Part shown: positions 1 through 47,370 of the stretch, in pieces
Layout of the letters: the number at the start of each line of letters is the position of its first letter
Numbering within the stretch: position 1 is the first letter of the stretch
Origin: an uncultured Thermoplasmatales archaeon
GTDB lineage: Archaea; Thermoplasmatota; E2; UBA202; JdFR-43
Direction of reading: 5' to 3'
Length of the DNA stretch: 47,370 bases
Assembly: GCA_964612535.1 (NCBI GenBank)
Contig: CAZTDS010000002.1
Location: 1,509 to 48,878 of the forward strand
Program-made: the position numbers and the translations under genes
Notes under the pieces: model-generated
Databases searched by the model: none
Told to the model about the DNA's origin: nothing
What the model saw: only the letters and a program-made list of their open reading frames with translations

Positions 1-49
1 CACCAGAAATAAAAAGAAAAAAGAGAAGCCTGGCTACTCGCGAGCCAGG
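1..49 (-). terminator. Putative terminator of the Alba gene (hairpin plus oligo-T)
   Basis: Inverted repeat CCTGGCT (29-35) / AGCCAGG (43-49) spans the stop codon. On the minus strand it is followed by the T-rich run CTCTTTTTTCTTTTTATTTCT (revcomp of about 4-27). Confidence 0.35.
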
Positions 50-315
50 TAAATCTCTATGCAGGACACATTGACTTTATTGCCTTCGTCGTTTGTTAGC
101 TCCTCGGTGTATATCTTGACATCCTTTATCTGTGCATCCGGTACAAAGCGTCTCCTGACAATCTCTGCTACATCCACTGCCCTAGAAATTGCCCTACCTC
201 TTGCTTTTATTGCCACCTGGTTTGCCCCAGAATTCAACTGGGTTATTGCAGCCAGTACATAATTCATTGGTGGCTTATTACCCACGTATACCACATTTTC
301 CTGTTGCTCTGCCAT
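34..315 (-). CDS. albA: Chromatin protein Alba (Sac10b family)
   Basis: 93-aa ORF with ATG start. [22 protein letters not shown]...[20 protein letters not shown] is the classic Alba signature. A GGAGGAGGG SD lies upstream. Confidence 0.9.
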
Positions 316-347
316 TTTTATCCCTCCTCCATCGAAATAGAGAGGTG

Positions 348-356
348 TAATATAAA
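348..356 (-). promoter_or_regulatory. TATA-like box for alba (TTTATATTA on minus strand)
   Basis: AT-rich TATA-like element 33-41 nt upstream of the alba ATG. It overlaps the 3' end region of the permease gene. Confidence 0.35.
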
Positions 357-357
357 G

Positions 358-1779
358 TTATCGCCTCGCCCTTTTAAGCAATTTTTCTATCATAGCTTTA
401 TCAAGCAATTCCTTCTCCTTTTTCTGCTCCTTATAAATCCTCCATGGCAGGCGATGAGATTCCATTGTTGCCACATAAACAACTCCACCCACACCAATCC
501 ATGCAAGAAGGAAAAGAAAACCGGGCATAGCTCCATCAAGCTGCAGAATGTATCCAAAGAAGAGGGCTGAGAGAAGCAAACCTGATAGCGCAACAACCCA
601 TATCCCGCTAAATTTAAACTTTGCCTTGCTGAAAATCTCCGGATGCTTGTAAGGCAAAATGAGAGTTGCTGTAGATATTGCCATATAAATGAGCAAAACA
701 GCCATATTTATCATCATGACGACATTCATGAAAACCTTGGCAAAAATTATTATTATGATTGCAACTATAGCATTTATTGCAAGTGACCACTTCGGCACAC
801 CAAATTTATTTAACTCAGCCACCCTCTCTGGCACTATTTTATCTCTCGCCCACGCAAAGGCAAGACGGGATGTTGCAAGCATCATTGGATTTATGTCGGA
901 AATGATTGCGATTGAGCCAGCAAAAGCAACATATACAGCTATGGATGCAGGAAGAAAATTCGCCATTAAATCAGGCACAGAGCCAGAAGAGAAATCATAA
1001 GAATCATAAAAAGAAGGACTCATTGAGCCATAGGCTACGAGAGCAACAAAAATGTAGGCAAGGGCTATTGCAAACATCGATATTGTAATTCCTCGGGGCA
1101 GCGTTTTTTCTGGCTCCTTAACCTCATCTCCAGCATTTGCTATGGCGGCGAAGCCAATGTAACTGAAGAAAATCAAACTGCTCGCCATGGCAATATTTTC
1201 CATGTTGAAATTGAATGAATATTCAAGGTTACTCAAACTCACGTTTCTTATGCCAAATATGATAAGGAGAGAAATACCCAGCATCAAAAGCACAAACATT
1301 GCAATCTGAACCCTTCCATAAACCTTAACGCCGAGATAGTTTATCAGGAAAAAGAGAATGACGAGCACTATGGCAATAATTTGTATGTTAGCTGTTATGA
1401 AATCAACAGCTGCATGCATACCAAGAACATCAAAGAAGTTGTTTATTAAAATTATATCTCCTACAGCCATCGCTGCTATTGTCGCGATCATGGCAAACCA
1501 TCTTGCCCATGTGGATATGAAGCCAATAAAAGGATCTATTATCCTGCTTACAAAAACATACTCTCCGCCAGAAGAAGGCAAAGCTGAGGAGAGCACCGCA
1601 TAGCATAAAGCCATTAAAAAGGCTGGAATGGCTGCTATAATATATGAAAGAATGATTGCAGAGCCAACATTTACCTTACTCTGTATCTGTATCGTTGAAA
1701 TAAAAAGTCCTCCTCCAATTACAGAGGTAACCACAGTTGCCACAACTTCTTTAAGCCCGAGTTCTCTTTTCAGTTCCAT
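358..1779 (-). CDS. APC-superfamily amino acid permease
   Basis: 473-aa multi-pass membrane ORF. The N-terminal [24 protein letters not shown] motif is typical of APC/amino-acid-polyamine transporters. ATG start abuts the stop of the upstream PPase gene. Confidence 0.8.
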
Positions 1780-3768
1780 TTATCCCGCAAATTTTACAAA
1801 TAGAGGAAGGAAAACAAGGCTTACGATTGACATGAGCTTTATTAGGATATTTAAGGAAGGCCCAGCTGTGTCTTTGCAAGGATCGCCGACTGTGTCGCCG
1901 ACCACTGCCGCCTTGTGGGCAAAGCTGCCCTTTCCGCCAAGGTTGCCTGCCTCGATATACTTCTTCGCATTGTCCCACGCACCGCCAGCATTTGCAAGGA
2001 ATATTGCCATCAAAAAGCCAGATGCTGTAGCTCCAGCGAGTAAGCCAACGAGAGCCTCGATACGCCATATTCCTATGATTATTGGCACCACCACGGCCAT
2101 ACTGGATGGCAGAATCATTTCCTTTAAAGCACCTCTCGTAGCAATCCTTACACATCTATCATAAACCGGTTTTCCTCTGCCTTCGAGAATGCCAAGTTCT
2201 TTAAACTGCCTTCTTACCTCATTCACCATTTTTTCCGCTGCCCTCCCGACAGCTCCTATGGTTACGGAAGAGAAAATGAATGGGAGCATTGCTCCAATAA
2301 AAACGCCAGCCATGAGATAGGGAGATGTGAGAGTAAGATTTATTTCCTTTCCCATCAATTCCTTTGCTTTTTCCACGAAAGTGAAGATTAGGGCTAAGGC
2401 AGTTATTGCAGCCGAGCCAATGGCAAAGCCCTTTCCCATCGCAGCCGTTGTATTTCCCACAGCATCTAAAGCCTCCGCCCTCTTCCTCGTTTCCTCTCCA
2501 AGTCCAGCCATCTCCGCTATGCCAGCAGCATTATCGGCGACTGGCCCATAACAGTCTGTTGCCAGTGATATGCCGAGCGTTGAAAGCATTCCTATGGCAG
2601 CCAAAGCAACGCCATAAAATTCTGCAAATTCAAAGGCGAGAATCATTGCAACGCATGTTGAAATTATTGGTATGGCTGTGCTCATCATTCCGACAGCAAG
2701 CCCCTGCAGAATGTTTGTCGCCGCCCCCGTTTGAGAGGCATGAGCTATTTTTTGAGCCGGCTTCCTCTGTTCAGAGGTGAAATATTCCGTCGTAAGCCCG
2801 ATAACAACGCCATCTATTAAGCCGACAAGCACAGCATAATATGGCTTCAAATCTTCAAGCATGTATTTTGTTGCGATAAATGCTAATGCAGCGAAAACAA
2901 TTGCCGCCCCAAATAGCCCGTTTCTCAAAGCTGCATAGAGATTTTTTCCTCTCACAAAACCCATTCCAATTATGGAGGCGATGATTCCCAATGCAGCTAT
3001 GACGAGAGGATATAAATCGCCGTTTTTATAAACAGCAGCTATTATGGCAAGAGTTATAGCTGAAATTATTGAATCAACATATGATTCAAATAAATCTGCA
3101 CCCATGCCGGCAACATCTCCAACATTATCTCCAACATTATCTGCAATAACGGCGGGATTGCGTGGGTCATCTTCTGGTATGCCTGCCTCAACCTTGCCCA
3201 CCAGATCAGCGCCTACATCTGCCGATTTCGTATATATTCCGCCTCCCACTCTTGCAAATAAAGCTATGCTGCTCGCCCCGAAACCAAAACCGAAGAGAAT
3301 GCTTGCCGCCTCTTCCTCAAATAAAAGGAAGAACGATGCCACACCTATTATGCCAAGCCCCACAACGGTGAGCCCCATTACAGAGCCTGAAGAAAAGGCG
3401 ATTAGCAGGCCGTCTTTCAAACTTTTTTTTGCTGCCTCCGCCGCCCTCACATTGGCTACCGTCGCTATTCTCATGCCAACATTGCCCGCCAGTGTGGAGA
3501 AAAACGCGCCCGTGAGGAATGCAAGGCTGGTTTGCCACGGCATATCCGTGTAATGGCTGGCTGCAAGAAGGGCAATGGTAACAATGGCAACGAAAACCAC
3601 GATAATTTTATATTCTTCATTGAGAAAAGCTATAGCCCCTTTATGAATTGCCTCCGCTATTTCCTGCATTTTTTTATCGCCCTTCGGCTTTTTAAGAATG
3701 TAAATCGCCATTCCAGCAGCCACCGCAAGCGATAAAACACCCACAACCAATGGAAGTGCATCAAGCAT
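1780..3768 (-). CDS. hppA: Membrane-bound (H+/Na+) translocating pyrophosphatase, K+-dependent type
   Basis: 662-aa ORF with hallmark motifs GGG(I)YTK(S)[21 protein letters not shown] and [16 protein letters not shown]. Ala in GNTTAA is the known K+-dependent signature. Confidence 0.95.
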
Positions 3769-4012
3769 ATTTGGGAAAGGAGAAGCATACTTAAATTTTT
3801 CACCTTATTTTACTATCGGGCAAGAAAATTATCAGAAAATCTTGGCAATTTTTGATGAAGAGCCAGATATTTACGAAAATGAAGAGAAAAATTGTTTTTA
3901 TTCCTCCTTTGCCAAGATGTTGTTGCGGCTTTCACATCTCCGAGGATTTGAAGATTCGAGATGCTGCATGATGGGCAATTCCACCCTGCATGTCTTCTTT
4001 TAAAGCATGCTC

Positions 4013-4600
4013 TTAGAACTCAATTTTCGCCGCTATTTCTCTCGCCCTCTCCTTAACTTCCTCCGTCAGATTTCTTCCATGGGCATCTATTGTTACTGTT
4101 AGCGGACCAAAATTCTCCACTTCCAGAATCCATAGCGCCTCTGGCATCCCAAGCTCTTCAAGCCAGAAGACATCTCTCACCCTCTTCACAGCATTTGCAG
4201 CCAGCACGGCGGCGCCGCCAGTGAAGGCAGCGTATATTGCCTTAAACTCCTTGCACGCCTTTGCTGTTTTTTCCCCCATTCCTCCCTTGCCTATTATGAT
4301 GCGTGTGCCAAATCTCTTTATAAAATCGTATTCAAAAATTTCCATCCTGCTGCTCGTCGTAGGCCCAGCTGCAACTATTTTCCATTCATCTCCCTCTTTC
4401 TTCACTATTGGTCCGCAATGAAATATAGCAACCTTTGAGAAATCCACTGGCAATTCTTTTCCTTCATCAAAAGCCTCTATAGCCATTTTATGTGCCTCAT
4501 CTCTTGCTGTAACAACTGTCCCACTGATATAAATTACATCTCCAGCCCTTATTTTGAGTATCTCCTCCTCGCCCACAGGCAAATTCAATCTATATTCCAT
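4013..4600 (-). CDS. Class I (Fe-S) fumarate hydratase / tartrate dehydratase family, beta subunit
   Basis: 195-aa ORF with ISGTVVTARDEAHK and GKGGMG motifs of the Fe-S hydro-lyase beta subunit. It overlaps the alpha-subunit gene by 16 nt. Confidence 0.85.
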   Translation of the reverse strand: MEYRLNLPVGEEEILKIRAGDVIYISGTVVTARDEAHKMAIEAFDEGKELPVDFSKVAIFHCGPIVKKEGDEWKIVAAGPTTSSRMEIFEYDFIKRFGTRIIIGKGGMGEKTAKACKEFKAIYAAFTGGAAVLAANAVKRVRDVFWLEELGMPEALWILEVENFGPLTVTIDAHGRNLTEEVKERAREIAAKIEF

Positions 4601-5445
4601 ATTTTTCCCTCCTTATCTATTTTAATACTTTTCCTCCTGTTCGCCCAGCATTGGACAGCTATAGCAACAGGTAGCGAGGCGGGGTGGCGGTGAGCAATCT
4701 CAACATGAACATCTACAACCGTTGTCCTGCCACCAAGCCCCATTGCTCCTATCCCCGTAGAATTTATTGCATTCAAAAGCTCCTCTTCAATCCTCGCTAT
4801 CTCCTCATTTTCATGCCTCTCCCCTACCTTGCGGAGTAGAGCTTTTTTTGCAAGTTCCATTGCTATATCAGCCCCTCCTCCTATACCAACGCCCACAACT
4901 GTAGGCGGACATGGATTGCCAGCTGCTTCAACCATCCATTCGAGCACAAATTTCTTCACACCCTTTAAGCCGACGCCCGGCTTCAGCATGCGAAGCGTGG
5001 ACATATTTTCCGAGCCGCCGCCCTTCGGCATCACCGTTATGAAGCATTCGTCGCCTTCCACAACTTCCCAGTGGATGGCTGGAATGTGAAAGCCGGTGTT
5101 ATCTCCGCTATTCCTTCCAGTTAGCACGTCCACGGCATTGGGGCGGAGAGGCACTTCTTTCGTTGCCTTTCTCACACCCTCAATTATTGCTTCCTTTAAC
5201 AAATGACGATATGGAAAATCGACGCCCACTTTAACAAAAAATGTCGGCGTGCCTGTATCTTGGCACATTGGCTTTCTTTGTTGCCTTGCAAGTTCAATAT
5301 TTTTTAAAATTGCCTCAAGCTGTGTTTTTGCAGCCCCCTCCTCATTTTCCATTGCCTTTCTTAAAGCCTCTTCCATATCCTTGGGCAAATCTATAACTGC
5401 ATCACCAATTAAATTTGCGATGGCATTTACAAGCTCGTCTTTCAT
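4585..5445 (-). CDS. Class I (Fe-S) fumarate hydratase / tartrate dehydratase family, alpha subunit
   Basis: 286-aa ORF with the MCQDTGTP motif and the GGGSEN region characteristic of the Fe-S hydro-lyase alpha subunit. Confidence 0.85.
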   Translation of the reverse strand: MKDELVNAIANLIGDAVIDLPKDMEEALRKAMENEEGAAKTQLEAILKNIELARQQRKPMCQDTGTPTFFVKVGVDFPYRHLLKEAIIEGVRKATKEVPLRPNAVDVLTGRNSGDNTGFHIPAIHWEVVEGDECFITVMPKGGGSENMSTLRMLKPGVGLKGVKKFVLEWMVEAAGNPCPPTVVGVGIGGGADIAMELAKKALLRKVGERHENEEIARIEEELLNAINSTGIGAMGLGGRTTVVDVHVEIAHRHPASLPVAIAVQCWANRRKSIKIDKEGKIWNID

Positions 5446-5530
5446 GGCATCGTAATACTTTTTAATTTAAAAAACATGTGATTAAGGCTAAAAGGCATCT
5501 GAAGCCATGCGATACAGCATCAAGCATCAG

Positions 5531-5540
5531 TTTTATATAT
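5531..5540 (+). promoter_or_regulatory. TATA-like box (TTTTATATAT) for the ribosomal protein operon
   Basis: Located 39 nt upstream of the uL3 ATG. The SD-like CAGGTGT at 5567-5573 would fall in a short leader. Confidence 0.3.
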
Positions 5541-5578
5541 GGCTTCATATATTTGGGTAAAAGTTTCAGGTGTAAAAG

Positions 5579-6556
5579 ATGGTACAGCACAGCAAGCCTA
5601 AGCGTGGCTCACATGCATTCTCGCCCCGTAAAAGGGCTAGCCGTGAGACTCCTCGCATCAAATCATGGCCTCGCGATGGAGACAAGCCTTCATTGCAGGG
5701 ATTCGCCGGCTATAAGGCGGGGATGACACATGTTTTAGTTGTTGATTATCGCCCCACTTCCACAACAAGCGGTCAGGAAGTTTTTGTTCCTGTTACAGTA
5801 CTTGAAACACCGCCAATGAAGATTGCCGCCATTCGCTTTTATGAATACACGCCGTATGGCTTTAAAACAAAGACAGAAATATGGGCGGATAATGTTGAAG
5901 AGTTAAAGGCAAGGATGCCCATTCCGAAGAAAAAGAAGGAAAAGGAAGTTGATGGTTTTGATGATATAAGGGTTCTGGCTTATACAGAGCCATGGAAGGT
6001 AACGGGTATTCCAAAGAAAGTGCCAGATGTAATGGAGATAAGAATAGGAGGAGGTGATTTGCAGCAGCGCCTTGAATATGCACAGAGCATTCTGGGCAAG
6101 GAAATTGCCATTAAAGATGTTTTCAAAGAAGGAGAGATGATTGATGCCATAGCTGTGACAAAGGGCAAGGGATTTCAGGGAGCAGTTAAAAGATGGGGAG
6201 TGAAATTGCTCCATCACAAAAACAGGAAGCATCGCCGCATGATAGGTACGCTGGGCCCATGGCTTTCGTGGGTTCGCCCCACAGTTCCGCAGGCGGGGCA
6301 GATGGGATATCATAAAAGGACGGAATATAATAAAAGAATCCTCAAAATTGGAGAGAATGGAGAGGAGATAACGCCATCAGGTGGCTTTCCCCATTACGGC
6401 ATTGTGAGAAATGAATATATTCTGGTTCACGGTAGCGTGCCGGGAAGTGTAAAGCGTCTCGTAAGAATGAGGCGGGCTGTGAGATATTTGAAGGGAGTCA
6501 GGGTTGAAAAGCCCGAAATAACATATATATCCACTACAAGCAAGCAGGGTGTGTAA
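5579..6556 (+). CDS. rpl3: 50S ribosomal protein uL3
   Basis: 325-aa ORF. PKRGSHAFSPRKRA...FAGYKAGMTHV and TKGKGFQGAVKRWG are uL3 hallmarks. First gene of the canonical archaeal S10-like/spc cluster. Confidence 0.95.
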   Translation: MVQHSKPKRGSHAFSPRKRASRETPRIKSWPRDGDKPSLQGFAGYKAGMTHVLVVDYRPTSTTSGQEVFVPVTVLETPPMKIAAIRFYEYTPYGFKTKTEIWADNVEELKARMPIPKKKKEKEVDGFDDIRVLAYTEPWKVTGIPKKVPDVMEIRIGGGDLQQRLEYAQSILGKEIAIKDVFKEGEMIDAIAVTKGKGFQGAVKRWGVKLLHHKNRKHRRMIGTLGPWLSWVRPTVPQAGQMGYHKRTEYNKRILKIGENGEEITPSGGFPHYGIVRNEYILVHGSVPGSVKRLVRMRRAVRYLKGVRVEKPEITYISTTSKQGV

Positions 6557-7315
6557 ATGGCAAAGGTGTATGATTTAAATGGAAACGTGGTGCAGGAAAT
6601 TGATTTGCCCGCATGCTTTAGCGTTGAGTATCGCCCCGATTTAATAACAAAGGCAGTAAATGTAATGAGAGCCAACCGCCGCCAGCCCTATGGGGCGAAG
6701 AAGGATGCAGGGCATTACGTTGCATGGTCATTTGGGCCGGGTAGAGGGATGTCGAGGGTGCCCCGCCTGGCGAGCGGAAGGGCGGCGATGGCTCCTGGCA
6801 CAGTAAAAGGAAGGCGTGCTCATCCTCCAAAAGTGGAAAAAGTATGGGAGAGGAAAATAAATAAAAAGGAGATGCTGCTTGCCCGTTTGTCTGCTCTGGC
6901 AGCTACAGCTAATGAAAAGATTGTGAGGCAGCGCGGCCATAAGTTCAGCGTGGATGAATTGCCTGTAATCATTGAAGATAAATTCGAGGAGTTGAAGAAG
7001 GTTAAGGAGATAATGGATGTGCTTAGTAAAATAGGGGTTGCGGAAGACATAGAAAGGGCAAAGGAAGGAAAGCATGTGAGGGCTGGCAAGGGTAAGATGA
7101 GAGGGAGAAAATATAAGAAGCCAAAATCGCTGCTAATAGTTGCATCAAATAAGGAAAATATTGAGAAGGCTGCTGGAAATCTTCCAGGTGTGGATGTGGT
7201 CTCGCCGGATGAAATAAATGTTGAATATCTCGCCCCCGGAGGACATGCTGGACGCCTTACAATATTCACTTTAAATGCTTTGCAGAAAATAGGTGATAAA
7301 TATGGATCCATATGA
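6557..7315 (+). CDS. rpl4: 50S ribosomal protein uL4
   Basis: 252-aa ORF immediately after uL3. RQPYGAKKDAGH...GRGMSRVPR is typical of archaeal L4. Confidence 0.93.
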   Translation: MAKVYDLNGNVVQEIDLPACFSVEYRPDLITKAVNVMRANRRQPYGAKKDAGHYVAWSFGPGRGMSRVPRLASGRAAMAPGTVKGRRAHPPKVEKVWERKINKKEMLLARLSALAATANEKIVRQRGHKFSVDELPVIIEDKFEELKKVKEIMDVLSKIGVAEDIERAKEGKHVRAGKGKMRGRKYKKPKSLLIVASNKENIEKAAGNLPGVDVVSPDEINVEYLAPGGHAGRLTIFTLNALQKIGDKYGSI

Positions 7316-7559
7316 TGTGATAGAGCATCCGTATGTTACAGAAAAGACACTCATGCTGATTGAAAAGAACAATGCTTTGCAGTTCGTAGTTAAAATGACA
7401 GCCAACAAGAAAATGATAAAGGAGGCGGTGCAGAAAATATTTGATGTGAAGGTGGAAAAGGTTACTACGCGCATAACAAAAAAAGGCAAAATCGCAACGG
7501 TTAAATTGGCTCCAGAATATAATGCTGAGGATATAGGAATGAGGATAGGTATATTCTGA
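7302..7559 (+). CDS. rpl23: 50S ribosomal protein uL23
   Basis: The track ORF begins at GTG 7293. ATG 7302 gives MDPYDVIEHPYVTEKT..., the typical L23 N-terminus. It overlaps the uL4 end. Confidence 0.9.
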   Translation: MDPYDVIEHPYVTEKTLMLIEKNNALQFVVKMTANKKMIKEAVQKIFDVKVEKVTTRITKKGKIATVKLAPEYNAEDIGMRIGIF

Positions 7560-7569
7560 GGTGTGAAAG

Positions 7570-8274
7570 ATGGGAAAGAGATTACGACACCAGAGGCGTG
7601 GCTCCGGAAACCCCCCATATACGAGCCCTTCATTCAAGCATAAGGGGCCGGTGGGCTATCCAAAACTGGGAGAATATGAAGGAATAGTTGAGGATATAAT
7701 TCATAATCCCGGAGCTACAACTCCAACGGCAATAGTAAGGCTTGAGGATGGTAGCAAAGCAAAAATTATTGCATATGAAGGCATGATGGTGGGGGAGAAA
7801 ATTAAATTCACCACAGAAAGTATTGTTAAGCCGGGTAATGTTTTACCTCTTGCATCCATTCCTCAGGGGGCGCCAGTTTATAATATAGAAGGTGAGCCCG
7901 GAGATGGAGGAAAATATGTGAGGGCTGCTGGCAGCTATGCACTCATCATTTCTCATGAAAAAGATGGAGTTATAGTTAAACTTCCTTCAGGCAAGCACAA
8001 AAAATTCCTGCCAAATTGCAGGGCTACCATAGGCCTTCCTGCTGGAGGAGGAAGGGCTGAAAAGCCATTCGTAAAGGCCGGCAAGAAATATCATGCAACA
8101 AGGGCGAGAGCAAGACTATGGCCAATAACGAGTGGCGTGGCCATGAATCCAGTGGATCATCCGCATGGAGGAGGAAGCCATCAGCATGTTGGCAGGCCAA
8201 AGACGGTGGCAAGAGGGGCGCCGCCTGGCAGGAAAGTTGGTTCAATAGCAGCCCGCCGCACGGGCAAGAGGTGA
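7570..8274 (+). CDS. rpl2: 50S ribosomal protein uL2
   Basis: 234-aa [14 protein letters not shown] and GRKVG motifs are uL2 hallmarks. Confidence 0.95.
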
Positions 8275-8278
8275 TGAA

Positions 8279-8707
8279 ATGGTGAAGAGGAGTAAGAGGA
8301 GGAGGAAAATTGAGATTGCAGCGAAAAAAGAATTCACGTATCGTGGCCTTACTCTTGAAGAGCTTCAAAAAATGAGTATCGAGGAGTTATTGCCCTATTT
8401 GCCAGCCCGCGCAAGGAGAACGTTGAGGCGTGGTTTAACGCCTGTGCAGTATCGATTCCTTGAGAAGCTTAGAAAGACAGAGAAGGGAAAGCCAATAAGA
8501 ACACACCTGAGAGATATGATTATATTGCCGGAATTTGTTGGACATACTATAGCGGTGCATAATGGCAAGGAATTCCAGCCAGTTACCATAAAGCCCGAGA
8601 TGATTGGGCATTATCTGGGAGAATTTGCTTTAACCAGGAAAGAAGTTAAGCATAGCGGGCCTGGCGTGGGAGCGACACGTTCATCGAAATATTTACCGTT
8701 GAAGTGA
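8279..8707 (+). CDS. rps19: 30S ribosomal protein uS19
   Basis: 142-aa [15 protein letters not shown]...IGHYLGEFA is the uS19 signature, and the operon position is canonical. Confidence 0.93.
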
Positions 8708-8711
8708 TGAC

Positions 8712-9167
8712 ATGAAGTATTCGATACAGTTGGATGAGGAAAAGTCGGCAAAGGCATATGGAAGGGAGCTTCACTGCTCCCCAAAGGCATGCGAAAATAT
8801 AGCGAGAGCTATAAAGGGCATGAGTGTGAAGGAGGCGAAGAAATATCTGGAAGACGTAATAAATTTCAGAAGGGCGATTCCATACAAAACACATAATACG
8901 GAGAGGGCGCACAAAAAGGGAATGGGGCCAGGAGCTTATCCAGTTAAGGCATGCAAACTCATACTCGATGTAATCAAAAATGCAGAGAATAATGCCGAAT
9001 ACAAGGGACTGGATCCAGAAAATATGTATATTGCTCATATTTCAACCTATCGCGGTAGAATAATCAAAAGTTATATGCCCCGCGCCTTCGGGCGGGCGAC
9101 GGCATGGCATGAAAGAACAACGAATGTTGAGATAATCATAGCTGAAAGGGAGGAAGAGGAGGGATAA
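8712..9167 (+). CDS. rpl22: 50S ribosomal protein uL22
   Basis: 151-aa ORF with the archaeal L22 pattern (KAYGRELHCSPK...AIPYKTHN...GPGAYPVKA). Confidence 0.92.
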   Translation: MKYSIQLDEEKSAKAYGRELHCSPKACENIARAIKGMSVKEAKKYLEDVINFRRAIPYKTHNTERAHKKGMGPGAYPVKACKLILDVIKNAENNAEYKGLDPENMYIAHISTYRGRIIKSYMPRAFGRATAWHERTTNVEIIIAEREEEEG

Positions 9168-9168
9168 C

Positions 9169-10053
9169 GTGGCGATTGAGAGAAAATTTGTTCAGGAGAA
9201 TCAGAAAAGGGTGTTGCTCAAAGAGTTTTTAATGAAGGAGAGCGAGAGGGCTGGTTTTGGCGGCCTTAAAATACAGCGCACTCCAATGGGAACGCTTATT
9301 ACAATGCAGATTGAAAGACCTGGCTTAATCATAGGAAAGGGAGGGAAAAGGATAAAGGAGCTTACCGAAGTTATTGAGAAGAAATTTGATGTTGAGAATC
9401 CACAAATTGAAATTGAAGAAGTTGGAGGAAATGTTGCTTTAAATGCCCAGTTGATGGCTCAAAAGGTTGCTGCTGCTCTGGAAAGGGGCTGGCATTTCCG
9501 CCGTGTCGGTCATTCAACGGTTCGTCGCATAATGGATGCGGGGGCGAGGGGCTGTCAGGTTATCATTTCTGGAAAATTAACTGGGGCGAGGCACAGGACG
9601 GAAAAATTCACTGCCGGTTATGTTAAATATTGTGGAGAGGTGGCAAGAGAGGTTATGGAAGAAGGGATGGCTGTTGCAATAACAAAGCCGGGTATAATAG
9701 GAGTTAAAGTTAGAATAATGCCTCCTGATGCTCGCCTGCCAGATGAGGTTGAAATTCTTGAGGAAAGAAAGGAGGAGATAAAAGAAGAGTTGAAGAAGGC
9801 GGAGGCAAGGAGAGAAGAGGCGCTGGAAAAACTTGAGGCAATGGATGTTATGGATATTCCCGGCATACCCTCAAATGTTCTTACTGCCATTAAAAAGGCG
9901 GGAGTTAAAAATGCAAGAGAGTTATATGAAATGGACATAAATGATCTTGTAGAGATTAAAGGGATAGGTATAAAAAGGGCTGAGAAATTAAAGGAAGTGT
10001 TAAAGGAGGTGCTTGAAAAGAATGAAAGCGAGGGAAATAAGGGCAATGAGTAG
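9169..10053 (+). CDS. rps3: 30S ribosomal protein uS3 with C-terminal (HhH)2 extension
   Basis: GTG start. The KH domain (GLIIGKGGKRIKEL) and uS3 C-domain occupy residues 1 to about 190. Residues 191-294 are an extra charged linker plus two helix-hairpin-helix motifs (IPGIPSNVLTAIKKAG, IKGIGIKRAEKL). Confidence 0.9.
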   Translation: MAIERKFVQENQKRVLLKEFLMKESERAGFGGLKIQRTPMGTLITMQIERPGLIIGKGGKRIKELTEVIEKKFDVENPQIEIEEVGGNVALNAQLMAQKVAAALERGWHFRRVGHSTVRRIMDAGARGCQVIISGKLTGARHRTEKFTAGYVKYCGEVAREVMEEGMAVAITKPGIIGVKVRIMPPDARLPDEVEILEERKEEIKEELKKAEARREEALEKLEAMDVMDIPGIPSNVLTAIKKAGVKNARELYEMDINDLVEIKGIGIKRAEKLKEVLKEVLEKNESEGNKGNE

Positions 10054-10219
10054 CGAGGAAAGAAGGAAGAAATTGAAGGAAATAAGGAACGAACTCATGG
10101 AGGAGTATGGAAGGGCTTCGATGGGCGGCTCACCTCCCTCGCCGGGCAGGATAAGATATCTACGCAGAACCCTCGCTCGGTTGCTTACAATAATGAGGGA
10201 GAAGGGAGAAATAGGATGA
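10022..10219 (+). CDS. rpl29: 50S ribosomal protein uL29
   Basis: The track ORF starts at TTG 10013. ATG 10022 is preceded by AAAGGAGGTG and gives MKAREIRAMSSEERRKKLKEIRNELM, the typical L29 N-terminus. It overlaps the uS3 3' end. Confidence 0.88.
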   Translation: MKAREIRAMSSEERRKKLKEIRNELMEEYGRASMGGSPPSPGRIRYLRRTLARLLTIMREKGEIG

Positions 10220-10512
10220 GCGACATATGCAAGGTTTGCGGACTGCCCAAAGAACTTTGTGTGTGTGAAACAATTGCAAGAGAGGGAAAAGAGGTTAAGA
10301 TTACAACAGAAAAAAGGAGATATGGAAAAATGGTGACGATAATATCCGGACTGGATTCATCGGTTGATATATCCGAACTTGCAACGGAGTTGAAAAAATG
10401 TTGTGCATGTGGAGGGACAATAAAGAAAAACACGATAGAACTGCAGGGGGATCACAAGGAGAAGGCAAAGAAGAAGCTGGAGGAAATGGGCTTTGCGGTG
10501 GAGATAGAATGA
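10216..10512 (+). CDS. Translation initiation factor aSUI1 (eIF1 homologue)
   Basis: 98-aa ORF with N-terminal CxxC...CxC and the SUI1 core (KITTEKRRYGKMVTIISGL...ELQGDH). ATGA overlap with uL29. Confidence 0.9.
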   Translation: MSDICKVCGLPKELCVCETIAREGKEVKITTEKRRYGKMVTIISGLDSSVDISELATELKKCCACGGTIKKNTIELQGDHKEKAKKKLEEMGFAVEIE

Positions 10513-10757
10513 CGAAAAATTTTTTAAGGCGTGAGTTTATAGGGTTGCCAGTTAGAATCATCGATGCTAAAGATAAAAGTTTGGTTGGCATTGAAGGCAC
10601 GATAATCGATGAAACAAAAAATATGCTGATAATAGAAAGTCAGGGAAAAGTTAAAAAAGTTGCCAAAGATATAGCCCAGTTCGAAATAAATGGAAAGATG
10701 GTGAATGGTAAAAAAATAAAATACAGACCTGAAGATAGGATAAGGAAGATAAAATGA
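10509..10757 (+). CDS. rnp1: RNase P protein component 1 (Rpp29/Pop4)
   Basis: The in-frame upstream extension from 10398 overlaps aSUI1 and is unlikely to be real. ATG 10509 (ATGA overlap) gives [36 protein letters not shown], the Rpp29 Sm-like core. Confidence 0.88.
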
Positions 10758-11065
10758 TAGGAATAGAGGTTGAAGAACCAAAGGAAAGGTGTGATGATCC
10801 AAACTGCCCATTTCACGGGCACTTAAAAGTGAGAGGGATAATCCTAAGAGGAAGAGTTGTATCCACAGCGATGCAGAAAACAGTGGTGGTGGAGAGAGAG
10901 CGCCTCCACTATGTGCCAAAGTATGAGAGATATGAAAAGAGGACAAGTCGTTATAAGGCTCATTTGCCACCCTGTATTAAGGTTGAGAAAGGAGATGAAG
11001 TTATTATCATGGAATGTCGGCCTTTAAGCAAAACAAAGCATTTTGTGGTGGTGGGTAAAAAATGA
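10754..11065 (+). CDS. rps17: 30S ribosomal protein uS17
   Basis: 103-aa [19 protein letters not shown]...GRVVS...KTVVV is the archaeal S17 pattern. ATGA overlap upstream. Confidence 0.93.
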
Positions 11066-11460
11066 AGGGAATAGCAGCAAGTGTTACGCGTGGCCTGCCT
11101 ACAGGAGCCCAGCTTGAATGTGTGGATAACACAGGGGCAAGGATAGTTGAAATTATAGCAGTGAAGAACATAAAGGGGGTACATCGCCGCTATCCTGCCG
11201 CTGGCGTTGGCGATTTAGTCATGGTTACTGTAAAGAAGGGGAGGCCTGAAATGAAGAGGCAGGTGTGGCATGCTGTTATAGTTCGCCAGCGCATGCCCTA
11301 TCGCCGTCCAGATGGTACGAGAGTGCAGTTCGAGGATAATGCTGCTGTTATTGTAACGCCGCAGGGAGATATGAAGGGTTCAGCCATTAAGGGGCCTGTG
11401 GCGAGAGAGGCGGCGGATAGATGGCCCCGTATAGCAGCTGCAGCTTCAATTATAGTGTGA
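11062..11460 (+). CDS. rpl14: 50S ribosomal protein uL14
   Basis: 132-aa [13 protein letters not shown]...FEDNAAVIV...[13 protein letters not shown] is the uL14 signature. Confidence 0.95.
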
Positions 11461-11464
11461 TAAA

Positions 11465-12103
11465 ATGAGCAGGCAGCCGAGGAAACAGAGGAAGTTGTTA
11501 TACACCGCGCCCCTCCATAAGAGGAGGAAGTGGATAGCTGCGCATCTCGCAGATGATTTAATTTTGAAATATAAGAGGAGAAGTCTTCCAGTGATAAAAG
11601 GGGATACTGTAAAAGTCATGAGGGGCGATTTCAAGGGCTATGTTGGTAAGGTAAGGAGCGTTGATACAAAGAAGGGAAGGCTTGAAGTAGAAGGCGTTGT
11701 AATAACAAAGGTAGATGGCAAAAAAGTGCCTCGCCCAGTTCATGCATCAAATGTTGTTATCACAAAATTGAATCTGACAGATCCATGGCGCAGGAAGAAG
11801 CTTGAAGAGGGACTGCCTGAGGAAGTGAAGAAGGAAATAGAGAAGGAGGCAGAGGAGCAGATAAAGGAATTGGCAGAGGAGGAAGCAATGGCTGAAGAGG
11901 AGATGGAAGAAACGGAAGAGATGGAAGAAGAGGAGATAACAGAAGAAGTAGAAGAGGAAAAAGAAGAAGTTGCAGAGGAGGCAAAAGAGGAAAAGGAAGA
12001 GGAAGAAGTGACGGAAGAGGGAGAAGAGGAAGCAGGCGAGGAAGCTGAGGAAGAAGCGAAGGAAGAAGCAAAAGATTTAAAAGAGAAAAAGGATGGTGAG
12101 TAA
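11465..12103 (+). CDS. rpl24: 50S ribosomal protein uL24 with long poly-acidic C-terminal tail
   Basis: The KOW motif (VIKGDTVKVMRGDFKGYVGKV) and L24 core occupy residues 1 to about 112. Residues 113-212 are about 60% Glu (EEEMEETEEMEEEEITEEVEEEKEE...). Confidence 0.9.
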   Translation: MSRQPRKQRKLLYTAPLHKRRKWIAAHLADDLILKYKRRSLPVIKGDTVKVMRGDFKGYVGKVRSVDTKKGRLEVEGVVITKVDGKKVPRPVHASNVVITKLNLTDPWRRKKLEEGLPEEVKKEIEKEAEEQIKELAEEEAMAEEEMEETEEMEEEEITEEVEEEKEEVAEEAKEEKEEEEVTEEGEEEAGEEAEEEAKEEAKDLKEKKDGE

Positions 12104-12817
12104 ATGGCAGCGCATTTAAAAAGATTGAAAGCTCCGAGAACATGGAGAATAGAAAGAAAGGTTGCGAAATGGACGGTTAAGCCATCGCCTGGCCCTCATC
12201 CAGTAGATAGAAGTATCCCGTTACTTTTAGTTGTTCGTGACTCCTTAGGGCTTGCTGATACAGGTAAGGAAGCAAGGAAAATGATTGCAGCACGCGAGAT
12301 TCTGGTTGATGGTAAGGCGAGGAGAGATTATAAATTTCCATGCGGCTTAATGGATGTTATATCCATACCAAAAATAAATGAGCATTATCGCGTTTTATTT
12401 GATAGGAGAGGCATACTCCAGCTTGTTAAAATTGATGAAGAAAGAGCGAAGTGGAAACTCTGCAGGATAGAAAATAAAACGATGGTAAGAGGCGGCAAAA
12501 TACAACTCAATTTGCACGATGGACGCAACATAATTGTTGAGGAAAACAGCTATAAAACCGGAGATGTTGTGAAGATATCTGTGCCAGAGCAGGAGATACT
12601 TGAAGTAATACCCATGGAGAAGGGAACTCTTGCAATGATAACAGGAGGAAAGCATACCGGGCAAATAGCTGAAATTGAGGAAGTTGTTGTGACGAGAAGT
12701 CCCATGCCAAATATAGTTAAACTTAAAGGCTTTTCAACAATAAAACCATATGTATTTCCTATCGGAAAAGATAAGCCACTTGTCCAGCTTCCAGGGGTAG
12801 AGGAATATGAAGGATAA
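12104..12817 (+). CDS. rps4e: 30S ribosomal protein eS4
   Basis: 237-aa [14 protein letters not shown]...[11 protein letters not shown] is the S4e N-terminal signature. Confidence 0.94.
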
Positions 12818-13322
12818 TCCAATGAGAAAAATAAAAGTGGAGAAAGTTACGGTAAACATAGGCGTGGGCGAAGGCGGAGAGAGGCTCAGAAAGGCGGAGA
12901 AAGTGCTGGAGATGCTCACCGGACAGAAGCCAGTGCAGACAGTGGCTAAGATGACAAACAGAGATTTTGGAATAAGGAAGGGAATGCCCATTGGTTGCAA
13001 GGTAACGCTGCGGAAAGAAAAAGCCATAGATTTTTTAAAGAGAGCTTTATGGGTTAGAAATTTCAAGCTGCCTGCGTGGTCTTTTGACGAAGAGGGAAAT
13101 TTTGCGTTTGGTATAACAGAGCATACTGATTTTGAGGGTATGAAATATGATCCGGAGATAGGCATATTTGGAATGGATATATGTGTTACACTTGAAAGAA
13201 ATGGTTACAGGATAAAGAAGAGAAAACTTCGAAAGACAAAAGTGCCAAGAAAACATAGAATAACGAGAGAGGAAGCAATGGAATTTGTTAAAAAGGAGTT
13301 TAATGTGGAGGTAGTAGAATGA
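12807..13322 (+). CDS. rpl5: 50S ribosomal protein uL5
   Basis: 171-aa [27 protein letters not shown]...TGQKPV...[16 protein letters not shown] matches archaeal L5. Confidence 0.93.
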
Positions 13323-13474
13323 AGATAAAGGAGAGACAGAAGAAGTATGGAAGAGTGGAAGGATGCGTGAGATGCGGAAGGAAGAGAGGAATAATAAGGA
13401 GATATGGAATGCACCTGTGCAGGCAGTGTTTCAGAGAAGTGGCAGAGGAGATGGGTTTTAAGAAATATAGTTAA
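13319..13474 (+). CDS. rps14: 30S ribosomal protein uS14 (zinc-binding type)
   Basis: 51-aa ORF not in the supplied track (below the 60-aa cutoff), translated by hand as [51 protein letters not shown]. It has the CxxC...CxxC zinc motif and an ATGA overlap with uL5. Confidence 0.88.
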
Positions 13475-13511
13475 AAATGCCCCGGAATTTTTTAAGGGTG
13501 AATAAAAAAGC

Positions 13512-14495
13512 ATGATCTGGATTGTAATAGGAATAATTGTAATAGCAATCTTGATTTTCTTTTCCGCCTTTTTTGCTGCAGCAGAAATGGCTTTTGTTTC
13601 GGCAGATAAGGCTAAAATAAGGGAGAGAGCGATGAAAAATGACAAAAAAGCAAAGATTCTGGAAGAACTTATGGAAAATCCTGATGAGGTTGTAAGTGCC
13701 ATAGTTGTTGGAAATAATTTAGTCAATATATCTGCCTCCATACTTGCTGGCGCCATAGCCACTTATCTTCTTGGTAGCGTAGGCGTTGGAATGGCTACGG
13801 CGATAATGACACTTGTAATAGTAATATTTGGTGAGGCAACGCCGAAGGCATTTGGAATAAATAACGAGGAGTTTGCTCTCAAAATAGCCAAGCACCTCCT
13901 CATCATAAAGAAAATTTTCTTCCCCGCCGCCCACCTTTTCTCTGAAATATCCGACGCCTTGCTGAGGCTTGTGGGTGTAAAAAAGAATAAGAAGGCGGCG
14001 GTGACAGAGGAGGAAATAGTTGCAATGCTTGATTTGGGGGTGGAACATGGAACAATAAAGGAGGACGAGAAGGAGCTTGTTGAGGAGGTTTTTGATTTTG
14101 ATGAAACGAAGGCTATTGAAGTGTATGTGCCTAAAGAGAAGATGGTTTATTTGCATGAGGAAGATACCGTCGAGGATTTAATCAAAAAATCGGTTGAAAC
14201 AGGCTTTTCCCGCTTTCCTGTTTGCAGGGATGGTATCGATGATATTGTTGGCATGGTTCATGTTAAAGATGCTCTTATGAAGGATAAAAGAACTCCAGTG
14301 AAGGAGATAATGAGGGAGATACTGAAAATATCTCCCGGCATGAAGGTAGATGATGTTTTGAGGGAAATGCAGAGAAGGAAGGTTCATATGGCAGTTCTGC
14401 AATCAAAGGATGGAAAGACAATCGGTCTATTAACGCTGGAAGATTTGATAGAGGAGATATTTGGAGAAATAAGGGATGAGCACGATAAAAGATGA
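13512..14495 (+). CDS. CNNM/DUF21 transmembrane domain plus CBS-pair protein (putative Mg2+/Co2+ efflux or hemolysin-like family)
   Basis: 327-aa ORF. It has N-terminal TM helices with AAAEMAFVS and VGNNLVNI motifs (DUF21), followed by tandem CBS regions. No CorC_HlyC C-terminal domain is apparent. Confidence 0.8.
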   Translation: MIWIVIGIIVIAILIFFSAFFAAAEMAFVSADKAKIRERAMKNDKKAKILEELMENPDEVVSAIVVGNNLVNISASILAGAIATYLLGSVGVGMATAIMTLVIVIFGEATPKAFGINNEEFALKIAKHLLIIKKIFFPAAHLFSEISDALLRLVGVKKNKKAAVTEEEIVAMLDLGVEHGTIKEDEKELVEEVFDFDETKAIEVYVPKEKMVYLHEEDTVEDLIKKSVETGFSRFPVCRDGIDDIVGMVHVKDALMKDKRTPVKEIMREILKISPGMKVDDVLREMQRRKVHMAVLQSKDGKTIGLLTLEDLIEEIFGEIRDEHDKR

Positions 14496-15178
14496 GGGTG
14501 GCATGTTTAATTTCAGGAGGAAAAGATTCATTGTATGCTTGTTATGTAGCAATGCATTATGGATGGAGTATAGATGCATTAATTGCTGTGAAGCCGAAAA
14601 AAATCTCCTGGATGTTTCATTATGAAAACATATCTCTTGTGCCTCTAATAGCGAAGGCAATGGGAAAAAATTTGCTTATAAAAGAAAGCGAGGCAGAAAA
14701 GGAGAATGAACTCGAAGATTTAAAAGAACTTATTCAAAAGGCAGATGTAGAAGGAGTAATATCGGGGGCAATTGCCAGCGAATATCAAAGGACAAGAATA
14801 GAGAAGATTTGCCATGAAATAGGAGTAAAATCTTTCACACCCCTCTGGCACAAAAAGCAGGAAGATTTGTTGCAGGATTTAATAAAAGCTGGATTTGAAG
14901 TCATAATAACTGCTGTTGCTGCAGAAGGGTTTGGTAAAGATTGGCTCGGGAGAAAAATCGATGAAAAATGCATTGAAGAGCTTCTGGAGATGGGAATAAA
15001 GTATGGCATAAATGTTGCTGGCGAGGGCGGGGAATTTGAAACACTCGTTATTGATTGTCCCCTTTACAGAAAAAAATTAAGAATAATTGAAGCAGAAAGG
15101 AAATGGGATGGAAGCAGAGGAACCTATGAAGTTAAGAGAGCAGAGTTGATGGAGAAAAACTCCTGCAAAAAATTTTAA
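14492..15178 (+). CDS. Diphthine-ammonia ligase (Dph6-like PP-loop ATPase, MJ0570 family)
   Basis: 228-aa ORF. The PP-loop LISGGKDS, SGAIASEYQRTRIE and GEGGEFETLV motifs are typical of the Diphthami_syn_2 family. ATGA overlap with the upstream gene. Confidence 0.85.
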   Translation: MRVACLISGGKDSLYACYVAMHYGWSIDALIAVKPKKISWMFHYENISLVPLIAKAMGKNLLIKESEAEKENELEDLKELIQKADVEGVISGAIASEYQRTRIEKICHEIGVKSFTPLWHKKQEDLLQDLIKAGFEVIITAVAAEGFGKDWLGRKIDEKCIEELLEMGIKYGINVAGEGGEFETLVIDCPLYRKKLRIIEAERKWDGSRGTYEVKRAELMEKNSCKKF

Positions 15179-15201
15179 AAAACACTCGCATATTCATATT
15201 G

Positions 15202-15312
15202 CCCGGCGTAGCTCAGACTGGCTAGAGCGGCGGACTGTAGTTGCAGCAAAGCGGGCTAAAACCCACCGCCGCGGATATCCGCGTGTCCCCGGTTCAAATC
15301 CGGGCGCCGGGA
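15202..15312 (+). tRNA. tRNA-Tyr (anticodon GTA) with 36-nt intron at the canonical 37/38 position
   Basis: Hand-folded. Acceptor is CCCGGCG/CGCCGGG, D arm GCTC..GAGC, anticodon stem GCGGA/TCCGC with loop CTGTAG and GTA at 15237-15239. The intron is 15241-15276, T arm CCCGG-TTCAAAT-CCGGG, discriminator A. No encoded CCA. Confidence 0.85.
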
Positions 15313-15774
15313 CTATATTTCTTTCACCATCCTTATCCATCTTCCGACTTTTTCTCCAGCTGTATAACCGACTTTTTCGTAAAATTTTTTGGCTGCATAG
15401 TTTCTCTCACCCACCCAGAGCTCTATTTTTCTATGCCCTTTGTTTTTGAGGTAATTTTCCGCCGCTTCCATCAACTTTTTCCCTATGCCTTTTCCTCTAT
15501 ATCCTCTCGCCACAACTATTTCATGTATCTCACCAACATCCTCATCAAAAAAACTGTGCCATGTGGCGTCGCAGGCAACAAAGCCGGCAGGCTTGCCATC
15601 TATCTCAGCAACAAAAATGCCTTCCCTATCCCTCCTCAAAAGCCATTTAAAATAGTACTTTATATTTCTTTCCTTCCTGTATGCATATTCCTGCATATTG
15701 CGGTAAGCAGACTTATATATATCCACGAAGGCTTCCAAGTCCTCTATCCCTGCCTTCCTTATCCTGATTTCCAT
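15313..15774 (-). CDS. GNAT-family N-acetyltransferase
   Basis: The track ORF starts at TTG 15780; ATG 15774 gives MEIRIRKAGIEDL.... The acetyl-CoA binding motif is VARGYRGKGIGKKLM. The stop codon directly abuts the tRNA-Tyr 3' end. Confidence 0.85.
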   Translation of the reverse strand: MEIRIRKAGIEDLEAFVDIYKSAYRNMQEYAYRKERNIKYYFKWLLRRDREGIFVAEIDGKPAGFVACDATWHSFFDEDVGEIHEIVVARGYRGKGIGKKLMEAAENYLKNKGHRKIELWVGERNYAAKKFYEKVGYTAGEKVGRWIRMVKEI

Positions 15775-15808
15775 GAGCAAGTTTAATTATGTTTGCGGGT
15801 TTATAAAT

Positions 15809-16816
15809 ATGCATGCAAAAGATTTACTCCTTACTCTTCTCAAAATCCCGTCATACTCAAAGGAAGAAAAGAAAATGATGGATTTTATTGCAGATTCAGT
15901 GGCCAAAATGGGGTATGAGGCAAAAATTGAAGATGAAATGAATCTTGTTATCGATGCTGGCAACGAAATATGCATTGCAACTCATATGGATACGATAAGA
16001 AGAGAGATGCCCGTTCGCATCGAAAAAAACAGGATATATGGGAGGGGGGCAAGTGATGCAAAAGCAAGCATCGCCGCAATACTTCTCTTTCTTGAGAAAG
16101 CAAGAGAACTAAATGTATCTGTAGCTTTTCTCAGTGATGAAGAGGAGGATGCAAAGGGTTCGCAGGCTTTTGTTAAAAAACATCACCCTAAAAATGCAGT
16201 TATCATGGAACCAACTTCCTTAAGGGTATGCAACCATCAGGCAGGGAGCATAGAAGCAATTTTTGAGATAGAAAGCGATGAAATCCATGGCTCCTTTTGT
16301 GGAGGGGCAATAGATGAGGCGATGGAGATGCTCAGGGAGTTGAAGGCCATGAAATACTGGAAGAAGGGAAAATATTTTGACAGCTGCCTCACTGTGCAGG
16401 AAATAAAAAGCATCAATCCTTATTATCTTTGCCCGGCAAAATGCGAGGGAAGGATAGAGGCAAGGCTGTTTGCGGAGCAGAAAGCAGATGAAGTGGCGGG
16501 GGAAATGAAAACAATCATTGAAAGATACGGAAGGGTGGATTTCAGGGAAATATGGAATGGTTTTGAGACAGGGGAAAAAGAAGAAATAGTTCAGATTGCA
16601 AAGAGAGCATGTTTCGACGCCTCCATTTCATTCTCCCTTGATGGCATGCCGAGCTGGACAGACGCCATTATTTTCAACAATGCCGCCATAAAATGCATAA
16701 TTTTTGGACCAGGAGAGCTAAAATACGCCCATACCACAAAAGAATTTGTTAACGTGGAGGAGATAGAAAAGGCAGCAGAATTTCTTTTGGCATTGAATAA
16801 AGCAATTGCTAACTGA
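15809..16816 (+). CDS. M20-family metallopeptidase (ArgE/DapE/LysK-type deacylase)
   Basis: ATG 15809 gives MHAKDLLLTLLKIPSYSKEE. The HMDT, GRGASDAK and SDEEE metal-ligand motifs are typical of M20 deacetylases. The upstream ATG 15773 would overlap the divergent GNAT start. Confidence 0.8.
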   Translation: MHAKDLLLTLLKIPSYSKEEKKMMDFIADSVAKMGYEAKIEDEMNLVIDAGNEICIATHMDTIRREMPVRIEKNRIYGRGASDAKASIAAILLFLEKARELNVSVAFLSDEEEDAKGSQAFVKKHHPKNAVIMEPTSLRVCNHQAGSIEAIFEIESDEIHGSFCGGAIDEAMEMLRELKAMKYWKKGKYFDSCLTVQEIKSINPYYLCPAKCEGRIEARLFAEQKADEVAGEMKTIIERYGRVDFREIWNGFETGEKEEIVQIAKRACFDASISFSLDGMPSWTDAIIFNNAAIKCIIFGPGELKYAHTTKEFVNVEEIEKAAEFLLALNKAIAN

Positions 16817-17198
16817 AAATTGCCACTCCTATAACCACGCCAGCAAAACCAGCAATTATAAACAAAGCAGGAGGAGCAAAATATGCAGGAAAGCCTGCGA
16901 ATGGAATGAAAATTGCAAGATGAACCATATGAGACCATTGACCCATTAATCCATCGGTGCTTAGAAGAATACCTAAAGCAGCGAAAAGCACAGGAGTTAC
17001 AGGAATGAAAGGAGGAAATAACAACCCCATTCCTATACCTGTTACCTTGCACATCATATTCACGTAAACTCCGTCCTCGCCAAATTTCTTCTGCAAAAAT
17101 TCTATGAGATGCTGAACTTCATCCCATGTAATCCCTCCCTCCCGAATTTTTTCTATTTCTTTTATGACAGATGAAATATTTCTGTCTGGAGATTTCAT
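16809..17198 (-). CDS. Hypothetical membrane protein
   Basis: The track ORF begins at TTG 17240; the first ATG is at 17198. It has a soluble roughly 50-aa N-terminus followed by about 3 hydrophobic helices. No recognisable family. Confidence 0.5.
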   Translation of the reverse strand: MKSPDRNISSVIKEIEKIREGGITWDEVQHLIEFLQKKFGEDGVYVNMMCKVTGIGMGLLFPPFIPVTPVLFAALGILLSTDGLMGQWSHMVHLAIFIPFAGFPAYFAPPALFIIAGFAGVVIGVAIFS

Positions 17199-17305
17199 CT
17201 CTCTGCTTTCCAAATTAATGGATGAAAAGATAAAAGACAAAATGACGAAATACGCAATAAGTTTTTCGTCATTAAATTACAACTGCAAGTTGTATAAATA
17301 CCTTC

Positions 17306-18601
17306 TTAAGGTCTCAATCGCTTCCTATCTCTTGGAAACAGTATGCACTCCCTTATGTTCTTAAGGTCGAGCAGGCGCATCAAGAAGCGTTCTATGCCGT
17401 AGCCGAAGCCGCCGTGTGGTGGCATGCCGTAACGGAATGCTTTGAGATAATCCTCGAAATTTTCTTTATTCATGCCCAGCTCGTCCATTCTTTTGATGAG
17501 AAGTTCATAATCATGAATTCGCTGCGCTCCAGAGGCAATTTCCATACCTTTGAATTCCAGATCGAAAGCCCTCGCATATTTGCCATCGAACATTGCATAG
17601 AATGGTTTGGCTTCTAATGGAAATTTAGTTATGAAATAAAGCTCGTAATCAAGTTTTTCGGCAAGTAAATTTTCCTCATCTGTCCCCAGATCATCTCCCC
17701 ATTTGAAATCAATCTCTTTCTTAAGCAATTCAACAACTTCATCATATGTGATGCGTGGATAAGGCACAGATGGTGCATCGATTTTGGCATGCAAAATTTC
17801 TAGCTCTTTACTGCATTCATCCATTATTTTCTGAATCGCATATTCCGTCATTTCTTCCGCAATTCTCATCACCTCTTCCTCGCTCTCAATAAATGCCATC
17901 TCTATGTCTATGGCTGTAGATTCATTTAGATGGCGGGAAGTATCGTGTTCTTCTGCCCTAAAATACCATGCAATTTCATAAACTCTGTCCAGCCCGGAAG
18001 CCATGAGCATCTGCTTATATAGCTGGGGAGATTGAACTAAATAGGCGGGTTTGCCAAAATAATCTATTTTAAATACTTCTGTTCCTCCTTCAGAGGAAGC
18101 GGCTGTTATTTTTGGAGTATGAACTTCAATGAAATCCTTTTTTCTTAAATACTCGGATGCAAATCCAATGAATGCATGTCTTATCATGAAAATGGCCTTC
18201 GTCTCATCCCTCCTTAAATCAATTATTCTGTTATCAAGGCGGGTGTCGAAATCAACATTTACTTTATCCACAACACCCATTGGAAGGGGAGTATCAGCGT
18301 TAGACAAAATCTCCATTTCTTCAATCAGCAATTCCCATCCATTTCGCACCTTTTCATTTTCCTGGCATGTGCCTCTCGCCACTATAACACTCTCTCTCGA
18401 AAGAGAAACAAGTTCCTTAAAAAGTTCAGGATCTTGCTTTTTTATTGCTGTAACCTGCATCCTGCCATATCTATCTCGCAAAATAATAAATGCAATGCCT
18501 CCCAAATTTCGTATATCTTCAATCCATCCTGCAATGGCTATCTTTTTTCCATAATCTTTCTTGCTAACTTCACTGCTGTAATGGGTTCGGAGCATATTCA
18601 T
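17306..18601 (-). CDS. aspS: Aspartyl-tRNA synthetase (archaeal/eukaryotic type)
   Basis: 431-aa ORF. It has an N-terminal OB anticodon-binding domain (GWIEDIRNLGGIAFIILRD) and class II motifs (FRAEEHDTSRHLNE, GGFGYGIERF). Confidence 0.95.
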   Translation of the reverse strand: MNMLRTHYSSEVSKKDYGKKIAIAGWIEDIRNLGGIAFIILRDRYGRMQVTAIKKQDPELFKELVSLSRESVIVARGTCQENEKVRNGWELLIEEMEILSNADTPLPMGVVDKVNVDFDTRLDNRIIDLRRDETKAIFMIRHAFIGFASEYLRKKDFIEVHTPKITAASSEGGTEVFKIDYFGKPAYLVQSPQLYKQMLMASGLDRVYEIAWYFRAEEHDTSRHLNESTAIDIEMAFIESEEEVMRIAEEMTEYAIQKIMDECSKELEILHAKIDAPSVPYPRITYDEVVELLKKEIDFKWGDDLGTDEENLLAEKLDYELYFITKFPLEAKPFYAMFDGKYARAFDLEFKGMEIASGAQRIHDYELLIKRMDELGMNKENFEDYLKAFRYGMPPHGGFGYGIERFLMRLLDLKNIRECILFPRDRKRLRP

Positions 18602-18701
18602 GATAGTCCTGCACGTTATATTTTTTGTGCAAATATTTATAAAGGGTAGTTAGATTAAGTATGACAGAAGTTATCTTTTGTCAAGATTATGGGGAGGTAA
18701 A

Positions 18702-20288
18702 ATGAGAAAAACTCTGGCATTAGCTATATGCTGGCTGTTATTTGTTTCTGCCATAACATTTGCTTCCGTAGATGTTAATGACAAAGAGAGTACATTTTCG
18801 CTTCAGTTGCCTGGAGAGCATTCAACACTGACAACTCATGATGGCTCAATTCGGGATGATGAACTCGCTAAATACATTGGTGAGCAGATACCCAAAAATG
18901 AGAAAGGAGAACCACAGGTTAAAGATGTGAAAATTTTCTTCAATAGCTGTTTCGGAGGAGGTATGCTCGACGATTTCCAGAAAATTTTCGGAAAAGGCGG
19001 CACATGCGAGGGAGTGCCTTGGATATTCGGCTCCGCCAGCAAGGAAGACGAGACGGCGAAAGGATGGAGTGACAGTACGGTGAAAAATCATCCTGATAAA
19101 AATCTTGGGAGTTGTTGGACAGACGCTCTTGCTGGAAAGCAGTGCAGTCCTACAGATGCTTCAAAAGGAGCTATACTTGACAGGACATCAGACAATGTAA
19201 AAGATGATTTAGAATGGGCTAAGGAGCATGATGATTCAGGTCCAAAACATGATAATCATGAGCATCCAGTAATTGCATATGGAAATGGAGGGGATAAGAT
19301 AAAATGGAATGGTGCGAAGAAACATCGTGCGGTTGTTTTTGGAGGGGATAACACAGATTTGAGGCATGATAATAACATTGAAAATGTTGGAAACGCTCTA
19401 ACCAAGATATGGAGTGGTGCTGAATATACCATCTATTATGGATGGGGGGATGAGACCACAGGCACAAAAAAATATTTGAAGAAAATAATAAAAGAAGTCT
19501 GTTCAGAGCTGGATAAAGATACTGAACTCGTTCTTTACTTTGATGATCATGGCGATACTGAATTTGATTTTGATGAGTTCATGGAATGGCTTTTACCTCA
19601 TTCATTTGTAAATGATACATCAATTACATTTAATTTGCATTCTGGATGGGTTAATGGTTTCACCGCCATGCAAAATCAGATGGATGAAATATCTCCTTAT
19701 CTACACATAAATTTAACTGGCTACATAATTGGAGAGGAATGGAATATTTATTTGAACGATGCCATTATAATGCTACCAGAAGGAAAGGTAGATGGAGAAT
19801 TAAAACTCAGTATTGACTGGAGGACTATAAGAGAGGGAGAAAATATTCTAACAATTTCTCCAGTAGGCGAGCCAACAATGCCTATGACAATAAACAATCT
19901 TGAATTATGCAGCGGACCAATAAATGAGGTTGAAAAGGATACTTCCGCATCGCCAGAAATCTCTATTATACATCCAGCAGATAGATATGTATATTTCTTT
20001 GGCTTGCCTGTCATACCATTTCCATCAGACTATGAGCCAGAAATGCATTTCAGCTTGATTATAGGCCCGGCATTTATCATGGCTAAAGCTTATAGCGATG
20101 TAGGTATAGAAAAGGTCGATTTTTATATTGATGAATCTCTGATACACTCGTCTAAGATTGCACCACACATATATTTTTGGAATCCTCCATCAGGAATGAG
20201 CTGGCACGAAATTAGAGTTGTGGCATATGCAAAGGATGGTGTCGTCTCGACAGATTCGAGAAGCATTGCCAGCATAGGCTTTGTGTAA
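18702..20288 (+). CDS. Secreted hypothetical protein with legumain/caspase-like His/Cys motifs and C-terminal Ig-like domain
   Basis: The track ORF starts at TTG 18678. ATG 18702 is preceded by GGGGAGGT and gives the signal peptide MRKTLALAICWLLFVSAITFASV. Motifs are TTHDGS...FFNSCFGGGM and HRAVVFGGDNTDLRHD...LVLYFDDHGDT. The C-terminus (VDFYIDESL...HEIRVVAYAKDG) looks like a bacterial Ig-like fold. Confidence 0.7.
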   Translation: MRKTLALAICWLLFVSAITFASVDVNDKESTFSLQLPGEHSTLTTHDGSIRDDELAKYIGEQIPKNEKGEPQVKDVKIFFNSCFGGGMLDDFQKIFGKGGTCEGVPWIFGSASKEDETAKGWSDSTVKNHPDKNLGSCWTDALAGKQCSPTDASKGAILDRTSDNVKDDLEWAKEHDDSGPKHDNHEHPVIAYGNGGDKIKWNGAKKHRAVVFGGDNTDLRHDNNIENVGNALTKIWSGAEYTIYYGWGDETTGTKKYLKKIIKEVCSELDKDTELVLYFDDHGDTEFDFDEFMEWLLPHSFVNDTSITFNLHSGWVNGFTAMQNQMDEISPYLHINLTGYIIGEEWNIYLNDAIIMLPEGKVDGELKLSIDWRTIREGENILTISPVGEPTMPMTINNLELCSGPINEVEKDTSASPEISIIHPADRYVYFFGLPVIPFPSDYEPEMHFSLIIGPAFIMAKAYSDVGIEKVDFYIDESLIHSSKIAPHIYFWNPPSGMSWHEIRVVAYAKDGVVSTDSRSIASIGFV

Positions 20289-20306
20289 ATAGAAACCCTC
20301 TTTCCC

Positions 20307-20323
20307 TTAATTTTTTAAAAAAT
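20307..20323. terminator. Possible bidirectional oligo-T terminator (TTAATTTTTTAAAAAAT)
   Basis: T6 immediately followed by A6, lying between two convergent genes (ends at 20288 and 20346). Confidence 0.35.
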
Positions 20324-20345
20324 ATGAATGGGAGGAGAAAAGGCG

Positions 20346-20642
20346 TTACTTTATGACGCTTCTGAGTACTCCCTTCGGATCCTTTGCAAACAATATAATT
20401 TCCCATATCAGCAATGCCACAATTATTAGCACTATTGAAAGGAGTATCGCATCTGTCGTTATTTCTATAAACTCGCCTCCTTCCATTAAATAGCCGATAA
20501 CGTGGTCAACGAATACCATGATTACTGTGCCCCACAGAATGAGGTTGAGCATCCCTATTTTATATGTTTCCCTTGCCTCATCGCTTATATACCATATTGC
20601 TGTGACAATAGCTGCCGCCAGAGTGGTTGCGATGAGCCACAT
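20346..20642 (-). CDS. Small 3-TM membrane protein (paralog B)
   Basis: 98-aa ORF with ATG start. TM2 motif KIGMLNLILWGTVIMVFVDHVI parallels the neighbouring gene. Confidence 0.6.
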   Translation of the reverse strand: MWLIATTLAAAIVTAIWYISDEARETYKIGMLNLILWGTVIMVFVDHVIGYLMEGGEFIEITTDAILLSIVLIIVALLIWEIILFAKDPKGVLRSVIK

Positions 20643-20649
20643 GTTATCT

Positions 20650-20997
20650 TTACACTCTGGCTACTTTCCTTACAGTTACCTTTTCCTTCAATGCAATCGT
20701 TACCGCAACCATGATTGCCCATACAAGGGTTATCACTATACTCATTGCTCCACCAACAATCGCCATTTCATGGAGCATTGCTGGAATATCTGCTGGATTG
20801 TTCATTGCTGTGAGAAAAGGTGGCCACGGCACAACTTCTCCATGCCATATGTGCTCGATGGCAAGCAAAAGCACGCCGCCCCACAGCATTGTGTTAAGCC
20901 AACCAAGTTTTAGCTTTTCAGCCCTTTCCTTTCCCACTGCCTTTTGCACAACTGTCGTTACAACCGCCTCAGCTCCCGGAACCAGAAAACACGCCAT
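20650..20997 (-). CDS. Small 3-TM membrane protein (paralog A)
   Basis: The track start is GTG 21006. ATG 20997 is preceded by GAGGTGGG. TM2 motif is KLGWLNTMLWGGVLLLAIEHIW. Confidence 0.6.
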   Translation of the reverse strand: MACFLVPGAEAVVTTVVQKAVGKERAEKLKLGWLNTMLWGGVLLLAIEHIWHGEVVPWPPFLTAMNNPADIPAMLHEMAIVGGAMSIVITLVWAIMVAVTIALKEKVTVRKVARV

Positions 20998-21128
20998 TTT
21001 TCCCACCTCGGTAGCAATTTTTTAATTTTGGTGTTACAGTAACGGCAAGAAATATAAAAAATTTTCGTAGATGGTAGATAGCAGGCAGCTTGCAGATAAA
21101 ATTATATCATCGTGAAAATATTAAATTC

Positions 21129-21977
21129 ATGAAAGTGCTGCCGTTATTTTCCGACTCTCTTGGCGTAAGATCAATGGCAACGATAGTTGAATTGAACGAA
21201 GAAAAAATTTTTATCGATGCCTCCGCTGCCCTGGGGCCATCTCGCTATGGGCTGCCGCCGCATCGCCTCGAAATAGAAGCGTTGCAGAATGCGAAGCGAC
21301 GGATAGCTGAGCTGGCAAAAGATTGCAATTACCATGTCATAACCCATTATCATTATGACCATCATGACCCGAATGAGAGTTTTTATGTTGGCAGGAAAAT
21401 TTTTGCAAAAAGGATAGATAGCCATATAAACAGGAGCCAGCAGGAGAGAGGAGCATATTTTAAGGAAGTTTTTGAGGATAAAGCGGAGATAATATACTGT
21501 GATGGTGAGGAGTATGAAATTGATGCCCATAAAATCAAATTTTCCCCTCCGTTTCCTCATGGGCCACATGGAATAAGGCTTGGATACGTCATAATGGTGA
21601 GTATAGAAAATAAGGAGAAAATGCTCTTTGCCTCAGATGTTCAGGGGCCGGTGTATGAGAAAGCAAAGGATTATATAATTGAGGAGATGCCGGATCTGCT
21701 CATAATGGATGGCCCGCCATCATATTTCCTCGGCTGGCGTTTTTCACAGGAAAATTTAGAAAAGGCGGAGAAAAATCTGATGGAAATCATGGAAAAAACT
21801 GATTGTATGCTCATCCTCGACCATCATTTGCTCAGGGACATAAAATACAAAGAGAGGATGAAAAACCTCTATGAGCAATATGGAGATAGAATAAAGACAT
21901 TTGCAGAGTGGAATGGAATGGAAAATAACATGCTTGAGGCAAGAAGGAATGAGTTATGGAGAGAATATGGAGAATAA
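21129..21977 (+). CDS. UPF0282-family metallo-beta-lactamase-fold protein
   Basis: The track start is TTG 21090; ATG 21129 gives MKVLPLFSDSLGVRSMATIVE.... The THYHYDHH histidine cluster is typical of the archaeal UPF0282/MBL-fold family. Confidence 0.75.
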   Translation: MKVLPLFSDSLGVRSMATIVELNEEKIFIDASAALGPSRYGLPPHRLEIEALQNAKRRIAELAKDCNYHVITHYHYDHHDPNESFYVGRKIFAKRIDSHINRSQQERGAYFKEVFEDKAEIIYCDGEEYEIDAHKIKFSPPFPHGPHGIRLGYVIMVSIENKEKMLFASDVQGPVYEKAKDYIIEEMPDLLIMDGPPSYFLGWRFSQENLEKAEKNLMEIMEKTDCMLILDHHLLRDIKYKERMKNLYEQYGDRIKTFAEWNGMENNMLEARRNELWREYGE

Positions 21978-22004
21978 ATGATTTTCAGATTCCAGTAGAG
22001 CGGA

Positions 22005-22829
22005 ATGTTCTTAAACGTTGAGCCATTAATTTTCCTGATGCAGGGTAGGACAAAATGCCCGTACTGTGGCAAAAACGTCGTTGTGGAAGTGCCTGACGGG
22101 GCAAGTGGAATACAGAAGACAAAATGCCCGAATTGCGGAATGACAATGAAAGTGGATGTGAGGGAGAGGGAAGATATTGAAGAAAGCCCTCTTCATCCAT
22201 TGGTTAAAAGAAAACCCTCAAAAATGCCGGTTATTGCGGGCATACTTCTTATAGTTGCGGCACTGCTCGGTATCTCAATGGGCGCCGCCCTCCTGTTTTC
22301 GGAAAACGAGGCGCTGCAGGGAAGCGGGATGTATGAAGGAATGGTAACAGATGGCGAAGGCAAACCGCTGGAAGGAGTGGAGATATATGTTGTTTCTGGC
22401 GGGAGTGTGGAAAAGGTGGCTGAAACAGATGAAAAGGGATATTTTCACATCGAGAACCTTTCTGCAGGGAAGCACAGGATAATGGTGAAAAAGGAAGGAT
22501 ATGTTACAAAAAATGTAACCATAGGAGTGTTTCCCTTCAAGAGTTTTTTGAAGGAAAAAATAGTGCTAAACAGTGGTGAGGGATGGGAGAATAAGAAGGC
22601 TCTATCTGCATGGGTTTTTGATATACTGCCTTTATTTTCTGCAGCAATAATTATTCTATCGATTCCTCCTCTTATTGGAGGGATATTTGCTCTGATGAAA
22701 AAATTTGAGATTGTTGCCATAATCGGCGCTATCTTTGGCATTTTTTCAATCGGCTTCATTATAGGAAGCATATTGAGCATAGTCGCTCTAATACTGCTTT
22801 TAATTTCAAAAGAGGAATTCAGGGCATGA
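22005..22829 (+). CDS. Membrane protein with N-terminal zinc ribbon and carboxypeptidase-regulatory-like (CarboxypepD_reg) beta-sandwich
   Basis: It has CPYCG...CPNCG, then a TM helix, then GMVTDGEGKPLEGVEIYVV...GYFHIENLSAGKHRIMVKKEGY, then about 3 C-terminal TM helices. The start is uncertain (22005 or 22038). Confidence 0.6.
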   Translation: MFLNVEPLIFLMQGRTKCPYCGKNVVVEVPDGASGIQKTKCPNCGMTMKVDVREREDIEESPLHPLVKRKPSKMPVIAGILLIVAALLGISMGAALLFSENEALQGSGMYEGMVTDGEGKPLEGVEIYVVSGGSVEKVAETDEKGYFHIENLSAGKHRIMVKKEGYVTKNVTIGVFPFKSFLKEKIVLNSGEGWENKKALSAWVFDILPLFSAAIIILSIPPLIGGIFALMKKFEIVAIIGAIFGIFSIGFIIGSILSIVALILLLISKEEFRA

Positions 22830-22836
22830 TTTATTA

Positions 22837-24000
22837 ATGCCGTTATCATTTAACCTTGTGCATCCAAGTGAAGCCATAAAAGGAAGTATTTCAAAAAAAC
22901 TATCTGGCAAAAAAATAATTTTAGCTCTGACAGGCGGAATAGCATGTGTTGAATGCGTTAAACTGGCGAGGCAACTAATAAGGCATGGGGCGGATGTTTA
23001 TGCTGTTATGAGCAGAGAGGCATGCAGAATAATATCAACGATTGCCATGGAATTTGCCACTGGAAGAGAAGTTATTACAGAACTTGGTGGAAAAGTTGAG
23101 CATGTTAGCTTAGACGCTGATCTAATGCTCATTGCTCCCTGCACTGCCAATACAGTTGCAAAAATAGCACTCGGCATTGCTGACAATGCTGTAACAACTT
23201 TCGCTATCGCCTTCGACGGAAAAATATTGCTGGCGCCATCAATGCACCTCTCCATGTATGAAAATGAATTTTTTAAAGAAAATTTGAAGAAATGCGAGGA
23301 GAAAGGCATTGGCATAATACTGCCTAAAATCGAGGAAAATAAGGCGAAGATGGCAGACGTAGATAGAATAGTAAAGGAGGTAATAAGAGAGCTTAGAGGG
23401 GATAAGAAAGGCAAGAAAATTCTGATAATTGGGGGAGCAACCCATGAGGCAATAGATGATGTGAGGGTTATAACAAATCTTTCCTCTGGCAAAATGGCGA
23501 GAGCTATAGTCAGCGAAGCATATGAAAGAGGTATGGAAGTCACAGTATGGGCGAGTTTTGATATGCCCGGTTATATAAAAACGAAGAAATTCAGGAGTGT
23601 AAATGATTTAATAAATCTGGTAGAAAAGGCGAAGGAGAAATATGATGCCGTAATAAATTGTGCTGCAATTTCAGATTTTGTTGTTGATAAAAAGAAGGGA
23701 AAAATACCATCCGGAAAAGAAATTATGCTGAAATTAAAGCCGGCCCCACGCATAAATCCAATGCTCAGAAAAATTGGCAAAACCATAGTTGCATTCAAAC
23801 TTGAGGAGAGAGAGGAACTTTTGGAGGAGAAGGCAAGAGAAATGATCGCCAGAGACGGCGTTGATATTGTAATAGGAAATACGGTAGAAAGTCTTGGAAA
23901 GGACACGGCAAAGATATGGATTATTGATAAAAATGGTGTATTGGCCACAGCTAAAGGAAAAAAAGAAGAAATTGCCGAAAAAATCATCGATTTAATATGA
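22837..24000 (+). CDS. coaBC: Bifunctional phosphopantothenoylcysteine decarboxylase / phosphopantothenate-cysteine ligase (CoaBC/Dfp)
   Basis: 387-aa ORF with an N-terminal flavoprotein domain (ILALTGGIACVE, PCTANTVAK) and a C-terminal DFP domain (ITNLSSGKMA). Confidence 0.9.
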   Translation: MPLSFNLVHPSEAIKGSISKKLSGKKIILALTGGIACVECVKLARQLIRHGADVYAVMSREACRIISTIAMEFATGREVITELGGKVEHVSLDADLMLIAPCTANTVAKIALGIADNAVTTFAIAFDGKILLAPSMHLSMYENEFFKENLKKCEEKGIGIILPKIEENKAKMADVDRIVKEVIRELRGDKKGKKILIIGGATHEAIDDVRVITNLSSGKMARAIVSEAYERGMEVTVWASFDMPGYIKTKKFRSVNDLINLVEKAKEKYDAVINCAAISDFVVDKKKGKIPSGKEIMLKLKPAPRINPMLRKIGKTIVAFKLEEREELLEEKAREMIARDGVDIVIGNTVESLGKDTAKIWIIDKNGVLATAKGKKEEIAEKIIDLI

Positions 24001-24827
24001 AAGCAATCGCTTTCTGCCCGGCCCATATTACAGGTTTTTTTGAAGTGTGTTATGATGAGGACGGCAACAAAATTGGTTCAAGAGGGGCGGGCATCAGTGT
24101 GACGAAAGGAAGTTATGCAGAAGTGCTGCCATCAAAAGCCATAGAAATAAAAGGAAATGTTGGCAGGGGGGAGGTGACGAGGGAGGCAATGGAAATGCTG
24201 GGGGTAAGGGCGAGGGCAAAAATAAAAAATGAGCTTCCATTCTCGCAGGGTTTTGGCATGAGCGCTGCTTCTACTCTTGCCACCTGCCTTGCTGCCTGCC
24301 GCCTTTATGGCATTGAGGAGATGGAAGGTGTTAAAGCTACTCATGTGGCGGAGATAAAAATGGCGACGGGGCTTGGAGATGTCGTCGCATCATATGCTGG
24401 CGGACTGGAAATCAGAAAGGAGGCTGGCTTGGGAGGCGTGGAGAAAATAGAATGGCGAGAAAGAGTTTTTCTTGCTGTTGTGGGGGATGAGATTGAAACA
24501 AGAAAGGTGTTGCTTGATGATAAGATGGTGGAAAAAATAAATGAAGCAGGAAGGGAATGCTTAAAGGAGTTTATCTCCTCACCCTCCCTCGACAAATTTT
24601 TTGAACTCTCCCTCCATTTTTCTCTTAATACAGGATTAGCAAATGAAAAGATGGAGAGGATATTGAAGGAGGCAAATAAAATTGGCAGGGCAGCGATGTG
24701 CATGCTTGGCAACTCAATTGTTGCAACTGGTGGCAAGGAAATGAGAAAATTTCTTTCATCATACACAAACTATGAATGCTTTATAGATAATGAAGGAGCA
24801 AGGGTGTTAGCAACCTTTTTCCCTTAA
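23997..24827 (+). CDS. Pantoate kinase (archaeal CoA pathway, GHMP kinase family)
   Basis: 276-aa ORF with MKAIAFCPAHITGFF and the GHMP motif PFSQGFGMSAAS. ATGA overlap with coaBC. Confidence 0.8.
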   Translation: MKAIAFCPAHITGFFEVCYDEDGNKIGSRGAGISVTKGSYAEVLPSKAIEIKGNVGRGEVTREAMEMLGVRARAKIKNELPFSQGFGMSAASTLATCLAACRLYGIEEMEGVKATHVAEIKMATGLGDVVASYAGGLEIRKEAGLGGVEKIEWRERVFLAVVGDEIETRKVLLDDKMVEKINEAGRECLKEFISSPSLDKFFELSLHFSLNTGLANEKMERILKEANKIGRAAMCMLGNSIVATGGKEMRKFLSSYTNYECFIDNEGARVLATFFP

Positions 24828-24920
24828 CCACTTCCTTAAACAACGGCGGTGCCAGTATTTGCCCTCCTTAAAGAGTTCCTCCTCACCCTCTATTTCCTCA
24901 TTGCAGTATGCACATTTCAT
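24807..24920 (-). CDS. Possible 35-aa zinc-ribbon-like mini-protein
   Basis: Hand translation gives MKCAYCNEEIEGEEELFKEGKYWHRRCLRKWLREKGC (C-x2-C-x17-H-x2-C). A TATA-like AATTTTATATTTG lies on the minus strand 16-28 nt upstream. The ORF overlaps the pantoate kinase 3' end in antisense. Unsupported beyond this. Confidence 0.25.
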   Translation of the reverse strand: MKCAYCNEEIEGEEELFKEGKYWHRRCLRKWLREKGC

Positions 24921-24948
24921 GAATGTAAATGGTGGGCAAATATAAAAT

Positions 24949-27900
24949 TCATTTGATGCTTTTCACCTCTTCATATATCTGCTGCAGCAACTCTACATAG
25001 TCTGCTTTTCCGCTTTCAACCATATCCATTTCCTCTTCTATTTTCCTCGTTCTCTCCTCGCTTACAAACTCGCCGTAATTTGATGCAAGAAAGCTGTATA
25101 TTTCTAAGCCCCTTTTCGTTGGTAAAAGGCGACCATTCTTTTCGACAACATAATTTCTCATGAAAAGTTTTTCGACTATAGTTGCATATGTGGAAGGTCT
25201 TCCAATGCCCTTTTCCTTCATTGTATGTATAACTTCAGATTGTGTAAATAGCGGTGATTTAGGCAGCATCTTTATTATCGCTCTTTTCCTGAATCTACCT
25301 TCTGGCAACTCTCTTTTTACAGCAACACTTCTGTAAAGCTCATATGCCTTCCCTTCCACCTTTACTACACGATTCTCCTCCATTTCCCTGCCGTCATACT
25401 TTATCCTGTATTTCCTCATTTCAACCTCAAAAGGCTTGCATTGACTTGCCATAAACCGGCGGAAAATTAAATCATATAGAGCCAGATGCTGCCATGTCAT
25501 TTCCTCAACCTGAATAACATTCTCCTGAATGAGGCGATGCAGCAGGTTTTTATCCCATGGGCGGGTGGGGCGGATGCACTCGTGGGCGCCGTGCTGCACT
25601 CCTTGGCGGGGATGAAAATGGGCGCCGAGAAATTCCCTTGCAATTTTAAGACCGGCATCGCTCACATATGCGGAATCTGTTCTATGATATGTTATTAAAC
25701 CGCTTTCGAATAAATCCTGCAGGAGTTTCATTGTTTTATTGGCAGGAATCTTAAGAATGGAATTGGCATCGCGAAGCACCTCATCTGTTGTATAGGGCGG
25801 CAGCGGGTTCTTCATTTCTTTCTTTGCTTCAATGAGTTTTATTTCGATATCAACCTCTCCTTTTTCAATTCCCTCCAGCATGAGGCCGAAATCGGGGATT
25901 ATGCCAACTTTCCTCTTTTCTTTATGCTCCTCAGCCCTCTTTATAATCCAGCCGAGCACGGGAGTTTGAGCTCTTCCTGCGGAGAGATTCCTGTTATTGA
26001 AAACCTCCCAGAGTTTTTGACTCAAACAAAAGCCAATCCATCTGTCTTCTATCCTCCTTACAATCTGTGCTTTAACAAGATTCTCATCTATCTCTCTCAA
26101 ATTTTTCATGGCTTTTTTTATGGCTACAGGTGTTATTTCATGGAATTCAGCCCTCTTTATTTCCCCGCATCCAGCAAGTAAATTCGCGATGTCCCATGCT
26201 ATTTTCTCTCCTTCCGCATCTGGATCAGTGCCTATTATTATATTTCCTGCTTCATATGCAATTTTTCTCAAAGCCTCTATTCTTTCCCTTGCATCATTTA
26301 TGTTCTTGCTTCCACATCTCAGGCATTCTTTTCTTTCCTCCGTGAATTGATATCCGCAATCTGCGCATTTTTTAATGGAGGCGTATATTGGTATGAATTT
26401 TCCATTCACCTCCACCCCATGAAATGCTTCGCCAGTAATCAAATCGGTTAGATGACCGAGGCTTGCTGTTATAAGGAGAATATGATCCTCGCTCGCCACT
26501 TCATATACTATTGAGTTGCCAACTGCTTTTATACTTGGTTTTCCGAAGAAGCGGGCAATCTGTTTTGCTTTTGTTGGGCTCTCAACAACAAAAAGAGATG
26601 GCTTTATCAAATCCTCCTCCTTCCTTCCTCTAATTTTCCTGCTTTCCTCCACTTCCTTCATTGCCTTTTCAATGTCAATTTCATCCATTCCTTTAAACTC
26701 TATATCATAGTAGCTTGCCCTTCGCCTGAATGCATTGAGCAATTCCTCATCATCCTCAAAAAGAAATGAAAGCCCTTTTGTTATGCCCCCCGCCAGCAGG
26801 CGGGAGGTTCTTCCCGAGCCTTGAATGTATGTCCTTATATCCGGCAAAATAATTTCTCCCTGCCGCAAAACAAAATCTTCTTCCTTTCCTATTCCCTCCT
26901 CCATTATAATTTTTATCTTTTCCTTCAGTTCCTGAAATTCCCCCCTTTTTTCTATTGTTGGAAGGAGAGGAATGAATTTTTTTATCTCTTCCCTCTCCCT
27001 GAGCAAACTTGCAATAAATTTTATCATATTTGGGCTTAAGGAATCAATATCCTCGATTCTTATTCTTATGGCAGGCGCACCTATGAAAATGGCATATTTT
27101 ATCTCTTTTGGCAAATCTATACCTCTTATCAATGCTCCATAATAATAGGCTGTGCCTATGAGAAAATCAATCTTGCCCTCTTTAAAATCCTGAAAAGCTT
27201 TTTTGCTTTTTGCTGTTACAAGCCCTATCTTAAAATCATCCTTTAATTTTTCATGCCATTCCTCCGCCTCCTCGCTGCTCCTCGCATATATTATTCCCCC
27301 GCTTCCCAGCTTTTTGAGCAAATTTTTAATTGTTTCGTGGCTTTCATCATTTATATAAATATCATCGATGTTCCTTATGGCAAAATGAGATGAGCCAACA
27401 TCAAAGTTCAGGAGGCGGCGAAATAGCTCTGCTTTCCTGCCTTTTTTAGCTGTTGCTGTTGAAACCATCAGAACCCCCTTTGCTTTTCCCTTCCAGCCAT
27501 TTTCGAAATAAAAGCCGAGAAGATTCAGAATTCGATCCACATTTTTTGATGCCTTTAATATGGCATCCACATCATCAACAAAAATGAAATCAAAGGTGAA
27601 GTTGCTTAATTTATCGAAATGTTTTGCGAGAAACTGGGTTGTGGTAATCAGCACATCAAACTCTCCTTTCTGCAATTTTTCAAAAAACTCCTCCTTGTTT
27701 TTTATATTTCCGTGATAAAAAAGAACCTCTGCTTTCCTGCCTGTTCTTTCCTTTATTTTCTCCGCCGCCTCCGCTGCCTGCTGCACAAGGAGGGTTGTTG
27801 GAAATAGAATGTAACTCTTCTTTCCCTTGCCAGCAAGGAACAAAGCCATTGCTATGCCAAATGAACTCTTCCCTATACCAGTGGGCGCAACCGCAGCAAA

Positions 27901-28119
27901 ACTTTCGTTTCTTAGCACCCTCTTCGCCCAGAATATCTGCAAGGCTCTTGCCTTCCCTATGGCTTTTTCGAAGAAATCAAGAAATTCTTTTGTTGCCTCC
28001 TCCTCTTTAAAATAGCAGAGTGGTTTTTTTGTTATGCTGCATTTCTTTGCCTCAATTTCTGATGTTTTTAGCTCTCCATGACATATATGGCAGAGGTTGG
28101 CATATTTTGCCTCAATCAT
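24949..28119 (-). CDS. rgy: Reverse gyrase
   Basis: 1056-aa ORF. It has an N-terminal zinc finger (CHICHG), an SF2 helicase domain (APTGIGKSS, DDVD), and a type IA topoisomerase Toprim/catalytic part (LFVVESPTKAKQI, GTDPDAEGE, ITYHRTDS). Confidence 0.97.
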   Translation of the reverse strand: MIEAKYANLCHICHGELKTSEIEAKKCSITKKPLCYFKEEEATKEFLDFFEKAIGKARALQIFWAKRVLRNESFAAVAPTGIGKSSFGIAMALFLAGKGKKSYILFPTTLLVQQAAEAAEKIKERTGRKAEVLFYHGNIKNKEEFFEKLQKGEFDVLITTTQFLAKHFDKLSNFTFDFIFVDDVDAILKASKNVDRILNLLGFYFENGWKGKAKGVLMVSTATAKKGRKAELFRRLLNFDVGSSHFAIRNIDDIYINDESHETIKNLLKKLGSGGIIYARSSEEAEEWHEKLKDDFKIGLVTAKSKKAFQDFKEGKIDFLIGTAYYYGALIRGIDLPKEIKYAIFIGAPAIRIRIEDIDSLSPNMIKFIASLLREREEIKKFIPLLPTIEKRGEFQELKEKIKIIMEEGIGKEEDFVLRQGEIILPDIRTYIQGSGRTSRLLAGGITKGLSFLFEDDEELLNAFRRRASYYDIEFKGMDEIDIEKAMKEVEESRKIRGRKEEDLIKPSLFVVESPTKAKQIARFFGKPSIKAVGNSIVYEVASEDHILLITASLGHLTDLITGEAFHGVEVNGKFIPIYASIKKCADCGYQFTEERKECLRCGSKNINDARERIEALRKIAYEAGNIIIGTDPDAEGEKIAWDIANLLAGCGEIKRAEFHEITPVAIKKAMKNLREIDENLVKAQIVRRIEDRWIGFCLSQKLWEVFNNRNLSAGRAQTPVLGWIIKRAEEHKEKRKVGIIPDFGLMLEGIEKGEVDIEIKLIEAKKEMKNPLPPYTTDEVLRDANSILKIPANKTMKLLQDLFESGLITYHRTDSAYVSDAGLKIAREFLGAHFHPRQGVQHGAHECIRPTRPWDKNLLHRLIQENVIQVEEMTWQHLALYDLIFRRFMASQCKPFEVEMRKYRIKYDGREMEENRVVKVEGKAYELYRSVAVKRELPEGRFRKRAIIKMLPKSPLFTQSEVIHTMKEKGIGRPSTYATIVEKLFMRNYVVEKNGRLLPTKRGLEIYSFLASNYGEFVSEERTRKIEEEMDMVESGKADYVELLQQIYEEVKSIK

Positions 28120-28708
28120 GCAATCTTTCCTTTATTTTATGGAGCAGTTCTGCAGGGTTTTTAACTGGATACTCTATTGCCTCAAGTATTTCCTTCGCAT
28201 CCCTGCCCATTATGCTCATTCCCTTTAGCCTTTCCATCAACGCCTCCTTTTCTGCCGGGAAATCCATGCCTTTTATTGCAGCCAGCACATGCACCGCCCA
28301 GTCTATGCCTAACGCCTCCGCTTCCTCTTTCTTCAATTCAATTTTGTCCAGCTCTCCACGCTGCTTTAATGCTCGATAGGCCAGCTTTGCTATTCCCCCC
28401 GCTATGTGTTCATTTGGCCTCTCTCCACCCTCCATGATATAATTTTTTACCTTTTCTTCGTCGGCTGTTGCAATATTTTTGGCAGTTTGCTCTGTTATGC
28501 CAAGCATTCTTGCTATCTCGCCATATGTTTTCACTGCCTCATTTTTGAGCACTACAACATAGGCAGCTTCTGCCAGCGATGGAAGCCATGTTAAATTGCG
28601 ATATTCAACGAGTTTTTTCAGCCCACCGAGAATCCTTATGCTCTCCATAAACACCTTTTCAGCCATTTCATCAACATTTCCACCCATTGGCTTGGATATT
28701 ATCTCCAT
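28112..28708 (-). CDS. HTH-domain protein (predicted transcriptional regulator) paired with KaiC-like ATPase
   Basis: 198-aa ORF with a helix-turn-helix (KTYGEIARMLGITEQTAKNIA). It starts 6 nt after the KaiC-like stop, and its stop overlaps the rgy start (ATGATTGA). Confidence 0.6.
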   Translation of the reverse strand: MEIISKPMGGNVDEMAEKVFMESIRILGGLKKLVEYRNLTWLPSLAEAAYVVVLKNEAVKTYGEIARMLGITEQTAKNIATADEEKVKNYIMEGGERPNEHIAGGIAKLAYRALKQRGELDKIELKKEEAEALGIDWAVHVLAAIKGMDFPAEKEALMERLKGMSIMGRDAKEILEAIEYPVKNPAELLHKIKERLHD

Positions 28709-28714
28709 TTTTCA

Positions 28715-29572
28715 TCACCTCCTTATATATTCTGAAAGCGGAGCTATTATTTCAACTGTTCCAGCATCAGTAATTTCAAATACCCATGTTCTCGTATCAT
28801 GTCCGCTGAGCCTGCAACCATCGATCCTTATGAAGCGTATAACATCACCTATATCCTTCTTATAAAGACTCGCCTCCCTCTGACTCATTATGAGTTTTTT
28901 ATCGACAACAATCGTTCCATCGACAATATGCGCCACAGCCAGCCCGCCCGCCGCCTCGACGCTCTCGCTCGCCTGAGCAGAGCGTTTTTGGGAGATGAAC
29001 AGTCCGGTCTGTCGCCATTTTTTGAGGAAATTGAAGAACTGCCTGACAATCTGGCGAGCCATCATTTCCTTATGTTCATATAAGCCAGTAATGCTGTCTA
29101 TGATAACGTTGGTTATTTTCTTTTCCTTTATGGCATATGCCATTGTTTCCATCAGTGCCTTTGGATTTTCTCTCAGTTCTTCCTCCTCGGAAGCATCTAT
29201 TACGACGATGTTCTTCTCTGCTTCATCAAAATCCAAGCCTAAAGCTTTGCATTTTTCACGAATTGCAGAATACAGGAAATTTGCAGGACTTTCAACTGTT
29301 ACAAACAAAACTTTATATCCTTTCGCCGCCTGATAGGCAGCAAACTGCTCAGCAAATAAACTTTTACCTGTGTCAGGAATGCCGGAAATGTTGAATATGG
29401 AAAGATATGGCAAACCGCCGAGTGGCTTTTTAACGAATTTACCATTTTCTTCTTCAAGCTTGTAAAACATTTCATCAAGCTTTGTACCTGTTGGAATGCC
29501 AAATAACTTTGGCGCCCTTTCAGCAAGCTCTCCCAGCTCGTAAAAACTAAATCTTTTTTCCTCACTCATCAT
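28715..29572 (-). CDS. Single-domain KaiC/RecA-superfamily ATPase
   Basis: 285-aa ORF with Walker A GIPDTGKS, Walker B NVIIDSITG, and overall archaeal KaiC-like (COG0467-type) organisation. Confidence 0.8.
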   Translation of the reverse strand: MMSEEKRFSFYELGELAERAPKLFGIPTGTKLDEMFYKLEEENGKFVKKPLGGLPYLSIFNISGIPDTGKSLFAEQFAAYQAAKGYKVLFVTVESPANFLYSAIREKCKALGLDFDEAEKNIVVIDASEEEELRENPKALMETMAYAIKEKKITNVIIDSITGLYEHKEMMARQIVRQFFNFLKKWRQTGLFISQKRSAQASESVEAAGGLAVAHIVDGTIVVDKKLIMSQREASLYKKDIGDVIRFIRIDGCRLSGHDTRTWVFEITDAGTVEIIAPLSEYIRR

Positions 29573-29641
29573 ATAATAATGTGTTTATTGTTGTATAAAT
29601 AGATTTCGCAAATTTTAAAAATCCATGCTAAGATATAACAC

Positions 29642-30361
29642 ATGGCAAGATGGATGGCACTTGCCATTACATCCATCTTACTCATTAATTTTACTCCAGC
29701 AGAAAATAAAAGCGGGGAGGCAATAAGGGTTGAGGTAGGTATCGATGGCATTCCTCCATTAATTCAACCATTGGCAAAGGTGAAGAATATTGGGAGCGAG
29801 CCGATAGAGCATTTGGAATGGTATGTTGTAGTAACCTCCTTCCTGCCCAGATACACTGGCACATGCCGCGGCTCCTTTTCATTGCAAATTGGGGAGGAAA
29901 AAACGATAAGATGTCCATATTTTCCTGCCATTTTTGGTCCTCTTACAATAGAATTTGTGGTGAACTGTGGGTATAAAAAATGTCCAGTGATTAAAACATT
30001 GAAGTTTTTCGTTCTTCCTCCTATAATGTTCGGTGGCGAAATTGAACATCCTGAAATATGCTTTGATGGAGAACTTCAGGAAGAAAATGGAACGAAAAAA
30101 GCATATGTTATAGTGACTTATGTGGAAGAAGGGGTATATTATAATGCGAATGCTTCAACACCAAATATTGCCTTCATCGATGCTTTCTCTGGCGAAGAGT
30201 ACTATGTTGGGGAGAATTTGCAGCTGACTGAGGAAAAAAACAATTTATATACAGAGCCAGTAAAAGTCGGAGATAAAATAGAAGTGCAGATATATCCTCC
30301 GATGCTTGTTAAATGGCTTCCAACAGGAGCAACTATAACAAAGGTGGAGTGGTTCTGGTAA
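29642..30361 (+). CDS. Secreted hypothetical protein (CARDB-like beta-sandwich suspected)
   Basis: 239-aa ORF with an N-terminal hydrophobic signal (WMALAITSILLINF). VKNIGSEPIEHLEWYVVV resembles CARDB-type adhesion domains. No firm family call. Confidence 0.55.
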   Translation: MARWMALAITSILLINFTPAENKSGEAIRVEVGIDGIPPLIQPLAKVKNIGSEPIEHLEWYVVVTSFLPRYTGTCRGSFSLQIGEEKTIRCPYFPAIFGPLTIEFVVNCGYKKCPVIKTLKFFVLPPIMFGGEIEHPEICFDGELQEENGTKKAYVIVTYVEEGVYYNANASTPNIAFIDAFSGEEYYVGENLQLTEEKNNLYTEPVKVGDKIEVQIYPPMLVKWLPTGATITKVEWFW

Positions 30362-30406
30362 AAATGCTAAAAAATTACCTTTTTATACGCATAACTGATT
30401 AGAAAT

Positions 30407-30613
30407 ATGAACGTAATAAAAGCTATTGAATTGGTTGGCTCCTCGCCAAATAGTTTTGAGGATGCTGTAAAACATGCAATTGAAGAGGCGAAGAAGACAC
30501 TCCGTCACATAAGGAGAGTGGAGGTAAAGGATTTTGAAGTGCTGCTTGAAAACGATGAAATAAAAATGTATCAGGCAAGAATAAAACTATTTTTCATGGT
30601 GGAGAGAGAGTGA
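30407..30613 (+). CDS. Dodecin (flavin-binding/storage protein)
   Basis: 68-aa ORF. VIKAIELVGSSPNSFEDAVKHAIEEAKKTLRHIRRVEVKDFEV matches the dodecin family pattern. A TATA-like CCTTTTTATAC lies about 25 nt upstream. Confidence 0.85.
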   Translation: MNVIKAIELVGSSPNSFEDAVKHAIEEAKKTLRHIRRVEVKDFEVLLENDEIKMYQARIKLFFMVERE

Positions 30614-32089
30614 GGAAACGAGGTTTCTTTTCCTTCTCCTTAAATTTTTAATTAATGAGGGAAACTGATTCATATAGGAGAGACCACCAGCAGTCGAAAA
30701 ATTTCTTATTGGTCTTTTAAGCTCTGAGAAAAATGTATTTATTACCACTCTCTTTTCCACATCCCCTTCCTCTTTTATCATTGCGAGACGATGCAAGGAA
30801 TAGAGGCCTATAATAAAAGCAAAGAAAAAGAAGAAATCCCACTGCTGGAAACTCAGGATGGGAAAATCAAATCCGCCATCCGGCCCTTTATAAATTATCT
30901 TCCAGTTCAACTCCCTTCCAACAAGATAATCTGCAAGGCCGCCGCCGATGATTGGGGCAATTCCGGCAGCAAGCGAGTTTATTATGCTGTGCGCCGCCAG
31001 ATAGGGTGTCGCCTGCTGGCGAGGAGCAAGCTTTAGGCTTATGTTGCGGGATGCCAGGTTTACGCCTGCAAGTGAGATGCCCATGAAAAAGTGAATTGCT
31101 ATGAGGAGGGGAAGCGTTAGCACATGTTTTTCCGGCATTGTTGTAAAAGTCCAGGCAAGTATGCAGAGGAGGAAAAGAGGGCTGCTCACGCTTAGCACTG
31201 ATTTGTTGCTGTGATTGTCTGAAATTTTACCCCATATTCGGAGGAAGGTAAGATTTGTTAACTGACTCAATATGCCAAGCGCTATGATGAGGGATATATC
31301 GAGCTGAAGCATTTTTAGCATGTAGACTGTGAAAAAAGGAGCCGCCAGATTAATGGCAAAATTCCAGGAGCCAGAGAATATGAGGAGATTTTTGAAATTG
31401 AAATCTTTAAAAGGCTGGGACAACATTGAAAGGAATTTCCCGTTTTCATTTCCTATCATGCGAGGCTCAGGTATCTTTGAAATGAAATACACGCCCGCCA
31501 TACCAGCCAGAAAAGCCAGCAGGAAAAGGATGGAATAGCCGTAGAGAGCATCGAAATGCTTTTTCCACAAATCAATGAAAAGAGCCGCGGAGAGACTTAA
31601 TATCATTCCAATGAGCAGCGAAAGACCCATTCTTTTGGAAAAGAATCTGCCAAGTTGTCTTTCCGGGATGAGATCTCGCATCCATGAATTCCAGCTGCAG
31701 TTGCTAATGGCGGCGAGAATGGTATTCATAAAAAGGGCAATCAGTAAAATAATTAGCCCCAGTCTACTGCTAAAAAAGAAGGGTGTGAGGGCGATGAAGA
31801 GCCAGAAAAATCGGCTCATTCCTGTTGTATAAACACATATCGCCTTTCTTACCCTGAATTTTTCAATGAGGTAGACAGCAGGAATCTGTATGAGTTGAGA
31901 TAAAGGAGGTATAGCTGCCAGCAGCCCGATAATGATGTTCGATGCCCCCATCTGAAGGGCAAAGGCAACGAGAAACACACCGCTGGTGAGTGTAATCATT
32001 GCCTGTGTCGCAAGTCCATCCTTTATTACAAACTTCAAGCCTTTCTGAATATCCTTTTCAGTAAGTTTATCCTTAGTGGAAAAATTCAT
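30587..32089 (-). CDS. MFS-type transporter
   Basis: 500-aa ORF with about 12-14 predicted hydrophobic helices in two halves. The substrate is unknown. Confidence 0.65.
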   Translation of the reverse strand: MNFSTKDKLTEKDIQKGLKFVIKDGLATQAMITLTSGVFLVAFALQMGASNIIIGLLAAIPPLSQLIQIPAVYLIEKFRVRKAICVYTTGMSRFFWLFIALTPFFFSSRLGLIILLIALFMNTILAAISNCSWNSWMRDLIPERQLGRFFSKRMGLSLLIGMILSLSAALFIDLWKKHFDALYGYSILFLLAFLAGMAGVYFISKIPEPRMIGNENGKFLSMLSQPFKDFNFKNLLIFSGSWNFAINLAAPFFTVYMLKMLQLDISLIIALGILSQLTNLTFLRIWGKISDNHSNKSVLSVSSPLFLLCILAWTFTTMPEKHVLTLPLLIAIHFFMGISLAGVNLASRNISLKLAPRQQATPYLAAHSIINSLAAGIAPIIGGGLADYLVGRELNWKIIYKGPDGGFDFPILSFQQWDFFFFFAFIIGLYSLHRLAMIKEEGDVEKRVVINTFFSELKRPIRNFSTAGGLSYMNQFPSLIKNLRRRKRNLVSSLSLHHEK

Positions 32090-32267
32090 CGCATCTCATC
32101 CCTTCCAAAGTAAGCATCCTTTCCTTTACTGTTATCGTGAATTCTCCCGCACATACATCTCGCTGGCAGAGAGAAGTAGGGTATATAAATGTTTGCATCC
32201 CCTCTTTGGCAAGCCTTTGCACCAACAAGATTATTACTTCATCATTTAAAACATTAATGATGCATCT

Positions 32268-33752
32268 TTAATGAAGGAAACATCTCTGACCTGTAAATAC
32301 CATTATTATCCCATGCTCGTTCGCCGCTTTTATTACCTCTTCATCCCTTATGGAGCCGCCGGGCTGAACAATTGCCCTCACACCTGCTTTGGCGGCGACA
32401 TCCACAGCATCACGAAACGGAAAGAAAGCATCGGATGCCATTATTGAACCTTTTATTCTTTCTCCTCCCTTGTGAGTTGCAATGAATGTTGCATCCACCC
32501 TTGCCGTCTGCCCGCCTCCTATGGCTACGGTTCTTTTTCCCTTCACAAAAACAACTGCATTTGATTTGACATGGCGGACGCATTTAACGGCAAACACCAT
32601 TGCCTCAATATCTTTTTCATTTGGCTTCTTTTCTGTAACTACTTTCCATTCTTCAGGATTGGGTTCTTTCGTATCCTTATCCTGCATAAGCAATCCACCC
32701 TCAACGCTCCTCACTTCAATGCTATCGTTTCGCCTCTCCTCATCAAGCCCTCTCACTTCCAGAAGGCGGAGATTTTTCTTTCCGGCAAAAATTTCTCTCG
32801 CCTCCTCGCTGAATGATGGAGCAATTATTACTTCGAGAAAAATTTTGGACATCTCCTCTGCAAGTTTGCCTGTCACCTCTCTATTTACGGCAACAACACC
32901 TCCAAAAGGAGAATATTCATCTGTTTCATAAGCAAATTTCCATGCTTCCTCAACACTCCTTCCACATGCTATTCCAGATGGCGTGGCATGTTTCACAATA
33001 ACCGCCGCAGGCTCATCAAACTCCTTAACACATTCTATGGCATGATTTGCATCGAGTATGTTATTATAAGAAAGCTCTTTTCCCTGCAGTTTTACAGCAT
33101 TTGCAATACACGCTCCCTTGATACCTTCCTCCACATAAAAAGCTCCCTTCTGATGAGGATTTTCTCCATATCTCAATATCTGTTTTCTTACATAAGGCAA
33201 AGTAAGCAGCGATGGAAACTCAACGTTATGTTGCTTAAGGAGCATGGCATCATAATATGCAGTGCGTTGAAGTGCTTCTATTGCAAACTTTTTCCTTATC
33301 TCCTCATCGAAACCTTCCTTCAAATACTTCATAGCTTCCCTATATTGACCGGGATGAGAAATGATTACAACTCTTCGCCAGTTTTTTGCTGCAGCCCTTG
33401 TCATGGCAGGGCCGCCGATATCCATGCCTTCTATACCATAAGTCAGGGGATAAAAGTTGCATATTACCATATCTACCGGTTTTATTCCCTTTTCCTCCAG
33501 TTCCTCAATTTGCTCCTCCTTAGCAAGAATTGCAGCATGGATGTGAGTGTGTAATGTTTTCACCCTTCCTCCTAGCAATTCTGAGAAGCCAGTATATTCA
33601 GCAATATCCTTTACCTCTATTCCCTTTTCCTCCAGAAATTTTTTTGTGCCTGTCGTAGCATATATCTCGATACCATACTCTTTTAAAGCCTTACAAAATT
33701 CTTCAAGTCCACTTTTATCATACACGCTTACAATAGCCCTCTTTGGTCGCAT
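32268..33752 (-). CDS. purH: Bifunctional AICAR formyltransferase / IMP cyclohydrolase
   Basis: 494-aa ORF with an N-terminal MGS-like domain (RAIVSVYDKSGL...GGRVKTLHTHIH) and a C-terminal AICARFT domain ending GGSIRDEEVI...MVFTGQRCFLH. Confidence 0.93.
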   Translation of the reverse strand: MRPKRAIVSVYDKSGLEEFCKALKEYGIEIYATTGTKKFLEEKGIEVKDIAEYTGFSELLGGRVKTLHTHIHAAILAKEEQIEELEEKGIKPVDMVICNFYPLTYGIEGMDIGGPAMTRAAAKNWRRVVIISHPGQYREAMKYLKEGFDEEIRKKFAIEALQRTAYYDAMLLKQHNVEFPSLLTLPYVRKQILRYGENPHQKGAFYVEEGIKGACIANAVKLQGKELSYNNILDANHAIECVKEFDEPAAVIVKHATPSGIACGRSVEEAWKFAYETDEYSPFGGVVAVNREVTGKLAEEMSKIFLEVIIAPSFSEEAREIFAGKKNLRLLEVRGLDEERRNDSIEVRSVEGGLLMQDKDTKEPNPEEWKVVTEKKPNEKDIEAMVFAVKCVRHVKSNAVVFVKGKRTVAIGGGQTARVDATFIATHKGGERIKGSIMASDAFFPFRDAVDVAAKAGVRAIVQPGGSIRDEEVIKAANEHGIIMVFTGQRCFLH

Positions 33753-33845
33753 TTATATCCCAATGTAATACCGCCTGCAAAAAAAACTTTTTGGCTGGCA
33801 GAACATCCATCATCAATAAATAGTCGTATTATATTTCACTATAAA

Positions 33846-34688
33846 ATGCACGATGAAACTCTTATTAAGGAAATTAAAAGAAAAGCTCTTGAAATCAGAA
33901 AGTGGGTGATAGAGTCCATATATAGGGCGGGCTCGGGCCATCCCGGAGGGAGTTTATCCATTGCCGACATAATCGCCTGCCTGTATTTCCATGAAATGCG
34001 ACATAATCCGAAAGACCCCAGATGGCCCGATAGAGATCGCCTCGTATTATCAAAGGGGCATGCAGCCCCGGCTTTATATGCTGCCCTCGCCCTCGCCGGC
34101 TATTTTCCGGTTGAAGAATTAAAAAATCTTCGCAAAATCGGGCATTTTTTGCAGGGTCATCCATGCATGAAAAAGGTGCCGGGTGTTGATATGTCAACTG
34201 GCTCACTTGGTCACGGACTGAGTGTTGCTGTGGGAATGGCTATAGCTGGAAAGTTAGATGGAAAGGATTACAGGGTTTTCGCAATTCTCGGCGACGGAGA
34301 GGTGCAGGAAGGAGAAATATGGGAGGCAGCTAACACTGCATCTCATTACAAGCTTGATAATCTCATTGCCATTCTCGATAGAAACAAATTGCAGATTGAC
34401 GGGCCGACTGAGGAAGTAATGCATATCGAACCCCTGCCCTGGAGGTGGCAGGCATTTGGCTGGGATGTTGTTGAAATAGATGGACATAACGTTGAGGAAA
34501 TACTCGATACTTTTCATGAAATAAAGCTGAATGAAAAGCCAACAATCATAATAGCACATACAATAAAAGGAAAGGGTGTTTCTTTTATGGAAGGAACGTT
34601 GTCATTTCATGGAAAGCCTCCAAGTGAGGAACAATATTTAAGGGCAATGAGCGAACTGGAGCAGGCGGAGCGTGAGTTAGATGATTAA
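33846..34688 (+). CDS. Transketolase, N-terminal (TPP-binding) subunit
   Basis: 280-aa ORF. SGHPGGSLSIADI...LSKGHAAPALYA...GDGEVQEGEIWEA are transketolase PP-domain motifs. Confidence 0.92.
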   Translation: MHDETLIKEIKRKALEIRKWVIESIYRAGSGHPGGSLSIADIIACLYFHEMRHNPKDPRWPDRDRLVLSKGHAAPALYAALALAGYFPVEELKNLRKIGHFLQGHPCMKKVPGVDMSTGSLGHGLSVAVGMAIAGKLDGKDYRVFAILGDGEVQEGEIWEAANTASHYKLDNLIAILDRNKLQIDGPTEEVMHIEPLPWRWQAFGWDVVEIDGHNVEEILDTFHEIKLNEKPTIIIAHTIKGKGVSFMEGTLSFHGKPPSEEQYLRAMSELEQAERELDD

Positions 34689-35634
34689 CGCAAAGCTGAC
34701 AGATAAAATGAGGAATCTGCGAGATGCATATAGCTCAGCATTAATTGAACTTGGATATAAAAACCCAGATATTGTTGTACTCGATGCTGATTTGGCTCTA
34801 TCAACAAAAACAAAGAGATTTGGCACAGTATTTCCTGATCGCTTCTTCGACATGGGTATAGCTGAAGCCAGCATGATGGATGTCGCCGCCGGCCTGGCTG
34901 CATGCGGAAAAATCGTCTTCGCCTCAACTTTTGCAGTCTTCGCCACTGGAAGATGCTACGATAGCATACGCCAGTCAATTGCATATCCGGAACTCAATGT
35001 AAAAATTGTCGCCACTCATGCGGGCATATCGGTGGGCGGCGACGGCGCCAGCCACCAGATGCTTGAAGATATTGCACTCATGCGAGTGCTGCCCAATATG
35101 ACTGTCATAGCGCCTGCAGATGCAACTGAAATGGAGGATGTTGTGCCGACGATAGCCGAGCATAAGGGGCCGTGTTATGTCCGTATCGGAAGGGCTGATG
35201 CACCGATTATATTTGAAACACATGGAGTATTTAAAATTGGCAAGGGGTATGTACTCAGGAGAGGGGATGATGTAGCAATAATAGCTACTGGCACTTTAAC
35301 CGCTGAGGCTCTAAAAGCACATGAACTGCTGAAAAAGAAAGGAATAGAGGCAATGGTTATTCATATGCCGACAATAAAGCCGATTGACAAAAGGCTCGTT
35401 AGAAGGGCTGCAAGAAGAACCGGGAGAATAATAACATGCGAAGAGCATTCTGTAATAGGTGGCCTGGGAGATGCTGTGGCAATGGCGATTCAGGATGAAC
35501 CTGTTCCAATGGTGAGAGTGGGTGTGAATGATGTTTTTGGTGAAAGTGGAGAGGCGAGGGAACTAATGGAAAAATATGGTTTGACGGCAGAAAGCATAGC
35601 AAGAAAAGCGAAGAAGCTCGTTGCACACTCATAA
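34681..35634 (+). CDS. Transketolase, C-terminal (pyrimidine-binding) subunit
   Basis: 317-aa ORF. FFDMGIAEASMM...THAGISVGGDGASHQ motifs. It overlaps the N-terminal subunit gene by 8 nt. Confidence 0.92.
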   Translation: MINAKLTDKMRNLRDAYSSALIELGYKNPDIVVLDADLALSTKTKRFGTVFPDRFFDMGIAEASMMDVAAGLAACGKIVFASTFAVFATGRCYDSIRQSIAYPELNVKIVATHAGISVGGDGASHQMLEDIALMRVLPNMTVIAPADATEMEDVVPTIAEHKGPCYVRIGRADAPIIFETHGVFKIGKGYVLRRGDDVAIIATGTLTAEALKAHELLKKKGIEAMVIHMPTIKPIDKRLVRRAARRTGRIITCEEHSVIGGLGDAVAMAIQDEPVPMVRVGVNDVFGESGEARELMEKYGLTAESIARKAKKLVAHS

Positions 35635-36825
35635 TTTTTCCGCAATGATAGCCTTTCCCCCCACTTTAAATATATAGTACCTTCTTTCACCTTTTAATCC
35701 ATCCTCTATTCTATTCCTCACCTTCCAATATTCTTTTGGTTCAATTGAGAAGCGAGGTGTTGCCTTTCCCGCATGGCATTTCTTTAAAACCCTGTTGATT
35801 GTATCTATTTCAAACTTGCAGCTCTCCACCACTTTATATGCTCTAAGAAAAGATGAAATGTATTTATTTTCTGATGACAGCAGAGTTCTTCTTTCCTCAA
35901 AATGAAGCAGGAAGCCGTCAAAGCCAATCTTTCCTGCAAGATTTTTCAGCAAACCAGCTTTTATTATGGTTCTATCTACCTCATATATATAATCAGCAAC
36001 CTCACTTTTTTCCTCAATCTCAACCTCATCATCCTCATCTGTAACTCTTTCCTCGCTTGGAAGAGATACAGCAGATATGTTGCAGGAAGCAAAAGCCCTC
36101 GTATATAACGCAAGGCGATTTAAATCAAAATTTAGCGATGTATATTCCTTCTCCCCTTCAATTTTTATTTCCTCTCTCCTCATTTGGGGCGGGAGTTCAA
36201 AAGCAATTCTATCCGTTTTTTTCTGATACAGTTCATAAACTTTCATTGGATTCGGGAGAAGAGTTTCAAAAGTTCTTTTTTTCTCCTCGGGTTTTCGAGA
36301 AGGATCGCAAAAAATGGAGTTAGCGTATATTTTATTAAAAATCTCCGTGCTAAGCGCATCTCCTTCCATTATCTCAAAATTTTCGGCACCAAAAACCATT
36401 AAATTCAGTTCAGCCATTTTTGCTCTATCCTTGTCTATCTCCACCCCAATAACTTTATCTGCATATTTTGAAAAATACATGAGCTGCATGCCAACACCGC
36501 AGCATATATCTGCCGCTATCCCTCCTCCAATCCTCTTTGCTCGATATTCAGCCACCTCCGGCGGCGTGGCATAGCGGAGGGCTTCTTCATCAAAAAAGAG
36601 ATATGATGCCATTTCTCCAAATTTTTTCCTTGCCCTTATCCTGCATTTTGCCATTTCAAAAATTTTTTCCTTGCTGAAGAACTTTGCCTTAATCTTTTTT
36701 AATATAAAATCTCTGTGGAAACCCTGTTTTATTAAATCAACCGCCTCACTCACTTCTTCATCCACTTCTTCAAGCATTTTCAACATATTGTCGAAGCCAT
36801 ATGTAAAATTTTTGAGAATGAACAT
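35629..36825 (-). CDS. SAM-dependent methyltransferase (TGS1/RNA guanine-N2 MTase-like core with THUMP-like C-terminal region)
   Basis: 398-aa ORF with SAM motif I (IAADICCGVGMQ) and the FCDPSR post-motif. The C-terminal roughly 150 aa is of unknown specificity. Confidence 0.65.
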   Translation of the reverse strand: MFILKNFTYGFDNMLKMLEEVDEEVSEAVDLIKQGFHRDFILKKIKAKFFSKEKIFEMAKCRIRARKKFGEMASYLFFDEEALRYATPPEVAEYRAKRIGGGIAADICCGVGMQLMYFSKYADKVIGVEIDKDRAKMAELNLMVFGAENFEIMEGDALSTEIFNKIYANSIFCDPSRKPEEKKRTFETLLPNPMKVYELYQKKTDRIAFELPPQMRREEIKIEGEKEYTSLNFDLNRLALYTRAFASCNISAVSLPSEERVTDEDDEVEIEEKSEVADYIYEVDRTIIKAGLLKNLAGKIGFDGFLLHFEERRTLLSSENKYISSFLRAYKVVESCKFEIDTINRVLKKCHAGKATPRFSIEPKEYWKVRNRIEDGLKGERRYYIFKVGGKAIIAEKL

Positions 36826-36979
36826 GCACTATGCGAAAAATTTATAAACCCAGATTACACCCCTCCCTTCATTTATAAATAAGGAGATAATATAATCTCA
36901 AGTTAAAGCCGCATGTAAATAAAGCGCCCTAAGATGGGCACATGCGGTTGCATCCCCTCCCTCTGTTATATTGTATTAA

Positions 36980-36994
36980 TCATTCACAAGTTTT
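36980..36994 (+). promoter_or_regulatory. Motif TCATTCACAAGTTTT, copy 1 (upstream of the response regulator gene, abutting a TTTTAAATA TATA-like box)
   Basis: Exact 15-nt match to 37779-37793. It lies 52-66 nt upstream of ATG 37046. Confidence 0.5.
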
Positions 36995-37045
36995 AAATAG
37001 GAGCTACATGTTTAATTCAAATTTCATTTTAAACATGAGGAAATA

Positions 37046-37726
37046 ATGAAAAAAGAATCAACAACGATATTGTATATAGAGGATGATCCCGAGGCGTTTT
37101 TACTGTTGGAAATAATTTTGGAAAGGTATGTAAAGCAAAAAATTAAGCTTATCTGGGCATCTAATGGAAAGGATGCTATTAAAATAATTGAAAGAGAGGA
37201 GATACATCTCATATTGATAGATTTTTTTCTTCCAGATATATGCGGACTCGATTTAATGGATAAAATAAGAGGGAAAGGGATTACAGCCCCTATTGTTATG
37301 ATAACAGGAAATGGAAATGAAAAAATAGCTGCGGATGCTTTTAAGAAAGGAGTGATCGATTATATTGTAAAAGGTGAAGATAACATTAATGAATTAGGAA
37401 ATCGATTTTCCTCCTATATCCATTTTGCTTCATGGATTTCCAATGTAAAAGATTTATCAGATGATTTTGATCATCTCTGTAAGAAAAGAGATGCATTATC
37501 AATCTTAACAAAAATACTAGAGTGTTCCGCAGGAGGAGCAAAGAAAAGCCATATTCTATATAGAGCGAATCTTAATTCGGTAACAATTAAAAAATATATA
37601 TGGTATGCAATTAAAAATGGCTATCTCCAATGGAGAAGAAAAGGAAGGGAAGGAATATTTTTTACCACTATGAAAGGTATGGAACTTATATCAAAGGTAA
37701 ATAAACTCAGAGAAATTTTGATTTGA
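37046..37726 (+). CDS. Response regulator: CheY-like receiver plus C-terminal winged-helix DNA-binding domain
   Basis: REC residues are intact (EDD, LILIDFFLPD, MITG, KKG). The C-terminal ILTKILECSAGGAKKSHILYRANLNSVTIKKYIWYAIKNGYL resembles the archaeal COG3432/HTH_45-type wHTH. Confidence 0.8.
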   Translation: MKKESTTILYIEDDPEAFLLLEIILERYVKQKIKLIWASNGKDAIKIIEREEIHLILIDFFLPDICGLDLMDKIRGKGITAPIVMITGNGNEKIAADAFKKGVIDYIVKGEDNINELGNRFSSYIHFASWISNVKDLSDDFDHLCKKRDALSILTKILECSAGGAKKSHILYRANLNSVTIKKYIWYAIKNGYLQWRRKGREGIFFTTMKGMELISKVNKLREILI

Positions 37727-37778
37727 ATTCTCTTTAGCCTTCTATATTTAAAAATTGCGTATCTCCAATTGGTATGTG

Positions 37779-37793
37779 TCATTCACAAGTTTT
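37779..37793 (+). promoter_or_regulatory. Motif TCATTCACAAGTTTT, copy 2 (upstream of the TasA-like operon)
   Basis: Exact 15-nt repeat of 36980-36994. It lies 86-100 nt upstream of ATG 37879. Confidence 0.5.
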
Positions 37794-37836
37794 TTTCATG
37801 CACCCCCAATATGTCATCATCAACGGCTTGGGCGGA

Positions 37837-37849
37837 ATTTAAAAATTGC
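37837..37849 (+). promoter_or_regulatory. TATA-like element ATTTAAAAATTGC for the TasA-like operon
   Basis: It lies about 30-42 nt upstream of ATG 37879, with the GAGGTG SD at 37869-37874. The same 13-mer also occurs at 37746-37758. This copy is bracketed by the inverted repeat CTTGGG (37827-32) / CCCAAG (37853-58). Confidence 0.4.
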
Positions 37850-37878
37850 CTACCCAAGGGGCGAGAAAGAGGTGAAAA

Positions 37879-38616
37879 ATGAATAGAAAAATAAAAAGTA
37901 TATTGGGAAGTATTTTGGTAATAGCGATGGTAACTGCTATGCTGACGGTAGGAACAAAATCTTTTTTTAGCGATTTAGAAGTAAGCACGGGCAATACATT
38001 TACAGCAGGAACAATAGATCTAAAAATAGATTGCAATAGCAAATGGTATGATGCAGCTGGCAACGAGAAAGGCTCCATATATTTTGATGAAAAGGACTTG
38101 ATTGCCGGAGAAGATAAATTCTTTAACTGGGATGATATAAAGCCTGGAGATCACGGAGAAGCGACAATTAGCATACATGTATATGATAATGATGCATGGG
38201 GATGGTTACATTTAATTGACGTGAAAAATGATGAAAATGGATTGATGGAGCCAGAAATAGCAGCGGGAGATAATACAACGGATGAAGGAGAAATGAACAA
38301 ATATCTACAGTTTATGATATGGAGAGATTGGGGAGAAGATAGAATTCCCGGAACAAATGATGAAGGCGAAGGAGACAACATTTTACAGGACACTGAAGAA
38401 ATAGTTTTTAAGGGAACTGCAGCCGATTTAGCACGTTATGAATGCAACTGGTTAGGACCCTATGAATTAAAAGCGTGCGTAACATACTATTTTGGAATTG
38501 CGTGGCAACTTCCTTTCAATACAGGGAATATTGTTCAGAGTGACTCTTTTTCATTCGGCATAGAGTTTTATGTAGAGCAGATAGCAAATAATCCAAATCC
38601 CCAGCCACCAAGCTAG
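37879..38616 (+). CDS. TasA/camelysin (peptidase M73)-like secreted protein with SipW-type signal peptide, paralog 1
   Basis: The N-terminus KIKSILGSILVIAMVTAMLTVGTKSFFSDLEVSTGNTFTAGTIDL matches the SipW-dependent signal class (FSD...N.F.AGT.DL). The family-typical DIKPGD and C-terminal GNIVQSDSFSFGIEFYVEQ are present. Confidence 0.82.
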   Translation: MNRKIKSILGSILVIAMVTAMLTVGTKSFFSDLEVSTGNTFTAGTIDLKIDCNSKWYDAAGNEKGSIYFDEKDLIAGEDKFFNWDDIKPGDHGEATISIHVYDNDAWGWLHLIDVKNDENGLMEPEIAAGDNTTDEGEMNKYLQFMIWRDWGEDRIPGTNDEGEGDNILQDTEEIVFKGTAADLARYECNWLGPYELKACVTYYFGIAWQLPFNTGNIVQSDSFSFGIEFYVEQIANNPNPQPPS

Positions 38617-38625
38617 AGTGAGATA

Positions 38626-39705
38626 ATGGACAAAAGAATAAGGAGTATATTAGGGAGTATTATCGTAATTGCAGTAATCGCGGGGGTAACGGGCATAGGG
38701 ACAAACTCCTTTTTCAGTGATACAGAAACGAGTAAAGAAAACACATTTGTAGCAGGGATAATAGACCTTAGTGTAAATGGCAATAATCCAATTGAAGAAG
38801 CGATCGTTACTATTGAAGATATGAAGCCATGTAGAATCTTCTATGTGGAGAAGATACTCCATATATACGGTAATCATGCCGACTTATGGATGCATATAAA
38901 AAATATAATAAGCAGTCAAGGGGTTCAGACAGAACCAGAAAGTGAAGAAGAAAGTTTAATGGGGACAGCAGCCAATGGGAAATGGGATATTGAAAACTAT
39001 ATAACATATGATTTAAAGATTGGTTGGGACAAAAATGGAGATGGAAGGATCGCAGACGATGAATATACAATCATATTTTATCCAGAAGACCATATAAAAT
39101 TTGGTTGGATAGAATGTGCATGGATCTCTCTTGGTTTTGATTTGCCATCCTCGGTAGATATAATTGTAAACCAAAGCTTTCATATGCAGGCTGATGTCAC
39201 AAATTGGGCCCAGGGAGATATTTGCGAATTTACAGAGGAGTTTCTGGCTACTCAAGTGAATTCGCCTTCTCCAAATAACATCCTGCTGAGATTAGAAAAT
39301 AAAGATGAAAACTTCAACATAGTTTATAATGATGGTATATGGGCTCTACTTTCATATAATCCATCTGGCTCTACTTTCGATTATGAGCTTGTGGCCCACT
39401 GTCTGCAATCAAATACCAGCTACAGCCTAATTTATTACGCAGATCCCTATCCAGGTGATCATCCTGGAGCACTTCTTGGCACCTTTACAACTGATGCAAC
39501 AGGTATGATCCATCCAACAACAGGCTCTGTTGAAATAAACATGGATCTTCCGCATACGAGCGATGCCAACTATCCGAGCGGCGCCAAAATATGGCTTGTT
39601 CCATCGAGCGATTATGATGCTGTAAATCACAAGATAATAGGATGGTCCCCTACCGAATATCTATTTGAACACAATCTCATAACATATGATGATACAGATG
39701 TGTAA
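38626..39705 (+). CDS. TasA/camelysin-like secreted protein, paralog 2, with extra roughly 150-aa C-terminal domain
   Basis: The N-terminus RIRSILGSIIVIAVIAGVTGIGTNSFFSDTETSKENTFVAGIIDL is clearly paralogous to the upstream gene. DMKPC and AQGDICEFTEEFLATQ close the TasA-like domain at about residue 210. Residues 211-359 are an unrelated domain. Confidence 0.8.
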   Translation: MDKRIRSILGSIIVIAVIAGVTGIGTNSFFSDTETSKENTFVAGIIDLSVNGNNPIEEAIVTIEDMKPCRIFYVEKILHIYGNHADLWMHIKNIISSQGVQTEPESEEESLMGTAANGKWDIENYITYDLKIGWDKNGDGRIADDEYTIIFYPEDHIKFGWIECAWISLGFDLPSSVDIIVNQSFHMQADVTNWAQGDICEFTEEFLATQVNSPSPNNILLRLENKDENFNIVYNDGIWALLSYNPSGSTFDYELVAHCLQSNTSYSLIYYADPYPGDHPGALLGTFTTDATGMIHPTTGSVEINMDLPHTSDANYPSGAKIWLVPSSDYDAVNHKIIGWSPTEYLFEHNLITYDDTDV

Positions 39706-39741
39706 CAAATCTTTCCCTCTTTTTTTATTTTTGGAGTAGCA

Positions 39742-40311
39742 ATGGTGAAAAAAATGTATAGGAATAACATCCTCAACATATTGCTTGTTGTAACAGCTAT
39801 ACTTTTCATTTTATCTTTTGTTCTTCTTCCCATTATCGATAGTTCTTCACACTGGTATGTTGTAACCTCAGGTTCTATGGAACCGGTTTTGAAAACAGGA
39901 GATGTTCTATATATTTCTAAGGTAGATGCTGATAAAATAAAAGCAGGAGAAATAATTACCTTCTATTCAAATGATAGAAAGATTACGATTACTCACAGAT
40001 GCATAGAAGTTTTGCATCAAGATAATAAAACATTTTTTAGAACAAAAGGGGATGCAAATGAAAATAATGTTACTTTCTTGGTTCCACAGAATGCTTTAGT
40101 TGGAAGAGTTCCAAATGCCAAAATATTTGGGCATGCTATATATGCAAAAATACCTCGTCTCGGATACCTATCCTATTTTATACACACAAAAATCGGCTTT
40201 TTCTTGCTCATTCTTCTCCCAGGATATTTATTAATAGGCATGGAGACATACAATATATTCAATATTTTACAAGAGGATAAAAAAGACGAGAAAAAATCGG
40301 ACTCACTTTAA
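39742..40311 (+). CDS. Signal peptidase I, archaeal/ER (SipW-like, S26B) type
   Basis: 189-aa ORF with an N-terminal TM, catalytic-Ser box VVTSGSMEPVL, His box ITHRCIEV, TKGDANE box, and a C-terminal TM anchor as in SipW. Confidence 0.85.
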   Translation: MVKKMYRNNILNILLVVTAILFILSFVLLPIIDSSSHWYVVTSGSMEPVLKTGDVLYISKVDADKIKAGEIITFYSNDRKITITHRCIEVLHQDNKTFFRTKGDANENNVTFLVPQNALVGRVPNAKIFGHAIYAKIPRLGYLSYFIHTKIGFFLLILLPGYLLIGMETYNIFNILQEDKKDEKKSDSL

Positions 40312-41241
40312 CTCGTCAATAAGCCATTTTGCTGTAAGACGAATTGCTTCCCTGCTACTATGCTTTGGTTTCCATCCCATATTCTTGAGTTTGCTTATAT
40401 CGAGGCGCATAAATTTTACATCTCCTTTCCATCCTCTACCATCTATTCCTCCAGTAAATCTGTATTCTGGCTTCAATCCCATTTCCTCACTCACTATATC
40501 TGCTATCTCTTTTACCTCCACCCAATCCTCAGAGCCAATATTGAATATTTCCACCTTCTCCTTCGCTTTTTCCATGCCGAAAAGCATAGCATCGATGCAA
40601 TCATCCACATATAGATATGATTTCCTCTGTTTTCCATCACCAAGTATTTCCAGCTCTTGAGGATTTTTTCTAAGCTTTTTTATGAAGTCATATATCACGC
40701 CGTGAGTGCTTCTTGGCCCAACAACATTTGCAAATCTGTAAATTATTGCCTCCATATCAAATGTGTGGCAGTATGAAGATATTAAAGCCTCCGCCGCCAG
40801 TTTTGCTGCCCCATATAATGAGATTGGAATGAGCGGACCATAATTTTCGGGAGTAGGGATAATGCTTGCCTCACCATATACCGTGGATGAAGAGGTGAAA
40901 ATAATTTTGTTTATGCTTTTCTTTCTCATTTCTTCCAGTAAATTATAGGTGGCGAGTATGCCGTTATCAACATGGGTTCTTGTGTTTATTGCTCCTATTC
41001 TGACATCAGGATTGGCAGCGAGATGAAAAACCACATCACATCCATCGATGGCTTTCGAAATATCTTGCTGCCTCAATAAATCTCCTTCATAGAGTTCTAT
41101 TCTTTCGAGATTGTGTTCTATAAACTCTCTTTTTCCGGAGGAAAAATTATCTATGCATGAAACTTCATAGCCTTTGGAAAGCAAAGCATCGATAAGATGG
41201 CTTCCTATAAAACCTGCACCTCCCGTGACAAGTGCTTTCAT
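40303..41241 (-). CDS. NAD-dependent nucleotide-sugar epimerase/dehydratase (UDP-glucose 4-epimerase-like SDR)
   Basis: 312-aa ORF with VTGGAGFIGSH Rossmann motif and YGAAK catalytic motif. Confidence 0.85.
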   Translation of the reverse strand: MKALVTGGAGFIGSHLIDALLSKGYEVSCIDNFSSGKREFIEHNLERIELYEGDLLRQQDISKAIDGCDVVFHLAANPDVRIGAINTRTHVDNGILATYNLLEEMRKKSINKIIFTSSSTVYGEASIIPTPENYGPLIPISLYGAAKLAAEALISSYCHTFDMEAIIYRFANVVGPRSTHGVIYDFIKKLRKNPQELEILGDGKQRKSYLYVDDCIDAMLFGMEKAKEKVEIFNIGSEDWVEVKEIADIVSEEMGLKPEYRFTGGIDGRGWKGDVKFMRLDISKLKNMGWKPKHSSREAIRLTAKWLIDELK

Positions 41242-41277
41242 AAAATGATATGCATAAAAGGTATAAAATTATAGCCT

Positions 41278-41904
41278 TCAAAATATGCTCTGCAGAAAAT
41301 TTAGGAAGCCAAGCCACCACAGAATCCATATGGTTGTTGTTATTATTGAGCCAGTTATTACAATTAATACGGTTTTCCTTGCCTTTACTCCAAGCAAACG
41401 AGCTATGATTGTTGTACTTATCCCGCCTGTTCCCTGAAAAGGTATAATCATGAAGAGAAGAAGACTCACTGTAAGGAGTTTCTTCTTTTTAAACTTCTCC
41501 GCTTTTCTTTGCAACCACTTGTATCCTCTATCCAGGAAAGGAATATGGAAAATAATCAGCTCAGCAAACCACCAGTTATAGGCGATAATTGCAGAACTTA
41601 TTGCATCCATAATGACGATAGTGCTTCCAACAACCCATGCAGGGAGTGCTGGACCAAGGCTATTTTCAGTGAGCATTAGAGGTATCACAGATTCCTTCCC
41701 CGCAGGCGGAAAGAAATAGGCAAGGGTAAGCGCCCCATATTTTGCCGCTGCATCTGGTGGAAGATAATCGAAAATGAAGGCAAAGTAAAAGGCTACGGTA
41801 AGGAATGGAGTGATGAAGACCAGGAATTTGTAAAGATAGGCAAGATTGTGTCTTATTTTGTATATCTGGTCATACGCCTCATTTATTATTTTTTGTATTT
41901 TCAT
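41278..41904 (-). CDS. Multi-pass membrane protein, function unknown (possibly small multidrug-export-like)
   Basis: 208-aa hydrophobic ORF with about 5-6 helices. The family assignment is only a weak recollection. Confidence 0.55.
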   Translation of the reverse strand: MKIQKIINEAYDQIYKIRHNLAYLYKFLVFITPFLTVAFYFAFIFDYLPPDAAAKYGALTLAYFFPPAGKESVIPLMLTENSLGPALPAWVVGSTIVIMDAISSAIIAYNWWFAELIIFHIPFLDRGYKWLQRKAEKFKKKKLLTVSLLLFMIIPFQGTGGISTTIIARLLGVKARKTVLIVITGSIITTTIWILWWLGFLNFLQSIF

Positions 41905-42112
41905 TTTCCTCCCTTTTCATCTCCTCATAAGCCTTATCTATTATATTCTTCAATGTCTGATAAACCTCTTCTAGCGTTACTTCTTTTCCTGTAACACTGG
42001 ACAACAAACTCGCCAATCTGCTGGCAGTTCTTGCAAAAATGAGCCAGAAGGCAAAAAGCATCCCATATGCAAAGGCAAGCAGGGCGGTAAGGAGCAGTAG
42101 AAGGTAGTTCAT
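41879..42112 (-). CDS. Small single-TM hypothetical protein
   Basis: The track ORF starts at GTG 42121; ATG 42112 gives MNYLLLLLTALLAFAYGMLFAFWLIF, followed by a charged tail. It overlaps the downstream membrane gene by 26 nt. Confidence 0.4.
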   Translation of the reverse strand: MNYLLLLLTALLAFAYGMLFAFWLIFARTASRLASLLSSVTGKEVTLEEVYQTLKNIIDKAYEEMKREENENTKNNK

Positions 42113-42247
42113 TTTGCTCACAGATATATGAGAGGGCTAAATAAACATTTCTTAATTTGCAATATTATCCAAATTGCTGCAATTGGATTGGAAAGGGCGA
42201 AAAGAAGCAGGATGGCAAGCCATTTCATAGCAATAATCAAATAACAA

Positions 42248-42838
42248 CTAAAATCCTTTTCTGTCGAGCCACCAGTTTATGATTACAATGCAATGGCTAC
42301 TCAAATAAGATTTTTCTCCTATGGATATTGGCTGAGCGCCATATTCATACAGCATCTCTTTTTCCTCCTTTTCCAAATCCATATAATCTCCTAAAAAGAA
42401 GAAGGGTTTGCTGCTTATTTCTATCTTTTCAATGCTTTCTCCTTTCTCATCCAAAATATAAAAATCCTTATCTTTATTTTCCTCCAAGAGCTGCTGAAAA
42501 TTTTTCTTGCTTACAAATATTCCAGGTGTGCTTTCTATTTCCTCCTCTCTCATTCTTTCTAACGCCTTTTTAATGAATATTGCAATGTTTCTTTCATCCG
42601 GAGAAACTTTTCTGAGTTTTTCTCCTTCCATTCTTATATAGACGGGTGGATTTGGCTCTCCATGCAAAATTGTGTGGAATACAACATTCCTCCTTATTCC
42701 ATAGGAGAGCCAGAATGCAGCATTGATGCATCTTGCTATAACATCCAGCCTGCCCGCTGAGCCTGGCAAATCTTTTAAATTAATTGAAGGCGATGTTTTT
42801 GCATGAGACTTAACATAAAAATGCCTATAGATAGTCAT
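42248..42838 (-). CDS. trmY: tRNA (pseudouridine54-N1)-methyltransferase TrmY (SPOUT, COG1901)
   Basis: NLKDLPGSAGRLDVIARCINAAFWLSYGIRRNVVFHTILHGEPNPPVYIRMEG..LRKVSPDERNIAIFIKKAL closely follows the MJ1640-type TrmY pattern. Confidence 0.88.
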   Translation of the reverse strand: MTIYRHFYVKSHAKTSPSINLKDLPGSAGRLDVIARCINAAFWLSYGIRRNVVFHTILHGEPNPPVYIRMEGEKLRKVSPDERNIAIFIKKALERMREEEIESTPGIFVSKKNFQQLLEENKDKDFYILDEKGESIEKIEISSKPFFFLGDYMDLEKEEKEMLYEYGAQPISIGEKSYLSSHCIVIINWWLDRKGF

Positions 42839-44093
42839 CTAAGTTTAGCTTCATCGGCAAACCAGGTTTCTTGAAGTTCTCTTTTTCCTTGTCCCATGGT
42901 ATGGTTAAATCGAAGCCTATCTTTGTTGTCTCCCTCGTTACAGGGTCAGCAGATGGATCCAGCGATGAGCCTTTCTCCTGCTTTATAATCATGTCTTTGC
43001 TTCCTTGGAAACGGGTGGCCATCGCCCATTCTATCTGATGTGGATCATGAATATCGATGTCGTCATCAACAACAAAAACATGCTTCATTGATTTGTGTCC
43101 CTTAAATGCAGCTTCTATGGCCTTCTTTCCGTCATCGGCATTGCGCTTTCTAATACTCACAACTCCATGCAACCATGAGCAGCCGCCGGGCGTAATATAA
43201 ACGTCTTTCACATCACATACTTTGGAAACCTCATAAAATATGGTTGGCTCCTTGGGCGTGCCCATCAACGTTTTATGCTCCAGCCCGCCAGGCAATAAAG
43301 CATGATAAATGGCATCTTCCTTTGCATATATCTTCTTTATTTTTGCCACTTTTTGCTTCCTGACAATATCGAATGTTTCTGTTAAATCCAAAAATGGTCC
43401 CTCATCATGCATCTCATCAGTTATCTCTGCAATCATTATTATCTCCGACTCTGGCACTTTATGGTTGTCAATTTCAATTAAATGCGTTGGTTCTAAAGCA
43501 TTGGCTATTGCAAGCTCATTGACTTCTGTAGGCATTGAAATGGCAGAAGCTATGGCTACGGATATTGGATTGCCAATGCATATCGCGAATTCTTTTAATC
43601 CTCTTTCAAGATATTTATGGAAATCTCTTGGCAGAATACGCATCACAACTTTATTTTCTCCAATAACCATCATTCTGTGATAGGAAGCATTTAAGCCATA
43701 TTCTGCATCGTTAGCAACAACAATTGCAGATGAAATATACTTGCCACCATCTTGCGGATAATGAAGCAGGATGGGCAAATCTTCCAGGCTGTTCAACTCT
43801 CTATAGCCCTCCGCTTCTTTAACTTCTGGCTCAACAGGATTTTCTATGGCATTGAGCATTTTTTTGATAAGTTCCTTCTCATCTATCTGTAATCCTTCCG
43901 CCAGCAAACTTCGATTGCAGCAAATATTCGCAGCTACTGGCATATCATAGCCAGCAACATTTTCAAAAAGAAGGGGCTTACCATCAAGCATTTTCATTAA
44001 AGTTGCAATTTCATATTCAATGCTAACCTCCTTCTTAATTTTGACGAGTTTTCCTTTTTCATCTAAATATTCAATAAACTCTCTGAATTTCAT
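42825..44093 (-). CDS. UbiD-family (prenyl-FMN dependent) decarboxylase, short archaeal form
   Basis: 422-aa ORF. The N-terminus MKFREFIEYLDEKGKLVKIKKEVS and overall pattern are typical of UbiD. It overlaps trmY by 14 nt. Confidence 0.8.
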   Translation of the reverse strand: MKFREFIEYLDEKGKLVKIKKEVSIEYEIATLMKMLDGKPLLFENVAGYDMPVAANICCNRSLLAEGLQIDEKELIKKMLNAIENPVEPEVKEAEGYRELNSLEDLPILLHYPQDGGKYISSAIVVANDAEYGLNASYHRMMVIGENKVVMRILPRDFHKYLERGLKEFAICIGNPISVAIASAISMPTEVNELAIANALEPTHLIEIDNHKVPESEIIMIAEITDEMHDEGPFLDLTETFDIVRKQKVAKIKKIYAKEDAIYHALLPGGLEHKTLMGTPKEPTIFYEVSKVCDVKDVYITPGGCSWLHGVVSIRKRNADDGKKAIEAAFKGHKSMKHVFVVDDDIDIHDPHQIEWAMATRFQGSKDMIIKQEKGSSLDPSADPVTRETTKIGFDLTIPWDKEKENFKKPGLPMKLNLDDYL

Positions 44094-44195
44094 AAGAAGT
44101 TATATTTTTCCCATTTTAATGTTTATTGGTAAATGCTGCAACCATGATAATTTAAAAAAATTTATCTAATTTGATAGCATATTCTATCGATTAAA

Positions 44196-44438
44196 ATGGA
44201 GGAAGAAGGATTTGTCATATCTAATAAAATAAGAAAGGCGTTGTTCATTGAAATAGCCTCTGGCGAAACATCTCTCAATAGGATAATAAGAAAACATCGC
44301 CTCATCGAGCAGGCAGCAAGGAAGGCTGCGGAGGAGCTAAAGGAGCACGGAATAATAGAGGAGAGTAAAGAAGGGTATAAACTAACAGACCTGGGAGCCA
44401 AGATATATGGAAAATTGAAGGGTAACGAAATACTGTAA
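44196..44438 (+). CDS. Small winged-helix DNA-binding protein (RbkR N-domain-like)
   Basis: 80-aa ORF with wHTH-like IRKALFIEIASGETSLNRIIRKH...EELKEHGIIEESKEGYKLTDLG. Its stop lies 1 nt before the ribK ATG. Confidence 0.6.
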   Translation: MEEEGFVISNKIRKALFIEIASGETSLNRIIRKHRLIEQAARKAAEELKEHGIIEESKEGYKLTDLGAKIYGKLKGNEIL

Positions 44439-44439
44439 A

Positions 44440-45138
44440 ATGAAAGGAATTGTTGCGTCTGGCAGAGGAGAAGGGAAAAAATATGTTGGAATAGAAGGAT
44501 ATAAAAGGCATTTCTTAAAAATGGGCATAGCCCCTTACCCCGGCACCCTAAATATAATTGTTGGGGATAGAATGGTAAGGGATTTGAAAGAAATGGGGGG
44601 AATAAGGATAGAGGGTTTTTATGAGAAAGGAAAGAAATATGGAAGGGTGGAATGCTTTCCAGTAAATATTTTTGGAGAAAATGCTCTTCTTGTTCTCCCT
44701 GAAAAAAGCAGATATAAGGATATTGTGGAGATAGTGGCTGAAAGGAATTTAAGAGAAAGGTACGGAATAAGGGATGGAGATGAAGTAATTTTATTTTTCA
44801 ACCCCTTTGTAAAGAAGTGCAGGGAAATGAAACTGTTTGCAACACCTTATATCGGGAAAAGGATATCAAAAATCACGGTTTTTTATGATGACCCTTTCAC
44901 GAATGGCAGGAGAGATTTATGTTATTTTACAGAAAAAGAAAATGAGAGAGAGTATAGAAAAACGGTTGCCAGTAGAGAGGTGGCATGCATCCCGTTTTAC
45001 AGGAATCTAAAAACATCATATGCTACATTGATGAAGTTCATAAATGAAAGGGGATATCATATAATGTATCCTCCTCGTATTGTAAAATATTCGTGCCTCT
45101 CTGAATGGCAGATTGAAATCAAAAGCACACCGCATTGA
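44440..45138 (+). CDS. ribK: CTP-dependent riboflavin kinase (archaeal RibK) with uncharacterised roughly 105-aa C-terminal extension
   Basis: Residues 1 to about 124 (GIVASGRGEGKKYVGIEGY...PYPGTLNI...LVLPEKSRYKDIVEIVAERNLRE...GDEV) match the MJ0056-type kinase. Residues 125-232 are additional. Confidence 0.82.
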   Translation: MKGIVASGRGEGKKYVGIEGYKRHFLKMGIAPYPGTLNIIVGDRMVRDLKEMGGIRIEGFYEKGKKYGRVECFPVNIFGENALLVLPEKSRYKDIVEIVAERNLRERYGIRDGDEVILFFNPFVKKCREMKLFATPYIGKRISKITVFYDDPFTNGRRDLCYFTEKENEREYRKTVASREVACIPFYRNLKTSYATLMKFINERGYHIMYPPRIVKYSCLSEWQIEIKSTPH

Positions 45139-45140
45139 TT

Positions 45141-45878
45141 TTATTTACCCAGCGTTTCATCCAAGAATGTGCCTAGCACCCCGCTCCTGCCGGAAGTTTG
45201 CTGTTGCTGCGGCAGGAAAGGGGCGAGAGCTACCGCTAAATTATGGAGTGTCATTGACTGGAGTATTATTTTGCCCGGCCCCTTCAACGTTGTCAAGAAC
45301 AAACCCTCGCCACCAAAGAAAATCGTCTTTATCCCCTTAACCCTCTGTATATCATAATCTATGCTCGCCTCCCATCCAACAACGCTTCCTGTATCCACCC
45401 TTATGCTTTCTCCCTCCTTTAATTCCATTTCGATAAAATCCCCACAGGCGTGAATAAATGCCATACCTTTGCCACCCAACCTTTCGAGAATGAAACCTTC
45501 TCCTCCAAAAAATATTGAGCCAAGGCGGCGCTGGAAAGTTACGCTTAAATCCACACCATCCTCAGCGCACAAAAAAGCATCTTTTTGCACAATGAAATCA
45601 TTTCCCTCTTTTATCTCTATAGGATATATGGTACCCGGAGCATTGCCTGCAAAAGCTACAAATCCCTTTCCTCCGGAGGGAGTGAATTCTGTTAAAAAGA
45701 AGGTTTCACCCATGAATTTTCTTCCTATTGCTTTGAGTAAGCCTCCTTTCGCCTTAGCCTCCATTTTTATGTTCTCGCTCATATACACCATTGAGCCGGC
45801 TTCTGCATATACTTTTTCTCCTTCATTAAGTTCAATAGTTACAATTTGCAGATTATTTCCAGTGATTTTATACTCCAT
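45141..45878 (-). CDS. AIM24/TIGR00266-family protein
   Basis: 245-aa ORF. ITGNNLQIVTIELNEGEKVYAEAGSMVYMS...GETFFLTEFT is the family signature. Confidence 0.85.
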   Translation of the reverse strand: MEYKITGNNLQIVTIELNEGEKVYAEAGSMVYMSENIKMEAKAKGGLLKAIGRKFMGETFFLTEFTPSGGKGFVAFAGNAPGTIYPIEIKEGNDFIVQKDAFLCAEDGVDLSVTFQRRLGSIFFGGEGFILERLGGKGMAFIHACGDFIEMELKEGESIRVDTGSVVGWEASIDYDIQRVKGIKTIFFGGEGLFLTTLKGPGKIILQSMTLHNLAVALAPFLPQQQQTSGRSGVLGTFLDETLGK

Positions 45879-45990
45879 ATGATCACCGAATGAAAATTTT
45901 GCTTCCGATATAATCTTTTTGAAATTTTTTTCTGAAAACTTAAAATTCTCTTTAAAAAGCCCTTAAATATATCTCCATTTTCACATTTCC

Positions 45991-46959
45991 ATGATTATCG
46001 GGATAACAGGGGCTGCAGGTTACTTTGGAAGAAAAATAATAGAAAGGATGGAAAACAATGAGAAATGTGAAAAAATAATCGGTATTTCTCGAAGAAAATT
46101 TGTACATCGCTTTGAAAAACTGGAATATCATCAGATGGATGTAAGGGATAAAAAGTTGCGAGATTTGTTTGATAAGCATGATGTGGATGTTATAATTCAT
46201 CTTGCCTTTGTTTTAAATCCCATCCACGATGAGAAAGAAATGCATGAAATAAATGTTGGCGGAGCGAAAAACGTTTTGAAAGTAGCGAAGGAAATAGAGG
46301 CGAAAAAAATTATAATAACGAGTAGCACCATGGTATATGGAGCATGGCCAGATAACCCGAAATATCTCACTGAAAATAGTCCTATGAGGGGACATCCAAC
46401 ATATTATTATAACAGAGACAAGGTAGAAATAGAAAAACTATGTAGGAGATTTTCCATGGAATATGAAGGGATATTAACCATCTTGAGACCATGCCTTGTT
46501 TTGGGGCCAAATGTTAATCATTTCTATTCCCGCCTGCTCAACTGGCCCGTCTTGCCCCTTGTAGATGGTAAAAATCCAGAAATGCAATTCATACATGAAG
46601 ATGATTTGGCAAGAGCCTATGAAATTTTTACAGTGAAGGATTTACCGGGAATTTTTAACATAGTCGGCAGAGGAACAATGAAGTGGAAAGAGATTATAGA
46701 GGCGGCAGGAAAGAGAGCGGTTAGAATGCCCGATGCAATCCTCTACCCTCTTCTTTCCATGCTTTGGCATCTGCGCCTCACGAAATTTCCTCCACAAATC
46801 CTCGACTTTATAAAGTACAGATGGGTGGCAAGTGGTGAAAAAGCAGCTAAGGAAGCGGGTTTCATCCCTGAATATACCACGAGGGAAACACTGGAATCTT
46901 TCCTCATGAAAAATAATGAGAGAGATGCTCACAAAGCTGCTGTTTGGGCAGAGGCATAA
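45991..46959 (+). CDS. NAD(P)-dependent epimerase/dehydratase family protein
   Basis: 322-aa ORF with ITGAAGYFGRK Rossmann motif and YYYNRDK (YxxxK) motif. A TATA-like CCCTTAAATATATC lies about 20 nt upstream. Confidence 0.8.
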   Translation: MIIGITGAAGYFGRKIIERMENNEKCEKIIGISRRKFVHRFEKLEYHQMDVRDKKLRDLFDKHDVDVIIHLAFVLNPIHDEKEMHEINVGGAKNVLKVAKEIEAKKIIITSSTMVYGAWPDNPKYLTENSPMRGHPTYYYNRDKVEIEKLCRRFSMEYEGILTILRPCLVLGPNVNHFYSRLLNWPVLPLVDGKNPEMQFIHEDDLARAYEIFTVKDLPGIFNIVGRGTMKWKEIIEAAGKRAVRMPDAILYPLLSMLWHLRLTKFPPQILDFIKYRWVASGEKAAKEAGFIPEYTTRETLESFLMKNNERDAHKAAVWAEA

Positions 46960-46990
46960 AGCTTTTATTTTCCTCCCCTCTAATTCTCAG

Positions 46991-47063
46991 GGGCCCGTGG
47001 GGTAGCTTGGTATCCTTCCAGCTTGGGGTGCTGGTAACCCGAGTTCAAATCTCGGCGGGCCCA
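46991..47063 (+). tRNA. tRNA-Pro (anticodon GGG)
   Basis: Hand-folded. Acceptor GGGCCCG/CGGGCCC, D stem GGGT/ATCC, anticodon stem CCAGC/GCTGG with loop TTGGGGT (GGG at 47025-47027, G37), T arm CCGAG-TTCAAAT-CTCGG, discriminator A. The junction lengths at position 26 and the variable loop are slightly atypical in my fold. Confidence 0.8.
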
Positions 47064-47125
47064 CTATTCTATTTGGTAAATATCTTCAAATGGTATCGCA
47101 AACAATGGCCACAACCATCAATAAA

Positions 47126-47135
47126 TTTTTATAAA
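47126..47135 (+). promoter_or_regulatory. TATA box (TTTTTATAAA) for tRNA-Leu
   Basis: It ends 23 nt upstream of the mature tRNA 5' end, which is typical archaeal TATA spacing. Confidence 0.45.
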
Positions 47136-47157
47136 CCTCCTCCAATATTATACCGCT

Positions 47158-47272
47158 GCAGGGGTAGCCAAGCCAGGCCAACGGCGCAGGACTTAAGATC
47201 TCATAAAAGAAGGGTTCGAGATGGGATATCCTGTGGTGTAGTCCTTCGTGGGTTCGAATCCCACCCCCTGCA
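47158..47272 (+). tRNA. tRNA-Leu (anticodon TAA), class II with long variable arm and 30-nt intron at 37/38
   Basis: Hand-folded. Acceptor GCAGGGG/CCCCTGC, 3-bp D stem GCC/GGC, anticodon stem CAGGA/TCCTG with TAA at 47194-47196. The intron is 47198-47227, there is a long variable arm, the T arm is GTGGG-TTCGAAT-CCCAC, and the discriminator is A. Confidence 0.85.
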
Positions 47273-47276
47273 CTAT

Positions 47277-47370
47277 TTATGCTATTATGAAAGCTTCAAC
47301 ACCATCTGTTGCATTGTAGCCAGTGCCATCATAAGCTTTAACTTCCAGCAAATGCTTTCCAAAATCTTTC
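47277..47370 (-). CDS. 3' end of a CDS running off the window (C-terminal Ig-like module?)
   Basis: Hand translation of the minus strand gives ...KDFGKHLLEVKAYDGTGYNATDGVEAFIIA-stop (TAA at 47277-47279). It resembles the C-terminus of the 18702-20288 protein (HEIRVVAYAKDGVVSTD). Confidence 0.3.
   Translation of the reverse strand, partial: KDFGKHLLEVKAYDGTGYNATDGVEAFIIA

Follow-up and report, generated by a model that had tools for sequence, protein, structure and literature searches.

The window, a 47,370-nt (47-kb) stretch of DNA from an uncultured, thermophilic Thermoplasmata archaeon of hydrothermal sediment that encodes reverse gyrase and has 98% identity to the MAG AUK247, carries four co-oriented, intact genes on the plus strand. 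Their ORF ends match exactly the coordinates given in an earlier note on this DNA, and the spacers reported there, 9 nt between genes 2 and 3 and 36 nt between genes 3 and 4, were re-measured with the same result. The locus comprises the following features:

36980-36999, plus strand: putative response-regulator promoter, TCATTCACAAG box followed by TATA-like TTTTAAATA
37046-37726, plus strand: gene 1, response regulator, ORF of 226 aa
37779-37797, plus strand: putative fibre-gene promoter, a second exact TCATTCACAAGTTTT leading into a T-rich TATA-like box
37822-37862, plus strand: conserved leader element AACGGCTTGGGCGG...GCCTACCCAAGGGGC, preceding the first TasA-like gene at 8/8 loci
37879-38616, plus strand: gene 2, TasA-like protein, ORF of 245 aa
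38626-39705, plus strand: gene 3, TasA-like protein, ORF of 359 aa
39720-39732, plus strand: oligo-T tract TTTTTTTATTTTT, as read from the sequence, between the gene 3 stop and the gene 4 Shine-Dalgarno
39742-40311, plus strand: gene 4, signal peptidase, ORF of 189 aa

Gene 1 is predicted to encode a phosphorylation-competent receiver (REC) fused to an HTH_45 winged helix. REC spans residues ~8-112 (Response_reg PF00072, 70.3 bits, E 1.9e-19) and the C-terminal HTH_45/Sso10a-like winged helix residues ~147-224 (HTH_45 PF14947, 55.1 bits, E 7.5e-15; 57 bits against Sso10a_fam, slightly below the cut-off of 60). The phospho-acceptor residues D13, D59, T87 and K109 are invariant in nine orthologs and D14 is replaced by E in one, which bears out the earlier description of an intact receiver with a winged-helix output. 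Among 1.84 billion representative proteins the full-length REC-HTH_45 architecture was found in only ~6 clusters, and it does not appear in the tables of the census of PMC5847659. The literature agrees that DNA-binding response regulators are rare in archaea, and Thermoplasmata are almost devoid of two-component genes, with 3 kinases and 4 regulators in 11 genomes (PMC5847659). FilR1 of Methanosaeta and LtrR of Methanococcoides are likewise REC plus (w)HTH transcription factors of Euryarchaeota (PMC5847659), but their domain order is HTH-REC or wHTH-DUF1724-REC and their partner kinases are known, whereas no kinase gene was found near gene 1, whose host belongs to the Thermoplasmata. A domain scan of ~44 window ORFs, 6 of them without any Pfam match, returned no HisKA or HATPase domain, as expected from the claim that the window holds no histidine kinase.

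Genes 2 and 3 are paralogous (BLASTP E 9e-22; hhalign of the family profiles, probability 100%, E 1.4e-39 over 202 columns). Each scores above the curated cut-off of Peptidase_M73 (22.5 bits; 25.7 for gene 2 and 33.6 for gene 3, although the matches span only residues 9-52 and 10-70 and owe their scores to the signal peptide and first strand) and above that of the SipW-dependent signal peptide TIGR04088 (19 bits; 21.7 and 26.0). The gene 3 ortholog at locus L008 covers positions 9-191 of the 196 in the M73 profile. Full-length homologs number 403 for gene 2 and 550 for gene 3, several of them annotated 'TasA family protein', and six contigs from different samples carry gene 2 with an identical protein sequence. 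The gene 2 protein consists of a SipW-type signal peptide (residues 1-28, probably cleaved after T-K-S), a donor-strand-like N-terminus, FFSDLEVSTGNTF, and a single beta-sandwich core. Its mature form is very acidic (pI 4.05, 19% D+E), and that of gene 3 has a pI of 4.20. The gene 3 protein shares the signal peptide and the donor motif; its TasA domain runs to ~residue 214 and is followed by a conserved beta domain at the C-terminus (residues 215-359, nt 39268-39705), which ends in LITYDDTDV and is also found on DUF11 surface proteins. The N-terminal motif described previously is present in both proteins. The C-terminal motif is also real, but its reported spacing was one residue short; the correct form is Q-x-D-x-x-x-F-x-x-x-F-x-x-x-Q (Q220/D222/F226/F230/Q234 and Q196/D198/F202/F206/Q210), in which Q, D and Q are invariant in 76 homologs of each paralog. 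The donor-strand residues D32 and E34 are invariant in both families.

Structure prediction gave confident models with a pLDDT of 88 for gene 2 (residues 24-41 below 50) and of 87 for gene 3 (pTM 0.81), the presumed donor strand being the sole low-confidence segment of the two. In Foldseek searches the top PDB match of each was the TasA fibre 8aur_A (E 5.5e-4, probability 0.99 for gene 2; E 2.3e-4, probability 1.00 for gene 3), at low TM-scores of 0.30-0.43 for models that include the signal helix. For gene 2 the next matches were AbpA 7ueg (second best, E 4.2e-3) and the Sulfolobus thread 7pnb, and lower-ranked matches include AbpA, the Sulfolobus thread, CanA and CfaB pilins. With the two proteins as queries, PDB profile searches did not recover TasA. 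With hhalign, gene 3 aligns collinearly with mature TasA over 178 columns (E 2.7e-4, probability 41%) and gene 2 aligns with Bacillus subtilis TasA in the last strand alone, so that the protein bodies appear only weakly similar in sequence to TasA (marginal, probability 15-41%). F29/I32/F39 and the mature start A28-F-N-D of TasA align with F30/L33/F41 and F29-F-S-D here (PMC9674648). Pfam, TIGR04088 and fold matches all support the proposed TasA/camelysin placement, and its premise, that TasA fibres and archaeal bundling pili are built by donor-strand exchange, accords with the literature (PMC9674648, PMC9245690).

Gene 4 encodes what its sequence indicates is an archaeal/ER-type (SipW-like) Ser-His-Asp signal peptidase I, in line with the Ser/His type named earlier. 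It scores 102.3 bits against TIGR02228, archaeal signal peptidase I (cut-off 51.85), and 96.1 bits against the SipW equivalog, under that cut-off of 190; the catalytic S45 (SGSMEP), H85 (THR) and D104 (GDANE) are all invariant. The protein has hydrophobic/transmembrane segments at both ends and lacks the C-terminal Zn-ribbon tail of its relatives, and the gene shares 9 nt with a convergent epimerase gene. Of 47 genome loci with a TasA-like gene, 43 have a homologous peptidase no more than a few kb away. Oligo-T stretches act as archaeal terminators, and the T7AT5 tract in the 36-nt spacer before gene 4 is a possible partial terminator, because of which co-transcription of the peptidase may be attenuated.

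The putative promoters of the regulator and fibre genes share a motif. That of gene 1 has TTCACAA at 36983-36989 and the TATA-like TTTTAAATA at 36991-36999, 47 nt 5' of the ATG, and TTCA[C/T]AA-N2-3-TTTAAATA/TTAAATA is found upstream of 7/7 response regulator orthologs. At the fibre promoter TTC[A/G]CAA is followed 1-5 nt on by a T-rich box in 8/8 orthologous loci. The 47 kb contain just two copies of TCRTTCACAAR, with 0.15 expected. All matches to the shared motif fall at the regulator and fibre promoters, both in the window (2/2) and in the 11.6 kb of L008 (2/2), where both copies are altered in concert to TCGTTCACAAA. Downstream of the fibre promoter, positions 37827-37832 of the leader pair with 37853-37858, with two further inner pairs (RNAalifold, 6+2 bp), and the Shine-Dalgarno GAGGTGA (37869-37875) lies 3' of the element. 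In the leader alignment 98.6% of cells are paired, with three compensatory pairs, all supplied by one lineage; 1/500 shuffles equals this pairing and slid controls reach at most 67%. The fold is no more stable than shuffles (z ~0), and the element matches no Rfam family.

In every recovered context of a close response regulator ortholog, amounting to eight distinct loci (window/L007, L008, L054, L058, L180, L181, L182 and L183), the regulator lies directly upstream of TasA-like genes, and the flanking genes differ wherever flanks are visible. The same order recurs in a paralogous, complete second module, L184, in a sibling MAG. With this adjacency and the common promoter motif, the link between regulator and fibre genes appears stronger than the earlier note could have known. 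The module of relatives is more complete and has an additional subunit, "X", which bears a second copy of the donor-strand motif at its C-terminus, a Zn-ribbon peptidase tail and a second REC protein; these are kept by L008, L054, L182, L183 and L184 and absent from the window and L007. The window module is a reduced version of this larger conserved module and may therefore depend on a second module of the L184 type, or be partly decayed.

Taken together, the locus is best read, with a probability of roughly 0.6, as a compact module that secretes and assembles an extracellular fibre of the TasA superfamily, controlled by the adjacent orphan response regulator; from these data we infer fibre assembly as well as phosphorylation of, and DNA binding by, the regulator. 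The peptidase would cut both precursors, after T-K-S28 and T-N-S28, exposing F-F-S-D-x-E, in which mature position 2 is aromatic and position 4 acidic, like the A-F-N-D of TasA. The freed N-terminal strand would enter the groove of the next subunit by donor-strand complementation to form the fibre, and the invariant acidic residues may make insertion Ca2+-assisted. The bulk of the fibre is likely to consist of the 245-aa protein, and the 359-aa protein, which carries an additional surface domain, is likely to be a minor, tip or adhesive subunit. Once phosphorylated, by a kinase encoded elsewhere or by a small phosphodonor, the regulator would bind the BRE-proximal TTCACAA at its own and the fibre promoter, as activator or repressor, and so set fibre production under autoregulation. 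The leader hairpin most plausibly stabilises or tunes an abundant structural mRNA, and the T-tract would keep peptidase expression below that of the subunits.

It is unlikely that the regulator is a mere neighbour and TTCACAA a BRE particular to this lineage or a site for another factor, such as a TFB paralog or the second REC protein of relatives. The box does lie exactly at the BRE position, 1-5 nt 5' of the TATA-like box, so a TFB variant or another factor could read it. L184 has a TTCACAT variant at its fibre promoter and no box at its regulator promoter, and a more distant family member, L185 (34% identity), precedes a non-TasA protein of 948 aa. However, adjacency and orientation persist in eight loci plus L184 amid differing flanks, the two boxes co-vary between genomes, and TTCACAA is not a general promoter element, the remaining three sites in the 47 kb all lying within coding regions. 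An autoregulating response regulator with a divergent or adjacent target is, moreover, the commonest arrangement, which also counts against mere proximity.

That genes 2 and 3 encode secreted monomers, such as camelysin-type metalloproteases or soluble calcium-binding adhesins, which the peptidase simply matures, is improbable. In favour of this reading, Pfam names the family for the camelysin metallo-endopeptidase, a metal site could be built from H100 and the many acidic positions that do not vary, monomeric TasA is itself stable (PMC9674648), and similarity to the TasA body is weak. Yet neither protein has HExxH or another recognised catalytic motif, and the single invariant His of the gene 2 family is not conserved in the gene 3 family. 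Conservation in the two families together is highest at the donor-strand D/E and in the final strand, which TasA uses to polymerise, the best structural matches are polymerised donor-strand filaments, and the second donor-strand motif in X makes sense for strand complementation only. Least probable is a decaying remnant that no longer builds a fibre, as the three missing components and the complete module of the sibling MAG could suggest, given the four intact ORFs, the conserved catalytic and phospho-acceptor residues, the retained promoter boxes and leader, the identical gene 2 proteins from different samples and the polymerisation of AbpX-type relatives without an accessory factor (bioRxiv 10.64898/2026.01.04.697558).

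The putative regulated fibre module can be set beside several known systems. Like tapA-sipW-tasA of B. subtilis (8AUR; PMC9674648, PMC10151520), whose TasA fibre is the best structural match to both proteins, the locus encodes a secreted jelly-roll/beta-sandwich subunit with a SipW-class signal peptide, a second secreted protein with the same donor motif and, as predicted, an ER-type Ser/His signal peptidase of its own within the operon; in both, the N-terminal donor strand is aromatic at mature position 2 and has Asp at 4, and the final strand reads Q-x-(D/N)...F...Q. Unlike the Bacillus system, the host is archaeal, gene order differs, the peptidase falls under the SipW equivalog cut-off, and there is no TapA homolog, in place of which relatives encode X, a protein that is TasA-like and has one more donor-like strand at its C-terminus. 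Regulation is by SinR/AbrB in Bacillus and putatively by the adjacent REC-wHTH protein here. AbpA/AbpB of Pyrobaculum calidifontis (7UEG; PMC9245690) is also a TasA-superfamily system of an archaeal thermophile and forms a donor-strand filament, which is putative for the window, but AbpA is far more diverged from TasA, is confined to Thermoproteales/Thermofilales and has an operon without the dedicated signal peptidase and response regulator present here. The window proteins belong to the archaeal group 'closer to bacterial TasA, patchily distributed' that is listed but uncharacterised in PMC9245690.

AbpX-type calcium-responsive biomatrix loci of Pyrodictium abyssi and others (bioRxiv 10.64898/2026.01.04.697558) share a pI of ~4, ~15-19% Asp/Glu and the aromatic-2/acidic-4 donor strand, and the acidity of the window proteins resembles that of these Ca-dependent proteins. 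Their minor subunits, signal peptidase I and occasional transcription factors also liken them to the window locus, although their peptidase has ten transmembrane helices whereas the 189-aa window peptidase has two. Bacterial AbpX-type versions are linked to two-component and Spo0A-like regulators; a REC-HTH_45 regulator is not described for these loci (bioRxiv 10.64898/2026.01.04.697558). In haloarchaea, the Tafi locus (TafB regulator, TafD signal peptidase, TafE pilin; PMC12337348) specifies a bundling pilus of the donor-strand type and likewise groups pilins with a dedicated signal peptidase and a putative regulator of transcription, but its secretion is mostly Tat-dependent, it includes the DUF5305 accessory protein TafG, its regulator is not described as a response regulator and its pilins are distant relatives of the window proteins.

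The suggestion that such a system is not characterised holds experimentally; bioinformatically, archaeal TasA-like loci with signal peptidase I and occasional transcription factors are known (PMC9245690; bioRxiv 10.64898/2026.01.04.697558). The fibre module is thus of a known kind, and the novelty lies in its two-component-type wiring. Because the response regulator consistently precedes the fibre genes and shares a promoter motif with them, the locus is a testable candidate for signal-controlled production of a biofilm fibre in archaea.

The locus comprises four forward-strand open reading frames, each found at exactly the position assigned to it in the earlier note, with a short terminator-like tract before the last:

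37046-37726, + strand, gene 1, response regulator, 226 aa
37879-38616, + strand, gene 2, TasA-like protein 1, 245 aa
38626-39705, + strand, gene 3, TasA-like protein 2, 359 aa
39720-39732, oligo-T tract TTTTTTTATTTTT followed by GGAG, inside the 36-nt spacer between genes 3 and 4
39742-40311, + strand, gene 4, signal peptidase I, 189 aa

The spacers among genes 2, 3 and 4 are 9 and 36 nt as claimed, and curated profile libraries concur with the family proposed for each of the four products. The observation of this locus is confirmed and the interpretation placed upon it is supported. The 9-nt gap between genes 2 and 3 holds a weak Shine-Dalgarno sequence, which makes their predicted co-transcription nearly certain. 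Oligo-T tracts act as terminators in archaea, so the tract before gene 4 is a possible attenuating terminator and the peptidase may depend on partial read-through for its expression. The regulator gene has its own putative promoter. Scans for bacterial sigma-70 promoters and intrinsic terminators were uninformative, the host being an archaeon.

A genome-collection scan, with a 12-sequence alignment as the query, found the same locus at 98% protein identity in 'Thermoplasmata archaeon isolate AUK247', assembly GCA_021161135.1, and relatives of it in another two archaeal MAGs; six metagenome contigs also carry copies of gene 2 that are identical at the protein level. The description of the host as a thermophilic archaeon is a fair one, since the window encodes a reverse gyrase (24949-28119) with helicase and topoisomerase IA domains, as well as an archaeal ribosomal-protein operon, diphthamide synthase and a CTP-dependent riboflavin kinase. 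A KaiC-like ATPase gene (28715-29572) adjoins that of the reverse gyrase. Sizeable open reading frames without a Pfam match (536, 131, 295, 198 and 239 aa) lie within 18678-22829 and 28112-30361, and the same regions encode a 274-aa protein with a CarboxypepD_reg domain. The G+C content over 36001-40000 is 35-38%, against 44% immediately upstream and 38-40% downstream, a mild dip that by itself is not evidence of recent acquisition. The epimerase and Sm_multidrug_ex genes downstream of the locus are syntenic with L008, one of the related loci retrieved for comparison.

The products of genes 2 and 3 are supported as members of the TasA superfamily, though distant from Bacillus subtilis TasA, by profile matches, signal-peptide class, fold ranking and genomic context. 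Both exceed the cut-offs of the two models that the earlier note had proposed for checking them: Peptidase_M73 (PF12389; 25.7 bits for gene 2 and 33.6 bits for gene 3, gathering cut-off 22.5) and the TIGR04088 SipW-dependent-type signal peptide (21.7 and 26.0 bits, cut-off 19). The matched PF12389 stretches are short (residues 9-52 of gene 2 and 10-70 of gene 3) and, as they cover just the first 50-70 residues, TasA-likeness beyond the signal peptide needed checking. The gene-3 ortholog of L008 covers M73 profile positions 9-191 of 196, and full-length homologs of genes 2 and 3 number in the hundreds, most with PF12389 and several named 'TasA family protein' by NCBI. That the two are paralogs is borne out by BLASTP (E 9e-22) and by hhalign of the two families (probability 100%, E 1.4e-39), each aligned from 76 homologs. 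The C-terminal motif ascribed to them is present with its spacing one residue off; the actual motif is Q-x-D-x-x-x-F-x-x-x-F-x-x-x-Q, and its Q, D and Q are invariant across all 76 homologs of either family. A protease reading of the M73 proteins was rejected, no HExxH or comparable motif being found in them.

AlphaFold models made from the 76-sequence alignments reached a pLDDT of 88 for gene 2 and 87 for gene 3, and the sole segment below 50 in both is residues 23/24-41, from the signal helix to the first core strand. In Foldseek searches of the PDB the best match of either model was the TasA fibre solved by cryo-EM, 8aur_A (E 5.5e-4, probability 0.99 for gene 2; E 2.3e-4, probability 1.00 for gene 3), in agreement with the proposed TasA/camelysin fold, with TM-scores of 0.30-0.43 that are low partly because the models include the signal helix and the extended strand. 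Later filament matches were Pyrobaculum AbpA, the Sulfolobus thread and the CfaB pilin for gene 2, and a CanA structure for gene 3. PDB searches with the sequence of each fibre protein or with its family profile, including hmmsearch, found no TasA, and the one match, to a designed TPR protein, is spurious. For hhalign, the mature TasA sequence was rebuilt and confirmed to be identical to chain 8aur_A; the gene-3 family aligns with it collinearly over 178 columns (probability 41%, E 2.7e-4), and the gene-2 family through the final strand alone (probability 15%).

Mature TasA begins A28-F-N-D, and alignment with it puts the cleavage sites behind T-K-S28 (gene 2) and T-N-S28 (gene 3); the new N-terminus would then be F-F-S-D-x-E. 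In TasA the donor strand runs from residue 28 to residue 38; F29, I32 and F39 are buried in neighbouring subunits (PMC9674648). F30, L33 and F41 of the window proteins stand at equivalent places, and D32 and E34 are invariant across the gene-2 and gene-3 families. From these alignments and models, the window proteins are predicted to polymerise through N-terminal donor-strand complementation. The mature proteins have a pI of 4.05 (gene 2) and 4.20 (gene 3), with Asp and Glu making up 19% and 16% of residues. [quoted passage not shown] Gene 3 carries an additional 145-residue beta domain that is confidently packed on the TasA domain (pTM 0.81) and that other proteins carry joined to DUF11 surface repeats. 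At the C-terminus of the gene-3 family is a LIxYDDTD tail, conserved in 38 of 76 homologs (window 39676-39705), which resembles the first residues of the donor strand (F-S-D-T-E); given this likeness, the tail might occupy a groove or a Ca2+ site.

Gene 4 scores 102.3 bits against TIGR02228, archaeal signal peptidase I (cut-off 51.85), and reaches 96.1 bits with the Bacillus SipW equivalog NF046067, whose cut-off is 190, which indicates the same type of enzyme but another ortholog group. S45 (SGSMEP), H85 (THR) and D104 (GDANE) are invariant in six orthologs, so the peptidase is indeed of the Ser/His and not the Ser-Lys type; we take these residues to be the counterparts of SipW Ser47, His87 and Asp106. 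The enzyme has a single hydrophobic segment at each end of its 189 residues, whereas AbpX loci have a peptidase with ten transmembrane helices. Two other retrieved loci (L056 5348-7000 and L057 3903-5504) represent a locus that has three TasA-like genes and lacks a response regulator; a downstream 550-aa protein there is peptidase-like at its N-terminus only (31% identity) and may be the large multi-transmembrane type of AbpX loci.

Of 47 genome loci, 44 of which are bacterial and mostly from Patescibacteria, 43 have a peptidase near the TasA-like gene. The gene-2 subfamily is marked by an HVYDNDAW motif and has 3 archaeal versus 44 bacterial species representatives (loci L010-L053 from the genome scan); the bacterial loci are mostly of Patescibacteria/CPR, with 30-44% identity over the full length and an adjacent SipW-like peptidase at nearly all of them. 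The close kinship with Patescibacteria proteins and the ratio of archaeal to bacterial representatives suggest that the TasA-like/peptidase cassette has been exchanged between domains.

The receiver of gene 1 (PF00072, 70.3 bits) has D13, D59, T87 and K109 invariant in nine orthologs, as expected from the earlier description of intact phospho-acceptor residues, and the winged-helix output is placed in PF14947 HTH_45 (55.1 bits, cut-off 25.5). With the Sso10a chromatin-protein model the winged helix reaches 57 bits, slightly below the cut-off, and OmpR/PhoB, NarL and NtrC outputs are rejected, because those equivalog models match the receiver only and fall far below their cut-offs. The window was said to lack a histidine kinase, and HisKA and HATPase_c are absent from the approximately 44 open reading frames scanned, six of which have no Pfam match at all; neither domain was found in the called genes of related loci. 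Close full-length relatives of the regulator form just eight clusters in a word-indexed search of 5.8 billion proteins, and about six clusters gave a full-length, single-stretch match in an exhaustive HMMER search of 1.84 billion representatives. The Galperin census, which covers the architectures of archaeal regulators, does not list REC-HTH_45 in its tables and shows the host class to be nearly devoid of two-component genes (PMC5847659). A distant family member (34% identity) in locus L185 (406-4395) precedes a 948-aa protein with weak DUF4957/GH43-related matches instead of TasA-like genes, and the regulator family may therefore control other secreted proteins too.

All close orthologs of the regulator with retrievable context immediately precede TasA-like genes, in the same orientation (the window with L007, and L008, L054, L058, L180, L181, L182 and L183), and the flanking neighbours, where visible, differ between loci. 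Among the 47 genome loci the regulator accompanies the TasA-like gene in the archaeal subset only; the regulator-fibre link is lineage-specific.

The two genes also share a promoter element. A 15-nt exact repeat, TCATTCACAAGTTTT, lies before the regulator gene (36980-36994) and before gene 2 (37779-37793). Both matches to TCRTTCACAAR in the 47 kb fall at these promoters, with 0.15 expected, and the other three TTCACAA heptamers of the window are within genes. L008 has TCGTTCACAAA at the same two positions, both copies having changed together, and these are the sole two matches in that locus. Across loci the regulator promoter follows the pattern TTCA[C/T]AA-N2-3-TTTAAATA or TTAAATA in seven of the seven cases where it is visible, and the fibre promoter follows TTC[A/G]CAA-N1-5 and then a T-rich box in eight of eight, so the box would be a BRE-proximal site in two archaeal-type promoters. 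A ATTTAAAAATTGC repeat (37746, 37837) was rejected as the TATA box of the fibre promoter, as cross-locus comparison puts its second copy in the leader hairpin described below, near the apex, where the sequence is variable. L184, a paralogous module in AUK247, has TTCACAT-N4-TATTTAAAT at its fibre promoter and a different leader. The position of the box would allow it to be a special BRE, and it is possible that it is this or the site of another factor. Nevertheless, the simplest reading of the shared sequence is a putative common operator for the adjacent regulator, which would control both its own gene and its target.

Approximately 25-35 nt downstream of the T-rich box of the fibre promoter, eight of eight loci contain a leader element, AACGGCCCAGGCGG ... 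GCCYACCTGGG..GGC, followed by a Shine-Dalgarno sequence. In the window, transcription is predicted to begin at about 37815-37822. RNAalifold gives a 6+2 bp stem, in which the window lineage has CTTGGG/CCCAAG versus CCCAGG/CCTGGG in the others, i.e. three compensatory pairs, and a further pair is G·U in some loci and G·C in others, although all compensatory changes stem from one lineage. In the covariation analysis 98.6% of cells are paired, against no more than 67% in slid controls, and the observed covariation was reached by 1 of 500 shuffles. The apical part varies in sequence and in length (12-24 nt), which favours a hairpin over a dimeric operator of fixed spacing. A thermodynamically stable RNA was considered and rejected, since shuffled sequences fold as well as the single sequence does (z about 0), and support for the element comes solely from conservation and compensatory changes. 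An Rfam search with E up to 10 returned nothing credible, and among the matches listed from a pattern scan of metagenomes (at least 120), new loci had no TasA-like open reading frame downstream or TTCACAA upstream and appear to be chance matches. The element is interpreted as a putative 5'-leader structure of the structural mRNA, and a conservative guess is that it stabilises the transcript.

In relatives (L008, L054, L182, L183 and others) the module is fuller, with the order regulator, one or two TasA-like proteins, an accessory TasA-like protein of approximately 335 aa (X), a peptidase whose C-terminus extends into a cytoplasmic Zn-ribbon tail (CxxC...CxxC) that the window peptidase lacks, and a receiver protein of approximately 197 aa. 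The positions of these components, in the numbering of each locus, are as follows:

X, L054 3631-4644
X, L008 6806-7837
X, L182 9479-10474
X, L183 2036-3076
X, L181 9260-10255
X, L058 2862-4028
X, L184 1613-2230
tailed peptidase and ~197-aa receiver protein, L008 7821-9238
tailed peptidase and ~197-aa receiver protein, L054 4703-6045
tailed peptidase and ~197-aa receiver protein, L182 10503-11799
tailed peptidase and ~197-aa receiver protein, L183 3231-4474

X, the peptidase tail and the second receiver protein are absent from the window locus, and tblastn found none elsewhere in the 47 kb; judged by gene content, the window module is a reduced version of that in its relatives. X reaches 23.6 bits with M73, above the cut-off, and in six of six cases it has exactly two copies of the donor-strand motif, of which one follows the signal peptide and the other lies at the extreme C-terminus (for example GLSDTETSMGNTIIAGG, GFYDVEKSLDNSI and GLSDTETSMGNTI). 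It looks like a naturally self-complemented subunit, able to donate a strand without needing one, and as such it would be a nucleator or cap, a role analogous to that of TapA in B. subtilis. The second receiver protein, conserved after the peptidase, begins with a beta-rich domain and ends in a receiver; an AbrB/SpoVT (MazE-like) identity for the N-terminus is a weak suggestion that was set aside, with a sub-threshold PF04014 match (E 0.009) and no PDB support. L184 is a second, complete module on another AUK247 contig (JAGHBD010000060.1, 206-4012), with a regulator that shares 43% identity with gene 1, a TasA-like protein of 195 aa, a small X, a Zn-ribbon-tailed peptidase, a 197-aa receiver protein and a 131-aa CheY-like protein, so the organism of the window probably has two such systems.

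Two further arrangements were seen. L182 (7861-9411) has a 516-aa open reading frame of two tandem TasA-like units, each starting with the same MIGASTVSWLSDEEKS segment; it may be a genuine fusion or a product of misassembly. The four genes of L009 (3994-8213), a Thermoplasmatales locus at a greater distance, encode a 621-aa protein with SipW signal, DUF11 and VWA domains, a TasA-like protein, a peptidase whose Zn-ribbon is N-terminal and a stand-alone receiver, the last being a REC link without the winged-helix regulator, TTCACAA box or leader.

Donor-strand complementation is how both TasA fibres and archaeal bundling pili are assembled (PMC9674648, PMC9245690). Wang et al. (PMC9245690) reported a patchy distribution of the PF12389 proteins nearer to bacterial TasA over Euryarchaeota-derived phyla and Patescibacteria and predicted a role for them in biofilms, and no archaeal TasA-like protein of that group has been characterised (Sleutel et al., bioRxiv 10.64898/2026.01.04.697558). 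Loci of the superfamily often include signal peptidase I, minor or tip subunits and, occasionally, transcription factors (Sleutel et al., bioRxiv 10.64898/2026.01.04.697558), and the haloarchaeal Tafi locus resembles the window locus in that it encodes both a regulator (TafB) and a dedicated peptidase, TafD (PMC12337348). The fibre and peptidase module is therefore of an already known sort. The REC-HTH_45 coupling, shared promoter box, leader element and doubly-stranded X were not found in the searched literature.

The data allow the construction of a tentative model, with a probability put at roughly 0.3, in which a small lineage of hydrothermal-sediment Thermoplasmata has built a self-contained, phosphorylation-controlled switch for biofilm fibres on a TasA/SipW cassette common to Patescibacteria. 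The orphan REC-wHTH regulator would read TTCACAA at the BRE position of its own and the fibre promoter, with a second REC and a CheY-like protein added in full versions, and the leader would tune the structural mRNA. X, its groove filled by its own C-terminal donor copy, would nucleate or cap the filament, a task that may fall to the 359-aa paralog with the YDDTD tail in the reduced window locus.

Archaeal biofilm matrices are, to our knowledge, poorly understood, and we know of nothing on the regulation of any archaeal donor-strand fibre. If true, the model would describe the first signal-transduction circuit for the production of an archaeal matrix fibre and a natural case of the 'self-complemented subunit', a trick that is engineered by hand in structural biology. 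The locus is a minimal four-gene system from a thermophile; its defined candidate operator (TTCACAA), its candidate regulator, which has a rare architecture, and its conserved leader can all be tested without culture by means of recombinant proteins and short DNA or RNA probes. Furthermore, the likely self-complemented cap subunit of its relatives bears on how chaperone-free donor-strand polymers are initiated, and kinship with Patescibacteria points to the exchange of matrix-fibre cassettes between domains. Unsurprising in outline, the locus is nonetheless an exceptionally compact and testable system in which to study how an archaeal matrix fibre is regulated and initiated.
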